Source: Anaerolineae bacterium (lineage in GTDB: Bacteria; Chloroflexota; Anaerolineae; UBA4142). From it: 64,000 bases of DNA. Positions 1 through 64,000 of the stretch are shown one piece after another. Location of the stretch: assembly GCA_034435055.1 (NCBI GenBank), contig DAOTXS010000065.1, forward strand, positions 1 to 64,000, written 5' to 3'. The notes under the pieces are model-generated. The model was not told where the DNA came from. It worked only from the letters and a program-made list of their open reading frames with translations, and did no database searches. The first letter of the stretch is position 1. Each line of letters opens with the position of its first letter. Both the position numbers and the translations under genes were made by a program.

Positions 1-135
1 GGGGTCGTCCGCGTCCTCGCTTGCGTTTCGGCAGTAGCGGTGCAAGCACTGCCCATTGGTCATCGGTTAGTTCATGGCGACTCATACCCCCATTTTAGGC
101 AATTTCTCGATTTTTGAAATAGGCTCTAGACAAAG

Positions 136-176
136 ACGAAGGACGAACGACGAAAGATGTCATTCGTCCTTCGTCA
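136..176 (-). terminator. Perfect 13-bp inverted repeat (GACGAAGGACGAA / TTCGTCCTTCGTC) downstream of the 191..580 gene
   Basis: Stem arms at 136-148 and 164-176 read directly; only a weak T-tract follows on the minus strand. Confidence 0.3.
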
Positions 177-190
177 TCAATCATCCGTCA

Positions 191-580
191 TTACTTGAAT
201 TCCATCTCCAGGGCTTCTTTGATTTCGTTCAACGATAATCCTGCCAACCGACGCATCCGCGTCGTCGGTGTGTGTCCGTCAAAATCATAGTCGGACGAGG
301 CGTGGCGATGTACCCACACTTTGCCGACGCGCGCTTCGGTACCATTGTCATCGACACTGATGACGATGTTGAGATCATAAGAGATCTTGTCCTGTTTCCA
401 GGAAAGAATCCAGCGCATATTACTGCGGTCGATCTTGGGCTGGCTCGTTACTTTGCCTTTGCCCTTGAGATACGTTTGATTCGCTGCTTTGAGCAAATCG
501 ACAATGCCTTTACCCGATTCGCGTTTCACCTGTTCGATCACGCGGTTGATCCGTTCATTAGTTTCTGCCATCATCGCCAT
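191..580 (-). CDS. Hypothetical protein (129 aa), no recognisable family
   Basis: Intact ORF that overlaps the downstream end of the rhomboid gene by 10 nt in the same orientation; no motif recognised. Confidence 0.4.
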   Translation of the reverse strand: MAMMAETNERINRVIEQVKRESGKGIVDLLKAANQTYLKGKGKVTSQPKIDRSNMRWILSWKQDKISYDLNIVISVDDNGTEARVGKVWVHRHASSDYDFDGHTPTTRMRRLAGLSLNEIKEALEMEFK

Positions 581-1305
581 CCTTGAGGATAATCATCGAT
601 CAAATAATAAAACGATGAACGCCGCCGGCGCGCCCGTCCGATGAACGGCAGGATCAGCACTAGCCCGGTGATGAATCCGCCGATGTGTGCCCAAAATGCG
701 ATGCCGCCCGTCGCCGCCGCGGTGGTCGTCAATGAACCGATGCCATAGAAAAATTGCTGCACGAACCACCAACCGATCACAAAAATTGCCGGCAAATCAA
801 TCGTCGTGAAAAAGATAAAAATTGGCAACAAAATTCCGATGCGCGCCGTGGGGTACAAAATCAAATACGCGCCCAGCACGCCAGCAATCGCGCCGCTCGC
901 GCCAATTGTGGGAATGCGCGAAGGACCCATCACAAAAATTTGGACGAGTGCGGCGGCAATCCCGGCGAGCAAATAGAAAATCAAATAGCCCCAATGTCCC
1001 AACGTGTCTTCGATATTATCGCCGAACACGAACAGGAACAACATATTGCCGATGATGTGCGCCCACCCGCCGTGCAGAAATTGCGATGTGACAAGCGTGA
1101 GCCAGATGAACGGCGACACGTCGAATGGATTTGCCAGCGCGAGCAGAATGTTGCTTGGAATCACACCCCAGGTTGCGACGAGTCGTTCTAGCGCGCGGGT
1201 TGGCAACGATAGCTCAAACAGAAATGCAATCACGTTGATCGCGATGAGCGATAGATTGACCAGCGGAAATCGCCGAGACGGATTAGAATCGGAAATGGGA
1301 ATCAT
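571..1305 (-). CDS. Rhomboid family intramembrane serine protease
   Basis: Polytopic membrane protein carrying the GASGAIAG (GxSG) serine motif and a downstream HIGGF histidine helix, both typical of rhomboids. Confidence 0.8.
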
Positions 1306-1640
1306 TGTAAGCGGTCCAATTCTTGCCGCAATCGATTGATTTCCGCCGTCAATTCCTCTTCACGTTTTTGCATTTGTGCCTGCAAGTTTTCCAAGCGTTC
1401 TGTCAAATCGATAATAATTTCGACACCCGCGAGGTTCACGCCAAGTTCGTTCGTGAGCCGTTGAATTTTGCGCAAGCGTTCGATTTCTTTTTGCGAGTAC
1501 AACCGAATCTTGCCGGACGAGCGTGTCGGTTTTAGCAATCCCACGCGTTCGTAATAGCGCAACGTTTGCGGATGCACTTGAAGCAAGCGCGCCGCCACGC
1601 TGATCACAAAGATCGGTTCATCATCACGATGAAATTCCAT
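1302..1640 (-). CDS. hspR: MerR-family heat-shock transcriptional repressor HspR
   Basis: N-terminal MerR HTH ([13 protein letters not shown]...RLYS) with a C-terminal coiled coil; lies immediately downstream of a dnaJ-like gene, the classic cbpA/dnaJ-hspR arrangement. Confidence 0.75.
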
Positions 1641-1664
1641 TGGGTTGTTTATCTCCGTTCAATC

Positions 1665-1693
1665 GTAGGGATGACCCTCGTGGTCGCCCCTAC
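1665..1693. repeat. Palindromic repeat GTAGGGATGACC-CTCGTG-GTCGCCCCTAC (family copy 1)
   Basis: Near-perfect palindrome between the cbpA stop and the hspR start; the same motif recurs at 17380, 21785 and 36229. Confidence 0.7.
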
Positions 1694-1699
1694 CAATAT

Positions 1700-2608
1700 T
1701 TATCGTTTTCTCTTCTTTGCCAATTGCGAAAATATCTCGCGTTCTTCATGCGATAATTTTTCCGGCAGGACGACGCGCACCTTGGCGTACAAATCGCCGA
1801 ACACATTCGGTTCGTTCAAACGTGGCATTCCTTGCCCCGCTAAACGAAAGGTCTTGCCGCTTTGCGTCTCCGCCGGAATTTTCAGCGCGAGCGATCCTTT
1901 GAGCGTTGGGACATTCACTTCGCCACCGAGCAGCGCGATGTACAGATCGACCGGGATTTCGCAGCGCAGATCATCACCGTCGCGTTCAAAAATGGGATGC
2001 GGTGCAACTTGCACCCGCAAAAATAAATCGCCTGACGCGCCACCGCTGGAGCCGGCATAACCCTCGCCGGCGTACCGAATTTTCGAACCGGTTTTAACCC
2101 CCGCCGGAATTTTGATTTCCAAGCGCCGATTTTCTTTTTGTATGAGGCGTGTCGTTCCGCGGTACGCTTCCTCGAGCGTGATTTCGATGGGTTGTTCCAC
2201 GTCCTGTCCGCGTCGCGGACGCGCGCGCGCCGATTCGCCAAAGCCAAAGTTGCGGAAGAAATCAGAAAAGCCACCCAAGTCGCCAAAGATTTCGTTCAAG
2301 TCTTCGGCGTTGACGGTGCGATATTGCACGCCGCCGCCGCCCCACTGAAACGGACCCTGACCGCCCGCGCGTTGATATTGTTCGTACGCCTGCCAGTTTG
2401 CGCCGAGCGTGTCGTATTTCTTGCGCTTTTCCGAATCAGAGAGAACTTCGTACGCCTCGTTGACTTCTTTGAATTTCTCTTGCGCTTTCTTATCCGGGTT
2501 GACGTCCGGGTGCAGTTTGCGCGCCAAACGCCGATAAGCATTCTTGATCTCTTTTTCATCGGCGGTTTTGTTCACGCCCAAAATCTTGTAATAATCTTTG
2601 TATTCCAT
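1700..2608 (-). CDS. cbpA: DnaJ-domain co-chaperone, CbpA-like (J domain plus C-terminal substrate-binding domains, no zinc finger)
   Basis: [12 protein letters not shown]...HPDVN J-domain with the HPD motif at the N-terminus and a Gly-rich linker; no CxxCxGxG repeats. Start moved to the ATG at 2608, preceded by GGAG. The longer ORF reaches 2644. Confidence 0.8.
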
Positions 2609-2660
2609 TTTGGCTCCAAGCCAACGGCTCGTCATTTCTCGCAAAATGACACTGCGGAGA

Positions 2661-2689
2661 TTATACCACTCTCAATAAAGTATGTCAAC
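2661..2689 (-). promoter_or_regulatory. Consensus sigma70-type promoter for the cbpA-hspR operon (TTGACA-N17-TATAAT on the minus strand)
   Basis: On the plus strand, ATTATA at 2661-2666 and TGTCAA at 2684-2689, with exactly 17 nt between them. Confidence 0.6.
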
Positions 2690-2714
2690 TAAACTACATT
2701 AAAATTCGATAAAA

Positions 2715-2735
2715 CTTGATAAAATCATTATCAAG
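2715..2735. promoter_or_regulatory. HAIR-like inverted repeat CTTGATA-N7-TATCAAG (candidate HspR operator)
   Basis: Perfect 7-N7-7 palindrome lying between the two divergent promoters. It resembles the HspR-associated inverted repeat consensus CTTGAGT-N7-ACTCAAG. Confidence 0.55.
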
Positions 2736-2739
2736 TCTA

Positions 2740-2768
2740 TTGACAAATAAAAATTACAGTCGTATAAT
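2740..2768 (+). promoter_or_regulatory. Consensus sigma70-type promoter for the tandem hsp20 genes (TTGACA-N17-TATAAT)
   Basis: TTGACA at 2740-2745 and TATAAT at 2763-2768 with a 17-nt spacer. A 5'UTR hairpin (2769-2797) and GGGAGGA precede the ATG at 2820. Confidence 0.6.
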
Positions 2769-2819
2769 CCGAATCGAAAAATGACCGAGCGATTCGGTTG
2801 AAAAATCAGGGAGGAAAAT

Positions 2820-3266
2820 ATGAGCAGTCTAATTCGATGGGATCCGTTTGATCGATTGTCGCTCCGGAGCGCGATGGATCGACTTTTCGATGATTCATTC
2901 GTGCGTCCCGGTTTTGGCTGGTTCGCGCCGGCGAGCGCGGTGGAGTTGGCAATCGATATGTACGAAACCAAGGACGATGTTGTGGTCAAAGCGGCGTTAC
3001 CCGGCATCAAGCCGGAGGAGGTCGAGGTGACCATCACCGGCGATTCGTTGATGATTCGTGGCGAATCGACAGAAGAGAACCAAGTCAAGGAAGAGAATTA
3101 TCTTCGTAAAGAGCGCCGCTTTGGCTCGTTCTGTCGATCGATTACCCTGCCCAGCGGCATCAAAGCAGACAAAGCCGATGCGGTGTTCGAAAATGGTGTG
3201 CTGACTTTGAAAATTCCGAAAGCCGAAGAAACCAAGCCCAAAACCATCAAGGTGAAAACGAAATAA
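2820..3266 (+). CDS. Hsp20/alpha-crystallin family small heat shock protein
   Basis: Alpha-crystallin domain with the C-terminal IKV motif; sequence runs WDPFDRL...GVLTLKIPK. Confidence 0.9.
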   Translation: MSSLIRWDPFDRLSLRSAMDRLFDDSFVRPGFGWFAPASAVELAIDMYETKDDVVVKAALPGIKPEEVEVTITGDSLMIRGESTEENQVKEENYLRKERRFGSFCRSITLPSGIKADKADAVFENGVLTLKIPKAEETKPKTIKVKTK

Positions 3267-3285
3267 CGTCCGAACGTTCAAATGT

Positions 3286-3726
3286 TTGGAGGACACCATG
3301 AGCATTTCACGTTGGGAACCATTCAAGGAAATGATGACTCTGCGCCAAGCGATGGATCGATTATTCGAAGATTCGTTCGTGCGACCCTATCGCGGTGCTG
3401 AGGGCACGTACCTGCCGCTCGACATTTACACGACGAATGACGCCGTGATTATCCGTGCCGCCGTGCCAGGTGTTGCGCCGGACGATGTCGAAGTAATGGT
3501 GGAAGGAAGCACGGTAACGATTCGCGGTGAGACCAAAGCGCCGCAGGTTGACGGCAACTTTTTACTGCAAGAACGCCGCTATGGACCTTTCGCCCGTTCC
3601 ATCGATCTGGCGATCCCGGTGCAGGCGGATAAAGCCGAAGCCAAGTTTGAGAATGGCGTCTTGGTGCTGTCAATTCCGAAAGCAGAAGAAGTCAAGCCCA
3701 AAGTCATCAAAGTCAAGAGCGCGTAA
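3286..3726 (+). CDS. Hsp20/alpha-crystallin family small heat shock protein (second tandem copy)
   Basis: Paralog of the upstream gene (WEPFKEM...GVLVLSIPK). The start may be the ATG at 3298. Confidence 0.9.
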   Translation: MEDTMSISRWEPFKEMMTLRQAMDRLFEDSFVRPYRGAEGTYLPLDIYTTNDAVIIRAAVPGVAPDDVEVMVEGSTVTIRGETKAPQVDGNFLLQERRYGPFARSIDLAIPVQADKAEAKFENGVLVLSIPKAEEVKPKVIKVKSA

Positions 3727-3806
3727 ATTCTTTTTACCACAGAGAACGCAAAGAACACCACAAAAATTTTCCTGTGTGATTCTGCGTTGGCTGTGGCGGA
3801 AAAATC

Positions 3807-3846
3807 AAAACCCGAAGGACAAAAACCCTTCGGGTTTATTTTTTCT
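3807..3846 (+). terminator. Rho-independent terminator after the hsp20 pair
   Basis: AAACCCGAAGG...CCCTTCGGGTTT stem followed by ATTTTTTC. Confidence 0.75.
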
Positions 3847-3917
3847 ACATCCAAATTATCGTCCGCGAATCTGCGCGAATGATTGGATGGTTAGCGAAGA
3901 TTCGTGGATGAATAGTC

Positions 3918-4175
3918 CTACGCAAAATAATCAACCGCCGCAAGCCAGAAATCTGCGCTGGCTTTGGGTGTTGGCGTGGGCTGGGGCACCGGCGTTGGCG
4001 GCGCGGCAGTCGGCACTTCGATGGTGGGAGGTGGCGGCGCGCTGGGGGTTCCCACGCCGGTGAACACAATCACGGTTCCTAGCACCATACTCAACGCAAC
4101 AAGGGAATTCAAGCCGATGTTGGCGTACCACCGCCAGTCGCGGCGTTTCTTTTTGGGGTCGAATCGTTTAGGCAT
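3918..4175 (-). CDS. Hypothetical small membrane protein with a Pro-rich tail (85 aa)
   Basis: One predicted TM helix and a PPPPTIEVPTAAPPTPVPQPTPTP tail; weak call. Confidence 0.3.
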   Translation of the reverse strand: MPKRFDPKKKRRDWRWYANIGLNSLVALSMVLGTVIVFTGVGTPSAPPPPTIEVPTAAPPTPVPQPTPTPKASADFWLAAVDYFA

Positions 4176-4457
4176 TTGATATTTATCCTCCTAAAATGGC
4201 GGAGCAGATTATACCATAATCACGAACGTTGACAAAATTTGTTTTGCCGGGCAAATCAATTGCAGTTGCTAATCGCCAATCCACCAATTTAAATCCGCTA
4301 CAAAGACTTGCCTAAAGAATCAAAGTAGAGTATCATAGCGGCAGAACAACACAGTCTCAAAATATGATATTGTCAGCGAAAGGGGGGATGCGATCGATTA
4401 AACGCGGTGCTTCGTTCGACGCTTAAACCCAGATAGATTTCTCTTGGAGGAGAAGAA

Positions 4458-5636
4458 ATGAGAAAACTTTTATTGGTTGTCTTTGTCGCGCTGGCAATTT
4501 TCGTTGTAGCGTGCGCGGCGCCAACGCCAGAACCGACCAAAGCCCCGCCGCCCACGGTTGCACCGACAGCGGTTCCAACCAAACCACCTGAAGCAACCAA
4601 GCCACCCACGGTTGCACCGACGGCTGTGCCGCCAACTGCAACAAAACCACCTGCAACTACTGCACCGGCAAGTTCGGCTTCATCAGTCACCGCCGCACCT
4701 ACCGCGACGGTGCCCCCGGCTAAATGCGAAAAATTGCCCAATATGCCCACCGTCGCCGCGGGCGCGTTGGGTTCATCCACGAATCCAATCGTCATCACCT
4801 TTGTTCCGTCCGGCGACGTTCCAACAATCACCCGTGCCGGCACTGAAACTGCCGACTGTCTAGCCAAGATCACCGGCTTGTCGTACAAAATCGAAGTTGG
4901 CACCTCGTACGCCGTTTCAATCGAAGCAATGGGTGCCGGTAAAGCGCACGCCGGTTTCCTAGCGACCTTTGCGGCGATTCTCGCGCGTGAAAAGTACGGC
5001 ATCGAACCGGCGCTGGCTTCGATCCGTGCGTATACAACCAACGACCTCGATCCCGACAAAGCGCTCGCCGGTCAGATGACCGATTTTTACAAAGGTCAGT
5101 TCATCACCAAGAAAGGTTCCGGCATCAAGACGATTGCAGACTTGAAGGGTAAGACGTTTTGCGGTGCGGGCGCAACTTCCACCTCGGGCTGGATCATTCC
5201 AAGCATCAACTTGAAAGCGAACGGCATTGATCCAGATAAAGATTTAAAAAGTGTTACACAGGTAACGGGGTCTCACCCCGGTGTGGTCATCGCCGTGTAT
5301 AAAGGTGATTGCGATGCAGGCGCGACGTATGTGGATGCGCGAACGGATGCTTCTGTGTTGCGTACCTATCCCGATGTCAACAACGTGGTCGAACCATTCT
5401 TTGTCAGCATCCGCATTCCGAATGATGGTTTGCAATTCATCAAGGGCTTTGACCCGGCGCTCCGCAAAGCGACGATTGACGGCTTGCTCTCCATGATGGC
5501 TGATCCGGGCGGAAAAGCCGTGGTACGCCGCGCGTATTCGTACGATGCAATGAAAGAAGTACCCGCCACATATTACGACGAATTCCGCGACCTGTTGAAG
5601 AAAGCCGGCGTGGACGCGGCGTCGTTGGTTCGCTAA
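4458..5636 (+). CDS. phnD: Phosphonate/phosphite ABC transporter substrate-binding lipoprotein (PhnD family)
   Basis: Lipoprotein signal with VVAC lipobox and a Thr/Pro linker, followed by a PhnD-like periplasmic binding fold. GGAGGA RBS. Sits upstream of phnC and phnE. Confidence 0.75.
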   Translation: MRKLLLVVFVALAIFVVACAAPTPEPTKAPPPTVAPTAVPTKPPEATKPPTVAPTAVPPTATKPPATTAPASSASSVTAAPTATVPPAKCEKLPNMPTVAAGALGSSTNPIVITFVPSGDVPTITRAGTETADCLAKITGLSYKIEVGTSYAVSIEAMGAGKAHAGFLATFAAILAREKYGIEPALASIRAYTTNDLDPDKALAGQMTDFYKGQFITKKGSGIKTIADLKGKTFCGAGATSTSGWIIPSINLKANGIDPDKDLKSVTQVTGSHPGVVIAVYKGDCDAGATYVDARTDASVLRTYPDVNNVVEPFFVSIRIPNDGLQFIKGFDPALRKATIDGLLSMMADPGGKAVVRRAYSYDAMKEVPATYYDEFRDLLKKAGVDAASLVR

Positions 5637-5740
5637 CCCTGTTCGCGATGGGCAGTCGTTGTTCAATCAGAACCCTCGCGTGAATCAACCCGAAGGGTTG
5701 TTGGCTACCCAGCGACCCTTCGGGTCTCTTAAAGGACAAC

Positions 5741-6499
5741 ATGCTCAAAGTTGAGAATCTCACCAAAGTTTACCCCAATGGCACGGTCGCGCTCAAGGAT
5801 GTCAGTTTCCAAGTCAAGGATGGCGAATTTCTCGCTGTGATCGGTTTGAGCGGTTCAGGCAAGTCAACGTTGTTGCGTTGCATCAATCGCTTGATCGAAC
5901 CGACCGCCGGACGAATTTTGTGGAATGACGTTGAACTGACTGCGCTGTCGGCGGACGAGATGCGCAAAATGCGACGCCAGATGGGAATGGTGTTCCAGCA
6001 ATTCAATCTGGTCAAGCGTTCCTCGGTTATTACCAATGTCCTCTCCGGGCGTTTGGGTTATGTGTCTTCCTCTGCTAGTCTCATCAATTATTTTTCCCCT
6101 GCGGATCAAGAGCGCGCGCTCAACAACCTGGAGCGGATGGGTTTGCGCGACAAAGCGTACGTCCGCGCCGACTCACTTTCCGGCGGTCAACAACAACGCG
6201 TCGCGATTGCGCGCGCGTTGATGCAAGAGCCCAAACTGATGTTGGCGGACGAACCGGTCGCGTCGCTCGATCCGGTCTTGTCGCACTCGATCCTCAAATA
6301 TCTCGAACAACTGAACAAAGTGGACAAGATCACGGTCCTGTGCAGTCTGCATTTCTTGGACCTTGTTCATCGTTACGCCACCCAAGCCATCGCGCTAAAA
6401 GATGGACGCTTGGTGTTTCAAGGTCTGCCTCAACAAATCGACGACGCGCAGTTCAAAGCAATTTTTGGACAAGAAGCGGAACGCGTCACTATTCTCTGA
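5741..6499 (+). CDS. phnC: Phosphonate ABC transporter ATP-binding protein PhnC
   Basis: Walker A GLSGSGKST, ABC signature LSGGQQQR, Walker B and D-loop; PhnC-like overall. Confidence 0.85.
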   Translation: MLKVENLTKVYPNGTVALKDVSFQVKDGEFLAVIGLSGSGKSTLLRCINRLIEPTAGRILWNDVELTALSADEMRKMRRQMGMVFQQFNLVKRSSVITNVLSGRLGYVSSSASLINYFSPADQERALNNLERMGLRDKAYVRADSLSGGQQQRVAIARALMQEPKLMLADEPVASLDPVLSHSILKYLEQLNKVDKITVLCSLHFLDLVHRYATQAIALKDGRLVFQGLPQQIDDAQFKAIFGQEAERVTIL

Positions 6500-6537
6500 T
6501 TTTCGATTGAATCATCTAGTATCGCACAATCGAAAAC

Positions 6538-8526
6538 TTGAAACCTATGAATTCATCCTCTTCTCCCCTAAAGAATGTATCGCTTGCGACAATATTTTCC
6601 GCGCTCGTTCCCGGCGCGGGACAATTCTATCTGGACAAGCGCGGGCGCGGCGTCGGAATTTTTTCCGCGCTGGTGGTGCTTGCGTTTCTCATCCATTGGG
6701 CGCTCGATAATTTCAAGGTCGGTACGGTAACGGCCGGTGCGATAGTAACAAGCTGGCTCTACGTTCCGCTCGCGCTCTTTTGGTTGTGGAATGTGATAGA
6801 TGCTTACCGGCTTGGGCGGGGTGAACGTTCGCCCGCGTTAATTGCTTACCTGATGGCGGCGATCATTATCTATTCCATCGGTTGGCAAGTAACCGATGTT
6901 AATCTGGATCGCCTGGTCAATCGATTCCAAGATATTCAAGCCGTTTCGCGCGCGCTCTTCGCCCCCGACCTCTTTGCGCGCGATGAAAAAGGCAATTGGG
7001 GTCCCAGCGAAAATTTCGGCGAGATTATCGGCAAAATTGCCGACCGACCTGCGCCGGAATTTTTGGTAAACCTAGGCTTGTTTCGAAAAGAAGATGTTGT
7101 CCCCACGCCGATTCTCGGCAAGATGGCGGAAACGATTGCCATCGGTTTGATGGCAACACTCCTGTCAACGATCTTTGCACTCCCGCTCAGTTTTCTTGCC
7201 GCGCACAATATTATGGCGCGCCTTCCCGGCGGCACGCTGATCTATTACGTGATGCGCGCATTCTTGAACTTTGTTCGCTCGGTGGACACACTGATCTGGG
7301 CAGTCATTATGGTCGTGTGGGTGGGGCTGGGTTCATTTGCCGGCGTTCTCGCGCTGACGATTCACTCGATTGCCGCGTTGGGCAAATTGTATTCGGAAGA
7401 GATCGAGCATATTGACCCAGGTCCCATTGAAGCGATTACGGCAACTGGCGCGAATCTGCTCCAAGTTATTCGTTATGCGGTGATTCCGCAAATCATTCCG
7501 CCGTTTCTCGCCTTCACCTTGTTGCGTTGGGACATTAATATGCGGACGGCGACCGTTGTCGGTCTTGTTGCCGGCGGCGGCATCGGCTTTTTTGTAGTCG
7601 AGACGATTCAAAAAGGTGGCTATGAACAATACGCGGCGGCGTTGTGGGTCGTCGCTATCGTTATCATTCTGGTGGATTATATTAGCGCGCGGTGGCGCGA
7701 ACGAATTTTGATTGGCGACACCACTGTTGCCGTTGCTACACCCAAGCCATTCTATCGTTCGCCGCGCACGATGTTCTACATTTTGCTGGCGCTGGTATTG
7801 CTCGTTGCCAGTTATCAACTGTCCGGCATCGAGCCGCGCAAGATGTTTGAACCAGCACCCACCTTTGTCCGACTGGTAGGCGATTTCGTAACGATTGACC
7901 TGACGCCCGCGGTGTTGAACAACGTGATCAAGCAAATGCTGGTTACGTTGTTCCAAGCTTTGCTCGCGACGACGTTGGGTGGCATCGTCGCGATTCCGTT
8001 CAGTTTTCTTGCCGCGCGTAATTTGATGGGCGGCAATCTGCTCTCGCTCGTGATTTATTACGTAACGCGCGGCACGCTCAATGTCTTGCGTTCGATTGAG
8101 GCGTTACTCTACGTCTCCATCTTCCTGATCTGGGTTGGCGTGGGACCGTTTGCTGGAATGTTGGCGCTGGCGATCACCTCCTTCGCGCTGATCGGCAAAC
8201 TATTCTCGGAGGCAATCGAGAACATTGATCCAGGTCCGATGGAAGCCATCACAGCGACCGGGGCGACACCTTTGCAAACCATCGTCTATGCGATTTTGCC
8301 ACAAATCATTCCGCCGTTCGTCTCGTACTGGATTTATCAATGGGACATCAACGTGCGGATTTCGACGATTGTTGGTTTCGCCGGCGGCGGTGGCGTCGGT
8401 TTGTTGCTCAACAATTACTTTGGTGTTTTGCAATATCACAAAGCCGGCACCGTGGTTGCGATCATCGTGCTTGTCGTGACGATAATGGACTTTGCGAGCG
8501 CGAAGATTCGGGAAAAGATGGTGTAA
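6538..8526 (+). CDS. phnE: Phosphonate ABC transporter permease, fused duplicated PhnE, with an N-terminal TM2-like domain
   Basis: Two PhnE-type permease repeats, each carrying the EAA-like ...IDPGP(I/M)EAITATGA... loop. An N-terminal ~100 aa region has the PGAGQFYL...NVIDAYR motif. Confidence 0.8.
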   Translation: MKPMNSSSSPLKNVSLATIFSALVPGAGQFYLDKRGRGVGIFSALVVLAFLIHWALDNFKVGTVTAGAIVTSWLYVPLALFWLWNVIDAYRLGRGERSPALIAYLMAAIIIYSIGWQVTDVNLDRLVNRFQDIQAVSRALFAPDLFARDEKGNWGPSENFGEIIGKIADRPAPEFLVNLGLFRKEDVVPTPILGKMAETIAIGLMATLLSTIFALPLSFLAAHNIMARLPGGTLIYYVMRAFLNFVRSVDTLIWAVIMVVWVGLGSFAGVLALTIHSIAALGKLYSEEIEHIDPGPIEAITATGANLLQVIRYAVIPQIIPPFLAFTLLRWDINMRTATVVGLVAGGGIGFFVVETIQKGGYEQYAAALWVVAIVIILVDYISARWRERILIGDTTVAVATPKPFYRSPRTMFYILLALVLLVASYQLSGIEPRKMFEPAPTFVRLVGDFVTIDLTPAVLNNVIKQMLVTLFQALLATTLGGIVAIPFSFLAARNLMGGNLLSLVIYYVTRGTLNVLRSIEALLYVSIFLIWVGVGPFAGMLALAITSFALIGKLFSEAIENIDPGPMEAITATGATPLQTIVYAILPQIIPPFVSYWIYQWDINVRISTIVGFAGGGGVGLLLNNYFGVLQYHKAGTVVAIIVLVVTIMDFASAKIREKMV

Positions 8527-8546
8527 CGAGTTGTCATTTGGTGGCA

Positions 8547-8583
8547 GGGCATTCGTGTACGTTTGCGAATGCCCTTTTCTTTT
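8547..8583 (+). terminator. Rho-independent terminator after the phn operon
   Basis: GGGCATTCG...CGAATGCCC stem followed by TTTTCTTTT. Confidence 0.75.
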
Positions 8584-8773
8584 GGGGATTGGTTGGCAGT
8601 AAGAAAGTATTCGCTAACGGAATATCATGTATTTCTGGGACACGCAATTAAATTTTTTGCAATTCTTGTCTGATTGTGTTATAGTTATTGTGCAAACTTA
8701 TTCTTTGACCCGCGGGCTGCGGATATGAGTAACTGACTGATCGCTGATTCACTCTTTTCAATAGGAGAATACG

Positions 8774-10492
8774 GTGATCGACTATTGCTCGTGCGGCGAG
8801 TTTTTGATTTCCCAAGCGCCCGTCACCTGGGATGCGCTCTTGCGCGCCGGGGTGACGGGTGTTGTCTTTTTTGCAACAATTGCGAATAATCGAGTTGATT
8901 TTGAAGACGCAATCAAGCCGACCGATCCCAAGTCTTCGATGACGCGGAGCGAAAAACTGATTTTTTGGGGAGGCATATATTTTCTTGCTTTCTTATTTAG
9001 TGTTGTGGGTTGGTTCGTCCTTGCGTTCCTCGCATGGTACGTCAAGCGCATACCTGAACGGCGTTTGCCAATGACGAGTTTGTTGACCGGGAATCAAACA
9101 AAATTTTATGATTGGCTAAGTGATTTTTTGTGGAGTTGGCTAAAATCATCAATCTTTTGGACGCCTATCTTTGGGATTGGTGAGATGATAATTGGTGTGT
9201 TACTAGGATTCGTGCTTAGTTTCTTTGGATACCCCGCAACTGCTTTATTATTAAATCCTCTTTTTCTTGTAAGCGTGGCGTATATGACAGTTGTTATCGC
9301 CATTCTCTATTCACTCAGCAATACTATCTTCTTCAATTGGAAAGCACTATTTTGGCAAGCTGAACCGGCGGCTCGATTGCTTGTTGGGAATGAAAACTAT
9401 GACATAATGACCGACGAAGAAAAGGAAAATGTCAAGCGGAATGTTGTCGACTCGCAGGTGGGAATAAATAAGGCGACAATCGTTGTGGCTGGCGGTAAAA
9501 TTCAGACGCTCAATCCCCCGGCGGGTAATTTAGCCCGGTTTGGTGGGCCAGGCGTCTTGATTGTGCAGGAGGGGCATGCGGTTGTCCTTGAACGAGGCGG
9601 ACGTCGTTCGCGTATCGTCGGGACAGGTGTATGGCATTTAGGGATGTTCGAGCGGATTAACACGATTATTCCTCTGGCTCAACGCACTGTTAATATCGAA
9701 GTCGAAAACGTGGTCACGGAAGATCATGTGCTGGTCGACAAGATTAAACTCCTGGCGTTCACTCGTTTAGATCCCGGAGACAAATCGCACAAGAACGGAG
9801 ATTATCCCTTTGACGACAAGGTGATCAATGATTTGGTTTGGTCGCCCAAATTAGGACCTGAAGTTTATGATTGGTCGAGTGCGGTAAAAAGTGTTGCCGA
9901 TACGGCGATACGTGATATGGTCGCAAGATTGAAGCTCGATGAATTGATTCTCGCGTCAGGTCAAGCACGCGACACCTTGCGAACCAATCTCAAGGACGCA
10001 ATCAATCGCATTACCAAAGATAAACTGGGAGTAGCGGTCAGTAGTGTGGTCATTGGCGAAGTTGTTATCCCAGATGAGGCACGGCAAAAATTGCTTGAGC
10101 GTTGGCTTATGGATTGGGAAGCCCAAATCGCGCAGGTCAGAGCAACTGTAACTGTATCTCAGGCAGAAGCGGATAAACGAGCTCACATTGCGCGAGGCGA
10201 AGGTGAACGCGAATATCTGCGAAAACAAGGTGAAGGGAAAGCCCTAGCTGTGCGTGAAGAAAATTTGGCAAAAGCCGAAGGAGAATCTGAGATAATCCGT
10301 CAATTCTTGTTGGCGTTAGCCCAGTTGCCAATTAACGAAGAGCGCAAAGCCGATCTTGTCAAAACATTACTTCAAGGTGAGCAATACCGCGATGCGATGC
10401 GGATGTGGTCAAGCATGGGACGCTCTGCCCGAGGTGCAGGATTCCGAAACGTTGATGGTGGAGACAGCGGTACTGCGGCTACTGAACCATAA
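8774..10492 (+). CDS. Polytopic membrane protein with a C-terminal SPFH/band-7 (flotillin/stomatin-like) domain
   Basis: About four N-terminal TM helices. The SPFH core runs IVVAGGKIQTL...RTVNIEVENVVTEDHVLV, followed by a charged coiled coil (ARGEGEREYLRKQGEGKA). Lower GC than the flanks. The GTG start is uncertain; an internal ATG at MTRSEK... is an alternative. Confidence 0.65.
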   Translation: MIDYCSCGEFLISQAPVTWDALLRAGVTGVVFFATIANNRVDFEDAIKPTDPKSSMTRSEKLIFWGGIYFLAFLFSVVGWFVLAFLAWYVKRIPERRLPMTSLLTGNQTKFYDWLSDFLWSWLKSSIFWTPIFGIGEMIIGVLLGFVLSFFGYPATALLLNPLFLVSVAYMTVVIAILYSLSNTIFFNWKALFWQAEPAARLLVGNENYDIMTDEEKENVKRNVVDSQVGINKATIVVAGGKIQTLNPPAGNLARFGGPGVLIVQEGHAVVLERGGRRSRIVGTGVWHLGMFERINTIIPLAQRTVNIEVENVVTEDHVLVDKIKLLAFTRLDPGDKSHKNGDYPFDDKVINDLVWSPKLGPEVYDWSSAVKSVADTAIRDMVARLKLDELILASGQARDTLRTNLKDAINRITKDKLGVAVSSVVIGEVVIPDEARQKLLERWLMDWEAQIAQVRATVTVSQAEADKRAHIARGEGEREYLRKQGEGKALAVREENLAKAEGESEIIRQFLLALAQLPINEERKADLVKTLLQGEQYRDAMRMWSSMGRSARGAGFRNVDGGDSGTAATEP

Positions 10493-10529
10493 AGTATCCA
10501 ATCCCATTGTATTCTTTTGGGGAGGAACT

Positions 10530-11563
10530 ATGAGCATCATCAAAGATTGTCCCAATCGTGCCCAGTGCATTATTGATCTGTTATCGCGACGCGTTGAAGA
10601 AAGAAAAGGCGTTGCGTGGACCGCGCTTCTTTCCGAGGGTCAAAATCTTTGCAATGCCAGAAATGAAACGAGAGCTTTACAAAGTTTCGAACAGTCGCTC
10701 AAACTAAGTGATGATCTTGCCGCCGTGAATGACAAGGATGCTAATCGACTCAAGGCAACGGCGCTGACGTGTATTGGGGCTCTGGGTTTGTGTAAAAACG
10801 AAATCGGTAGCGCTATCGTACGTTTTCGTCAAAGCGCTAGTATTTTTAATGCCGATGGTGATCATTATGGTGAAGCCGTTGCTCTCTTTGCCCTAGCGCA
10901 AGCCTATGAGGCGCGGAAAGAGTGGCGCGAAGCGTTCCGAAATTACGAATGGAGTCAGCGCGCGCTATCACACATTAGCAGTGATTCTGCAACAATCTTT
11001 TTGCGCCAATTGGTCGAAAAGCACCACGGTGAAGCCATTAAGGAATGGGAAAAGATGCCCGAAGTCGTTCAAGCACCGCAGGGAACACTCGGCTTTCTTC
11101 CGATTTTCAACCGGATTCCGGCCGGCGACCCGCGTTCTATTTCTGAACAACCAACTGATTATGTAGAAACAGACCGTTTAATTATTGCCGACAAGCCGTA
11201 TTATGTCGTAAATAAAGATTCATCCCGGCTTCGTCTTACTTTCTCAATCGACAAAGCGTACATCGCTTTTCGTGTTGCTGGCGATAGTATGAATAATGCG
11301 GGAATTGACGACGGTGATTACGTAATTTTGAGAACGAATTCGGTGACAGGCTCCGAGCCGGTGCCAGAAATCGGTGATATTGTTGCGATTGTATTTCCGG
11401 ATGATAATGTTGTCACGCTTAAGCGATATCGCCGGAAAGGCACGCAAGTGGTTTTTGAACCCGATAGCACTAATCCCAGTCACAAGCCCTTTCAGTTTGA
11501 CAAAGCTAGCTCCGGTTTCCCTGGTAAGATTGTTGGAATTCATATAGCAACATTAAAGCCGCT

Positions 11564-11567
<4 letters not shown>
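10530..11567 (+). CDS. TPR-repeat protein fused to a C-terminal S24 (LexA/UmuD-like) self-cleaving peptidase domain; no HTH
   Basis: S24 motifs VAGDSMNNAGIDDGDYVIL (Ser nucleophile) and VTLKRYRRKGTQVVFEPDSTN (Lys base). The N-terminal ~200 aa are TPR-like helical repeats. Start moved to the ATG at 10530, preceded by GGAGGA. The tabulated ORF starts at 10356, inside the previous gene. Confidence 0.65.
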
Positions 11568-12448
<881 letters not shown>

Positions 12449-12497
12449 CTGCAACCTGCAACTTGAAACCTGTGACCTGAAACTTGGAGCTTGAATG
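12449..12497. repeat. Heptamer tandem repeat x7: CTGCAAC CTGCAAC TTGAAAC CTGTGAC CTGAAAC TTGGAGC TTGAATG
   Basis: Read directly. The final unit contains the ATG of the next gene. Confidence 0.8.
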
Positions 12498-13160
12498 TCC
12501 GATCCCCTCGCACTCGTTCTCGCATTTCTCTACGTCTCGATCATCCTCGCGCTTGGCGAAGGTTTGCGGCGCGGGCTAAAACTCAGCGTCGAGTTCACAC
12601 GCAAGTTTGTGCACATCGGCGTGGGAATGGTGTCGTTCTTGCTCGTCTGGCTTTTTCAAGCGTGGCAATGGGCAATCATTCCGCCGCTCGCGTTCATCGT
12701 CATCAATTACATTTCGTACCGCCGCCAGATTTTTGCCGGAATGGAAACCGGCGAACGCGGGCAACTGGGTACCGTTTACTTTCCAATTTCTTTTGCGATT
12801 CTGATTCCGTTGTTGTGGTCGATGCCCGCGTTGCTTGTTGCCAGTTTAATGCCGATGACGTGGGGCGATGCGTTCGCGGCGATCATCGGTAAACGATTTG
12901 GCGCGCGCAACTTTACGATGTTGGGACACACGCGGTCGATGGAAGGCTCGGCGACGATGTTTGTGTTCAGTTTCGTTGCGACGTTTCTTGCGCTCGTTGT
13001 CTTCGCCCAGCCGATTGTCACAAGTCTCGTACTCGCGCTGGTCGTTGCCATCGTCGCAACCATCGTCGAAGCGTTCTCGCCGTTTGGCATCGATAATCTC
13101 ACCGTGCCGTTGACATCGGCGATTGTGTTGATTTTGTTGAACGGCGTCATCGGCAAATAA
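12495..13160 (+). CDS. Integral membrane protein of the CTP-dependent dolichol kinase / phosphatidate cytidylyltransferase-like (DUF92) family
   Basis: About six TM helices and a GDAFAAIIGKRFG motif; the family assignment is tentative. Confidence 0.5.
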   Translation: MSDPLALVLAFLYVSIILALGEGLRRGLKLSVEFTRKFVHIGVGMVSFLLVWLFQAWQWAIIPPLAFIVINYISYRRQIFAGMETGERGQLGTVYFPISFAILIPLLWSMPALLVASLMPMTWGDAFAAIIGKRFGARNFTMLGHTRSMEGSATMFVFSFVATFLALVVFAQPIVTSLVLALVVAIVATIVEAFSPFGIDNLTVPLTSAIVLILLNGVIGK

Positions 13161-13196
13161 AAAAATCGCCAGCGCATCTCGCTGGCGATTTTACTT

Positions 13197-15707
13197 TTAT
13201 CCCGTCGTGATTGGCGCGGATGGCGTTTCGATTGGAATCGATTGCTCCGCCGACAGTCCTTCTTTTTTGCGAAACACAATTCCCTCGCGTTCGGCCGCAT
13301 CGATGACGACACAATCACCGGCTTGAAATTCCTTCTCCAACAATTTGCGCGACAACGGCGATTCGACTTTGCGTTGAAGTGTGCGACGCAACGGACGCGC
13401 GCCAAACTGCGGATCGAATCCTTCTTTTGCCAACCACTCGCGCGCGGCGTCGGTCATTTCGATTTCGATGTTGTGTTCCTTCAAGCGTTCTGCAATCTCT
13501 TGCATTTGCATATCGACGATGCTCTTGATTTGCTCGCGGTTGAGAACGTGAAAGATAATTACTTCGTCGATGCGATTCAGAAATTCCGGGCGGAAGGTTT
13601 GCTTGAGCGACTCTTCGATTTTTTCGTACCCCTTTTCCAATTTCTTGTCGCCCTGACCGTTGTGGGGTCGAAAGCCAAGTGTGCCGCCCTTTTGCGCAAA
13701 CTCTGTGCCGATGTTCGAGGTCATGATGATGACCGTGTTGCGGAAATCGACGATGTGTCCTTGCCCATCGGTCAAGCGTCCGTCTTCCAAAACCTGCAAC
13801 AACGTATTCCAAACTTCGGGATGCGCTTTTTCGATTTCATCGAACAGAATCACTTGATACGGTCGCCGCCGCACCGACTCGGTCAGTTGTCCGCCTTCTT
13901 CGTAACCGACGTAACCCGGCGGCGCGCCGATCAAACGCGAAACGGTGTGACGTTCGCGATACTCGCTCATGTCGACGCGGAAAAGTGCGTCCACATCGTC
14001 GAAGAGAAATTCTGCCAACGCTTGTGCGAGCGCGGTCTTGCCAACGCCGGTTGGGCCCAGGAAAATAAACGAACCGATGGGACGTTTGGGATCAGCCAGT
14101 CCGGAACGCGCGCGGCGAATTGCATCGCTGATCGCGTTGATCGCTTCATCCTGCCCAACGATGCGTTTGTGCAATTCGGTTTCCATCTGCAACAATTTTT
14201 CCGATTCGGTTTGCATCATTCGCGCGACCGGAATGCCCGTCCATTTGGCGATGATTTCGGCAATGTCGTTTTCATCGACGACTTCATCGAGGCCCTGTTC
14301 TTTTTGCCACGCCGCGCGTTTGGTTTCGTACTCGGCTTCGAGGGCAAGCCGCTCGGCGCGCGCTTGCGCCGCCGCTTCGTAATCGCGTTTGCTCCACGCG
14401 ATCTCTTCTTGCTTTTGCAAATCATTCAGCCGCGCCTTTTCCGCTTTCAATTCCGGGGGCATCGAAAAAATGGCGACACGCACTTTAGCCGCCGCCTCAT
14501 CGATCAGGTCGATGGCTTTGTCCGGCAAATAACGATTCGAAACGTACCGTTGCGAAAGTTTCGCCGCCGCGTCGATGGCGTCATCTTTGATCTTGACTTG
14601 ATGATGCTGTTCGTAGCGGTCGCGCAAGCCGTGCAACATTTGGATGGTCGCATCGACGTCCGGTTCTTCGACGAAGATTGGCGAAAAGCGGCGTTCCAGC
14701 GCGGCATCCTTTTCGATGTGGTTGCGGTACTCGTCGAGTGTCGTCGCACCGACGCATTGCAGTTCGCCGCGCGCGAGCGCCGGCTTGAGCATGTTCGATG
14801 CATCGATGGCACCCATCGCCGCGCCGGCGCCGACGACGGTGTGCAATTCGTCGATGAAGAGAATGATCTCGCCTTTCGCGTTGTGAATTTCATCAAGTGC
14901 CGCTTTGAGGCGTTCTTCAAATTCGCCGCGAAACCGCGAGCCGGCAACCATCGCACCCAGATCGAGCGCGACGACGCGTTTGCGCATCAACGGCTCCGGC
15001 ACGTCGCCGGCGATAATTTTTTGCGCCAGCCCTTCGACAATCGCCGTTTTGCCGACCCCCGGCTCGCCGATCAAGACCGGATTATTTTTCGTGCGGCGCG
15101 AAAGAATTTGAATCACGCGTTTGATTTCGTCATCGCGTCCGATCACCGGGTCAAGTTTGCCTTCCCGCGCGAGCGCGGTCAAATCGCGCGAATATTTTTC
15201 GAGTGCGCGGTACCTGCCTTCCGCGCCGGGATCGGTTACGCGATGCCCGCCGCGAATTTCCGGAATGATTTGCAGAATGCGTTCGCGTGTAAGCCCCAGC
15301 TCGCTCAAGATGCGCCCGGCGGGTCCCTCGCGGTCGGTTGATAGTCCCAGTAAAAGATGTTCGGTCGAAACGTACTCGTCTTTGAGCCGGGTTGCTTCTT
15401 CGTTCGCGGCGTCGACGATGCGTTTGACGCGCGGCGTGATATACACTTGCGCTTGGGAACCGCTGGCGTACGGCGTGTAATACCGCGCGGTGTTGCCTTG
15501 CAACGCTTCGTCGATCCGATGCCGCAACGCATCCGCATCGATGTTCGCGCGGTCGAGAATTGTTTGCACCGCGCCGCCGGTCTGTTCGATGAGCGCCATC
15601 AATAAATGTTCAGCATCGAGTTGGGTATGACGATACCGTTGAAGGATTTCGTGCGCGCGCGCGAACGCATCTTGCGCGCGTTCGGTAAATCGATCAAATC
15701 GCATCAT
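13197..15707 (-). CDS. clpB: ATP-dependent chaperone ClpB
   Basis: Clp N-domain, two AAA+ modules (GEPGVGKT; GPTGVGKT) and a long coiled-coil M-domain; 836 aa. Confidence 0.9.
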
Positions 15708-15727
15708 AGGTGGTTTCTCCGAGAATA

Positions 15728-15756
15728 ATTATACGCCCAAGCGGAAATTGCGTCAA
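15728..15756 (-). promoter_or_regulatory. Consensus-like promoter for clpB (TTGACG-N17-TATAAT on the minus strand)
   Basis: On the plus strand, ATTATA at 15728-15733 and CGTCAA at 15751-15756 with a 17-nt spacer. A GGAG RBS lies in the short leader. Confidence 0.55.
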
Positions 15757-15783
15757 TCGGATTTTGGGGTGATTCTCTCAAGT

Positions 15784-15865
15784 GTCATTGCGAGCGGAGC
15801 GAAGCAATCTTTCAAATGTCCTTTGTGAGATTGCTTCGTCGCTAAAAAACGCTCCTCGCAATGAC
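15784..15865. mobile_element. MITE-like nested-hairpin element, copy A (GTCATTGCGAGCGGAGCGAAGCAATC...AGATTGCTTCGTCGC...CGCTCCTCGCAATGAC)
   Basis: 82 bp with an outer stem GTCATTGCGAG/CTCGCAATGAC, an inner stem CGAAGCAATC/GATTGCTTCG and a variable loop. Almost identical to the copy at 27113-27191 and related to the one at 16411-16485. Confidence 0.75.
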
Positions 15866-15904
15866 AATTCTGATTTAATTGCAGATTTCGGATTTGTGTT
15901 TATA

Positions 15905-16405
15905 ATGCCAGCGATGGATAACCAAACAAAAGAACCTCTCGAAATCAGTGTCGGTCGCTTGTTGACCGAACAAAAGAAAACACTCGCGGTTGCCGAATCC
16001 TGCACCGGCGGCTTGATCACGCATCGCTTGACGAACGTGCCGGGGAGTTCGGCGTACGTCATCGTTTCCGTGATCGCGTACGCGTACCAAGCCAAGGTCG
16101 CGGCGTTGGGGGTGTCGTGGGACACGCTCAACAAATTCGGCGCGGTCAGCCCCGAAACTGTAACTGAAATGGCGCGCGGTGTCCGCGAACGATTTGCGGC
16201 GACGCTGGGTTTGGCGATTACCGGCATCGCGGGACCGGGCGGCGGGACGCCGGAAAAACCGGTTGGGCTGACATATATCGGACTGGCAACGCCGGCGCGC
16301 GTCATCGTCGAAAAATATATTTGGCAAGGCGACCGACGGCAAAACAAAGAGCAAAGCGCGGAAGCCGCGCTCAAAATGCTGTACGATTTTTTATCAAAAT
16401 CCTAA
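15905..16405 (+). CDS. CinA C-terminal domain protein (PncC-like nicotinamide-nucleotide amidohydrolase)
   Basis: LAVAESCTGGLI...GLTYIGLA is the CinA C-terminal domain signature. Start moved to the ATG at 15905. The tabulated ORF (15782) begins inside the MITE copy. Confidence 0.75.
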   Translation: MPAMDNQTKEPLEISVGRLLTEQKKTLAVAESCTGGLITHRLTNVPGSSAYVIVSVIAYAYQAKVAALGVSWDTLNKFGAVSPETVTEMARGVRERFAATLGLAITGIAGPGGGTPEKPVGLTYIGLATPARVIVEKYIWQGDRRQNKEQSAEAALKMLYDFLSKS

Positions 16406-16410
16406 GCGAT

Positions 16411-16485
16411 GTCATTTCGACGAGCGAAGGGAGGACGCGAAGCGTCTCACGTACTTGCTAGATTTCTCGCTTTGCTCGAAATGAC
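16411..16485. mobile_element. MITE-like hairpin element, diverged copy C (GTCATTTCGACGAGCGAAG...CTCGCTTTGCTCGAAATGAC)
   Basis: 75 bp sharing the GTCATT(G/T)CGA...TCG(C/A)AATGAC termini with copies A and B. Lies directly after the cinA-domain gene stop. Confidence 0.6.
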
Positions 16486-16517
16486 AGGTTGCAGGTAATT
16501 TTGAATATTCACAGGAG

Positions 16518-17366
16518 TTGATTTTGGATCTCTTTCAAGCCCTCATCCTCGGCATCGTTCAAGGACTAACCGAGTTTATCCCCATTTCCAGTTCCGCGCA
16601 TCTGATCGTCGTCCCGTGGCTGTTCGGGTGGCAAGACCCCGGACTCGCCTTCGATGTTGCGTTGCACCTCGGCACGCTCGTCGCGCTTCTCTGGTTTTTT
16701 GCATCTGATTGGATGCGTTTGATGCGCGCCGGCGTCACAAGTCTCGTCGAACGAAAAATCGGCGACGATGTGGATCGCCGGCTCGCGTGGCTGATTGTGA
16801 TCGGGTGTATTCCCGGCGCGTTGGTGGGCGTCCTCGCCGAAAGTAAAATCGAAGAGGTGTTTCATCAACCGAACGCGCCGCACAATTCTGTCCCAATGAT
16901 CGCGATGGGTATCGTCATCGCGTTGCTCGGCGCCGCGCTCTTCATCGCCGAGCGCACGGCGAGACATTTGCGCGAGCTGAATGCGCTTTCACTCCAAGAC
17001 GCGATCATCATCGGTATCGCGCAATCGTTCGCGCTCTTTCCCGGCGTCTCGCGTTCCGGCGCGACGATTACAGCTGGCTTGTTTCTGAATCTTACGCGCG
17101 AGACGGCGGCGCGGTTTTCGTTTCTGCTTTCGGCGCCGATCATCGCCGGCGCGGGCGCGAAAAGTGTTTTCGATTTGGTGCGCGACGGGATCGCGCAATC
17201 GGAATTGATTTTCTTTGGCGTCGGATTTTTCGCGGCGATGATTTCCGGGTATTTCTGCATCAAATTTCTTTTGCGCTTTTTACAACGCAACTCGACCGAT
17301 GTGTTTGTATATTATCGTTGGCTTTTGGCGGCGCTTGTGATTCTCGTCGCCGTGATGCGAGGGTAG
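16518..17366 (+). CDS. uppP: Undecaprenyl-diphosphate phosphatase UppP/BacA
   Basis: GLTEFIPISSSAHL and the downstream PGVSRSGATI motifs. Confidence 0.9.
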   Translation: MILDLFQALILGIVQGLTEFIPISSSAHLIVVPWLFGWQDPGLAFDVALHLGTLVALLWFFASDWMRLMRAGVTSLVERKIGDDVDRRLAWLIVIGCIPGALVGVLAESKIEEVFHQPNAPHNSVPMIAMGIVIALLGAALFIAERTARHLRELNALSLQDAIIIGIAQSFALFPGVSRSGATITAGLFLNLTRETAARFSFLLSAPIIAGAGAKSVFDLVRDGIAQSELIFFGVGFFAAMISGYFCIKFLLRFLQRNSTDVFVYYRWLLAALVILVAVMRG

Positions 17367-17367
17367 G

Positions 17368-18216
17368 GTGAATGTTTCTGTAGGGGCAACTCTCGTGGTT
17401 GCCCCGCAGGGGCGACCGCGAGGGTCGCCTCTACAATTATTATTCTTTCTCTTCCTCGTCGCGTGCAACGCGCTGCCCACGCCGCGCGTTGAACCCGTCC
17501 GCATCGAAATGACCGGCTCGGATTCAATGTATGCACTTGCGCGTTTGCTCGCCGAAACGTACACGCAACGCACGCCGAATGTGAAAATCGAAGTGCGCGC
17601 GACGAACTCGGAAGTAGGTTTGCGCGCGGCGCGTGAAATCTCCGGCACGATTGGTCTCGTCGCGCGCGAGATCAAGCCGGCGGAACTGGAATCGACCCAA
17701 GCCGTCGTCATCGCGCGCGATGGTGTGGCAATTGTCGCGAACAATCAAAACCCGATCAACGCGATCACGCGCGCGCAACTGGTCCAAGTCTTCGCCGGCG
17801 AAATTGCCGTGTGGCCCCTCGGTCCGATGACCGGCAAACCCATCGTCGTCGTCAGCCGCGAAGCCGGCTCCGGCACGCGCGATGCGTTTGAAACGATGGT
17901 GATACCGGGCAAGCGGGTTACGCGCACCGCGCTTGTGATGCCTAACGAAGCGGCAGTCGTCGATTTTGTTGCACGCAACGCCGACGCGATCGGCTACACA
18001 TCGATGGGCGCGTTGACGCCGGACATTCATTCACTCACCATCGACGATGTGCATCTTTCGCCGGAAACGGTCGAGAACAAATCGTACCCGTTCATCCGCG
18101 CGTTTGCATTCGTTGTTCCGCGCACCCCCAGCCCGGCAACGCAAGCATTCATCGATTTTGTGTTGAGCGCGGAAGGGCAGAGGATTGTGGGGGAGAAGTA
18201 CGGTCGAGTACGGTAG
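17368..18216 (+). CDS. PstS-family phosphate-binding periplasmic lipoprotein
   Basis: PBP type-2 fold similar to PstS, preceded by a LVAC lipobox. The true start is uncertain because the first 23 codons are encoded by the palindromic repeats. Confidence 0.65.
   Translation: MNVSVGATLVVAPQGRPRGSPLQLLFFLFLVACNALPTPRVEPVRIEMTGSDSMYALARLLAETYTQRTPNVKIEVRATNSEVGLRAAREISGTIGLVAREIKPAELESTQAVVIARDGVAIVANNQNPINAITRAQLVQVFAGEIAVWPLGPMTGKPIVVVSREAGSGTRDAFETMVIPGKRVTRTALVMPNEAAVVDFVARNADAIGYTSMGALTPDIHSLTIDDVHLSPETVENKSYPFIRAFAFVVPRTPSPATQAFIDFVLSAEGQRIVGEKYGRVR
17380..17435. repeat. Tandem pair of palindromic repeats GTAGGGGCAAC-TCTCGTG-GTTGCCCC / GCAGGGGCGACC-GCGAGG-GTCGCCTCTAC (family copy 2)
   Basis: Two adjacent hairpins between uppP and the next ORF. 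They translate in-frame as VGATLVVAPQGRPRGSPL at the N-terminus of the 17368 ORF. Confidence 0.7.
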
Positions 18217-18354
18217 CGGCGCCCCTGTGTATTCACCCATCTGGGCAACCACGCTTGGTTGCCACCTCAAAATTTTACCGCGATTTTACATCCCCCTAAT
18301 GACAAAATAATCAAAACGGTTTATGATGCCATCATCTAAACGGAGGATACGGTT

Positions 18355-19947
18355 ATGCAACTTTCGCGCCGCGATTTCCTAAAAGATATGGCATTTGCCG
18401 CCGCAATTGCCGGCTTGCCCAGCTGGATGACTGATCTTGACGAAGCGCCGCCGATGGAGATGTTATTGCTCAACGCCGGCGCGTACCCGTGGCAATGGAC
18501 ACCCTCCTCTGACATCGGGCAAGGCAATCCGATTATCACCACGCTCAATCGCATCGCGTTTGGTCCGCGTCCCGGTGACTTTGAGCGCGTCCAACAAATC
18601 GGCATCGATGCGTACATCGAAGAGCAACTTGCGCCGGAAAAAATCGACGACAGCACGCTCGATGCCCGGCTCGCTCAAAATTATCCCACGCTCAAAATGA
18701 GCGCGCTCGAGTTGTTTCAGAAATATCCGCAACCGGCGCCCGGTACCAAGCCCCAGCCATCGACAACGCCCCAGCAAGTTATACTCGAATTGCAAGAAGC
18801 GACGGTTCTGCGCGCGCTTTACAGCCAGCGCCAGCTGCAAGAAATGCTCGTCGATTTTTGGTCGAATCACTTTTCGATTTTCATTGGCAAGAATCAGGTC
18901 AAGTGGCTGAAGACGGTCGATGACCGCGAGGTGATTCGCAAAAATGCGTTCGGCAAATTCAAAGAGCTGTTGCTGGCAAGCGCGCAAAGCCCGGCGATGC
19001 TGGAATACCTCGACAATCAACTGAATGTCAAAGGCGTCGCCAACGAAAATTACGCGCGTGAAATAATGGAATTGCATTCGCTTGGCGTCGATGGCGGTTA
19101 CACGCAAAAAGATGTCGCCGAGTTGGCGCGCGCGTTGACCGGCTGGGGGTATAAAGCACCGCGCCGAATTGCAGGGGTGTTCAATCTCGATGGCGCGGGT
19201 TTATTCGAATTTGATCCGCGCGAACATGACAATGGAGCGAAGCGCATTTTGGGAATCGATTTGCCGGCGAACGGTGGCATCAACGACGGACTCAAGATGA
19301 TCGATGTGCTCGCGCATCATCCGTCGACCGCGCGCTTCATCGCCAGAAAATTGGTCACGCGCTTTGTCTCCGACACGCCGCCGGATGCGCTCGTGCAACG
19401 TGCCACCGAATCATTCTTGAAAACCGACGGCGATATTCGCCAAGTGCTGAGTGTGATTTTGCACTCGGACGAATTCAAAAATTCGTTCGCGCAAAAAATC
19501 AAACGACCGTTTGAACTTGTCGTCTCGGCGTTGCGCGCGGTTGATGCGCAATTGGAAGACGCGCGCGCGATTGCGCTGGCGCTGCGCGCGATGGGGCAGG
19601 GTTTGTTCCTGCTCACCACACCCGACGGTTATCCCGATACCGGCGCGGCGTGGATCAACACGAGTGCGTTGCTCGCACGTTGGAATTATGCGTTGCTCGT
19701 CGGCGCAAATCGCGTGCCGCGCGGCAAAATCGATTTTGCCGCCGCGCTGAAGAATTTGAAATCGCGCACGGTTGGTGAGGTGGTCGATTATTCGATCAAC
19801 GATCTTTTGCATCGCACGATTCCGGAAAAAGATCGGCAGAAATTGATCGATGCCTTCGGCGGCAAACCCGCCGCGAATTTCGATTTGGCGCGTGCGCCGG
19901 AACTCGTTGCGCTGATTCTTGCCTCGCCGCATTTTCAGTATCGGTAG
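18355..19947 (+). CDS. DUF1800 family protein with a Tat signal
   Basis: SRRDFLK twin-arginine signal; paired with DUF1501, as is common. Confidence 0.7.
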   Translation: MQLSRRDFLKDMAFAAAIAGLPSWMTDLDEAPPMEMLLLNAGAYPWQWTPSSDIGQGNPIITTLNRIAFGPRPGDFERVQQIGIDAYIEEQLAPEKIDDSTLDARLAQNYPTLKMSALELFQKYPQPAPGTKPQPSTTPQQVILELQEATVLRALYSQRQLQEMLVDFWSNHFSIFIGKNQVKWLKTVDDREVIRKNAFGKFKELLLASAQSPAMLEYLDNQLNVKGVANENYAREIMELHSLGVDGGYTQKDVAELARALTGWGYKAPRRIAGVFNLDGAGLFEFDPREHDNGAKRILGIDLPANGGINDGLKMIDVLAHHPSTARFIARKLVTRFVSDTPPDALVQRATESFLKTDGDIRQVLSVILHSDEFKNSFAQKIKRPFELVVSALRAVDAQLEDARAIALALRAMGQGLFLLTTPDGYPDTGAAWINTSALLARWNYALLVGANRVPRGKIDFAAALKNLKSRTVGEVVDYSINDLLHRTIPEKDRQKLIDAFGGKPAANFDLARAPELVALILASPHFQYR

Positions 19948-19955
19948 TTTGTCGA

Positions 19956-20016
19956 CTGGTCAATCAGTCAACTAGTCAATTTGCCAATCTTTCCTAGTTG
20001 ACCAATTGACTGATTG
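19956..20016. repeat. Imperfect inverted repeat built from GTCAAYY heptamer units (CTGGTCAATCAGTCAACTAG ... CTAGTTGACCAATTGACTGATTG)
   Basis: The arms at 19956-19975 and 19994-20016 are reverse complements apart from a TTGGTCAA insertion. Lies between DUF1800 and DUF1501. Confidence 0.55.
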
Positions 20017-20040
20017 CCTAATTGATTGTGGAGGATTTTG

Positions 20041-21378
20041 ATGAACGATACAACTACTCGTCGCGATCTACTTCGTCGCACCGGCGTTCTCGCACTCGGC
20101 GCGATGACGTTGCCGCCATGGATGCCGCGCGTCGCGCTCGCCGCCGAAGGCAAAACGCAAGGCGATATTCTCGTCTGCGTGTTTATGCGTGGCGCGGCGG
20201 ATGGGCTCAATCTTGTTGTCCCGCTCGGCGATAAAAATTATTTTGATGCGCGTCCCACCCTCGCGCTCGCCGAACCGAAAGCCGGCAAAGATGACGCCGC
20301 CATCGCGCTCGATAATTTCTTTGGCTTGCACCCGATGCTCAAGCCGTTCAAAGAAATTTTCGATGCTGGCTCGCTTGCCATCGTGCACGCGGTTGGCTCA
20401 CCCGATCCTACGCACTCGCATTTCGATGCGATGGATTTTATGGAACGCGGCACGCCCGGCGAAAAATCGATTCCGACCGGCTGGATTGGTCGGCATCTGC
20501 AAACGATGGCATCGAACAATCAATCGCCGTTTCGCGCTATTGGAATGGGGACATTATTGCAACAATCGTTGCGCGGGCCGGTGTCCGCCACCTCGCTTCA
20601 AAGCATCGCCGATTTCCATTTGCAAGGCGATCAGAAAAAGCTCCAGTCGTTTCAAACCGCGCTTGCCTCGCTTTACGCCGGCGATAGTTTCATCGAGGCG
20701 CAAGGTCAATTGACCTTGCAAACGATGCGCGACCTGATGAAAATTGCGTCGGATAAATACACGCCGTCGGGCGGCGCGGAATATCCCGACACATCGTTCG
20801 GCAAAGCGATGGCAAATGTTGCTCAGTTGATTAAAGCCCAGGTTGGACTCGAAGTGGCGTGCGTCGATTTGGGCGGCTGGGACACGCACGTGCAACAAGA
20901 CACACAAATGCCGCGTCTCATCGATGAGTTTGCAAAATCGTTGGCGGCGTTCCACGTGGATCTGCACGATCAGATGAAACGCATCACGCTTGTAACGATG
21001 ACGGAGTTTGGTCGGCGCGTGCAAGAGAACACCGGCAAAGGTACCGATCACGGTCACGGTAGTGTGATGTTTCTGATGGGCGGCGGGGTGAACGGCGGCA
21101 AAGTCTATGGCGATTTTCCCGGCTTGAACAAAGATAATTTGTATGGTCCCGGCGATTTGGCAATCACCACGGATTTTCGTGACGTGTTGGGCGAAATTGT
21201 TCAAAAGCGATTGGCGAATGCGAATCTCGCCAGCGTTTTTCCCAACTACCCCACGTTCAAATTTCGTGGCGTGTTCAAAGATTATAGCGTGGCGCAATCG
21301 ACGCCAACGCAAGCCGCGCAACCGCTCGTCCTCGAATTACCGTTCGGCATCAAGATTCCGTTGGGGGCTGGGAACTGA
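20041..21378 (+). CDS. DUF1501 (sulfatase-like) family protein with a Tat signal
   Basis: TRRDLLRRTG Tat motif. Start moved to the ATG at 20041, preceded by GGAGGA. Confidence 0.7.
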   Translation: MNDTTTRRDLLRRTGVLALGAMTLPPWMPRVALAAEGKTQGDILVCVFMRGAADGLNLVVPLGDKNYFDARPTLALAEPKAGKDDAAIALDNFFGLHPMLKPFKEIFDAGSLAIVHAVGSPDPTHSHFDAMDFMERGTPGEKSIPTGWIGRHLQTMASNNQSPFRAIGMGTLLQQSLRGPVSATSLQSIADFHLQGDQKKLQSFQTALASLYAGDSFIEAQGQLTLQTMRDLMKIASDKYTPSGGAEYPDTSFGKAMANVAQLIKAQVGLEVACVDLGGWDTHVQQDTQMPRLIDEFAKSLAAFHVDLHDQMKRITLVTMTEFGRRVQENTGKGTDHGHGSVMFLMGGGVNGGKVYGDFPGLNKDNLYGPGDLAITTDFRDVLGEIVQKRLANANLASVFPNYPTFKFRGVFKDYSVAQSTPTQAAQPLVLELPFGIKIPLGAGN

Positions 21379-21386
21379 AGAAATGC

Positions 21387-21420
21387 AAAACCGCTTTCGG
21401 CAAGAAAGCGGTTTTGTTTT
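21387..21420. terminator. Bidirectional rho-independent terminator between DUF1501 and rpsT
   Basis: AAAACCGCTTTC-GGCAA-GAAAGCGGTTTT stem flanked by A and T runs. Confidence 0.75.
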
Positions 21421-21712
21421 ACTTGGCGGCTTTGAGTTGATTGAATTTTTTCATCAAGCGCGCTTTGCGGCGCGCGGCGTTATTCTTTTTGATGACGCCT
21501 TTCGCGGCGGCTTTGTCCAACGCTCGAATGGCTTGCTTGACGGCTTGTTCCGTTTCATTCACCTTGCCTTCGGCGATCAACGCATTTGCGTCTTTGACTT
21601 CGGTGCGCGCAGTCATCCGCGCGACGCGATTGCGCATGTGTCGGCGTGTGCTTTGGCGCATCGCTTTGATGCCGGCGTGCTTTCGTCCAGTTTTCTTGGG
21701 TGCGTTTGCCAA
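21419..21712 (-). CDS. rpsT: 30S ribosomal protein S20
   Basis: 97 aa, basic, ANAPKKTGRKHAGIKAMRQSTRR..., typical of S20. Confidence 0.9.
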   Translation of the reverse strand: MANAPKKTGRKHAGIKAMRQSTRRHMRNRVARMTARTEVKDANALIAEGKVNETEQAVKQAIRALDKAAAKGVIKKNNAARRKARLMKKFNQLKAAK

Positions 21713-21784
21713 TTTAAAAATCCTCCCCGATGATTTCGCGGCGCATATTACATCAATTTACCGTTTTTGACAAATCGATTTTCC

Positions 21785-21814
21785 GGGGCGGGCAACCACG
21801 CGGGTTGCCCCTAC
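21785..21814. repeat. Palindromic repeat GGGGCGGGCAACC-ACGCGG-GTTGCCCCTAC (family copy 3)
   Basis: Lies between rpsT and murJ. Confidence 0.6.
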
Positions 21815-21839
21815 TGATTCTCGTGCTATAATACCCGGC

Positions 21840-23414
21840 GTGAATTTGGAATCTGCATTGCTGACACAACCACGCCGGCTTGCGCGCGCGGCGGCGATTG
21901 TGATGCTGTTCTTCGTCGTCAGCCGATTGCTCGGTCTCGTGCGCGATATTGTCATCAGCCATCAATTCGGCACGTCGCGCGAACTCGATGCGTACTTTGC
22001 CGCGTTCAACATTCCCGATTTCGTGTTCACCGTGCTGGCTGGCGGCGCGCTTGGCTCGGCATTTATCCCAACGTTCTCGGCGATTCTGGCGCAAAACGAT
22101 GCCGCGCGCGCGTGGCGGTTGGCGAGCGCAGTAATCCAACTTACATTTTGGTTGCTCACGGTGCTTTGTGTCGTCTTGGCAATTTTCGCTTCGCCGATTG
22201 TTACGCTCACCGTCGCGCGTGGATTTGCGCCAACCGAACAACACCTCACCGCCGATTTGATGCGCTGGATGCTCGTTACCCCCATCATCTTTGGTGTGAG
22301 CGGCATCGTGATGGGCATTCTCAATTCGCATCAACATTTCGTTTTGCCCGCGCTCGCGCCGGTGATGTATAATGTGGCTATCATCGCCGGTGCGCTCTGG
22401 CTCGCGCCCACGATGGGGGTGTACGGATTGGTGGTGGGCGTTGTCACGGGCGCGGTGTTGCATTTGCTTGTTCAAATGCCGTGGTTCTTGCAAAAGCAAT
22501 TTCAAGTTTCAGGTTTCAAGTTTCAGACGTGGGATTTGAAATTTGAGATTTCGCAAGACGTTCATCACGTTGTGCGCTTGATGCTCCCGCGCACGTTCGG
22601 GATCGCGGCGGTGCAAATCAATTTTCTGGTCAATACCATTCTCGCTTCGACGTTGCCGGCAGGACGAATCGCCGCATTAGCGTACGCGTGGCGATTGATG
22701 TTGTTGCCGGTGGGTGTGGTGGGGCAATCGTTAGCAACCGCGGTCTTTCCAACTTTTTCAGCGCAGACCGCCCGCGATGAACGCGACGAATTTCGCAGTA
22801 CGCTTTCGATGGCGTTGCGCACAACGTTGTATCTGACGATGCCGGCGGCAGTCGGTTTGTTCGTGCTGGGCGCGCCGCTCGTCGCATTGCTCTTTCAGCG
22901 TGGCGAGTTTGACGCACAATCGACATCCGAAACTGCCTTCGCGTTGCAATTTTTTGCGCTGGCGTTATTCGCACATTCGAGTCTCGAAATTGTCACGCGC
23001 GCGTTTTACGCATTGCACGACACTTTGACGCCGGTAGCGATTGGCATCGGCGCGATGATTCTCAACATTGTGTTGAGTGTCATGTTGCTTGCGCCGCTCG
23101 CACACGGCGGGCTTGCGCTGGCAAACTCGATGGCGACGATTCTGGAATTGGTCATCTTGCTCGCAATTCTCCGCCGCCGACTTGGCGATATCGACGCGCG
23201 GCGCATCGCATTATCGACTGTGCGCATCAGCGTCGCGTCGATTGTGATGGGCGTAGTGATTGCGTGGTTGGCGCACGCGCTCGCGTCGTTCGGTGCAATC
23301 GTTGTGGCAATCGTCGGCGCGATGATCGGCGCGGTAATTTATTTTGTCGTAACGCTGTTGTTGCGTTCGGAAGAAATCACATTTGTGTTGCAGAGAATAA
23401 AACGTAGAACATAG
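21840..23414 (+). CDS. murJ: Lipid II flippase MurJ (MviN)
   Basis: 14-TM MOP-family protein with the N-terminal block [22 protein letters not shown]...AFNIPD. GTG start. Confidence 0.85.
22497..22553 (+). repeat. Heptamer tandem repeats inside the murJ coding sequence (TTTCAAG TTTCAGG TTTCAAG TTTCAGA ... GATTTGA AATTTGA GATTTCG)
   Basis: Read directly. They encode [19 protein letters not shown] in a predicted loop region. Confidence 0.75.
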
Positions 23415-23428
23415 AATTTGGAGATACG

Positions 23429-24502
23429 ATGCTCGACAAACTTGCACTCGTCGAAAAACATTACGAAGAATTACACAACTTGATGGCAGACCCGGCGGTC
23501 AGCAGTAATCCCACGCGCTTGCGCGAAATCACGCGCGAGATCAGCGGTTTGGAAGAAACAGTTGCCAAGTATCGTGAATACAAATTGACGCGCGATGCGC
23601 TGGAGAAAACGCAGACACTCGCGCGCGAAGAAGCGGACGACGAGTTGCGCGCGATGGCAAAAGAAGAAGCCGCCAAACTTGAAGCGGACGAAAGCCGATT
23701 GTTGCAAGAGTTGCGCGTTTTGCTTTTGCCCAAAGACCCGCGCGACGACAAGGATGTGTTCGTCGAAATCCGCGCGGGCACCGGTGGGGACGAAGCCGCG
23801 CTCTTCGCCGCCGATTTGTATCGGATGTACACGCGTTATGCCGAAGACAAAGGATGGAAAGTAGAACTTGTTGATGAGAATCGGACCGGGCTAAAAGGAT
23901 TCAAAGAAGTCGTCTTTGAAATTCGCGGCAAAGGCGCATTCTCGCGGATGAAATACGAAAGCGGCGTGCATCGCGTTCAGCGTGTGCCGATCACTGAAGC
24001 GCAAGGACGCGTCCACACATCGACGGCGACGGTGGCGGTACTTGCCGAAGTGGACGAAGTTGAAGTGGACATCAAGCCAGATGATTTGAAGATTGATATC
24101 TTTCACGCGTCGGGGCACGGCGGGCAGAACGTGCAAAAAGTGGCGACGGCGGTGCGCATCACGCATTTGCCCACCGGACTCGTGGTTACGTGCCAGGATC
24201 AGCGTTCGCAATTGCAAAATAAAATTCGCGCGATGGGAGTGTTGCGCGCGCGGCTGTACGAAATCGAAATTGAAAAACGCGAACGCGAGGTAACCGAGTC
24301 GCGGCGGTTGCAAGTGGGATCGGGTGAACGCGCGGAAAAAATTCGCACATACAACTTTCCGCAAGACCGGATGACCGATCATCGGATTGGAATGTCGTTA
24401 CACAATTTGCCGAAAATTATGGACGGCGATATTGACGCGATTATCGACGCGCTGATTCTGGAAGATCAATCGGCAAAGCTCAAAGCGGCGGGTGTGGGAT
24501 AA
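23429..24502 (+). CDS. prfA: Peptide chain release factor 1
   Basis: GGQ motif ([13 protein letters not shown]), RF1-type domain order and length (357 aa); followed by prmC. Confidence 0.9.
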
Positions 24503-24508
24503 AGTGTA

Positions 24509-25345
24509 ATGCGGCAACGCGCCGGCATTTTGATCTTCATCGTGGCGATGTTGGTGTTGAGCGTGTGTACTTTGGCGGTGCGTCTCAGCCCTGTGCCGCA
24601 AATTCTTGCACCGATTTCTGCATTCGTTTCTACGCCAACGCCTACGCCACGTTTCACGGACAACGATGTCCGCGTCGTCGCCATCGTCGCAACGTACGAA
24701 GCGCAAGTTTTCCCAGAGCCGTTGAAATCGCAAGCGTACACCGCGATTGCGTGGACGATGCGCAATCGGATCGAGATCGGATTTGGCGGCGCGGTGCGTT
24801 ACACCGATGAACGCGTGACGAGTCGTTACGCCTCATATTCTGAACACAAAAATGATTTGCCCGACCCGCGCGCCATCGAAATCGCGCGGCAGGTGTTGAG
24901 CGCGGAAACGAATGTCGATGATCCGACGCGCGGCGCGCGCCACTTTGTCGATCATTCGTACTGGACGGGGACGAACGAGCAAACCGGCGCGTTGGTCAAG
25001 GTGCGCGGCAAATTCAGTGATGTCGATGTGCAACGCTTGATCGAGGATGGAAAATTTTTGATGACGATTGAATGGCAAACGCCAACCGACCATCCGCGCG
25101 GTCAACTTTTTTACGGATTGTATTTTTTCGACTACTGGCCTCCCGTTACACCCATCGTCACCGCCACGTTCACGCCAACGCGCCGCCCCACAGCAACGAT
25201 CACACGGACATCAACGCGCACGCTCACGTCCACCCGCACCTTGACTCCAACCCGAACCATAACGACTACGCCAACGCTGACGGCTACGCCGACAATCAGT
25301 GTAACGCCAACGATGCCGGCGACCGTTGAAATCAAGATTCAGTGA
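24509..25345 (+). CDS. Secreted/anchored cell-wall hydrolase, SleB/CwlJ-like (Hydrolase_2) domain, with a Thr-rich C-terminal tail
   Basis: N-terminal TM/signal; AIAWTMRNRIE...RYASY core resembles SleB-type hydrolases; C-terminal TPT/TRT low-complexity repeats. Moderate confidence. Confidence 0.5.
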   Translation: MRQRAGILIFIVAMLVLSVCTLAVRLSPVPQILAPISAFVSTPTPTPRFTDNDVRVVAIVATYEAQVFPEPLKSQAYTAIAWTMRNRIEIGFGGAVRYTDERVTSRYASYSEHKNDLPDPRAIEIARQVLSAETNVDDPTRGARHFVDHSYWTGTNEQTGALVKVRGKFSDVDVQRLIEDGKFLMTIEWQTPTDHPRGQLFYGLYFFDYWPPVTPIVTATFTPTRRPTATITRTSTRTLTSTRTLTPTRTITTTPTLTATPTISVTPTMPATVEIKIQ

Positions 25346-26274
25346 TGCCGCAACCGACGATTCAAGATGTTTTGCTCGATGCCGTCCGCGCGCTCGGCGC
25401 AACGATGGCGTATCACGACGCGCGACTGCAAGCAGAACTTTTACTTGCACACGCGCTTGAAACTTCGCGGTCGATGATGCTTGCGCGCTTGAATGAATCG
25501 ATTGCGCCCGATGTGGCGGCGCGATACGCGGCATCCGTCGCGCGACGCGCGCAACACGAACCGCTCGCGTACATCATCGGCCATCAAGAATTTTATGGAC
25601 TCGATTTCATCGTCGACCGGCGCGTGTTGATCCCGCGCCACGAAACGGAAACGCTCGTCCAACTCGCGCTGGAACGCGTGCAAAAAATTTTATCGCCGGT
25701 GATTGTCGATGTTGGCACCGGGTCGGGTGCGCTCGCGTTGACGCTGGCGCATCATTTGCCCCGCGCGCGCGTATTCGCGCTCGATCAATCGCGCGATGCG
25801 TTGGACGTGGCGCGACTGAACGCAAAACGCTTGAACGTGGAATCGCGCGTTGAATTTTTGCTATCCGATTTACTCGATGCCTTGGGTGATGCGTTTGATC
25901 TTTTGGTCGCCAATCTGCCGTACATTCCTTCGACGCGTTTTGATCAACTGCCGCGCGAAATCCGTGCATTTGAGCCGCGCGCCGCGCTCGACGGCGGCGA
26001 AGATGGTCTTGTCGTGATGCGGCGTCTGCTTGCGCAATTGGAATCGCACGCCAAGCGAAACGCGGTCGCGTTGTTGGAAATTTCGGAAGAGCAGGGCAAC
26101 GCTGCCATCGAAATGGCGCGGCGCATTTTGCCGGGTGCGGTGGTTACGTTGCACCCAGATTTGGAAAGATTAGATCGCGTGATGGAAATCAAAATGCTGA
26201 CGGAAGGCAGAGACTCGGTCTTCCGTCCCCGTCTTCGGTCGGGTTATGAGAACCCAACTTCTTCCCACAACTGA
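25342..26274 (+). CDS. prmC: Release factor glutamine methyltransferase PrmC (HemK)
   Basis: SAM motif VDVGTGSGALAL and the NPPY-type motif VANLPYI. Start overlaps the previous stop (GTGATG). Confidence 0.85.
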   Translation: MMPQPTIQDVLLDAVRALGATMAYHDARLQAELLLAHALETSRSMMLARLNESIAPDVAARYAASVARRAQHEPLAYIIGHQEFYGLDFIVDRRVLIPRHETETLVQLALERVQKILSPVIVDVGTGSGALALTLAHHLPRARVFALDQSRDALDVARLNAKRLNVESRVEFLLSDLLDALGDAFDLLVANLPYIPSTRFDQLPREIRAFEPRAALDGGEDGLVVMRRLLAQLESHAKRNAVALLEISEEQGNAAIEMARRILPGAVVTLHPDLERLDRVMEIKMLTEGRDSVFRPRLRSGYENPTSSHN

Positions 26275-26890
26275 TACTCAGGCGTTTGCCCACGCCGTCC
26301 GACTTTTGCGCGCCGGCAAAGTGATTGCATTTCCAACCGACACGGTTTACGGCATCGGCGCGGACGGTTTCAACGAACGTGCGATCGAGCAATTGTTCGT
26401 CGTCAAGGAACGCGAGCGCGGCAAGGCAATTCCGTATTTGTTGTCCGATACCAAAGATTTGGCGAAGGTGGCGCGTGAAATTCCGCGCGCCGCGCAGATG
26501 CTCGCGGAAAAATTTTTCCCGGGCGGACTGACGCTCGTTGTGCCGGCGTCGCCGCGCGTGCCAAAAATCCTGATTGCCGGCGGCGATACGATTGCGGTGC
26601 GCGTGCCCAATCATCCCACAACGCGTGCGCTGATCGATGCGTTGGGCGCGCCGCTCGCGGCGACGAGCGCAAATATCTCCGGCGGCGAAAATCCGGCGAA
26701 CGCGCGTGATGTGCTCAAACAACTCGACGGGCGCATTCCACTTATTCTCGATGGCGGTGCGACGCGCGGCAACATTCCGTCCACCGTTGTCGATGTCTCG
26801 ACCGATCCGCCGAAGGTGTTGCGGGTAGGAGTAATTACGGTCGAGGAAATTGAAAAAGTAGTTGGACAAGTTGCATCGTTTGATGGTTGA
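26246..26890 (+). CDS. tsaC: L-threonylcarbamoyladenylate synthase (YrdC/Sua5 domain), TsaC-type
   Basis: VIAFPTDTVYGIGAD YrdC signature; single-domain (214 aa); follows prfA and prmC as in many bacteria. Confidence 0.8.
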   Translation: MRTQLLPTTDTQAFAHAVRLLRAGKVIAFPTDTVYGIGADGFNERAIEQLFVVKERERGKAIPYLLSDTKDLAKVAREIPRAAQMLAEKFFPGGLTLVVPASPRVPKILIAGGDTIAVRVPNHPTTRALIDALGAPLAATSANISGGENPANARDVLKQLDGRIPLILDGGATRGNIPSTVVDVSTDPPKVLRVGVITVEEIEKVVGQVASFDG

Positions 26891-26942
26891 ATGGTTTCGT
26901 TGGCTATCAAATGTATCTATGCAACAGTGCAACTGACGAACT

Positions 26943-28133
26943 ATGCTAATCGGAATCGATGCCAGCCGCGCGACGAGCGCGACACCCACCGGCACAGAAA
27001 CTTATTCACGCGAACTGATTCGCGCGCTCCTCGCGCTTGATCGCAAGAATCAGTATCGATTGTATTTGCAAAGCGATGCGCCGCGCGATTTTTTTGCACC
27101 TTTGCAGTCAATGTCATTGCGAGCGGAGCGAAGCAATCTCTCAAACAACTTGAAAGATTGCTTCGTCGCAAATGACGCTCCTCGCAATGACAAGCGTGAT
27201 AATTTTGAATTGCGAATTCTAAAGCTCCCCCGCCTTTGGACTCACCTTCGCCTCTCGTTTGAAATGCTCACACGCGCGCCGGATGTCTTGTGGGTTCCGG
27301 CGCACGTTCTGCCGCCCATTCATCCGCGCCGCTCGATTGTAACGGTGCACGACCTGGGATATTTGCATTTCCCGCGCGCGCATCCGCCGCTACAACGACT
27401 GTATCACACGTGGTCAACGCGGTGGAACGCGCGCGCCGCCGCGCACATCTTCGCCGATTCCGAGGCGACGCGCGATGACTTGATGCAATTGTTGAACGTG
27501 CCGCTGGAAAAAATTACCATTGTGTATCCGGCGTACGATGCGGAATTGTACAAACCGGTGCGCGATATTGCGCTAATCGAAAACGTGCGCGCGAAATATC
27601 GCGTAGGCGAAGACTATATCCTCAGCATCGGCACAATTCATCCGCGCAAAAACTATGCGCGGTTGATTGAGGCATTTAGCAAATTGCGAATGGCAAATTG
27701 CAAATTGATGATCGTTGGCAAACGCGGTTGGTGGTACCAAGAGACGTTTGACATTGTGCCGCGTTTGGGCTTAGAGTCGAAAGTACAGTTTCTCGATTAT
27801 GTCCCGGTTTCCGATTTGCCTGCGCTCATCAGCGGCGCGCGCTTGCTCGCGTTTCCCAGTTTGCACGAAGGATTTGGTTTGCCGGTGTTGGAAGCGCACG
27901 CGTGCGGTACGCCGGTTGTTTGCTCGATGGTGTCGTCGTTGCCGGAAGCCGCCGGCGATGCCGCGCTCTTTTTCGACCCGCTCGACGTTGACGCGATTGC
28001 CGGCGCGATGAATCGTGTCTTGACGGACGAGGCGTTGCGCGCAAAATTGATCGAGCGGGGTTTTGATAATCTCAAACGCTTTGCGTGGCAAGCCAGCGCG
28101 CGTCAAGTGCTGGATGTGATTCAAAAACTATGA
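26943..28133 (+). CDS. GT4 family glycosyltransferase carrying an in-frame ~79 bp repeat-element insertion
   Basis: GT4 fold with EX7E-type C-terminal motifs (FPSLHEGFGLPVLEAHACGTPVV). Residues SMSLRAERSNLSNNLKDCFVANDAPRN are encoded by the MITE copy at 27113-27191. Confidence 0.8.
   Translation: MLIGIDASRATSATPTGTETYSRELIRALLALDRKNQYRLYLQSDAPRDFFAPLQSMSLRAERSNLSNNLKDCFVANDAPRNDKRDNFELRILKLPRLWTHLRLSFEMLTRAPDVLWVPAHVLPPIHPRRSIVTVHDLGYLHFPRAHPPLQRLYHTWSTRWNARAAAHIFADSEATRDDLMQLLNVPLEKITIVYPAYDAELYKPVRDIALIENVRAKYRVGEDYILSIGTIHPRKNYARLIEAFSKLRMANCKLMIVGKRGWWYQETFDIVPRLGLESKVQFLDYVPVSDLPALISGARLLAFPSLHEGFGLPVLEAHACGTPVVCSMVSSLPEAAGDAALFFDPLDVDAIAGAMNRVLTDEALRAKLIERGFDNLKRFAWQASARQVLDVIQKL
27113..27191. 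mobile_element. MITE-like nested-hairpin element, copy B, inserted in-frame within the GT4 gene
   Basis: 79 bp. Shares the 26-nt 5' arm and both 3' stem arms with copy A (15784-15865) and differs in the loop and the AAATGA spacer. 79 is not a multiple of 3, yet the frame continues, which implies indel compensation. Confidence 0.75.
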
Positions 28134-29656
28134 AACACTTTTTGTTGCCGGTCCTTTTGTTTCTACTATTTATATTGTCAAGCCCGGTGCGAGCGCAAGG
28201 CGTGAACATCGATCCGCGCGTTCTCGCCGATACCGCCGATGGCAAGGTGGGTCGATTTCTCGTCGTCATGAAATCGCAAACGCAAACGCGCGCGCTGGTT
28301 GCATTGACATCTGATCGCGCGGCGCGCGGTCGCTTGGTGTTCGACGCGCTCAGGCGAAACGCCGACGCGACGCAATCGAATGTGCGGGCGCAGTTAAATG
28401 CGCTGAACGTCAAGCATCGCGCGTACTGGATCGTGAATGTCATCGCGGTGGAAGGTAGGCGTGATGCCGTCGATGCGCTGGCGGCGCGCGCGGATGTTTT
28501 AGCGATTGAATCGGATCGTGAATTTCGCGTGCCGCTGGAACCGCCAGCGTCCGTGCCCGCCGCGCCGAATGCTGTCGAATGGAATGTGAGCAAGATCGGC
28601 GCGCCGCCGGTGTGGAACGCGGGTTTCACCGGGCAAGGCATCGTGTACGCGAATGCAGACACTGGCGTGCAGTGGGATCATCCCGCGTTGATTTCACATT
28701 ATCGCGGTTGGGATGGCGCGATGGCGGATCACAATTACAATTGGTGGGATGCGATTCATTCCGGCAACAATCCGTGTAATTCCAACAATCCTTCCATTCC
28801 CTTGCCGGCTTCCGGCTCGCCGGCGCCGTGCGATCCGTACGGGCATGGCACGCACACGTTAGGCATTGGCATCGGCGATGACGGCGCCGGCAATCAGGTG
28901 GGAGTTGCGCCCGGCGCAAAATGGATTTCCTGTCGCAATATGAATAGTTTGGGGTACGGCACGCCAAGCACGTATTTGGAATGTTTTCAATTCTTTCTCG
29001 CGCCCACGGATTTGAACGGCAACAATCCCGATCCGACGAAACGCCCGGATGTCGTTGGCAATTCGTACGGCTGTCCGCCAAGCGAAGGATGTGCCGCCAA
29101 TAGTTTGCTCGTGGCGATGGATAACTTGCGCGCCGCCGGTATTTTTATGGCAGTGTCAGCCGGCAATGCCGGTCCCAGTTGTTCATCGATCAATGATCCG
29201 CCGGCAATCTACGATTCTGCGATCACGATTGGCGCGACGGACGGCAACGATGCTATCGCCGTGTTCAGCAGTCGCGGTTCGGTAACCATTGATGGAAGTA
29301 ATCGACGCAAGCCGGATTTGGTTGCGCCGGGTGTTGGCGTTCGTTCGAGCTATCCGACGAATGTGTATGTCGGAATTTCCGGCACATCGATGGCGGCACC
29401 GCACGTTGCCGGCGCGGTGGCGTTGTTGTGGTCGGCGTTCCCGGCATTGCGCGGAAATGTTGATGCAACCGAAACGTTGCTGGAGCAAACAGCGGTGCGG
29501 TTGGTGACATCGCAAACGTGCGGCGGCGACGCGGCATTTCAATATCCGAACAACGTTTTTGGTTATGGACGCATCGATGTCTGGGCGGCGTACGATTATC
29601 AATCTCCGCCCCGCGGATTCAAATATCGTTTTCCAATGATCAGCCACAATCCGTAA
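28130..29656 (+). CDS. Secreted S8 family (subtilisin-like) serine peptidase with an N-terminal propeptide
   Basis: Signal peptide; catalytic motifs DTGV (Asp), HGTHT (His) and GTSMAAPHVAG (Ser). Start ATG at 28130 overlaps the GT4 stop (ATGA). Confidence 0.85.
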   Translation: MKHFLLPVLLFLLFILSSPVRAQGVNIDPRVLADTADGKVGRFLVVMKSQTQTRALVALTSDRAARGRLVFDALRRNADATQSNVRAQLNALNVKHRAYWIVNVIAVEGRRDAVDALAARADVLAIESDREFRVPLEPPASVPAAPNAVEWNVSKIGAPPVWNAGFTGQGIVYANADTGVQWDHPALISHYRGWDGAMADHNYNWWDAIHSGNNPCNSNNPSIPLPASGSPAPCDPYGHGTHTLGIGIGDDGAGNQVGVAPGAKWISCRNMNSLGYGTPSTYLECFQFFLAPTDLNGNNPDPTKRPDVVGNSYGCPPSEGCAANSLLVAMDNLRAAGIFMAVSAGNAGPSCSSINDPPAIYDSAITIGATDGNDAIAVFSSRGSVTIDGSNRRKPDLVAPGVGVRSSYPTNVYVGISGTSMAAPHVAGAVALLWSAFPALRGNVDATETLLEQTAVRLVTSQTCGGDAAFQYPNNVFGYGRIDVWAAYDYQSPPRGFKYRFPMISHNP

Positions 29657-29749
29657 AATTAACTTACCTTGCGTTAATCTCTGTCTCATCGATGCGCGTT
29701 ACGATTGGGCGGAGATTTTGTTTTGCAGTGTTGCCGTCAATCTTTTGAT

Positions 29750-29782
29750 CCGCGAATCACGCGAAATTCGCGGATTATTTTT
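29750..29782 (+). terminator. Rho-independent terminator after the S8 peptidase gene
   Basis: CCGCGAAT-CACGCGAA-ATTCGCGG stem followed by ATTATTTTT. Confidence 0.7.
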
Positions 29783-29818
29783 GAGGTTTGGCAAAGCAAA
29801 AAAATCGAAGGAGACTTT

Positions 29819-31090
29819 ATGTTCCGACCCAAACGCCTTCTCTTTGCGTCGATGATTCTTCTGTTACTCGCGGCATGCGTATCACCCGCGCCGACCCCGG
29901 CGCCGACCGCCCCGCCACCAACCAGCACGCCGAATCCGGAATTCGATTCCGCGCGCGCGTACGAGCACAATCGATTCTTGGCGGAAACGATTGGTACGCG
30001 CGTGGCAGGCACAGACGCCGCAACGCGCGCCGGCGATTACATCGCGCAAGAATTTATCAAGTACGGTTACGTCATCGAAAGGCAAGCGTTCACGTTCGAG
30101 GGCTGGGAAGATCGCGGCACGCAAGTGCAATTGATCGTGCCGGAAACGCGAACGCTCAACGCACGTCCGATTCAGTACAGTCCCGCCGGCAAAGTTGAAG
30201 CCGAAGTGGTGGCGGTAGGTGGTTTGGGCGAAGCCGGCGATTTTGCGCGTGTGAATGTCAAAGGCAAAATCGCGCTCGTGCAACGTGGGACGATTCCGTT
30301 TTCCGATAAAGCACTCAACGCGCAGAACGCCGGCGCGCTCGCGGCAATCGTTTACAACAACGCGCCGGATAATTTTCAAGGCATGTTGCGCGAACGGCCA
30401 TCGATTCCGGTTTTGGCGTTGAGCGGACGGGACGGACAAGCGATTATCGATTGGCTGGCGAAAGGTGCGGTGAAAATCAAAATCGAGAGCGATGCCGGAA
30501 TTATGCAACGTACCGGACGCAACATCATCGCGACGAAACGCGGCGCAAGTAACCGCGTCATCGTCTTGGGCGCGCATTACGATTCGGTTGAACTCGGCAA
30601 AGGCGCGAATGATAACGGGTCGGGAACTGCGGTCCTGCTCGAACTTGCGCGTGTGCTGGGACAAAAATCGCGCGCGGCGACGCTTGTCTTCGTCGCGTTC
30701 GATGCGGAGGAACTGGGACTGATCGGCTCGCGGCATTACGTTGCTGGATTGAACGACGACGCGCGCCAGAAAATCATCGCGATGTTGAACTTTGATATGC
30801 TCGGCGGCGGAAGCGGCGGGCTGGGGCTGGGCGGCGACGGCGACGTGGGACGCGCGGCGCGTGACGCGGCGGAAGCGTTGAAAATTCCCGCGCGCAATTT
30901 CCGCCTGGGGAGTAATGCAAGTAGTGACCACGCGCCATTTCAGAACGCCGGCATCGATACGGTTTTCTTCTCGCGCGATTACGATTTGCTTCACACGCCG
31001 CAAGACACATTCGATCAGATACGTGAGCAATTTCTGGCGGAAGCCGGACGCGTGGCGGTGAAGGCGGTAGAGGGGCTGGAGGTGTGGTGA
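29819..31090 (+). CDS. M28 family aminopeptidase lipoprotein with a PA domain
   Basis: LLLAAC lipobox; PA domain (GKIALVQRG); zinc ligands in HYDSVELGKGANDNGSG and FDAEELG. AAGGAG RBS at 29808. Confidence 0.8.
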   Translation: MFRPKRLLFASMILLLLAACVSPAPTPAPTAPPPTSTPNPEFDSARAYEHNRFLAETIGTRVAGTDAATRAGDYIAQEFIKYGYVIERQAFTFEGWEDRGTQVQLIVPETRTLNARPIQYSPAGKVEAEVVAVGGLGEAGDFARVNVKGKIALVQRGTIPFSDKALNAQNAGALAAIVYNNAPDNFQGMLRERPSIPVLALSGRDGQAIIDWLAKGAVKIKIESDAGIMQRTGRNIIATKRGASNRVIVLGAHYDSVELGKGANDNGSGTAVLLELARVLGQKSRAATLVFVAFDAEELGLIGSRHYVAGLNDDARQKIIAMLNFDMLGGGSGGLGLGGDGDVGRAARDAAEALKIPARNFRLGSNASSDHAPFQNAGIDTVFFSRDYDLLHTPQDTFDQIREQFLAEAGRVAVKAVEGLEVW

Positions 31091-31100
31091 ATGGGAAGTT

Positions 31101-31148
31101 GGGTGATTGGATGATTAGGTGATTGGGTGATAAGGTGATTGGGGATTT
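31101..31148. repeat. Octamer tandem repeat x6 (GGGTGATT GGATGATT AGGTGATT GGGTGATA AGGTGATT GGGGATTT)
   Basis: Read directly; intergenic, immediately upstream of the STAND promoter. Confidence 0.75.
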
Positions 31149-31177
31149 TTGATTTGCGATTGACTGCGTGATATAAT
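31149..31177 (+). promoter_or_regulatory. Candidate promoter TTGATT-N17-TATAAT for the STAND NTPase gene
   Basis: TTGATT at 31149-31154 and TATAAT at 31172-31177 with a 17-nt spacer. Confidence 0.45.
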
Positions 31178-31220
31178 CAGGTTGAGCAAGCGTGCGTGAT
31201 TCTGCGTCGTGGAGGCAAAG

Positions 31221-33311
31221 ATGCCCGACCTGACTCAAACCTTCTTTGATATTCCACTTTGGTTGTGGTCGATTGGCGTTGTCGCAATCATTTTCATTGC
31301 GATTGTGATTGCGCGCAAAATGGAATTTGAGGGCGTCAATATCACCGCGACGCCGCCGTTTTTCCAATTCCGTTTCAAGCGTAAATCCGCGCGTGAGCAG
31401 ACCCGTCAGGTTTCTGCAAACCCGATGGGTTTTTCTGCCTCCGGCGAGCGAAGCGTCGTCGTGGCGGGCGATAATCGCGGGCAGATTTTTACTGGTGATA
31501 TTCATTTGCCGCCCGCATCACCGCCGCCAGAACCTAAACCACACACGCCTGCACAACAAGTCGAAATCTATATTCAGCGTGGCATTGAAGACAAAGTGCG
31601 CGCCCGGCTTTTGCAAACCGGCGTTGCCGCCATCGTTGGTATTCACGCGCCGGGCGGCGTGGGCAAAACCGAACTGGCGAAATATGTCTCCCGCAGTTTG
31701 CGCGACCAATTTGGCGAGCCGGTTTGGGTGAATTTAGGCGATAAAACGCCGGAACAAATCATCGGCGATTTTGCGCTTGCCGTTGGCGCACAACTTTCCC
31801 CTAATGCAAATTACGCCCAGCGCCGCGACGAACTCCACGCGTATTTACAGCGACACAAATTCCTCATCATTCTTGACGACGCGCGCGAACCCAACCGCGC
31901 CGCGCTCGCCGATTTTCTTCCACCATCTCCCCCGTGCGCCGCAATGGTAACCAGCCGGATTCACGAACTGACGCATGCGATTGCGGTGAATGCGCGTTTT
32001 GATTTGGGCAATATGACTGACCCGCAGGCGCGTGAACTGCTGACCGCCGCACTTGGCGCGGAACGTGTGAACGCAGAAAGTGACGCGGTTCAACGGCTCA
32101 TTGCGCGCGTCAAAGCCAATCCGCTGGCTTTGGATATTGCCGCGCGGCGAATCTATGCATACCGCGAGCGCAAAAATCCGGTGGCTTTTTTCTTGGAAAA
32201 ATTGGAACAACGCTTGGACGAACTACATGCCGGCGACGATCCACGTTTGAATTGGGAAGCGGTGATGGATTTGAGTTACAATGATTTGACCCCCGCCGAC
32301 CAAAAGCGTTTCCGTGCGCTCGCCGTTTTTTCGGCTCAAGGATTTACCGTACCCGCCGCGCAATTAGTTTGGAACGATAACGCTGATGCGGTGCGCCAAG
32401 CCATTGCGCGCCTGCACAATTTCTCTTTGCTCAAAATGCTCGATACGCTGGACGAACGCTATCGTTTGCACGATTTGTTGGACGAGTACGCGATGAAAAA
32501 ATTGCGCGCGCACGGTGAAGAAAATGAAGCGAATGACCGTCACGCGCAATATCTCGCCCAATTGTTTGACGAACATTACACAGATGATCCCAGCACTGCG
32601 CCGGAAATCGTACCCGAATTGGAAAACTTGCGCGCGGCGGTTAGATGGGCGCGCACAACGCAGAATGGTAAACGTTTGGCAGAACTGGCAACCAAATCGC
32701 GTAACTGGATGGTCGTCCTAAATTGGTATACCGAGTGGTCCACGTGGTTAACTGATGCGTTGCGTATAGGCAAAGACTATGACCGGCAATTAGAAGCGAA
32801 CGTGCGAAAAGCGATGGGCGACGTGCAACAGTTTCGCAAAGAAATGGACGCCGCGCTGGAAAGTTACGCGCACGCGTTGGAGTTGTTCCGCGCCGTCGGC
32901 TCAAAATTGGGCGAAGCGAACGTGCGAAAAGCGATGGGCGACGTGCAACAGTTTCGCAAAGAAATGGACGCCGCGCTGGAAAGTTACGCGCACGCGTTGG
33001 AGTTGTTCCGCGCCGTCGGCGACCGCTTGGGCGAAGCGAACGTGCTGGCGGCACAATGTCGATTACTTGTCCAAGCCGGTGAATTGGCGCAAGCCGAAAA
33101 GAATCTTGTCCAAGTCATCGCGATACGCCGCGAGATTGGAGATTTATACAGCGAAGGTGCTGATTATGGCAATTTTGCGCTTGTGTTACTGAATGTCGGC
33201 GAAAAAGCAAAAGCGAAATCCTACGTTCTCAAAGCGAAACAAGTCTTTGAGCAAATCGGTGAGCCATACTATTTGCAATGGGTTGAACGTGTGATTGCCG
33301 CGTGTGATTAG
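31221..33311 (+). CDS. Membrane-anchored STAND NTPase: N-terminal TM helix, NB-ARC-type P-loop NTPase, C-terminal TPR-like repeats
   Basis: One TM helix (LWLWSIGVVAIIFIAIVIA); Walker A GIHAPGGVGKTELA; Walker B FLIILDDA; 40-aa helical repeats at the C-terminus. Start ATG at 31221 after GGAGG. The tabulated ORF begins at the GTG at 31209. Confidence 0.7.
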   Translation: MPDLTQTFFDIPLWLWSIGVVAIIFIAIVIARKMEFEGVNITATPPFFQFRFKRKSAREQTRQVSANPMGFSASGERSVVVAGDNRGQIFTGDIHLPPASPPPEPKPHTPAQQVEIYIQRGIEDKVRARLLQTGVAAIVGIHAPGGVGKTELAKYVSRSLRDQFGEPVWVNLGDKTPEQIIGDFALAVGAQLSPNANYAQRRDELHAYLQRHKFLIILDDAREPNRAALADFLPPSPPCAAMVTSRIHELTHAIAVNARFDLGNMTDPQARELLTAALGAERVNAESDAVQRLIARVKANPLALDIAARRIYAYRERKNPVAFFLEKLEQRLDELHAGDDPRLNWEAVMDLSYNDLTPADQKRFRALAVFSAQGFTVPAAQLVWNDNADAVRQAIARLHNFSLLKMLDTLDERYRLHDLLDEYAMKKLRAHGEENEANDRHAQYLAQLFDEHYTDDPSTAPEIVPELENLRAAVRWARTTQNGKRLAELATKSRNWMVVLNWYTEWSTWLTDALRIGKDYDRQLEANVRKAMGDVQQFRKEMDAALESYAHALELFRAVGSKLGEANVRKAMGDVQQFRKEMDAALESYAHALELFRAVGDRLGEANVLAAQCRLLVQAGELAQAEKNLVQVIAIRREIGDLYSEGADYGNFALVLLNVGEKAKAKSYVLKAKQVFEQIGEPYYLQWVERVIAACD
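32793..33032 (+). repeat. Tandem duplication of a 120 bp unit (40 aa TPR-like repeat), perfect over ~108 bp
   Basis: 32793-32900 and 32913-33020 are identical nucleotide for nucleotide, encoding EANVRKAMGDVQQFRKEMDAALESYAHALELFRAVG twice. Confidence 0.85.
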
Positions 33312-33318
33312 CGCGTTT

Positions 33319-33356
33319 AGACCTGACAGATTCCGAAACCTGTCAGGTCTTTGCTT
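33319..33356 (+). terminator. Perfect 11-bp inverted repeat AGACCTGACAG-N10-CTGTCAGGTCT followed by TTGCTTTGCC (weak terminator after the STAND gene)
   Basis: Read directly. The T-tract is poor, so function is uncertain. Confidence 0.4.
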
Positions 33357-33562
33357 TGCCGCCGATTGGAAGCCGATTATATCCGCAACCTGCTTGAGCG
33401 GGTTTGTACCTGTGTTAGCCCCCAAATTTGATTCGGGGGGCGATGTGGAACTCTTTGCCCTAGTGCATCGTCTAATAGGCGAATAGAAATTCTGCAGCGG
33501 TCTTTGGTCGGAGCTTGTCCTGAGCGTAGACGAAGGATCGCACCTGCCCAAGGAGTTTCCAA

Positions 33563-36232
33563 ATGAAAACCAACTTGACGCCATCGGTTAAAACCGACGG
33601 CTATCACCCCCAACCAAACCCGCGTCGCGGGTTTCGAGAATTGCTACCCGTTCGTTTTTCCTCTGGACACCTTTGGCGCAACGACTGGCGTCGCATTTTC
33701 ATCGTTGCTTTCGCGGTTTTCGTATCTTTCGCGGCATTCGCGTTCCAAACGCCTTTGCCCGCCGCCGCGGACGGACTTGTCATCGTCCAATGTCCGCCCA
33801 TCGTCATTCCGCTTGGCACGCTGGAGCCCATCCGCCCGCCCATTGAAATTCAACCGGCAATTCCGCCCATCACCCCGCGTCCCATCGTGCCGCCGTTGCC
33901 GCCGGTTCGCCGCGATTGCTCCACGTACCTCGCCGTCAAGAATCACAACGTCAACGTAACGATCGATAACCAAATCGCGCGCACCCGCGTCGATCAGACG
34001 TTTATCAACGACAGCACCTACGCGCTCGAAGGCACGTACATCTTTCCGCTCCCAGACGACGCCGCGATCAGTGAGTTTGCAATGTGGGTCGATGGCAAAA
34101 AGTTGGAAGGGCAGGTGCTGGACAAGAATCAAGCGCGCCGCATTTACGAAGACATCGTCCGCAGTCAACGCGACCCGGCTCTGCTGGAGTACGTTGGACG
34201 CAACGCGTTTCAAGCGCGCATCTTTCCAATTCCACCCAAAACCGAAAAGCGCGTCGAGATCGAATACTCGCAGGTCTTGAAATTGGAACAGGGTCTCGTT
34301 CGCTACGTCTATCCGCTCAACACCGAAAAATTTTCGCCCAAGCCGCTCGCCAACGTCTCGGTGAACGTGTCGATCAAATCGAACGCCGCACTCAAAGCGA
34401 TCTACTCGCCGTCGCACAACGTCGGCGTCGCGCGGAGCGGCGATTACGCGGCGAAGGTTGGCTACGAAGACAAGAACGTGCGCCCCGACCGCGACTTTGT
34501 GCTGTACTATTCAGTTACCCAAGACGAAATTGGGTTGAATCTGGTGAGTTACAAACAAGCGGGCGAAGATGGCTTTTTTGTGATGCTCGTCGCGCCACAA
34601 GTCGAAATCGATAAATCGCGCGTGATCGATAAAGATGTGATTCTCGTCCTCGATGTTTCCGGCTCGATGCAAGGATCGAAAATCGCGCAGGCGAAGAACG
34701 CGCTGTACTATGTGCTCGACCGCTTGAATCCGAACGATCGCTTCAACATCATCACGTTCAGCACCGGGACTCGCGCGTACGCCACGGCGTTGCGCCCGGC
34801 ATCGATGCGCGACGACGGACGCAACTTTGTCTCGCGCATCGTGGCGGAAGGATCGACCGACATCAATCGCGCATTGCTCGAAGCGATGAATAGCGTGGAC
34901 CCTTCGACTTCGCTCAGGGCAGGCGTCGAACGCCCGACCATCGTCATCTTTTTGACCGATGGTTTGCCGACAACCGGCGAAACGAATACGCAAAAAATAA
35001 TTGCGAATGTTACGAACGCCGCGCCGAAAAACGTGCGCCTCTTTGCCTTTGGCGTCGGCGATGATGTGAACACGATTCTGCTCGACACGCTCGCCGAAAA
35101 AATTCGTGGCGCGAGCGGCTACGTCCGCCCCACCGAAAAAATCGATGAGATTGTGTCCGCGTTTTACGCCAAAGTTTCCACGCCAGTTCTGTCCGACATT
35201 TCGATTGATTGGGGCGGCATTGCGGTGAACGATGTGTATCCGTATCCTCTGCCGGATTTGTTTGCCGGGACGCAACTGGTTGTTACCGGGCGTTATCGCA
35301 CCGGCGGCGCGGCGACAATCACGTTGAAAGGAACGATCAACGGTGTGCCGCAAACGTTTCGCTATTCCGATGTATCGTTCCGAAATTCTGGCGGCGATGA
35401 TTCGATTCCGCGTTTGTGGGCGCAACGCAAGATTGGTTACTTGATGAATGAGATTCGTCTGCGCGGCGAGAATCGCGAGATCATCAACGAAATCGTTGCG
35501 CTTGCAATTCGGTACGGCATCGTAACGCCGTACACCTCGTTCCTCGTCGATGAACGGTCGGATGTGCTGACGCAAACCGGGCGCGAGAACGCGGCGAAGC
35601 AAGCGCAGGCGACTGCCGCGCCGCCGCTGCCGCAATCTGGCGCCGCGGCAGTTGATCGCAGCCAGTTCGAAAGTCAGATGCGGAGTTCCGCCGCCGCCGC
35701 GCCCGCGCCGACCAAAGCGCCCGCGCCCGTCGCGCCCGGGCAATCCGCGCCGTCGGATGCGTACCGCGACGCGCTCGCGTTGCAATATGTTGGCGACAAG
35801 ACGTTTATTTCGCGCAGTGGTGTGTGGATCGATACGCAATTTGATCCGGCAAAAATGAAGACGACGCAAATCGAATTTGGCAGCGACGCGTACTTTGCGC
35901 TCGTCGCCAATCATCCGCTTGCCGGCAAGTACGTTGCGCTGGGTTCGCGCGTGATCTTTCTGCTCAACGGCGTTGCGTACGAAATTACCGACGGCGGCAC
36001 CGGCGCAACTTCGGCGAGCATCATTCCAACGGCGATCCCGGGTTCGCCGACGCCGGTAGCGCGCGCGTTGCCGGGAACGACTTTGTCGTCTTCGCGCGCG
36101 AATGTGCCGGGTTCGTCGTCATCGCAATCGACGGGCGGGAATGTTGCGTTGCCGGTTTGCGGCGGAAGCGTTTTGAGTTTCGCGATGTTGTTTGGTTTGA
36201 TCGGCTGGTCGATGTTGCGACAAAAATCGTAG
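33563..36232 (+). CDS. VIT domain + von Willebrand factor type A (vWA) domain protein with a C-terminal membrane anchor
   Basis: N-terminal signal/TM; VIT-like region (NVTIDNQIARTRVDQTF...); vWA MIDAS motif DVSGSM with DG/TDG downstream; Pro/Ala-rich linker; C-terminal hydrophobic segment. AAGGAG RBS. Confidence 0.75.
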   Translation: MKTNLTPSVKTDGYHPQPNPRRGFRELLPVRFSSGHLWRNDWRRIFIVAFAVFVSFAAFAFQTPLPAAADGLVIVQCPPIVIPLGTLEPIRPPIEIQPAIPPITPRPIVPPLPPVRRDCSTYLAVKNHNVNVTIDNQIARTRVDQTFINDSTYALEGTYIFPLPDDAAISEFAMWVDGKKLEGQVLDKNQARRIYEDIVRSQRDPALLEYVGRNAFQARIFPIPPKTEKRVEIEYSQVLKLEQGLVRYVYPLNTEKFSPKPLANVSVNVSIKSNAALKAIYSPSHNVGVARSGDYAAKVGYEDKNVRPDRDFVLYYSVTQDEIGLNLVSYKQAGEDGFFVMLVAPQVEIDKSRVIDKDVILVLDVSGSMQGSKIAQAKNALYYVLDRLNPNDRFNIITFSTGTRAYATALRPASMRDDGRNFVSRIVAEGSTDINRALLEAMNSVDPSTSLRAGVERPTIVIFLTDGLPTTGETNTQKIIANVTNAAPKNVRLFAFGVGDDVNTILLDTLAEKIRGASGYVRPTEKIDEIVSAFYAKVSTPVLSDISIDWGGIAVNDVYPYPLPDLFAGTQLVVTGRYRTGGAATITLKGTINGVPQTFRYSDVSFRNSGGDDSIPRLWAQRKIGYLMNEIRLRGENREIINEIVALAIRYGIVTPYTSFLVDERSDVLTQTGRENAAKQAQATAAPPLPQSGAAAVDRSQFESQMRSSAAAAPAPTKAPAPVAPGQSAPSDAYRDALALQYVGDKTFISRSGVWIDTQFDPAKMKTTQIEFGSDAYFALVANHPLAGKYVALGSRVIFLLNGVAYEITDGGTGATSASIIPTAIPGSPTPVARALPGTTLSSSRANVPGSSSSQSTGGNVALPVCGGSVLSFAMLFGLIGWSMLRQKS

Positions 36233-36296
36233 GGGCACGCCTCGTGCGTGCCCACATGTCGGGGGCGACCACGAGGGTCGCCCCTACGTTTTTTGC
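36229..36296 (+). terminator. Double palindromic repeat (GTAGGGGCACGC-CTCGTG-CGTGCCC / GGGGCGACC-ACGAGG-GTCGCCCCTAC, family copy 4) followed by GTTTTTTG, acting as a terminator
   Basis: Overlaps the TAG stop of the vWA gene; a T-tract follows directly. Confidence 0.7.
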
Positions 36297-36323
36297 CAAT
36301 CCGCACATCGTCGGTTATAATCG
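36295..36323 (+). promoter_or_regulatory. Candidate promoter TTGCCA-N17-TATAAT for the dsbA-like gene
   Basis: TTGCCA at 36295-36300 and TATAAT at 36318-36323; AAGGAG RBS before the ATG at 36348. Confidence 0.5.
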
Positions 36324-36347
36324 CTCCATCTCAACAAGGAGCGCAAA

Positions 36348-37085
36348 ATGGAAACAAACGAAACGAACGCCGCGCCAGCGTCGATTGAGACGGAGGTCGC
36401 GGCGATTCGCGCAAAACGTCGGCGCAAGTTTAATCCGTGGTGGATCATCGCGCCGGTGTTGTTGGTGGTGGGCGTTGCGATTGGTTATTTTGGTCGTCCA
36501 CTTTTGAATCCCGGTCAAACCGCGTCCGGCAAACCCGATGTGATCGATTTGCTAATTTCGCAGACCAAGCATTTCAAAGGCAACGCGAATGCGCCGATCA
36601 CGATGCTTGAATTCAGCGATTTTCAATGTCCGTTCTGCGCGCGATTTGCGACTGGCGTGGAGCGTCAGATCGAAGAAGCTTTTGTCAAGACCGGCATCGT
36701 GCGATTTGGCTATCAGCATTTTGCGTTTCTTGGCGAGGAATCCGGCTGGGCGGCGGAAGCGAGCGAGTGTGCCGGCGAGCAAAACAAGTTTTGGGAGTAT
36801 CACGATTTGCTGTTCGCGCGGCACGGTGGAGAAAATCTAGGCGCGTTTGCTAAAGATAAATTGAAGGGCTTTGCTATCGAATTGAAATTAGATGTGACAA
36901 AGTTCAACACCTGCCTTGATTCCGGCAAGTTTGCCGCGGAGATTCAATCACAGGGCGAGTTCCTGGGATCGTTGGGTATTCAAAGCACGCCGACGTTCTT
37001 GATCAATCGCCAAGTGGTTCCCGGTGCGTTACCCTTCGAGGAATTCAAAAAAGTGATCGAAGCGGAACAGGGCAAGCAGAAATAA
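36348..37085 (+). CDS. DsbA-family thiol:disulfide oxidoreductase (membrane-anchored)
   Basis: N-terminal TM helix and the CPFC active site in FSDFQCPFCARF. Confidence 0.75.
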   Translation: METNETNAAPASIETEVAAIRAKRRRKFNPWWIIAPVLLVVGVAIGYFGRPLLNPGQTASGKPDVIDLLISQTKHFKGNANAPITMLEFSDFQCPFCARFATGVERQIEEAFVKTGIVRFGYQHFAFLGEESGWAAEASECAGEQNKFWEYHDLLFARHGGENLGAFAKDKLKGFAIELKLDVTKFNTCLDSGKFAAEIQSQGEFLGSLGIQSTPTFLINRQVVPGALPFEEFKKVIEAEQGKQK

Positions 37086-37115
37086 GGTAGGAGCGCGGTC
37101 ATCGCGCCCCTTTGT

Positions 37116-38420
37116 TTACCGAATCACTTTGTGAATCAACAACGGCAATGTCGGTTCACTGTCGCTAAATTCGTACGCCGCGCGCAAACGATCTTCTGCC
37201 GCATCACAACTCCGATGATCGCTGGCGTGAATTGTGGCGAGTGGTTCACCGCGTTTGATGCGCGCGCCGACTTTGTGGTGGAACACAACCCCAACGCAAT
37301 GATCGATAGGCGCACCTTTTTTCGCGCGACCACCCCCCAGATCGACGACGATCAAGCCGACCTCTTCCGCGTCGATGCCGGCGATAACGCCGTTGCGCGG
37401 CGCGACGACCTCGCGGATCACTTCGGCACGCGGGAGAAGCGAATAATCATCGATGACGCGGCGCGCGCCGCCTTGCCCGGCAATCCAATCGCCGAATTTT
37501 TTCAACGCGCGTCCATCGTCGATTGCTGCTTGGAGTTTTTGGCGCGCATCAAGTTCGTCAGTCGCCGCGTTGGCGAGCAACAACAACAGTTCGCCGACGG
37601 CAAGACAATGCTCGGTGAAATCTTCGGGACCTTTGCCGCGCAACGTTTCAATCGCCTCGATCACTTCAAGCGCGTTGCCCACCGCGTTGCCGAGCGGTTG
37701 ATTCATATCGCTGATGATCGCACCGACCTTGCGATCACACCCGCGTCCGATTTTGACCATCAACTCGGCGAGCGCGAGCGCGTCGGCTTCGGTCTTCATA
37801 AACGCGCCGCGCCCCACTTTGACATCGAGCGCGATGATGTGTGCGCCGGCGGCGATCTTTTTGCTCATGATCGAACTGGCGATGAGCGGCAAACAACCCA
37901 CCGTCGCGGTTACGTCGCGCAACGCGTACAACTTGCCGTCCGCTGGCGCGAGGTCGTGCGTCTGGCCGTTGACGACGATGCCGTGTGTTTTCAACTGCGC
38001 GATGAATTCTTCGGTACTCAAATCGCATCGATAGCCGGGAATCGATTCGAGTTTATCGAGCGTGCCGCCGGAAAAACCCAAGCCGCGCCCGGACATTTTG
38101 CCAACCGGTAATCCCAGCGATGCCACAAGCGGCGCGACGACGAGCGTCGTCTTATCGCCGACGCCGCCGCTGGAATGTTTATCGAGCACTTGCGGCGCGA
38201 CGGACGAGAGGTCCATCACCGTGCCGGAATGTGCCATTGCCATTGTCAGCGCAGTGGTTTCAGTTTCGTTCATTCCGCGCAAGTAAACTGCCATTGCCCA
38301 CGCGGCGGCTTGATAATCCGGAATCTCGCCGCTGGTCAAACCTTGCACGAAAAATTCTATTTCGTCGTGTGAGAGTTCGTACCCGTCGCGCTTCTTTGCG
38401 ATGATATCGACCGCTCGCAT
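37116..38420 (-). CDS. Thymidine / pyrimidine-nucleoside phosphorylase
   Basis: Full-length match to the glycosyl transferase family 3 signature (DKHSSGGVGDKTTLVVAPL; SGRGLGFSGGTLDKLE). Confidence 0.85.
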   Translation of the reverse strand: MRAVDIIAKKRDGYELSHDEIEFFVQGLTSGEIPDYQAAAWAMAVYLRGMNETETTALTMAMAHSGTVMDLSSVAPQVLDKHSSGGVGDKTTLVVAPLVASLGLPVGKMSGRGLGFSGGTLDKLESIPGYRCDLSTEEFIAQLKTHGIVVNGQTHDLAPADGKLYALRDVTATVGCLPLIASSIMSKKIAAGAHIIALDVKVGRGAFMKTEADALALAELMVKIGRGCDRKVGAIISDMNQPLGNAVGNALEVIEAIETLRGKGPEDFTEHCLAVGELLLLLANAATDELDARQKLQAAIDDGRALKKFGDWIAGQGGARRVIDDYSLLPRAEVIREVVAPRNGVIAGIDAEEVGLIVVDLGGGRAKKGAPIDHCVGVVFHHKVGARIKRGEPLATIHASDHRSCDAAEDRLRAAYEFSDSEPTLPLLIHKVIR

Positions 38421-38457
38421 ATCAACTCCAATTTTAGATCATCGATTGTTGGGTTTA

Positions 38458-38492
38458 AATCGAAAATCTAAAATCATAAATCTTAAATCTCA
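38458..38492. repeat. Heptamer tandem repeat x5 (AAATCGA AAATCTA AAATCAT AAATCTT AAATCTC)
   Basis: Read directly; lies between the phosphorylase gene and the sugar transferase gene. Confidence 0.75.
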
Positions 38493-39917
38493 GTACGCTC
38501 CTCGTGCAAACATCACCGCCGGGATTGTGCGCAACAAAATCCAAATGTCCAGCCACGCCGACCAATTCTCGATGTAATAAATGTCGAGCATTGCTTGTTC
38601 GTCGAACGTCAGATCACTGCGGCCGCTTACTTGGGACAACCCGGTGATGCCGGGCGCAACGTCCAGCCGACGCTTGTGCCATTCCTGATACTGTTCCACT
38701 TCTTCGGGCGTGGCGGGACGCGGTCCCACCAAACTCATTTCACCTTTGATGACATTCCACAATTGCGGTAATTCATCGAGACTTGTTTTTCTCAGCCAGC
38801 GCCCAATCCGCGTGCGGCGCGGGTCGTTCCGAATTTTGAACAACGGTCCGATGGCTTCGTTCAAGCCGTTCAGTTTTTCTTGCTCCTCGTCCGCGCCTGC
38901 GTACATCGAGCGAAATTTGTGCGCGATGAATTTGCGACCGTTTTTGCCCAAACGCGGTTGCGAAAAAATGATCGGGCCTGGCGAATCGAAACGAATCAGG
39001 ATGGCGGCGATGATCATCACCGGCGCAAAGACGATGCCCAACGCAAATGTGCCGGCCAAATCGATGAACCGTTTGACGATGGCGTCGAGCAGACTCATTC
39101 GCGTTTCGCGCACGCTGATCAACGGGATGCCGCCAACGTCGTCGATGGCGATATGACTGAGTGAGAGTTGAAACATATCTGGGACGATTTTGGCGGTGAT
39201 GCCGGCGAGTTGGCACAGATTCAAAATGCGGATGATTTTTTCACGCGCGAGCCACGGCAGGGCGATGATCACTTCATCGACGGGGAGTTCGCGGAGCAAG
39301 CGTGGTAAATTATCGGTACTGCCCAACGCTTTAAAGCGACCAATGTCAGTGGTGCCGCGTTCGGGATCATCATCGACAAATCCTTCGACGTGGTAGGCGA
39401 GATCGGCGCGTGCGACGATGTTCCGCATCAACGCGCGTCCCACTTCCCCCGCGCCGACGATCAGTACGTGATCGGCGCCGATGCCGCGTTTGCGCAAGTG
39501 CGCTGTGATTTCGCGTTGCAAAATGCGTGCGGCGGTCAGCAGAAAAATCATCAGCAACGCGGCATAAACATAGACCGACCGCGCGTAAACGGTTGGGCGC
39601 AGAAAGAAGGTAAATGCCATGGTGATCAATGTCGTGGTCGTCGTGGCGTTGATGATCTTGTAAAATTCTTCTGGAAATGTTTGACCGCGCGTAAGTGAAT
39701 AGAATCCTTCCATTCGCAGAATCGCAATGGTGAGAATGGTCATTGCAACCGAGAGCGGCAAGTACGCGGTGTACGGATGATCGAATGCGCCCTCGCTCCC
39801 CGGCGGAATCAATCCCAGTTCGTAGCGCAAATAGTACGCCAGAGCGACGGCAAGATTGATCAGCGCGGCGTCGATAAGCACACGCACGAGTAACCACTTG
39901 CGATTACGCTGAAACAT
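38490..39917 (-). CDS. Polyprenyl glycosylphosphotransferase (WbaP/EpsL-type priming sugar transferase)
   Basis: N-terminal TM helices, a central Rossmann-like domain and the C-terminal bacterial sugar transferase block DELPQLWNVIKGEMSLVGPRP. Start moved to the ATG at 39917; the ORF extends to 40052. Confidence 0.85.
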   Translation of the reverse strand: MFQRNRKWLLVRVLIDAALINLAVALAYYLRYELGLIPPGSEGAFDHPYTAYLPLSVAMTILTIAILRMEGFYSLTRGQTFPEEFYKIINATTTTTLITMAFTFFLRPTVYARSVYVYAALLMIFLLTAARILQREITAHLRKRGIGADHVLIVGAGEVGRALMRNIVARADLAYHVEGFVDDDPERGTTDIGRFKALGSTDNLPRLLRELPVDEVIIALPWLAREKIIRILNLCQLAGITAKIVPDMFQLSLSHIAIDDVGGIPLISVRETRMSLLDAIVKRFIDLAGTFALGIVFAPVMIIAAILIRFDSPGPIIFSQPRLGKNGRKFIAHKFRSMYAGADEEQEKLNGLNEAIGPLFKIRNDPRRTRIGRWLRKTSLDELPQLWNVIKGEMSLVGPRPATPEEVEQYQEWHKRRLDVAPGITGLSQVSGRSDLTFDEQAMLDIYYIENWSAWLDIWILLRTIPAVMFARGAY

Positions 39918-41070
39918 TTTTCGCTCCGCGTCGCTGTTCTGCGAGAATGGTTCGATACAATGCCATTGTTTCCTGTCCGGCTCGTGCCCACGAAAAATTT
40001 TTGGCTTGGGCGATGCCGCGCGCAGACATTTGCTCGCGCAACGATGGATCATTCAGCACGCGAATCATCGCCTCCGCGAGCGCGGCTTGATCGTCCGGCG
40101 CAACCTGAATTGCCGCCTCGCCCACAACTTCTGGCAATGACGCTGCGTTCGATGAAATGACCGGCGTGCCGCACGCCATCGCTTCAAGCGGCGGCAACCC
40201 GAAACCTTCATACAGCGATGGATAGACAAATACTTCGGCGGCGCGATACCACGCCGGCAATTCGGCTGGTGGAACATAGCCGGGAAAGATCACGTCGCTT
40301 GCGCAATTTTCCTGCGCGATCGTTTGATCAACCTCGGTATACTTCCACCCGCGCGCGCCGATCAGCACGAGTTTGTGCGGCAAGTGTGCGGCGCGCTTGG
40401 CTTGCGCGAACGCGCGAATCAGGTGCGCGATATTTTTGCGCGGCTCGATTGTTCCAACGTGCAAGATCATCTTCGCCGGCATTTTGGCGCGCGCCGCCGC
40501 ATCGCTCTGATTTTGGGTCGGCGCAAAGGATGAATCGACGCCGCAGTAAATCACCTTCACGTGGTCTGGGCGCGCGCCAAACAGTTTCACCAAATCGCGC
40601 TTGGTGCTTTCCGAAATCGCAATCAGTCGCTTTGCGCGACGGACGGCATTTTTCACCGCCCACATCAAATACATTCGATTCAGTCGATTGAACGATTGCG
40701 GAAAACGCGCGAAACTCAAATCGTAAATCGTCGCAAGCCACGGAATCGAAATCGCCAAAGGACCCGCAAAGGCAAGCGCGTGGAGTACATCGATTTTTTC
40801 GTACCGCAAAGCAATCGGCTGAATGATTTGTTCCCAAAAAATTCGTGCCACGGGGTTGTGCGTGGGCAAGCGCGATGGCGCAATCGTCAGATGCTTGAAT
40901 GATTCGCGCGCGCGCGGTTCGCTCAGAAAGGCGGTGTACATCAGGTCGGACGAAGGAATTAGATTTTGCAAGAGGTGATAAATGTACCAGTTGATCCCCG
41001 CGCTCCGATAATTCCCTGCCAAGTTGAGGAGGTGCGCGTTGAGTCCGATACGGTGTGCGTCGTTGCTCAC
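39904..41070 (-). CDS. GT4 family glycosyltransferase
   Basis: GT4 C-terminal motif [22 protein letters not shown]. Overlaps the downstream sugar transferase by 14 nt. Confidence 0.8.
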
Positions 41071-41094
41071 GTTGCTATTATACCACTAGTCGAT

Positions 41095-42195
41095 TTACAG
41101 ACCAAGCATCGCGCGATACACACGCACCGTTTCCTCCGCGATGTGTGCGTGCGTGAATTGTGCCAGCACACGCGCGCGCCCGCGTTTGCCTAATTCGATG
41201 CGTCGGGCAGAATCGTTTTGCAACTGCGCCAAATGGTTGGACAATGCAACAACCTCACCCTCTGGAAAAATCAAACCGGCATCGCCGATGACGTTAGGAA
41301 TTTCGCCGCACGTCGAACCGATGACTGGAATTTCGCATGCCATTGCTTCGATCAGCACGCGCCCAAATTGCTCCTTCCAATTCGCGCGCGAACGCGATGG
41401 CAAAACAAACACATCGAGCGAATGAAAAAATGTTGGCATTTGCGTTGATGGAATCGGCGCATTGAAATGAACACGCGACGCGATGCCAAGTTGATGCGCG
41501 CGTGTTTGCAAATTGGTTTTGTGCGGTCCGCTTCCCAGCAATGTCAAGTTCCATTCGCCGTTTAGTTTCGCAACGGCATCGAGCAAAACGTCGATGCCTT
41601 TTTCCGAGACCAAACGCCCGGCATAACCGATGTGAAAGATCGGCGGAATAATTTTTGCCGCTGGCGCAAAGTTTTCCGCGTCGACGCCGAATTGCGGAAT
41701 GACACTCGCTTTGCCGCGATAATTTTTGGCGCACAAAACATCGATTGCATCGGCGTTGCCGGCAATCGCATAATCGGCGCGGCGCAAGACGTGTGCTTCC
41801 ATCCACGAAAACGGCGGCGGGTATCGACGCAAAATGTTTTGCCACGTGAAGAAAAGTGTTTTCGCATTCACGCGCCGCGCCGCACGCATCGCCCAAAACG
41901 TGGCGAGGTTGTACGGCTCTTCGTCGATATGCACAATGTCCGGGCGAATGCGTTGGAGAATCGATGAAAAAGTTGGATAATAATGAAAATGGAATTGCCC
42001 ATTGAAACGCATCGGCGCGACGAGGAGCGCATAGCCGTTGGGGTGGGCGTGCTCCAACGGAATCACGCCACGTTCGTCGCGCCAGAACGGCGGGACAACG
42101 ACGGTGAGTTGAATGTCCGGGTGCTTGGCAATTTCCTCTAGTTTGGTTTGATATGCTCCAACGATACACGCTTTGCTTAACATGACGACGCGCAT
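41095..42195 (-). CDS. GT4 family glycosyltransferase
   Basis: LPSRSRANWKEQFGRVLIEAMACEIPVIGS motif. Start moved to the ATG at 42195 (MRVVMLSK); the ORF extends to 42252. Confidence 0.8.
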   Translation of the reverse strand: MRVVMLSKACIVGAYQTKLEEIAKHPDIQLTVVVPPFWRDERGVIPLEHAHPNGYALLVAPMRFNGQFHFHYYPTFSSILQRIRPDIVHIDEEPYNLATFWAMRAARRVNAKTLFFTWQNILRRYPPPFSWMEAHVLRRADYAIAGNADAIDVLCAKNYRGKASVIPQFGVDAENFAPAAKIIPPIFHIGYAGRLVSEKGIDVLLDAVAKLNGEWNLTLLGSGPHKTNLQTRAHQLGIASRVHFNAPIPSTQMPTFFHSLDVFVLPSRSRANWKEQFGRVLIEAMACEIPVIGSTCGEIPNVIGDAGLIFPEGEVVALSNHLAQLQNDSARRIELGKRGRARVLAQFTHAHIAEETVRVYRAMLGL

Positions 42196-42388
42196 ACTGC
42201 CATTATATTCTCTTTGGTGATAAGCGCAAAGCATTCGGCAATCATTTTGCAAAAAATCGCTCCGCAGATTACGCCGCTTTCGCAGAAAATTAAATCTGTG
42301 TAATCGGCAAAATCTGCGGATAAAATATTCCAGATGATTTCTAACATTTGCGCGTTCTGAAATCCTGTGCTAAAATGCACGCTGTCGA

Positions 42389-42459
42389 TGGGGCGTGGTG
42401 CAGTGGTAGCACACCAGACTTTGGATCTGTGGACCGAGGTTCGAATCCTTGCGCCCCAG
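42389..42459 (+). tRNA. tRNA-Gln (anticodon UUG), CCA not encoded
   Basis: Cloverleaf folded by hand. Acceptor UGGGGCG/CGCCCCA with U1:A72 and a G73 discriminator, as in tRNA-Gln. D stem GUGC/GCAC. Anticodon loop CUUUGGA. T arm CGAGG-UUCGAAU-CCUUG. One non-canonical pair at the base of the anticodon stem. Confidence 0.7.
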
Positions 42460-42460
42460 T

Positions 42461-42496
42461 CAATCAATGAGCCAATGAGCCAATAAACCAATGTGC
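42461..42496. repeat. Octamer tandem repeat x4 (CAATGAGC CAATGAGC CAATAAAC CAATGTGC) immediately 3' of the tRNA
   Basis: Read directly. Confidence 0.75.
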
Positions 42497-42551
42497 CAAA
42501 AGGCATGCGGGTTGGTTCATTGGCTCGTTGGTCAATTGGCTCATTCGGAAA

Positions 42552-44888
42552 ATGTTTCGCAACCTGATTCGTTCAAACTTGCTTCTTGCGGCAATCATAC
42601 TTCTCGCCGCGTTCTTCCGTTTGTTTCGCCTCGATTCACTTCCCCCGGGTTTTCAATTCGATCAGGCGTATTATGTTTTTGACGTCATTCGCCTCTTGCA
42701 AGGTGAATTCCATATTTTCTTTGCCGTGCCCGGTGGCACCGAGCCGCTCTATCCTTATCTTGCGATACCCGCCGTTGCCATCTTTGGCGATCAAGCATTT
42801 GGCTTGCGGCTGACCGGCGCAATCATCGGCATCTTGACGATTCCGGCGATGTACTGGTTCGCCAAAACATTTTTCCATTCATCGCGCCTCGGGTTGTTGT
42901 CTGCGTTTTTGGCATCGACTTCCCTGTGGCACGTTTTCTTCAATCGGTACGGCGAGCGCGTTTCGCTTCTGGTCTTGCTCGTCCTTTTGATATTCCAATT
43001 CTTTTGGCGCGCAATATCGACGTTGCACCGACGCGATTTTGGGTTGACCGGCGTTTTCGTTGCGCTCGCGCTGTACACTTATCCCGGCTCGCGCGTTTTG
43101 CCGATTGCGTTGATCGTTTTGACCGGCTACGTGACGTTGATCGACCGCAAAAACGCGCTGGCGTACTTGCGCGGTTTGATCACGACCGGCGTTGTCGCGC
43201 TGATTATTTTCGCGCCGCTCGGCATCTACTATCTTCAGCACCCCGACCAATTTGCGTCGCATTCGGTTGAGGTTTCGATTTTCGTGCCGCACGGCGATGT
43301 TCCCGCCGATGTTGGCGCGGCGCTCGCCCACAATACTCTCCGCATCGCGGGAATGTTTTTCATTGCGGGCGATGGCGGCGTTTTGCGCAACACATTGCCG
43401 GGTCGCCCGGTCTTCGATCCGTTGCTTGGCGCACTGTTTGTCGCCGGCGTGATCGTTTGGCTCGCGGCACTCTTCTTGCCGCGCGGCGATGCCTTCAATC
43501 GACGGCGCGCGGTTTTCATCGGGGTGTGGCTCGGCGCGATTCTATCGATTTCACTCATCACCGATGATGCGCCGAACTTTGTCCGCACTTTGCCGGCGAT
43601 GCCGGCGGTGATGGTTTTGGCGGCGTGGGGCGCGTCAACTCTTTGGGAAAGGTTACGTTCGCCGTGGTTGCGGAAAATTGGAACCAGCGCGCTAGTCCTT
43701 GTTCTTTTGTTCAGCGCGGTATCAAGTTATCGAGATTATTTCATTGCCTTTGCCGAAGACCCGGCGACGTACTATACCTTTGACACAGACAAAGTTGAAA
43801 TCGCCGATTGGATCAATCGCCACGCGTCAACGCATCAAATTTTTCTTGCGCCGCTCCTGCAAGAGAACGGCACGATTTCACTTCTCACGCGGCTCGCATC
43901 GTTGAAATCGTTTGACAGCCGCGACACGATTGTCTTGCCGAGCAATGTCGCCGGCAAAGATGCCATTTTTGTTTTTCCCTGGGAACAAGAAAGACGCGTT
44001 CAAACGATGGCAACGCGGCTCGGTTTGCTTGGGGAACGTCAAGACCTTTTCGGAACAAACGGCGGTAAACTTATTCTGCTTTATCGCGTTCCCGCGCAAA
44101 ACTTACCGAATCCCCAATCGCCAATCTCGACTCTCGCGCGCGGCGGTGAATTTCTTCAGCCACAAAAAATCGCTCGCGAAAAATTTGGCGATGCGATCGA
44201 ATTGCTGGGGTACTCGGTGAATGCGGCGGACGCGGCGAAACGCAATCTCGAAGTAACCTTGTTCATTCATGCGCATGCGCCGATGACCGAGGAGTACACT
44301 TTTTCGTTGAAGGTGCGGGACGCGAAAGATCGGGTGTGGGGCCAGGAAGACAAATGGGCGGGGAACAACAGTTATGCGACGACGGCGTGGACGCCGGGCG
44401 ATGTGATCGTCGAAAAGTTTTATCCCGGCTTGAACGCGTGCGCGCCCGCCGGGGATTATTGGATCACAGTGGAAGTGTATGATCCAAAGACGTTGCAGGC
44501 GTTGGGCGAGCCGGCGTCACTCGGCAGTTGGCGCGCCGACGCCTCGCCGAGCAATCGTTTGGAAGATTTGGAACCGGCGCGCACGCTCGCTCAATCGCTC
44601 AGTCCGCAGTTGTGGTTGATCGGTTACTCGCTGTCGTCAGACGTGCTCGAGCCGGGCGGACATTTTTCACTTGCGTTATTTTGGCGCGGCGTTGGAAATG
44701 GGAGCGCGGAAAAAATCAACGTGCACTTGCAAAGCACCTCGCTGATTGAAACCATCGTGCAGATTCCGGTCGAGGGGCGTGGTTTGTGTTCGCACTTTGA
44801 TTTCCAAGCCCCGCCGAATCTACCTGTCGGCAATTCGTCAATTTGGGTGAACGAATTCAAATTGGCTGATGTGATGATTGCAAAGTAG
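42552..44888 (+). CDS. PMT/ArnT-like (GT39/GT83-type) polytopic membrane glycosyltransferase with a C-terminal extracytoplasmic domain
   Basis: About 12 TM helices; the N-terminal block RLDSLPPGFQFDQAYYVFDVIRL resembles lipid-linked sugar transferases of COG1807. Start taken at the ATG at 42552. Confidence 0.65.
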   Translation: MFRNLIRSNLLLAAIILLAAFFRLFRLDSLPPGFQFDQAYYVFDVIRLLQGEFHIFFAVPGGTEPLYPYLAIPAVAIFGDQAFGLRLTGAIIGILTIPAMYWFAKTFFHSSRLGLLSAFLASTSLWHVFFNRYGERVSLLVLLVLLIFQFFWRAISTLHRRDFGLTGVFVALALYTYPGSRVLPIALIVLTGYVTLIDRKNALAYLRGLITTGVVALIIFAPLGIYYLQHPDQFASHSVEVSIFVPHGDVPADVGAALAHNTLRIAGMFFIAGDGGVLRNTLPGRPVFDPLLGALFVAGVIVWLAALFLPRGDAFNRRRAVFIGVWLGAILSISLITDDAPNFVRTLPAMPAVMVLAAWGASTLWERLRSPWLRKIGTSALVLVLLFSAVSSYRDYFIAFAEDPATYYTFDTDKVEIADWINRHASTHQIFLAPLLQENGTISLLTRLASLKSFDSRDTIVLPSNVAGKDAIFVFPWEQERRVQTMATRLGLLGERQDLFGTNGGKLILLYRVPAQNLPNPQSPISTLARGGEFLQPQKIAREKFGDAIELLGYSVNAADAAKRNLEVTLFIHAHAPMTEEYTFSLKVRDAKDRVWGQEDKWAGNNSYATTAWTPGDVIVEKFYPGLNACAPAGDYWITVEVYDPKTLQALGEPASLGSWRADASPSNRLEDLEPARTLAQSLSPQLWLIGYSLSSDVLEPGGHFSLALFWRGVGNGSAEKINVHLQSTSLIETIVQIPVEGRGLCSHFDFQAPPNLPVGNSSIWVNEFKLADVMIAK

Positions 44889-44890
44889 AA

Positions 44891-47257
44891 ATGATAAACT
44901 GGGTTTCTCGGAGATTGCATCGCAAAAATATCGAACGAACCATATTCGTGGCGATTTTGCTCGTCGCGGGCGTGTTTCGTTTTTATCGCATCGATCAAGT
45001 GCCGCCGGGTTTACACTTTGACGAAGCGTTCAATCTGTTCGATATCTTGCGATTGTTGGAAGGGCAGTTTGCGATTTTCTTTCCCGCCAACTTTGGACGC
45101 GAATCGCTGTACTTTTATCTCTCGATGGTTGGCACCGCGATCTTTGGCGCGCACGCACTTGCGTTGCGCCTCACGTCAGCGATCATCGGCACGGTGACGG
45201 TCGGCTTGGCGTACGGTTTTGCGCGCGCGGTTTTTCGTTCGTCGTTAATGGGCGCGTTGACCGCTTTTCTGATGGCGATTTCCGTTTGGCACATTTATTA
45301 CAGCCGACTGGGTTTGCGCGTGATCCTTTGCGTGCCGCTCGCGATGCTCACGCTTTGGTTTTTCTGGCGCGCGCTTTCGCTCGCCTCCGCCAAAGATGAC
45401 GGGAAACGCGAGTGGATTTTCGCTGGCATTTGCGTCGCGTTAGCGGTCTACACGTACACCGCCGGACGATTGCTTCCGGTGATTCTGATTTCGTTGACCA
45501 TCGTTGCGATTTTGACCGACCGCGCGCGTTGGCGATATTACGTGCGCGGTTTATTCATCACCGGCATCGTTGCGTTCATCGTTTTTATTCCGCTGGGTGT
45601 TTACTTTATCATGAACCCGCGCGATTTCGTGGAACACGGTTCGAATCTTTCGATCTGGGATCCGCGCGTGAATCGAGGCGATTTGTTCGGAACGATGTAC
45701 GAAAATCTGATCGCCGTGTTGGGGATGTTCGTCGCGCTTGGCGACAAGGAAGCGTTTCGCAACGTGCCGGACAATCCGGTGTTCGATCCAATCATCGGCG
45801 TGTTTTTTGTGATCGGTTGTTTGGTTATGATCCGCGCGCTTGTCTCGTCTCGGTCATCGATCGATGATCGACGCCGCGCCGCGTTTCTTGTGGTGAGTAG
45901 TATCGTTTTGATCGCGCCGTCGATTCTGTCCGATGCACCGCCGAATTTCACGCGCACGTTGCCCGCCACATCGACGCTGATGATGATTCCGGCGTGGGGT
46001 ATCGCGATTGTGTGGCATCGCTTCCGGCATCACGCGATGCCGTTGGCGGTCGGCGCGATTTTGCTGGCGAGCGCGACGCTTTCGTTCAAAACTTATTTCT
46101 TCGACTTTGCAAATTCACCGGCGCTGTACTATGCGTTCGACGTGCGGATGTTCGATGTTGCCGGCTGGATCAATCGCAATGCGCACGCCAATCAGATTTA
46201 TCTTGCGCCGTTGTGGTATCAACAAGGCACGCTCGCGTTGTTGACGCGCACGACCCCGTTGAAATCATTTGAAAGTCGGGATACGATTGTCCTGCCGCGC
46301 GCGTTGGGCAAAGATGCATTATACGCATTTCCGATGGAACAGGAGAGAAAAGCGACGACGCTGGGTCAGCGATTAGGTGCGCTCGCCACGCGGGAAATCG
46401 TCAGCGGCTCGACCGGCGAATCGATCCTGATCGTTTATCGCGTCCCCGCGCAAAACTTACCGCATCTCGAATCGCCAATCTCGACTCTCGCGCGCGGCGG
46501 CGAATTTCTTCAGCCACAAAAAATCGCCCGCGAAAAACTTGGCGATGCGATCGAATTGCTGGGGTACTCGGTGAATGCGGCGGACGCGGCGAAACGCAAT
46601 CTCGAAGTAACCTTGTTCATTCACGCGCTTGCGTCGATGACGGAGGAGTACACTTTTTCATTGAAGGTGTGGGATGCGAAAGATCGGGTGTGGGGACAGG
46701 AAGACAAATGGGCGGGGAACAATAGTTATGCGACGACGGCGTGGTCGCCCGGCGATGTCATTGTCGAAAAGTTTTATCCCGGTTTGAACGCGTGCGCGCC
46801 CGCCGGGGACTATCGGATCACGGTGGAAGCGTACAATCCGCAAACGTCGGCGGTGTTGGGTCTGATCGATTTGGGTGCGACGCGCGCCGACGCCGCGCCG
46901 GGAAATTTGTACGATCATCTGGAGCCGGCACAACAAATCGATGTACAGGTTGCGCCACAAGCACGCTTGCTGGGTTACACGTTGACGCCGGGCGATGTGA
47001 AAATCGGTGATGAATTTTCACTCGCGCTCTTTTGGCGCGGCGTTGGCGATGGAAAACAAACGGGGAACGCTATCGTCAAATTGCGCGATGCGGCTGGACG
47101 CGATTTTACTTTGGTGGAAAAAACGATTACACTGCCGATTGAAAGTCGCGGGTTGTGTACGTTCTTTGATTTGCAAATGCCCCCGAACGCCGCGCCGGGT
47201 CAAGGTTCGATTTTTGTGAATGATGCCAAGTTGTCAACGCTGAAGGTTGTGAGGTAA
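44891..47257 (+). CDS. PMT/ArnT-like polytopic membrane glycosyltransferase, tandem paralog
   Basis: Same architecture as the upstream gene (RIDQVPPGLHFDEAFNLFDILRL). The C-terminal ~130 aa are almost identical to the upstream paralog. Confidence 0.65.
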   Translation: MINWVSRRLHRKNIERTIFVAILLVAGVFRFYRIDQVPPGLHFDEAFNLFDILRLLEGQFAIFFPANFGRESLYFYLSMVGTAIFGAHALALRLTSAIIGTVTVGLAYGFARAVFRSSLMGALTAFLMAISVWHIYYSRLGLRVILCVPLAMLTLWFFWRALSLASAKDDGKREWIFAGICVALAVYTYTAGRLLPVILISLTIVAILTDRARWRYYVRGLFITGIVAFIVFIPLGVYFIMNPRDFVEHGSNLSIWDPRVNRGDLFGTMYENLIAVLGMFVALGDKEAFRNVPDNPVFDPIIGVFFVIGCLVMIRALVSSRSSIDDRRRAAFLVVSSIVLIAPSILSDAPPNFTRTLPATSTLMMIPAWGIAIVWHRFRHHAMPLAVGAILLASATLSFKTYFFDFANSPALYYAFDVRMFDVAGWINRNAHANQIYLAPLWYQQGTLALLTRTTPLKSFESRDTIVLPRALGKDALYAFPMEQERKATTLGQRLGALATREIVSGSTGESILIVYRVPAQNLPHLESPISTLARGGEFLQPQKIAREKLGDAIELLGYSVNAADAAKRNLEVTLFIHALASMTEEYTFSLKVWDAKDRVWGQEDKWAGNNSYATTAWSPGDVIVEKFYPGLNACAPAGDYRITVEAYNPQTSAVLGLIDLGATRADAAPGNLYDHLEPAQQIDVQVAPQARLLGYTLTPGDVKIGDEFSLALFWRGVGDGKQTGNAIVKLRDAAGRDFTLVEKTITLPIESRGLCTFFDLQMPPNAAPGQGSIFVNDAKLSTLKVVR

Positions 47258-47263
47258 ACGCCG

Positions 47264-48643
47264 ATGAAACTCGCCGCCATCGTGCTTGCCGCGGGGCAAG
47301 GCACGCGGATGAAATCTAAATTGCCCAAAGTGTTGCATCCGGTCGCCGGCAAACCAATGGCACAATGGGCGCTCGATGCCGTGCGCGCGGTCGGGGTGGA
47401 ACAAATCGCGTTGGTCGTTGGTCACGGCGGCGACCAATTGCGAACGTCATTGACCAATCACCAATCACTAATCACTAATCTCCAATTCGTCGAGCAGGTG
47501 GAACAACGTGGTACCGGGCACGCGGTCTTGCAAGCGCGCGACGCGTTGCGCGGAAAATCGGATGCGGTGCTCGTCACGTACGGCGATATGCCGTTGCTGA
47601 AATCCGAGACGTTGAAAAAACTTGTCGATTTACACGCCGCGTCGCGCGCGACGATTACGATGCTCACGCTGATTTCCGATGACCCGATGTCGTTTGGGCG
47701 CATCGTACGCGACGAACATCGACGCGTCGTTGCGATTGTGGAAGAGGATGTGGCGACGCCGGAACAATTATCGATCAAAGAACTGAACTGTGGCGTGTAC
47801 TGTTTTGATGCCGATTGGTTGTGGAATCATTTATCCCAATTGCAGCCGGCAGGAAAAAAGCACGAGTATTATCTCACCGACTTGATTGCGCTGGCGGTGA
47901 AAGAAAATTGCACAATTGAAGCCATCGTCTCGCGCGATGTGAGTGAAATGCTCGGCGTAAACACGCGCGTCCAACTGGCGCAAGCCGAAAAAATTATGCG
48001 CGAGCGAATCAATCAATCGTTGATGTTAGCCGGCGTAACACTCATCGACCCGGCGACGACGTACATCGACGCGGGCGTCGAAATCGGTGCGGATACGGTT
48101 ATCGAACCGAATACGCATTTGCGCGGCAAGACGAAAATCGGAGCGGATTGTCGCGTTGGTCCGAACACGATCATCCGCGATTCGCAAATCGGCGACGGGT
48201 GCGAAATCGTTTCGTCGGACATTACGCAAGCCATCGTCGAAGAGCGCGTGCAAATCGGACCGTTTGCGCGTTTGCGTCCGGGCGCGCATCTCGCGCGCGG
48301 TGTCAGAATCGGCAATTATGGCGAAGTGAAAAATTCGTACATCGGCGAAGAATCACACATTGGGCATTTTAGTTACATCGGCGATACACAAATGGGCAAG
48401 CGGGTGAACATTGGCGCGGGAACGATCACGTGCAATTTCGACGGCAAGCGGAAAAACCAAACCGTCATCGGCGACGATGTGTTTATCGGCAGCGACACGA
48501 TGCTCGTCGCGCCGGTGAAGATCGGCGACCGCGCGCGCACCGGCGCGGGATCGGTGGTGACCAAAGATGTGCCGCCGGATTCGCTCGCGGTTGGACAGCC
48601 CGCGCGCGTAATTCGCAAACTTGCGAATGGAGATAATCAATGA
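47264..48643 (+). CDS. glmU: Bifunctional GlmU (UDP-N-acetylglucosamine pyrophosphorylase / glucosamine-1-phosphate N-acetyltransferase)
   Basis: LAAGQGTRMKS nucleotidyltransferase motif at the N-terminus; C-terminal left-handed beta-helix hexapeptide repeats. Confidence 0.9.
   Translation: MKLAAIVLAAGQGTRMKSKLPKVLHPVAGKPMAQWALDAVRAVGVEQIALVVGHGGDQLRTSLTNHQSLITNLQFVEQVEQRGTGHAVLQARDALRGKSDAVLVTYGDMPLLKSETLKKLVDLHAASRATITMLTLISDDPMSFGRIVRDEHRRVVAIVEEDVATPEQLSIKELNCGVYCFDADWLWNHLSQLQPAGKKHEYYLTDLIALAVKENCTIEAIVSRDVSEMLGVNTRVQLAQAEKIMRERINQSLMLAGVTLIDPATTYIDAGVEIGADTVIEPNTHLRGKTKIGADCRVGPNTIIRDSQIGDGCEIVSSDITQAIVEERVQIGPFARLRPGAHLARGVRIGNYGEVKNSYIGEESHIGHFSYIGDTQMGKRVNIGAGTITCNFDGKRKNQTVIGDDVFIGSDTMLVAPVKIGDRARTGAGSVVTKDVPPDSLAVGQPARVIRKLANGDNQ
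47453..47487 (+). repeat. Heptamer tandem repeat inside the glmU coding sequence (ACCAATC ACCAATC ACTAATC ACTAATC TCCAATT)
   Basis: Read directly. Encodes TNHQSLITNLQF at a position where GlmU homologs have a shorter loop. Confidence 0.7.
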
Positions 48644-49038
48644 AGATTGATCTGGGCAAACTTGTTGCGGAAGCGAAACGCGCGCGCAAAAATGCGTACG
48701 CGCCGTATTCAAAATACAAGGTGGGCGCGGCGGTGCTGGCGAAATCGGGAAAAATTTATTCGGGTTGTAACGTTGAAAACGCGGCGTATCCGAGCGGCTT
48801 GTGCGCGGAACGCGTCGCGATTTTCAAGGCGGTGTCGGAAGGCGAACGCGAATTGAACGCGGTGGTCGTTGTCACGTCGAATCTGGGATCGCCGTGCGGC
48901 GCGTGCCGTCAAGTGTTTTCGGAATTTGCCGGCGACAAGGCAATCGTCGTTTTGGCGCAGGCGCGCGGGAATCGGCGCAAGAAATTTTCGATGCAACAGA
49001 TTTTGCCGGATCGTTTCAAGCGCGAACATTTGCGGTGA
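48640..49038 (+). CDS. cdd: Cytidine deaminase
   Basis: Zinc-binding motifs CAERVAI and PCGACRQV. Start overlaps the glmU stop (ATGA). Confidence 0.85.
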   Translation: MKIDLGKLVAEAKRARKNAYAPYSKYKVGAAVLAKSGKIYSGCNVENAAYPSGLCAERVAIFKAVSEGERELNAVVVVTSNLGSPCGACRQVFSEFAGDKAIVVLAQARGNRRKKFSMQQILPDRFKREHLR

Positions 49039-49044
49039 TATGAG

Positions 49045-49076
49045 GAGACCCGTTTTCTTTTTGGAAAACGGGTCTC
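49045..49076 (+). terminator. Perfect 13-bp hairpin GAGACCCGTTTTC-TTTTTG-GAAAACGGGTCTC after cdd
   Basis: Read directly; lies immediately upstream of the recO -10 box. Confidence 0.6.
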
Positions 49077-49095
49077 TCGTGGTATAATGCGCGGC

Positions 49096-49884
49096 ATGCG
49101 CGAACGACTCTATCGCGTCCAAGCCATTGTGTTGCGCCGCACCGATCACGGCGAAGCGGATCGCTTGTTGACGCTGTTCACGCCGGAGCGTGGTAAAATT
49201 CGCGCGAATGCAAAAGGCGCGCGCAAACCGTCGAGCCGGAAAAGCGGACACGTCGAGTTGTTCACGCACGTCGATTTGATGTTGGCAAAGGGTCAGCAAA
49301 TCGATGTGGTAACACAAGCCGACACAATCGATGCGTTCATCGCGCTGCGCGACAATCTTGATCGCGTGTCGTACGCGTACTATTTGCTTGAACTCGTCGA
49401 TAAGTTTTCCGAAGAGGAAACCGAGAATCACCCGGTGTTCGATTTGCTCTTGCGCGCGCTTGGCTGGCTGGGCGATCAAGCGACGAAGCCGGATTTGCTT
49501 GCGCGATTTTTCGAGTTGCGCTTGTTGCAGTACGTCGGTTATCGACCGCAGTTGTTCAGTTGTGTCAATTGCGGCAAAATCATCGAGCCAATCGAAAATT
49601 ATTTCAGCGCGGAAGCCGGCGGCGTCCTTGATCCGGATTGCGTGGCAACCCAGCGCGAGAAGATTGCCGGACACGCGCGCGACGCGCAAGTGATTTCGTT
49701 GAACGCGCTCAAGGTGTTGCGCTATTTGCAGACGCGTGAATGGGAAACAGTGCGAGTTTTGAATTTGAATGCGGATGTACTAAGCGAAGTGGAAATTTTG
49801 CTTCAACGATACATTGGGCATCATTTGGAACGAAACTTGAAAAGCATCGAGTTTTTGCGAGAGTTGAAATCGACAAAAGGGTAG
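49096..49884 (+). CDS. recO: DNA repair protein RecO
   Basis: RecO N-terminal OB fold (LYRVQAIVLRRTDHGEADRLLTLFT) and a C-terminal Cys4 motif (CVNCGK...). TATAAT at 49083-49088 lies 7 nt upstream of the ATG at 49096, so the transcript is probably leaderless. An alternative ATG is at 49087. Confidence 0.8.
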   Translation: MRERLYRVQAIVLRRTDHGEADRLLTLFTPERGKIRANAKGARKPSSRKSGHVELFTHVDLMLAKGQQIDVVTQADTIDAFIALRDNLDRVSYAYYLLELVDKFSEEETENHPVFDLLLRALGWLGDQATKPDLLARFFELRLLQYVGYRPQLFSCVNCGKIIEPIENYFSAEAGGVLDPDCVATQREKIAGHARDAQVISLNALKVLRYLQTREWETVRVLNLNADVLSEVEILLQRYIGHHLERNLKSIEFLRELKSTKG

Positions 49885-49889
49885 GCATT

Positions 49890-51269
49890 ATGCCAGACAT
49901 GGAAACCATCGTCTCGTTGTGCAAGCGGCGCGGCTTTGTCTTTCAAGGGTCGGAAATTTACGGCGGCATCGGCGGTTTTTGGGATTACGGTCCGCTCGGC
50001 GTCGAGTTGAAAAATAATATCAAGCGCGCGTGGTGGAAAGCGATGGTGCAAGATCGCGACGACATCGTCGGCATCGATGCGGCGATCATTATGAATCCGA
50101 ATGCCTGGGTCGCCAGCGGTCACGTCGAAACCTTTACCGATCCGCTCGTCGAGTGCAAAAATTGCCACAAGCGTTTCCGCGAAGATCAAATTCCCGGCGA
50201 CGCGTGTCCGAATTGCGGCAACAAGAACACAATGACCGAGCCGCGTCAATTCAATGTGATGTTCAAAACGCACGTCGGTCCGGTGGAAGACGATGCGGCG
50301 GTTGCGTACTTGCGTCCCGAAACGGCGCAGGGCATCTTTGTCAATTTTGAAAATGTGCGCGAATCGATGCGCAAGAAAATTCCATTCGGCATCGCGCAAA
50401 TCGGCAAAGCGTTTCGCAACGAGATTATCACTGGCAATTTTATTTTCCGCGACCGCGAGTTTGAGCAGATGGAAATGGAATTCTTCATCAAGCCGGGTAC
50501 GGAAGACGAGTGGCACGACCAATGGCGCGATTGGCGACTGGCGTGGTGGAAGAAAACTTTCCACATCAGCGACAATAATATTCGCATCAAAGTGATTCGC
50601 AAAGATCGTACGTATATCATCGGTCCCGATCCTGATGACGTCAAAACCGAAAAGCCGCCGCACTATTCCAAAGGCAATTACGACATCGAGTATCGTTTTC
50701 CGATGGGGTGGAACGAAATCGAAGGGATTGCCAGTCGGACGGACTGGGATTTAGGCGCGCATCAAAAATTGAGCGGCAAGAGTTTGGCGTACTTTGACGA
50801 CGAAACCAAGGAGAGTTACATCCCCTACGTCGTCGAGCCGTCCATGGGCGTGGATCGCGCGGTGCTCGTCGCGTTGTTCGAGAATTACAAAGAAGAGCAG
50901 GTGCGGAACGAAAAGCGGGTCGTACTTCAGTTACCCAAGACACTTGCGCCGATCAAGGTCGCAGTTCTGCCGCTGGCGCGCAATCGTCCGGAAATCGTCG
51001 CGATCGCGCAGAAACTTGTGGCGGATTTGAAACCGCATATGATGGCGATGTACGACGACAGTGCGAGCATCGGTCGTCTGTATCGCCGGCAAGACGAAAT
51101 CGGCACGCCGTTCTGCGTGACGGTCGATCATCAATCCGCAATTCCCGGCGATGAAAAGTACGATGGCAGAGTAACCATCCGTGATCGTGATTCGATGGAG
51201 CAGATTCGGGTTTCACTTGACCAAGTCAAGAGTATGTTAGTTAGTCGATTAGGCACATGGTTGCTGTAA
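49890..51269 (+). CDS. glyQS: Glycine--tRNA ligase (homodimeric GlyQS type)
   Basis: Class II aaRS motifs (FVFQGSEIYGG; GIAQIGKAFRNEI) and a C-terminal anticodon-binding domain. Start moved to the ATG at 49890. Confidence 0.9.
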   Translation: MPDMETIVSLCKRRGFVFQGSEIYGGIGGFWDYGPLGVELKNNIKRAWWKAMVQDRDDIVGIDAAIIMNPNAWVASGHVETFTDPLVECKNCHKRFREDQIPGDACPNCGNKNTMTEPRQFNVMFKTHVGPVEDDAAVAYLRPETAQGIFVNFENVRESMRKKIPFGIAQIGKAFRNEIITGNFIFRDREFEQMEMEFFIKPGTEDEWHDQWRDWRLAWWKKTFHISDNNIRIKVIRKDRTYIIGPDPDDVKTEKPPHYSKGNYDIEYRFPMGWNEIEGIASRTDWDLGAHQKLSGKSLAYFDDETKESYIPYVVEPSMGVDRAVLVALFENYKEEQVRNEKRVVLQLPKTLAPIKVAVLPLARNRPEIVAIAQKLVADLKPHMMAMYDDSASIGRLYRRQDEIGTPFCVTVDHQSAIPGDEKYDGRVTIRDRDSMEQIRVSLDQVKSMLVSRLGTWLL

Positions 51270-52132
51270 TGAACAATGCTTCTTGGTTTATCATTCTCCT
51301 AAAACGCATCAAGCGATTCCTGCATAAAGGCTACTTGTCTGCTGTAGATGTGCTGGCGCGACCCCAAAAAACTAGAATATTTGGGGCGCAGGTAGACCTT
51401 GTTCCGCCGCTTCGATTGATGGATGATGGACCAGTTGATTATGTAAGTTTCAAGCAAAATGGAGAGGAATACTTTGATATCTTTGTGCGTCTCTGCCATC
51501 TTCAGCGCACAGATCGTGTTCTTGATGTCGGATGCGGGATCGGTAGAAAAACACTGCCACTCTTAACTTATCTTGATCCTCAACTCGGCAGTTACATTGG
51601 AATAGATGCTTTCAAGTCTCATGTCGATTGGTGCCAACAAAAGATCCAGCCGCGCTATCCTAATTTCCATTTTCATTACGTGGATGTTTGGAGTCAACGG
51701 TACAACCCTGCGGGTACAATTAAGGCGGTCGATTACATTTTCCCATTTAGAGATGGCGAATTTGATTTTGTGATTGCAGCCTCTGTGTTTACCCATATGT
51801 TTATGACTGACGTCCGTCATTATATGTCAGAGATTCAGCGGATACTCGCGCTAGGTGGACGAGGAATGATCTCGTTCTTTTTGCTTAATTCAAAATCGGA
51901 ACGATTAATTGGCGAAGGCAAGTCGACCGTACCACTCATTTATTCTGTTGAACCGGGCTGCAAGGCTGACAACCCTAATCGATTGGAAAGTGCTGTGGGG
52001 CATAGCGAAGATGAGATTCTCGAAATGTGTGCGAGATATGGAATCAAAACTCGAATCTATTATGGCGCGTGGTGCGGTCGTCAGGAATTTCTGACATATC
52101 AAGATGTGCTTTCTCTGGAAAAGATAAAGTAA
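51269..52132 (+). CDS. Class I SAM-dependent methyltransferase
   Basis: Motif I VLDVGCGIGRKT. Conspicuously lower GC than the neighbours. ATG overlaps the glyQS stop (TAATG). Confidence 0.6.
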   Translation: MNNASWFIILLKRIKRFLHKGYLSAVDVLARPQKTRIFGAQVDLVPPLRLMDDGPVDYVSFKQNGEEYFDIFVRLCHLQRTDRVLDVGCGIGRKTLPLLTYLDPQLGSYIGIDAFKSHVDWCQQKIQPRYPNFHFHYVDVWSQRYNPAGTIKAVDYIFPFRDGEFDFVIAASVFTHMFMTDVRHYMSEIQRILALGGRGMISFFLLNSKSERLIGEGKSTVPLIYSVEPGCKADNPNRLESAVGHSEDEILEMCARYGIKTRIYYGAWCGRQEFLTYQDVLSLEKIK

Positions 52133-52207
52133 GAAAACTGCGCCGCAACCAACGATGCTTGCCCAAATGCGCTGGATATATTTTTTAATCACATAGGAGG
52201 ATTCGAC

Positions 52208-54976
52208 ATGGCTGTCAAAAAAGTCGCCGTGAAGAAAGCGGCAACCAAAAAGACACCCCCGCAGAAATGGGTGTATTTGTTTTCAGAAGGCAATAAAGAC
52301 ATGCGCGATTTGCTTGGTGGCAAAGGCGCCGGTCTTGCCGAAATGACGAACGCGAAATTGCCCGTTCCCCCCGGCTTTACTATTACCACCGAAGCGTGCA
52401 ATACCTACACAGCGCTCGGTAAAAAGTTCCCGCCTAAAATGTGGGAACAAGTTCTCGCATCGATGAAAAAGGTCGAAGCGCAGACGGGCAAAAAGTTTGG
52501 TGATCCCAAAAATCCTTTGCTTGTCTCCGTTCGTTCGGGCGCCAAATTCTCGATGCCGGGCATGATGGACACGGTGCTCAATCTCGGCTTGAATGCCGAG
52601 ACGTTGAAAGGGATCGCCGCGTTGACTGGCAATGAACGTTTTGCATACGACGCGTACCGCCGCTTTATCCAAATGTTTGGGCGCATTGTGATGGGCGTTG
52701 AGGCGAAAAAGTGGGACGCGATCTTTGACGGTGTGAAGGAAAAATACCACGCCAAGCAAGACACCGACCTCGACACAAAAGCGCTGCAAGAGGTCGTTAA
52801 GCAATACAAAGAATTATACAAAAAAGAAATCGGCGAGGAATTTCCGGAAGACCCGTACAAACAACTCGAACTGGCGATTCAAGCGGTGTTCGGTTCGTGG
52901 ATGGGCAAACGTGCGGTCGATTATCGCCGCATCAACAAGATTCCGGACAATCTCGGCACGGCGGTCAACGTCTGTACGATGGTGTTCGGCAATCAAGGTG
53001 ATGATTCCGGCACTGGCGTCGCGTTCACGCGCGATCCCGGCACCGGCGAAAATGAATTGTTCGGCGAATATCTCGTCAACGCGCAAGGCGAGGATGTGGT
53101 TGCCGGGATTCGTACGCCGATGAAGATTGCGGAACTGAAAGACAAGAATCCCAGGGTTTATAATGAATTCCGCAAACTCGCGCGGCAAATGGAAAAGCAT
53201 TACCGCGAGATGCAAGATTTGGAATTCACGGTCGAGCGCGGCAAGTTGTGGATGTTGCAAACGCGCACCGGCAAGCGCACCGCGCGCGCGGCAGTTCGCA
53301 TCGCCGTGCAAATGGTGAACGAAAAACTGATCACCAAAGAAGAAGCGATTCAACGCGTCGAGCCGAATCACATCGTTCAATTGTTGATGCCGCAGTTCGA
53401 TTTCAAAGCGAAAGAAGACGCCGCCCAAGCCGGCAACTTGCTCGCCAAAGGTTTGAACGCCTCGCCGGGCGCGGCAACCGGGTTAGCGATTTTCGATCCG
53501 GACACCGCCGAAAAACTCGGCAAAGAAGGCAAAGCAGTCATTCTCGTTCGTTACGAGACGTCGCCGGAAGATGTGCACGGGATGTACGCCTCGAAAGGTA
53601 TCTTGACGCAACACGGCGGCGCGACTTCACACGCGGCAGTCGTCGCGCGCGGCGCGGGCCTCCCGTGCGTCGCCGGGTGCGAAACGATTCGCGTCGATGA
53701 AGAAAAGAAATTATTCACCGTCGGCGGCAAGACCGTCAAGGAAGGCGATTCGATTTCTATCGACGGTGGCACTGGTGAAGTGTTTGCCGGCGAAATCAAA
53801 ACCGTTCTGCCGGATTTCGATAAAGATACAGATTTGCAAACGCTCCTGGGTTGGGCGGATGAGATTCGCTTGAAGCAATCGCGCAAGGGAATCGCAAATT
53901 CGCCGGCGGTTGGTTTGCAAGTGTGGGCAAATGGCGATTATCCGCGCGACGCGCGAATGGCGCGCAAGTTCGGCGCGCAAGGCATCGGCTTGTGCCGTAC
54001 CGAGCATATGTTTTTTGAAACCGATCGCTTGCCTATCGTCCAAAAAATGATTTTGGCGAAGAGCGATGCCGAGCGCCAAAAATATCTCGATCAACTGTTG
54101 CCGATTCAACGCGAAGATTTCATCGGCATCTTGGAAGCGATGGAAGGATTGCCGGTCGTGATTCGCTTGATCGATCCGCCGCTCCACGAATTCTTGCCAT
54201 CGTACGAAGAGTTGTTGGTCAAGGTAACCGAGTTGCGGATTCGCGGGAACGACCCGGCAAAATTGAAAGAAACCGAAGAGATGTTGAAGACCGTCGCCGG
54301 AATGAAAGAGGCGAACCCGATGCTTGGGTTGCGCGGTTGTCGCTTGGGCATCACAATGCCACAGATCACGCAGATGCAAACGCGTGCGATTTTGGAGGCG
54401 GCGTGCATCCTCAAGAAACGCGGCGTCGATGTGCATCCGGAAATCATGATTCCGCTCGTGGGTCACGTGAACGAGTTGAAGCATCAACGCGAGGTGCTTG
54501 AGCCGGTTGCGAAAAAGGTGATGGAAGAACAAGGGGTCGAGGTCGAGTACAAATTCGGCACGATGATCGAAATTCCGCGCGGCGCAATTACGGCGGCGCA
54601 AATTGCCGAGTACGCGCAGTTCTTCTCCTTCGGCACGAACGACCTCACGCAAACTGCGATGGGGGTTAGCCGCGACGACGCAGAGAAGGCATTCTTGTTG
54701 AAATACGTGGAAGACAAGATTTTGCCGGCGAACCCATTCCAGGAACTTGACCGTGAAGGTGTGGGGATGTTGATGCGTTGGGCAGTCGAGCAGGGACGCA
54801 AGACTAAACCGGGACTGAAGATTGGTATCTGCGGTGAACACGGCGGCGATCCGTCGTCCATCGAATTCTGCCATGAGATCGGTCTGCACTATGTGAGTTG
54901 CTCGCCGTTCCGTGTGCCGGTGGCACGACTGGCGGCGGCGCAAGCGGCGCTCGCTAAAGTTGTGAAGGACAAATAG
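52208..54976 (+). CDS. ppdK: Pyruvate, phosphate dikinase
   Basis: Full-length PPDK (KWVYLFSEGNKDMRDLLGGKGAGLAEM; catalytic His region GGATSHAAVVARG; C-terminal PEP-utilising domain), with a Lys-rich N-terminal extension of about 19 aa. Confidence 0.9.
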   Translation: MAVKKVAVKKAATKKTPPQKWVYLFSEGNKDMRDLLGGKGAGLAEMTNAKLPVPPGFTITTEACNTYTALGKKFPPKMWEQVLASMKKVEAQTGKKFGDPKNPLLVSVRSGAKFSMPGMMDTVLNLGLNAETLKGIAALTGNERFAYDAYRRFIQMFGRIVMGVEAKKWDAIFDGVKEKYHAKQDTDLDTKALQEVVKQYKELYKKEIGEEFPEDPYKQLELAIQAVFGSWMGKRAVDYRRINKIPDNLGTAVNVCTMVFGNQGDDSGTGVAFTRDPGTGENELFGEYLVNAQGEDVVAGIRTPMKIAELKDKNPRVYNEFRKLARQMEKHYREMQDLEFTVERGKLWMLQTRTGKRTARAAVRIAVQMVNEKLITKEEAIQRVEPNHIVQLLMPQFDFKAKEDAAQAGNLLAKGLNASPGAATGLAIFDPDTAEKLGKEGKAVILVRYETSPEDVHGMYASKGILTQHGGATSHAAVVARGAGLPCVAGCETIRVDEEKKLFTVGGKTVKEGDSISIDGGTGEVFAGEIKTVLPDFDKDTDLQTLLGWADEIRLKQSRKGIANSPAVGLQVWANGDYPRDARMARKFGAQGIGLCRTEHMFFETDRLPIVQKMILAKSDAERQKYLDQLLPIQREDFIGILEAMEGLPVVIRLIDPPLHEFLPSYEELLVKVTELRIRGNDPAKLKETEEMLKTVAGMKEANPMLGLRGCRLGITMPQITQMQTRAILEAACILKKRGVDVHPEIMIPLVGHVNELKHQREVLEPVAKKVMEEQGVEVEYKFGTMIEIPRGAITAAQIAEYAQFFSFGTNDLTQTAMGVSRDDAEKAFLLKYVEDKILPANPFQELDREGVGMLMRWAVEQGRKTKPGLKIGICGEHGGDPSSIEFCHEIGLHYVSCSPFRVPVARLAAAQAALAKVVKDK

Positions 54977-54998
54977 TCGAATAGTCAGTTAGTCAAGT

Positions 54999-55035
54999 GG
55001 TCGGATAGTCGCGTGAATGACTATCCGACTTTTTC
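54999..55035 (+). terminator. Rho-independent terminator after ppdK (GGTCGGATAGTC...GACTATCCGAC TTTTTC)
   Basis: 11-bp stem plus a T-tract, preceded by TAGTC direct repeats. Confidence 0.7.
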
Positions 55036-55099
55036 ATATCATTGTTTAACAAAACATTCGATTGGTTCAGATATAATAGCAAGCAGGAGGGAAAACTAA

Positions 55100-55585
55100 A
55101 TGCCTAAAATCGTGCCGTGCTTGTGGTTCGATCATCAAGCGGAAGAAGCGGTCAATTTATACATCTCGCTGTTCAAGAACTCGAAAATCTTGAACGTCGC
55201 GCGTTATGACGAAGACAGCGCAAAAGTCGCCGGCAAACCAGCGGGATCGGTGCTGACTGTGACCTTTCTGCTTGATGGACAGGAATTCATGGCATTGAAC
55301 GGCGGTCCCGAATTCAAATTCACCGAAGCTGTTTCGTTCGTCGTGAATTGCGAGACGCAAGTAGAAGTGGATCACTTTTGGAACACGCTCACTGCCGATG
55401 GCGGTGAAGAGAGTATGTGCGGTTGGCTCAAAGACAAGTACGGTTTGTCGTGGCAAATTGTGCCGACGGTGTTAGATGAGATGTTGTCCGACCCTGACCC
55501 GGCAAAAGCGCAACGCGTGATGCAAGCGATGTTGCAAATGAAAAAGATCGAGATTGCCGGTTTGCGGCGGGCGTACGAAGGATAA
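55100..55585 (+). CDS. VOC (glyoxalase/bleomycin-resistance) family protein, PhnB-like
   Basis: [11 protein letters not shown]... and ...[16 protein letters not shown] match the PhnB-like 3-demethylubiquinone-9 3-methyltransferase-domain subfamily. Confidence 0.7.
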
Positions 55586-55593
55586 TGATTTGT

Positions 55594-55625
55594 AGGGGTG
55601 AGGTTACCTCGCCCCTTTTGTTTTT
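55594..55625 (+). terminator. Hairpin AGGGGTGAGG-TTA-CCTCGCCCCT followed by TTTGTTTTT
   Basis: Loosely related to the GTAGGGG palindromic family; lies after the VOC gene. Confidence 0.55.
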
Positions 55626-55638
55626 GATCCATCAAAAA

Positions 55639-55667
55639 TTGCGCGAACTCTGTCTGCGTGTTATAAT
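55639..55667 (+). promoter_or_regulatory. Candidate promoter TTGCGC-N17-TATAAT
   Basis: TATAAT at 55662-55667; AAGGAGAG RBS before the ATG at 55714. Confidence 0.45.
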
Positions 55668-55713
55668 TTTTGTATGCGACGTTATCGATAATACACAAGG
55701 AGAGACAGTTCGA

Positions 55714-56361
55714 ATGCACTTGAAGGGATTGAAAATTTTCTTCGTGCTTGCCGCTGTTCTTGCGGTAGGCGCGCTGGCTTGCCAAACCACCGATCAATTC
55801 ATCGCCTTGGCGACGGCGACACGCACGCGCACGCCGCGTCCGACTCTCACGCCGCTTCCGATCAACACCGATACGCCGACACCTTCGCCAACGTTGCGCG
55901 CCACCGCAACTTTTACGCCGACGTTACGACCGCCGACGGCGCGCCCGGCAACCGCCAAGCCGCCGACCGCGCCACCCAAGCCGATTGTTCAACAACCAAC
56001 CGTTTCGAATATGGAGTTCCACGTCAACCCGCCGACGTGTTCGCACTCCGGGATGACCTTTATCAAAGGCACCGTCTATCTCAACAAGAATGATCCAAGC
56101 CAAAGATACGAAGGTGCCATTGTGGCTTTGGGTCCACCCGATGGCTCAACCATTTATGCCGTAGTCAAATCCGAGTGGGACGGCACGTACACGCATATTC
56201 TGGGCGATCCCGGTCAAGCCCGCCCCGGCAATTGGGGAGTGTGGCTTGTAACTCCGTCAATGGTGCGCAAATCCGATATCGGCGGCCCGATTGTCACCAA
56301 CGGTTTGGGACCCGACGATCCGAAAGCGTGCTGGGCAGGGAGCGTTGATTTTTGGAAATAA
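55714..56361 (+). CDS. Hypothetical lipoprotein with a Thr/Pro-rich linker
   Basis: ALAC lipobox, a TPTPSPT-type linker and a C-terminal globular region of unknown family. Confidence 0.5.
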   Translation: MHLKGLKIFFVLAAVLAVGALACQTTDQFIALATATRTRTPRPTLTPLPINTDTPTPSPTLRATATFTPTLRPPTARPATAKPPTAPPKPIVQQPTVSNMEFHVNPPTCSHSGMTFIKGTVYLNKNDPSQRYEGAIVALGPPDGSTIYAVVKSEWDGTYTHILGDPGQARPGNWGVWLVTPSMVRKSDIGGPIVTNGLGPDDPKACWAGSVDFWK

Positions 56362-56377
56362 TCGGGGAGGTTCAAAG

Positions 56378-56914
56378 ATGAAACTCCGTCATCCATTTGA
56401 ATGGCTCGCGGAAAAAATGCAGACGCGCGTGTTCATCGTGATGGTTCCTGCCGCGCTCTTGGCAATGGCAATCGAGCAAATCACCGGCGCGCCGTTGCGG
56501 ACGAGCGTTGCGCCGTCCGGCATCGTCTCGTTCGAGTTTGCGGGTACGCTCGCAAACGCGCAAGCGATGGTGCAATCGTGGGGCGCGTTGGGTCAAGTGT
56601 ATGCCGGCCTGAATCTGGGATTCGATTTTGTATTCATCCTCACGTACGTCATCGCCATCGGTTTGGGGTGTGTTATCGTCGCGCGCGCCGGATTTCTTCC
56701 GGCAGTCGGCATCGTTCTGGCGTGGGCGATGTTCGCTGCCGGTCTGCTCGACGGCATCGAAAATTACAACTTGATTCAAATCTTGCTTGGCGCGGGACAA
56801 GAATTGAACGCGGTGCTGGCGTTGTGGTGCGCGATTCCTAAATTTGCGATGGTCGGTTTGGGGCTGGCGTACTTTATCATCGGCGGCGCAGTCAAATTAT
56901 TGGCGCGTCGCTAA
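56378..56914 (+). CDS. Hypothetical integral membrane protein
   Basis: About five TM helices; start taken at the ATG at 56378, after GGGAGG. Confidence 0.45.
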   Translation: MKLRHPFEWLAEKMQTRVFIVMVPAALLAMAIEQITGAPLRTSVAPSGIVSFEFAGTLANAQAMVQSWGALGQVYAGLNLGFDFVFILTYVIAIGLGCVIVARAGFLPAVGIVLAWAMFAAGLLDGIENYNLIQILLGAGQELNAVLALWCAIPKFAMVGLGLAYFIIGGAVKLLARR

Positions 56915-56980
56915 CTTATCGTCGCAAGAAAAATGACACCGCCCCGGTCTCGTCGAGTTGGAGATCGGGGCGGTAATTTT

Positions 56981-57904
56981 TCACACGGCTTTTGGTGCGA
57001 GGGTTGCTTTTGGTTGCGCGGTTTGTGTGGACGCTTCACCCAGAACGCGGTCGCGGACTTGCGGGATAAGCAACAAGATGACAATCGCCAGACCAAAGAG
57101 TGTGCCGTACAGATAATCGAGCGTAGTCGAGCGAATGAAATGTGTTGCTAAACTTGCGCCCGCCGTCGCCAGCCCAGCGATGATGCCCACGTACAAGCCG
57201 CCGGCTTTGCGCCCGCCGAGTTGATAGATTGCGACGAGTAGCATCAAGCACGTAATCCACAACGTGAGGAACGACAACCACAGCACGTTAATGCCCGGCG
57301 CAAAAAGCGGTCGTTGCGGATGACCGATGTAGATGCGGAATGCCGCGTGCCCGTTCGCAAAATTTTCTGCCGCCGCCACGCCAAGCATCAAGAACACCAA
57401 CCCGTTTGCAACCTTGCTCATCCAATCCGATTTCTCGGCGAGAAGAATCGCAAAGTACGGAATCAAACCAATCGCCATGATGAGGAGCGCGGGCGGAAAC
57501 CCGGCGCCGGTGCCCATAAAGTTGAGCCAGGGAATCAGCATAAACGCGCCACCCGCCGATGGCATCGCCAGCGCGAGTAACGCCGCGCCACGCGCCCACA
57601 CTTGTCCTTTGTACAACGGCAAAGCCACCGCGAACAACGCAAAGCCGCCGATGAACGAAAGCACTGCCCATAACGGGAACAACAAACCAATCGACCACGG
57701 CACGACGCGAATGACTGCCGCGTTCGTCTTGGCTTCAGGCGTGCCTTGCTTTTCAAAATTTTCGATGCGCGCGAGTTGATTCTTGACAATGGGGTTGAGC
57801 GTGTAATCGACGATCAGAGGGACTGCCGTAGTCATGAGGATGCCGGCGATCACCACCAGCACAACGACAAAAAGGCGTACTTGTTTCGATGTGTTTGGGG
57901 ACAT
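56981..57904 (-). CDS. Hypothetical integral membrane protein
   Basis: About eight TM helices; start at the ATG at 57904 with an AAGGAG RBS. Confidence 0.5.
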   Translation of the reverse strand: MSPNTSKQVRLFVVVLVVIAGILMTTAVPLIVDYTLNPIVKNQLARIENFEKQGTPEAKTNAAVIRVVPWSIGLLFPLWAVLSFIGGFALFAVALPLYKGQVWARGAALLALAMPSAGGAFMLIPWLNFMGTGAGFPPALLIMAIGLIPYFAILLAEKSDWMSKVANGLVFLMLGVAAAENFANGHAAFRIYIGHPQRPLFAPGINVLWLSFLTLWITCLMLLVAIYQLGGRKAGGLYVGIIAGLATAGASLATHFIRSTTLDYLYGTLFGLAIVILLLIPQVRDRVLGEASTQTAQPKATLAPKAV

Positions 57905-58039
57905 TGCATTTGCTCCTTGCAAAATCATCATTGATTTGTGTCGAAAGACGGGTTTTACCCGCCAGCGTAAAATTTGCTTTTATTCAACCTCCCGGATAAA
58001 ATTTCGATAGCATTCTACAATGTGAACCGCCGACACTCT

Positions 58040-58053
58040 TTGACATTTGTCAA
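58040..58053. promoter_or_regulatory. FNR/CRP-type palindrome TTGAC-ATTT-GTCAA upstream of the crp/fnr gene
   Basis: Perfect 5-N4-5 palindrome 15 nt upstream of the ATG. It resembles the FNR box TTGAT-N4-ATCAA. Confidence 0.45.
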
Positions 58054-58067
58054 GAACAGGGAATTGC

Positions 58068-58739
58068 ATGGATGAGTTGATCCGCCAACTTGAGAAAGCC
58101 GAAGTCTTGGGAAAATTACCCGAGCCCGTCCGAATCGAACTGGCAAAACTTGCCATTCGGCGCGAGATTCCGCGTGGCGAGTTTTTGTGTCATCAAGGTT
58201 ACGTGTGGCAAAATGCCTTGTTCGTTGCGTCGGGACGAATGCGCTGGACGATGCTTTCCGCCGGCGGACAGGAACACACGCTCTTTGTTCTGGAACCCGG
58301 CTCGGTTTTTTGGGCACATTCCCTTTTCGATGACGAACCGATGCCGGCGTCACTTGCGGCGATAAAAAATTCCGTTGTCTATGTCTGGCATCGTGACGTC
58401 ATCCTGCCGATTTTGTACCGCAATCCCGAAGCAATGTGGGAAATCAATCGCACGCTGGTTCGCACAATGCGCCGCGCGCGCGAAATTATCTATGGACTAG
58501 CGTTTCACCCGGTCGCGGGTCGCGTTGCAAAATTGTTATTGCAAGAGTCGCGCCAAGATTCCAAAATCGTCGAACGCGATTGGAGTCTCGACGAACTGGC
58601 GACGATGGTTGCGTCCACACCCGAAGTCGTCTGCCGCGTCCTGCATCAATTTGCCGATGAAGGATTGCTTGGCATCACGCGCACGCGCATCACCTTGCAT
58701 GACCGCGAAGGTTTGGAACGAGTTGTGAAAATGGATTAA
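58068..58739 (+). CDS. Crp/Fnr family transcriptional regulator
   Basis: cNMP-binding beta-roll followed by a C-terminal HTH (LDELATMVASTPEVVCRVL). Confidence 0.85.
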   Translation: MDELIRQLEKAEVLGKLPEPVRIELAKLAIRREIPRGEFLCHQGYVWQNALFVASGRMRWTMLSAGGQEHTLFVLEPGSVFWAHSLFDDEPMPASLAAIKNSVVYVWHRDVILPILYRNPEAMWEINRTLVRTMRRAREIIYGLAFHPVAGRVAKLLLQESRQDSKIVERDWSLDELATMVASTPEVVCRVLHQFADEGLLGITRTRITLHDREGLERVVKMD

Positions 58740-58746
58740 TCGCCGG

Positions 58747-59601
58747 TTACATCGTGCTGAACGCGATGAGCAACATCGCGCCGAGCATATACACGGATGC
58801 GTACTTGAACAGTCCCAGGTTCAATCGTTCAGATGGTCGCGCGATGAGAATCCCCGCCAGAATTAGCAGACCCAAACCAAGTACGAACAAGAATCGCAGC
58901 AACCCCCACTCCATTTCAATTCCGATTGCCGCGCCAATCATCGTCACCGCTGCCGCGATGGAGGACACGGCAATCAACATTCGCGTGGTCGCCACGCCGT
59001 ACCACGCTGGAAATGTCGGCACGCCCGCGCGCCGATAATCGTCGGCGTGGCGAATGTTGAAGGTCATAATGTGCGTCGGAATCCAGAACAAGACCGCCAG
59101 CGCAAGTAGAATTCCAACCCCATCGATTCCGCCAATTCCAAGCGCGCGCCCGGCAAGTGCCGGCATTCCGCCGGACAATCCGCCGATAATGATCGAGTAC
59201 GGCGTGCGGCGCTTGAGCCAAACGGTGTAAACGATCACGTCGAAGAACAAGCCGGCAAAGACAACCGCGCCGTAAAGTGGACTCATCGCGTATGCCCAAC
59301 TCACGCCAACGCCAGCAAGTAACAGTCCGAGCAGTAATGCTTCGACCGCCGAAATTTTTCCGGCGGGCAGAGGACGATGGCACGTTCGCTTCATCATTCC
59401 ATCAATGTCGCGGTCGTACACCATATTGAGGACGGTGCTTCCGCTGATCGCCAGAAATAAACTTGCGATGAGCGCGAATACGGTTTCCCAGGTTGTTACT
59501 GGACAACGCGCGCTCAGGTACGCCGCGACGCCGGTGATGAGCAACAACCCGGTTTGCAAACTCTTGATGAGGGTCCAGTACGCGCGCACGCGTTGGTTCA
59601 T
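58747..59601 (-). CDS. ctaB: Protoheme IX farnesyltransferase (heme O synthase)
   Basis: UbiA-family motifs NMVYDRDIDGMM...; nine TM helices. Start at the ATG at 59601. Confidence 0.85.
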   Translation of the reverse strand: MNQRVRAYWTLIKSLQTGLLLITGVAAYLSARCPVTTWETVFALIASLFLAISGSTVLNMVYDRDIDGMMKRTCHRPLPAGKISAVEALLLGLLLAGVGVSWAYAMSPLYGAVVFAGLFFDVIVYTVWLKRRTPYSIIIGGLSGGMPALAGRALGIGGIDGVGILLALAVLFWIPTHIMTFNIRHADDYRRAGVPTFPAWYGVATTRMLIAVSSIAAAVTMIGAAIGIEMEWGLLRFLFVLGLGLLILAGILIARPSERLNLGLFKYASVYMLGAMLLIAFSTM

Positions 59602-59683
59602 CTCCACTCCTCCGCTCGGAAAAATTAGTCCGCTTGGCAATCACACGATACCGCAAGATGGGCTGATTGGTCTTTGCCAAAAG

Positions 59684-60076
59684 TCAAATTGATTTTAGAA
59701 ATCGAGGTAGCCAACGCGGCACGCGTGCTTGGTACTCGCGGTACGCATCGCCGTAGCGTTTTTCAAGTTGGGGTTCTTCAACGAAAACGACAAACAGATG
59801 AAAGCCGATTGCAATCACAAACGCGAACGCGAGCAAGCCGGCGGAACCAAGAACAAGCGCGGTTCCGCATAACAATGAATTTCCCCCGATGTAAAGTGGA
59901 TTGCGAACCCAGCGGTACGGTCCGTTCGCAACGAGTGTGTGGGGCGGATCGCCGGGTGTGCCGGTGCCGCTGCCAAAATGCACGAACGAGACTTGCGCGC
60001 TCGCGACTAATCCGATTGCGCTAACGATAATGAGCCAACCCAGCCAGCGCAAATCGATGAGCAAGCGCACCGGCAT
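59684..60076 (-). CDS. Isoprenylcysteine carboxyl / phospholipid methyltransferase (ICMT/PEMT) family membrane protein
   Basis: C-terminal GPYRWVRNPLYIGG...EEPQLEKRYGDAYREYQ motif block. Start uncertain: the ATG at 60076 is used, and an upstream non-ATG start is possible. Confidence 0.5.
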   Translation of the reverse strand: MPVRLLIDLRWLGWLIIVSAIGLVASAQVSFVHFGSGTGTPGDPPHTLVANGPYRWVRNPLYIGGNSLLCGTALVLGSAGLLAFAFVIAIGFHLFVVFVEEPQLEKRYGDAYREYQARVPRWLPRFLKSI

Positions 60077-60183
60077 TTGCGCGTCGATTGCCGCGGTGAG
60101 CGGCGCGCCGAACCAGATACCGGCAAGTGTTGCGAGTGCGACGCCGCCCACAATGCGAAAAACCGAAAGAACGGAGCGAATGT

Positions 60184-60975
60184 TCACGACTTGTACCAAT
60201 GGTGTAACAATCGGCGGGTTGCCGGCAAAAGTAAAATGACGACAAGTGTAATGCTCAACAGTGGCGATAACGTGAACAACGAAAATCGGCGTACTTCCAA
60301 TGTGCTGGCGACTGCAAGTGGGGTGCCGCCCACAACTGCCATCAGCCCCGCGCCGATACCCAGGATACGTGACCATTCCCGCCGGCTCAGCAACGCAAAG
60401 ATAAAGACTGCCCACGCCGCGCTTCCCCACCAGTTGATTTGTTGGGTCATCACGTACAATCCGTTGACGAAATCCTGTCCCAGCGAAGCAACATATTTGG
60501 CAATCGGCGCGACGCCGTTCATAAAGGACAACACGTACGCCAAGCCCGCAACGAATGCCAGGATTGCGATGCGTGAATCTATTTTGCGAACAATGAACAA
60601 ACCAAGCCACAGAAATAGACTTGGAACGAAAATGACAACCGTGAGCGGAAATACTTTGGCGTCCATCGCCGGCACCATCGGAAAAAAGCCAGCGAGCAAA
60701 CTAAACGTACAGGCGACAAGCCCCAGCATCCACGCCCATTTTTCGCGGCAGAGAAAACCGTACAGCGCGACGAGCCACAACACGCCGCTCGTAATCGACA
60801 GGTACCCAAGCACCGGAAACACGAGCCGCACCGACCAGGATTCGTGAACGCGATTGAGATTCACCATCATGTTGATCAGCGGATTGTAGATTTGCGGAAA
60901 AACATAGAGCGCGCTCAATCCAACCATCGCGCCAATGACGGCGAGCGCGGCGCCCAATCGAAAATTGTCTTGCAT
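60184..60975 (-). CDS. Hypothetical integral membrane protein
   Basis: About eight TM helices; ATG at 60975 with a GGAGG RBS. Confidence 0.45.
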   Translation of the reverse strand: MQDNFRLGAALAVIGAMVGLSALYVFPQIYNPLINMMVNLNRVHESWSVRLVFPVLGYLSITSGVLWLVALYGFLCREKWAWMLGLVACTFSLLAGFFPMVPAMDAKVFPLTVVIFVPSLFLWLGLFIVRKIDSRIAILAFVAGLAYVLSFMNGVAPIAKYVASLGQDFVNGLYVMTQQINWWGSAAWAVFIFALLSRREWSRILGIGAGLMAVVGGTPLAVASTLEVRRFSLFTLSPLLSITLVVILLLPATRRLLHHWYKS

Positions 60976-61209
60976 CTTTGCCTCCAATTCATTCGGATAA
61001 ATATCGACGCCTTTCAAATGCCGCCGGCATCTGAAAGGCGTTCTTCACCCTCAGTGAGCAGAAACCCCTTCGTCGTCTGCCCATTTTCTACCAGACAGAA
61101 TAACACCCCCAGACCAAAATGTCTTTGATAAATATCAAATTTACTTTTCCCTATCTTGACAATCTAACCAACTTGTTGCAATATACCGCCGCATAAAATA
61201 TGCGGCGGT

Positions 61210-63099
61210 ATGCCGCAAAATTCGAACGGCAGTTTGGGAATCGATATGTCAGTTGTGGATGACGTCAAATCGAAAATCGACATTGTTGATGTCATCGGAC
61301 AATACGTGACATTAAAAAAGGCAGGGCGCAATTTCAAGGCGCTCTGTCCATTTCACAACGAAAAAACTCCCTCGTTCATCGTCTTTCCCGATCAAGGCAC
61401 GTGGCATTGTTTTGGTTCGTGCGCAACCGGCGGCGACGTGTTCTCGTTCTTGATGAAGCGCGAGAACATCGATTTTGGCGAGGCGTTGCGGCGATTGGCG
61501 CAGCGCGCCGGCGTCGAACTGATCCGCGAAGGACCTGGGGAAGATGCGGAACGCAAACGCTTGCGCGAATTGCTTGCGACCGCCGCCGCACATTACCATT
61601 ACTTGCTCAAAAATCATCCCGCCGCGCAAGCCGCGCGTGAGTACATTGTCAAACGCCATCTCAAGCCGGACACGGTCGAGCTGTTTGAACTGGGATTCGC
61701 GCTGGACGATTGGCACGCGATGGAAACGTTTCTTGTGGGCAAGGGTTTTTCTGTGCGCGACATCGAAGCGGCGGGGCTGAGTGTTCAACGCGAAGGCGGC
61801 GGTCATTACGACCGGTTTCGCGGACGCTTGATGTTTCCGATTCGCAATCGGAATAGCGAAGTGATTGGGTTTGGCGCACGGACATTGACCGGCGAAGAAC
61901 CCAAGTATTTAAACTCGCCGCAGACGCCTCTCTTTGATAAGAGCGGTACACTCTACGGACTCGATCTGGCAAAAGACGCGATTCGCCAGCAGAATCTCGC
62001 CATCATCGTCGAAGGGTATATGGATGTAATCGGCGCGCATCAAGGCGGATTCAAAAATGTTGTCGCGTCGCTGGGCACCGCGCTCACCGAAAAACAACTA
62101 GGTCTTTTGAAACGCCTGACCAATCGGTACGCGCTCGCGCTCGACCCGGATGCCGCCGGCGAAGAAGCGACCAAGCGCGGTTTGGAAGTTGCGCGCGCGG
62201 CGGCAGACCACAAGAATGCTCCTGTTCCAATGGGAATTGGGACGATCTTGATGGCGAGACGAATTGACGCCGAGTTGCTTGCAATTCCAATGCCGCCCGG
62301 CAAAGATCCAGACGAGTTGATCTATGATGCGCCATCTCGTTGGCGGGAACTTGTTGAAAACGCTGTGCCTTTAGTTGATTTTTTCTTTGATGCCTTAACT
62401 CAAGATTTGGACTTGAAGAATAAATCAACCGACAAGCCGATTGCTCTCAAGCGGCTGGTGCCAATCATTGAAGAATTGAGTGAAGCATCCGAACGCTCGC
62501 ATTACCAACAGAAACTGGCGCGACTAGTTGGAATGCCTGAAAAAGCACTCGAAGAGCAAATTGTTGCACAGCGTCAGCTGCCGCGTATTTCAATGCGTCA
62601 GGGGAAAAACTTGCCTTCAGCTCCGCCGCCTGCCGCCTCGAAACTGGAAGAATATGTGTTGGCGCTTGCGCTCCACACGCCAGAACATTTAGCGAGAATT
62701 GGCTTTCTGGAAGCCGAAGATTTTAGTGAAGCCGATAGCCGCGCGTTGTTTGTTGCCCTGCGCGAATTTTGGAAGCCGGCAGAATGGTTCGACCGCGAAG
62801 CGTTTCGCGCGACGCTTGACGAAACGCTTGCCGCGTTGTACGACCGCTTGATCGAACGAGACGCGCCGGACTTGGATGAACTGGGACTTGGACGCGAGAT
62901 CGAAGGCGCGGCGCATCGGTTGCGCTTGCAACACGACAAGACGGAATTGGAGCAGATCGAAGTATTACTGCGCGACAAGGATGATGAACGCGCGCAGGAA
63001 GATATTTTACGTTTGCAAACACGCGTCAGTTTTTTGCTCAAACGCTTGATGGATAGTCAAAAGGCATTGAGTTCTCGAATGGCTCAGAGTCGTCTATAA
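61210..63099 (+). CDS. dnaG: DNA primase DnaG
   Basis: Zinc-finger CPFHNEKTPSF...HCFGC, TOPRIM (EGYMDV) and a C-terminal helicase-interaction domain. An alternative start at 61246 lies after the hairpin at 61186-61208. Confidence 0.9.
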   Translation: MPQNSNGSLGIDMSVVDDVKSKIDIVDVIGQYVTLKKAGRNFKALCPFHNEKTPSFIVFPDQGTWHCFGSCATGGDVFSFLMKRENIDFGEALRRLAQRAGVELIREGPGEDAERKRLRELLATAAAHYHYLLKNHPAAQAAREYIVKRHLKPDTVELFELGFALDDWHAMETFLVGKGFSVRDIEAAGLSVQREGGGHYDRFRGRLMFPIRNRNSEVIGFGARTLTGEEPKYLNSPQTPLFDKSGTLYGLDLAKDAIRQQNLAIIVEGYMDVIGAHQGGFKNVVASLGTALTEKQLGLLKRLTNRYALALDPDAAGEEATKRGLEVARAAADHKNAPVPMGIGTILMARRIDAELLAIPMPPGKDPDELIYDAPSRWRELVENAVPLVDFFFDALTQDLDLKNKSTDKPIALKRLVPIIEELSEASERSHYQQKLARLVGMPEKALEEQIVAQRQLPRISMRQGKNLPSAPPPAASKLEEYVLALALHTPEHLARIGFLEAEDFSEADSRALFVALREFWKPAEWFDREAFRATLDETLAALYDRLIERDAPDLDELGLGREIEGAAHRLRLQHDKTELEQIEVLLRDKDDERAQEDILRLQTRVSFLLKRLMDSQKALSSRMAQSRL

Positions 63100-63102
63100 A
63101 AA

Positions 63103-64000
63103 ATGACGAGATCCACAAACGCAAAATCCAAAACTAAAAAGCGCATGCTAAAAAAAGTCGAACGCAAACATTCCAAAGTGCTCGCGCTTGCCGGCGTGCA
63201 CGACGATGCCGCGTGGGCGCGCGCGGCAGATTTGCCGGATCAAGACGCCGCGCTCGATGCGCTCGTGCGCAAAGCCGGCGCGCGCAAAAGACTCACGCTC
63301 GAACAAATCCGCGAGGTTTTTCCGGAGATCGAAGAAGACCCGGAACAAATTCTGGATTTGCGTCGATTGTTGGCGGAGATGAAGATCAAGATCGTCAACA
63401 ATCATCTGGCGATCCCGCGCGATAAAGCCGACGAGCCGGTGATCGAGAGCGACGAACCGATATTGGATTTGGAAATTCCCACCGAAGTGGGCAGTGATCC
63501 GGTGCGGATGTACTTGCGCGAAATCGGACGCGTGCCGTTGTTGAACGGTCCGGAAGAATCCAAATTGTCGGAGATGGTGCGCAAGGGCGAACTGGCGCAA
63601 CAAAATTTGAGCAAGCCGACCGCCAACGCTAAACTGAAATCGAAATGGAAAGCGGCGGTCGATGCGGCGGTAACCGCGCGCTTGAAACTTGCCGAGGCAA
63701 ATCTGCGACTCGTCGTCAGCGTCGCCAAACGTTACATCGGGCGCGGAATGTCGTTTCTCGATTTGATTCAGGAAGGCAACATTGGTTTGCTGCGCGCGGT
63801 CGAGCGTTTCGATTACTCGAAAGGATTCAAGTTCTCGACGTACGCGACGTGGTGGATTCGCCAAGCGATCACGCGCGCGATTGCTGATCAAGCGCGCACG
63901 ATTCGCATCCCGGTGCATATGGTCGAGACGATCAATCGATTGATTCGCATTTCGCGCCGGCTGACCCAGGAATTTGGCCGCGAACCAACGTCGGAGGAAA
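63103..64000 (+). CDS. rpoD: RNA polymerase sigma factor RpoD (5' portion; continues past the window end)
   Basis: Regions 1.2/2 [56 protein letters not shown]. Follows dnaG in the classic operon. No stop codon within the window. Confidence 0.85.

Follow-up and report, generated by a model that had tools for sequence, protein, structure and literature searches.

The gene at positions 31221 to 33311 (+) of the 64,000-nucleotide stretch analyzed here (the window) raises the question of what an NB-ARC/TPR protein with a membrane anchor and no enzymatic effector does, and whether it works alone or with the peptidase and vWA genes beside it. The host is a filamentous Anaerolineae-type Chloroflexi bacterium, and multicellular bacteria encode many NLR-like STAND proteins. 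To our knowledge, those of the NB-ARC/TPR type have been functionally untested so far. The ORF, its translation, and a domain search establish 31221–33311 as a real, stand-alone gene that encodes a 696-aa NB-ARC/TPR switch protein with a membrane anchor. The reading frame spans 31209/31221–33311 on the + strand, with an ATG at 31221 and a Shine–Dalgarno sequence, GGAGG, 5' of it at 31211–31215. Within the window, the gene has no STAND paralogue, with just one weak TPR match at 10602–10946, and no mobile-element genes adjoin it.

The core of the protein is an NB-ARC NOD module (NBD-HD1-WHD, aa 116–450; 31566..32570, +), delineated by Pfam, a PDB profile search, an AF2 model, Foldseek, and motifs. 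Pfam matched NB-ARC over aa 124–309 (E = 1e-15), and all motifs of the domain are present: Walker A GGVGKT at 145, Walker B LIILDD at 215, TSR at 244, NPLAL at 300, and LHD at 416. The last of these, an MHD-type histidine motif of the winged-helix domain, is unvarying in 32 homologues. The PDB profile search returned AfsR (2e-58) as well as NRC2, Apaf-1, and ZAR1. In the AF2 model (pLDDT 86 overall and >90 over the NOD), a TM helix, a hairpin, and a disordered linker precede the NOD and the TPR domain, and Foldseek matched this model to PH0952, Apaf-1, CED-4, and resistosomes. Both the motifs and the modeled NBD-HD1-WHD fold place the protein among the STAND NTPases of the AP-ATPase/NB-ARC clade. 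The TPR sensor-like domain follows at aa 460–696 (32598..33308, +; Pfam and AF2). TPR_12 matched four stretches of it (E = 3.8e-16), and AF2 predicted helical repeats over aa 460–695, which supply the C-terminal superstructure-forming repeats of a tripartite NLR-like protein. In addition, a tandem-repeat scan found a 120-bp (40-aa) TPR unit in 2.1 copies with 95% matches/identity (32793..33045, +). Family-wide, the TPR units are homogenized within each protein, being 90 to 97% identical inside one protein versus ~70% between proteins, and their copy number varies from 1 to 10.

The N-terminal module combines a single transmembrane helix of the signal-anchor type (aa 13–33; 31257..31319, +), a juxtamembrane motif, and a linker. 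The helix coincides with a Kyte–Doolittle maximum of 2.76 and an AF2 helix over residues 13 to 33, and the charges beside it are −2 on the N side and +3 on the C side. By the positive-inside rule, an N-out/C-in topology is predicted, in which the NOD and TPR domain would be cytoplasmic. The juxtamembrane motif EFEGVNxTATPPFxxFRFKRK (aa 35–55; 31323..31385, +) was recognized from the orthologue alignment and AF2. It is basic and aromatic, forms a low-confidence beta-hairpin in the AF2 model, and contains G38, N40, P45, P46, F47, and R51 unvarying among 10 orthologues. A disordered linker of ~60 aa, Gly/Asn- and Pro-rich, completes the module (aa 56–115; 31386..31565, +; AF2 pLDDT below 50). No Pfam domain was found in aa 1–115, whose content is the TM helix, the 20-aa conserved motif, and the disordered linker. 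Thus, the original prediction of a single N-terminal TM helix followed by NB-ARC and 40-aa repeats was borne out by hydropathy, Pfam, and AF2, as was its description of the N terminus as a short membrane anchor rather than an enzymatic effector. A search with the module by itself showed it to be rare: 1.84 billion proteins yielded 9 representatives, and it has no Pfam domain.

The gene appears to be a separate transcription unit with its own promoter-like and terminator-like signals. A promoter scan located a promoter-like site of the sigma-70 type at 31149..31177 (+), TTGATT-17-TATAAT, whose −10 is extended by TG. A repeat scan showed that its −35 hexamer is abutted on the upstream side by an 8-bp tandem array (TTGGGTGA, ~6 copies; 31099..31147, strand not assigned). 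The candidate promoter proposed earlier for the gene is therefore present, but the region holds 7 promoter-like sites versus 6.0 expected, which is not above chance. The site is kept in L089, a near-identical relative in which the TTGGGTGA array is 35 bp shorter, and a second copy lies there 5' of an inserted DUF4160/DUF2442 cassette. Folding identified a terminator-like hairpin at 33319..33350 (+), which begins 8 nt past the stop codon and has an 11-bp stem followed by UUUGCUUUG (dG −21.4 kcal/mol, z = −4.4). This hairpin was overlooked by the regional scan because its loop exceeds 8 nt. No Rfam match to a structured RNA was found in the intergenic regions of 26000–38000.

Gene annotation agreed with the neighbors that had been listed for the locus. 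A GT4 glycosyltransferase gene (26943–28133; Pfam), in the same orientation as the STAND gene, shares an ATGA stop/start overlap with an S8 peptidase gene that starts at ATG 28130 and encodes a signal peptide. The M28+PA peptidase gene (29705–31090) has a lipobox-like start, and the VIT-vWA protein (33563–36232) is exported, with a TM segment near its N terminus and a sorting signal, a CGG+TM+basic tail, at its C terminus. All adjoining genes encode secreted or envelope proteins. The original prediction had further linked the STAND protein to the GT4–S8 pair, M28, and VIT-vWA, and this link was not supported. None of GT4, S8, M28, or VIT-vWA was found within 10 kb of 79 other family loci (35 of the 79 cover the NOD). 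In the reciprocal test, an NB-ARC gene was upstream in 2 of 56 VIT-vWA loci and absent at 54. The neighborhood comparison that had been proposed as a check showed the STAND gene next to S8/M28/VIT-vWA solely in one syntenic lineage, that of the positional orthologues, which also conserves pyrimidine-nucleoside phosphorylase, prmC, and sugar transferases. No family-wide conserved partner emerged; the sole recurrent neighbor outside the window lineage is a convergent ABC-exporter pair, which belongs to another syntenic subfamily and is no operon partner. Moreover, the terminator-like hairpin follows the STAND gene, and a PADLOC scan of 10 neighbors returned nothing but a generic subtilase model. 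Overall, neither an operon nor a conserved module joins the STAND gene to the secreted peptidases or VIT-vWA.

The protein belongs to one family of ~87 close homologues, and all members that bear an organism name come from Chloroflexota/Anaerolineae MAGs. Among GTDB representatives, the best match of the window protein is 49%. At least one TM segment, drawn from at least three unrelated sequence types, is present in 50 of 73 classifiable close homologues. The other 23 have no TM, which shows that the family can do without membrane attachment. Among these 23 is P0027, which carries a TIR domain (TIR_2, 1.5e-17) where the N-terminal module of the window protein sits. Two NOD lineages were distinguished, and each is paired with every scored N-terminal class: type-a 1-TM, other 1-TM, 2-TM, and no TM. 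Judged from these pairings, the N terminus behaves as an exchangeable module (1-TM, 2-TM, TIR, or none) across the two NOD lineages. The window NOD is nearest to the TIR-fused protein (59 to 61%). Its positional orthologues share 71% identity with one another but only 35 to 40% with it. At the orthologous loci L001 to L006, the flanking genes are 61 to 73% identical and the STAND genes 39 to 42%.

The window DNA matches that of L089 at 96% identity over 10.3 kb downstream from 32793, and the flanking proteins are 97 to 99.8% identical. The central cassette (31436..32791, +), which comprises the linker, the whole NOD, and the first sensor helices, shows 39 to 64% DNA identity to the L089 allele and ~37% protein identity (aa 65–524), and both breakpoints are sharp. 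No donor of the cassette was sampled; the nearest NOD match is the 59 to 61% one. The STAND locus thus appears to be a divergence hotspot at which near-identical genomes have swapped a central cassette. The figures for L001 to L006, for L089, and for the TPR units speak for fast or diversifying evolution, and a core that differs so sharply from the L089 allele looks typical of immune or self/non-self sensors.

We favor, at a probability of roughly 0.45, a single-gene NLR-like conflict sensor whose probable output is membrane perturbation via the clustered TM module. The TPR array would bind a trigger in the cytoplasm, most likely a protein of an invader (phage) or another non-self protein, and binding would drive ADP/ATP exchange and NOD oligomerization, in the manner of Apaf-1, plant resistosomes, and Avs. 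Oligomerization would bring the TM/juxtamembrane modules of the N termini together in the membrane, where they may perturb it by depolarization or leak, and this would arrest or kill the infected cell of the filament. If clustering is the output, the TM module would take the place of TIR and other effectors in relatives. A conflict-type role had been proposed before; it is plausible and gains new support from the modular N termini including TIR, the homogenized TPR units, and the swapped cassette. Against an immune role, the locus is a conserved chromosomal position amid housekeeping and envelope genes with no recognizable defense island, and the swapped segment is the NOD and not the presumed sensor, unlike a classic sensor-driven arms race. 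The TM helix is evenly hydrophobic, which gives it the look of a stable anchor, unlike a pore-lining amphipathic helix, and argues against membrane perturbation as the output. The low confidence of the modeled juxtamembrane hairpin, the 23 of 73 relatives that lack a TM, and a PADLOC result limited to a generic TPR model also count against the favored reading.

An alternative is a membrane-localized STAND protein with a non-immune signaling or scaffolding role, a housekeeping ATP-dependent switch like MalT, GutR, or AfsR without a DNA-binding domain. Such a protein would serve an envelope process at the inner membrane face, with possible ties to VIT-vWA, DsbA-like proteins, peptidases, and polysaccharide transferases. 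The envelope character of its immediate neighbors and the stable position of the gene in five lineages, with the VIT-vWA, DsbA-like, PyNP, and Bac_transf genes always downstream, are consistent with this role, as are the regulator AfsR being the best curated sequence relative, the lack of a recognized effector domain or specific PADLOC match, and the occurrence of non-defense STAND clades interspersed among defense ones (PMC13581612). However, the gene appears to be transcribed separately, its neighbors are missing from the 79 other loci and an NB-ARC gene from 54 of 56 VIT-vWA loci, synteny does not extend upstream in L006 and L089, and no output domain is present. A core identity of ~37% between 96%-identical genomes and an N terminus exchanged with TIR are also unexpected for a housekeeping regulator, and we regard this role as possible but doubtful. 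Making the STAND protein the NTPase part of a multi-gene conflict system with GT4–S8, M28, and VIT-vWA, as the original prediction did, is highly improbable. The genes are co-oriented, their adjacency is kept in L001 to L005, the glycosyltransferase has a weak partial GT4-conflict Pfam match (2.5e-8, far below its generic GT1 matches), and published ternary systems join vWA, peptidase, and STAND proteins (PMC7159879). Yet what is conserved is the synteny of a whole block, housekeeping genes included. Outside that lineage, no other family locus has the arrangement, nor do 54 of 56 VIT-vWA loci; L002 has additional genes between GT4 and S8 and between S8 and M28, and L006 and L089 have no intact M28 upstream. 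The peptidases and VIT-vWA are exported, whereas the NOD is predicted to be cytoplasmic, and the terminator-like hairpin separates the STAND gene from VIT-vWA. In the published vWA-MoxR/iSTAND ternary systems, a MoxR AAA+ ATPase shares an operon with a cytoplasmic vWA that bears effector domains and with a third component, VMAP or iSTAND (PMC7159879). In the window, the vWA protein is a VIT-vWA that is exported and bears a sorting signal, and there is no MoxR within ~10 kb, no VMAP or iSTAND component, and no other defense gene nearby. We rejected the multi-gene system on the forward and reciprocal neighborhood tests, the hairpin, and the PADLOC result.

The TM might instead only localize an adaptor-type NLR that recruits an unlinked effector via the juxtamembrane motif or the Gly/Asn-rich linker, like BASS/Bell or EAD adaptors. 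The motif EFEGVNxTATPPFxxFRFKRK shows more constraint than a plain anchor would call for, and G/N/V/I-rich stretches in the linker and in TM-less relatives (e.g., SGTNVTIGNGNTV) are BASS-like by composition (10.1101/2020.01.06.895854). The same N-terminal module also occurs on three short proteins (119–145 aa) with unrelated sequence after it, although these are possibly truncated gene calls. In Bell/BASS two-component NLRs, an adjoining, usually collinear Bell-domain gene shares an amyloid motif of ~25 aa with the NLR N terminus. No Bell-like or motif-sharing partner lies beside the window gene, which has M28 upstream and VIT-vWA downstream, or beside the TM-less relatives in L087 and L088. 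AF2 predicts a helix, a hairpin, and disorder but no five-helix bundle, and Bell/BASS two-component signaling was rejected. We consider an adaptor distinctly unlikely. The swapped cassette could in turn mark a hyper-divergent allele of a membrane-tethered NLR of filamentous Anaerolineae, at a locus that resembles fungal het/NLR or plant R-gene loci and is subject to balancing or diversifying selection. There, whole NOD cassettes would be exchanged between paralogues or lineages while the locus-specific TM module and TPR cap are kept. The minimal single-helix effector would kill on clustering, for cell suicide triggered by phage or for kin/non-self discrimination inside filaments; this extension is unlikely. 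That the cassette is no real allele and is an assembly chimera, produced by a MAG contig jump between paralogues at conserved sequence, is very unlikely. The source is a metagenome-assembled contig, the protein was seen once, and the 3' breakpoint falls where a repeated TPR unit, conserved across the family, begins. Nevertheless, the ORF is unbroken with every NB-ARC motif intact, and another type-a protein, P0034, likewise has a non-GMGG NOD. The 5' breakpoint lies in sequence absent from other paralogue types, so a jump there would have had no homology to use.

The protein and its family represent a minimal NLR-like case of ~700 aa with the TM helix as the sole candidate output. The window and L089 provide a natural allele pair in an otherwise 96%-identical background, which makes testable the role of the membrane anchor and the effect of NOD-cassette exchange on specificity or autoactivity. 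The locus also carries a caution: the adjacency to peptidase and vWA genes resembled a conflict system, yet it is inherited synteny only.

Comparing the protein with known systems, its NOD has its closest solved and curated relative in AfsR, a SARP-NB-ARC-TPR regulator of Streptomyces (PDB 8k60/8jke). The two share the NOD (NCBIfam 1e-43 over aa 135–450, besides the profile match) and a TPR domain after it. However, the window protein lacks a SARP/BTAD DNA-binding domain and is membrane-anchored. No Trans_reg_C or BTAD match was found in it, and NF053617, which aligned with the NOD only, scored 149 bits where its cutoff is 1430. An assignment to AfsR-like housekeeping regulators, which had been named as the outcome that would speak against a conflict role, was rejected on the missing SARP domain and a score far below the cutoff. 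The Avs families and bacterial NACHT proteins are likewise tripartite, with a STAND NTPase between an N-terminal module and a TPR-like sensor, and TM modules are present on bacterial NACHT proteins and on carriers of the Avs7 sensor (10.1101/2022.07.19.500537; PMC13581612). The window protein differs in its NTPase clade (NB-ARC/AP-ATPase), in a much shorter TPR domain (~240 aa vs 400 aa or more in typical Avs sensors), and in lying at a syntenic chromosomal site, not in a defense island. For the comparison with Avs and other antiviral STAND families that had been proposed as a check, PADLOC matched the window protein only with a generic TPR model (6.3e-9) and an insignificant DolB match; no Avs or other family-specific defense model matched, and the known defense families were rejected on this result.

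Plant CC-NLR resistosomes have a homologous NOD, and Foldseek superimposed the model on ZAR1, Sr35, and NRC with an rmsd of ~4 Å across ~350 residues. A gathering of N-terminal helices at the membrane upon oligomerization may also be common to the window protein, plant resistosomes, and fungal HeLo/HET-S-type outputs. In the plant and fungal NLRs, an amphipathic helix is freed from a soluble helical bundle, whereas the window protein is predicted to have a constitutively inserted, fully hydrophobic helix and carries TPR rather than LRR repeats; the likeness is an analogy only. A mechanistic precedent is offered by Cam1 among the CARF-TM effectors of type III CRISPR, in which a cytoplasmic ligand-sensing domain is likewise mounted on a minimal N-terminal TM. 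Cam1 is a TM-helix effector that depolarizes the membrane in CRISPR defense via an oligomer (PMC10808066). Its sensor is unrelated, being a CARF domain activated by cyclic oligoadenylate.

Fungal and bacterial NLRs contain TPR/WD repeats with high internal conservation (Dyrka et al. 2020, 10.1101/2020.01.06.895854), and NLR-like proteins are typical of multicellular bacteria (10.1101/2020.01.06.895854). Among the close counterparts of the window protein are the bacterial NLR-like NB-ARC/TPR proteins, with which it shares the NB-ARC NOD and TPR, a filamentous lineage, highly conserved internal TPR units, and variable N termini including TIR. These proteins of multicellular bacteria were reportedly described by Koonin and Aravind in 2002 and by Urbach and Ausubel in 2017. 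The N terminus of the window protein differs in having a single TM anchor and a short conserved motif, with no Bell five-helix domain, no amyloid motif with an adjoining partner, and no enzyme. Overall, the window protein is a further member of a bacterial NLR-like type that is already known.

ORF analysis of the window placed the longest frame at 31209-33311 on the plus strand, and the likely start of the STAND gene is the ATG at 31221, which is preceded by GGAGG at 31211-31215 and yields a product of 696 aa. Residues 124-309 match Pfam NB-ARC (E=1e-15), TPR_12 matches in four stretches (E=3.8e-16), and the diagnostic NB-ARC motif set is complete, with Walker A (GGVGKT) at 145, Walker B (LIILDD) at 215, TSR at 244, and NPLAL at 300, as well as LHD at 416 as the MHD-type motif. 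The AlphaFold2 model, built with 32 homologues as input (mean pLDDT 86, pTM 0.75), has a helix at the strongly hydrophobic residues 13-33. A beta-hairpin modelled with low confidence (39-52) and a stretch of disorder (53-114) come next, followed by a well-defined NBD-HD1-WHD module (NOD) and by helical repeats at 460-695. Pfam, the motifs, and the model thus confirm the original prediction of an N-terminal TM segment, an NB-ARC domain, and 40-aa helical repeats. The TM helix is flanked by charges of -2 on its N-side and +3 within 30 residues on its C-side, and the positive-inside rule therefore predicts an N-out/C-in topology, in which ~12 residues would be extracellular and the entire ATPase and TPR portion cytoplasmic.

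The promoter predicted upstream of the gene does exist as a promoter-like site at 31149-31177, but the region shows no excess of such sites (7 observed versus 6.0 expected). A perfect 11-bp hairpin at 33319-33350, 8 nt past the stop codon and followed by UUUGCUUUG, has a dG of -21.4 kcal/mol (z = -4.4; equal stability in 0 of 200 shuffles); it escaped the consensus terminator scan because its loop exceeds 8 nt. Together, the upstream site and the 3' hairpin suggest that the STAND gene is monocistronic. An Rfam search of 26000-38000 gave no match. Abutting the -35 hexamer on its upstream side is a tandem array of the 8-bp unit TTGGGTGA (~6 copies, 31099-31147). The array is 35 bp shorter in L089, the locus of a near-identical relative; it is thus polymorphic in length and could influence how active the promoter is. 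Directly 3' of the VIT-vWA gene, at 36261-36285, is the region's strongest intrinsic-terminator-like site, a 10-bp stem with 8 GC pairs and a T-run; it is followed, before the DsbA-like gene, by an 11/12 promoter match at 36293-36321, suggesting that the VIT-vWA gene is its own transcription unit as well.

The neighbours are present as originally claimed. Upstream lie a GT4 gene (26943-28133), an S8 subtilase gene that starts at the ATGA overlap (28130) and encodes a signal peptide, and an M28+PA peptidase gene (29705-31090) with a lipobox-like start, while downstream the VIT-vWA gene (33563-36232) encodes an N-terminal TM segment and a C-terminal anchor of CGG, TM, and basic tail. The M28+PA ORF as listed begins at TTG 29705; the true start is probably ~38 codons further downstream, because an internal Met followed by FRPKRLLFASMILLLLAAC resembles a lipoprotein signal. 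In the VIT-vWA protein, a 44-aa N-terminal cytoplasmic tail precedes the TM segment, the C-terminal ALPVCGG, hydrophobic helix, and RQKS resemble a GlyGly-CTERM or MYXO-CTERM sorting signal, and the best NCBIfam match is TIGR03788, marine sortase target (2e-96, under the cutoff). Between prfA and prmC, a 278-aa ORF (24509-25345) has no family match in Pfam, NCBIfam, or PADLOC. Its product carries a TM segment at the N-terminus, and its C-terminus is repetitive and rich in Thr and Pro (TRTLTSTRTLTPTRTITTTPT...); an equally long gene precedes prmC in the related locus L004.

Proteins with the window's type of N-terminal module share this gene context in four further lineages (loci L001; L002-L005; L006, one contig with L013; and L089), with the common order (M28)-STAND-VIT-vWA-DsbA-like-PyNP(-)-Bac_transf(-)-GT4(-). 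Because housekeeping genes are conserved in the same block (pyrimidine-nucleoside phosphorylase, 72-73% identical; prmC, 68%), this shared context is whole-block synteny. The arrangement is also broken in places: in L002, extra genes intervene between GT4 and S8 and between S8 and M28; in L006, other genes lie upstream of the STAND gene; and in L089, a DUF4160/DUF2442 cassette adjoining a remnant of the M28 3' end takes that position. GTDB species representatives supplied another 79 family loci (35 covering the NOD), and none of these has a relative of VIT-vWA, M28, S8, or GT4 within 10 kb. VIT-vWA relatives (37-74% identity) were located at 56 metagenomic loci; a STAND gene lies upstream at just two of them, both of the L001 lineage, and it is absent from VIT-vWA loci offering 4-8 kb of upstream sequence. 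For ten neighbours of the STAND gene, PADLOC returned nothing beyond a generic subtilase model, and the neighbourhood contains no MoxR-type ATPase. Given the comparison of loci, the breaks, the PADLOC result, and the missing MoxR, the peptidase/vWA association is gene order inherited in one lineage and not a conserved functional module. A STAND/NLR-like conflict role of the protein is plausible, but its proposed link to the neighbours is unsupported.

Two further features of gene context were observed. In L089 (JGI 3300043178 Ga0484860_0001539, positions 1-960), the two-gene DUF4160 + DUF2442 cassette, putatively toxin-antitoxin-like, is preceded at 178-240 by a duplicate of the STAND gene's promoter, RBS, and start codon, equivalent to window 31140-31230, and followed by the M28 remnant, which is 90 bp long; the intergenic region thus looks like an insertion hotspot. 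Another subfamily of the STAND family, mostly of the HAPGG NOD lineage and with some members lacking a TM, is instead conserved beside a convergent ABC-exporter pair (~610-640 aa each) in several Anaerolineaceae MAGs (L008, L009, L010, L012, L017, L022, L082, and L087), which likewise speaks against a functional peptidase/vWA module.

At E≤1e-10, the family search yielded 1,419 proteins, ~87 of which are close to the STAND protein (34-57% identity). All close homologues with an organism name come from Chloroflexota or Anaerolineae MAGs, and actinobacterial AfsR/SARP and XRE-NB-ARC-TPR proteins follow as the next tier. At least one TM segment is predicted in 50 of the 73 close homologues with a complete N-terminus and is absent in 23. 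The TM-bearing N-termini are of at least three kinds unrelated in sequence, namely the window's single TM with the motif EFEGVNxTATPPFxxFRFKRK and two distinct two-helix types, while the TM-less homologue P0027 carries a TIR domain (TIR_2, 1.5e-17). The window's type is rare (9 representatives in 1.84 billion clustered proteins), and its juxtamembrane motif is nearly invariant across ten orthologues, with G38, N40, P45, P46, F47, and R51 fixed. Two NOD lineages can be separated by Walker A context ("HAPGGxGKT" versus "GMGGxGKT"), and since either one pairs with every N-terminal class scored (window-type 1-TM, other 1-TM, 2-TM, and no TM), the sequences indicate that modules have been shuffled across the family. 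Three metagenomic proteins of 119-145 aa (P0122, P0123, and P0124) have the window's TM + EFEGVNxTATPPF module, continue into unrelated sequence, and lack NB-ARC; their gene calls may be truncated, or the module may stand alone or on other partners.

Three observations point to hypervariability. In L001-L006, flanking proteins are 61-73% identical to those of the window, whereas the STAND proteins are just 39-42% identical. The 40-aa TPR units share 90-97% identity within one protein but ~70% between proteins, and vary from 1 to 10 copies across the family; between P0004 and P0126, homologues that group in one 90% cluster, the length difference is exactly 40 aa, or one unit, and the window protein has two units, 95% identical and encoded by a 120-bp repeat at 32793-33045. 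Highly alike units within one protein are known from fungal and bacterial NLRs (10.1101/2020.01.06.895854). Lastly, L089 is 96% identical to the window in DNA across 10.3 kb from 32793 on, with flanking proteins at 97% (VIT-vWA), 98.8% (DsbA-like), 98% (PyNP), and 99.8% (Bac_transf), whereas the STAND proteins share ~50% overall: 97% at residues 1-64, ~35-40% at 65-524, and ~80% at 525-696. DNA identity drops from 0.92 to 0.44 near 31436 and recovers near 32791, coinciding exactly with the TPR repeat start. Over 330 residues, the window NOD is 35-40% identical to its positional orthologues, which are 71% identical to one another and rank 50th to 71st among 74 homologues by NOD, versus 59% to the TIR-fused P0027. 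Given these breakpoints and identities, a central cassette comprising the linker, the whole NOD, and the first sensor helices has been exchanged at this locus, which kept its own TM module and the C-terminal end of the TPR region. An assembly chimera is unlikely because the ORF and every motif are intact and the 5' junction has no homology to other paralogue types. No close donor was found among the sampled sequences; the cassette may have been swapped long ago and persisted as a polymorphism, or may derive from an unsampled lineage.

The STAND protein combines this architecture and intact switch motifs with independence from its neighbours, in a family and at a locus that are modular and fast-evolving. 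By established STAND/NLR knowledge, ligand binding by the repeat domain would release autoinhibition, nucleotide exchange would lead to NOD oligomerization, and the N-terminal modules would be drawn close together. We favor membrane perturbation by the clustered TM module as the putative output, since the protein's sole N-terminal module, a TM helix plus a conserved basic/aromatic motif, sits where TIR is found in the closest NOD relative. TM modules occur on bacterial NACHT proteins and Avs7-sensor proteins (10.1101/2022.07.19.500537; PMC13581612), Cam1 is a minimal TM effector (PMC10808066), and CC-NLR resistosomes offer a precedent by analogy only. Against a membrane effector, the TM helix is uniformly hydrophobic and anchor-like, it is missing in about a third of relatives, the exchanged segment is the NOD and not the sensor, and the locus has neither defence-island context nor a PADLOC match. 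A non-immune signaling protein at the membrane and an adaptor with an unlinked effector are serious alternatives to membrane perturbation. The window and L089 provide a natural pair of alleles in which the NOD cassette is swapped and the background is near-identical; together with the minimal membrane module, this pair makes the output mechanism experimentally approachable.

Among known families, the family profile matches solved structures including AfsR (2e-58), NRC2, Apaf-1, and ZAR1, and Foldseek with the model retrieved the archaeal STAND-TPR protein PH0952, Apaf-1, CED-4, and plant resistosomes. An AfsR/SARP regulator, the housekeeping assignment raised against the original prediction, was rejected because the SARP domain is absent and the score is 149 bits against a cutoff of 1430. 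The comparison with antiviral STANDs gave no PADLOC match to a recognized Avs family, a Bell/BASS pair was dismissed for want of both a partner gene and a Bell-like bundle, and a vWA-MoxR or iSTAND ternary system (PMC7159879) was excluded by the lack of a MoxR-type ATPase and the PADLOC neighbour scan. The protein belongs to the AP-ATPase/NB-ARC clade of STAND NTPases with NLR-like architecture and, as both STANDs with TM segments and NLR-like proteins from multicellular bacteria have already been described, it is an uncharacterized addition to these known kinds.
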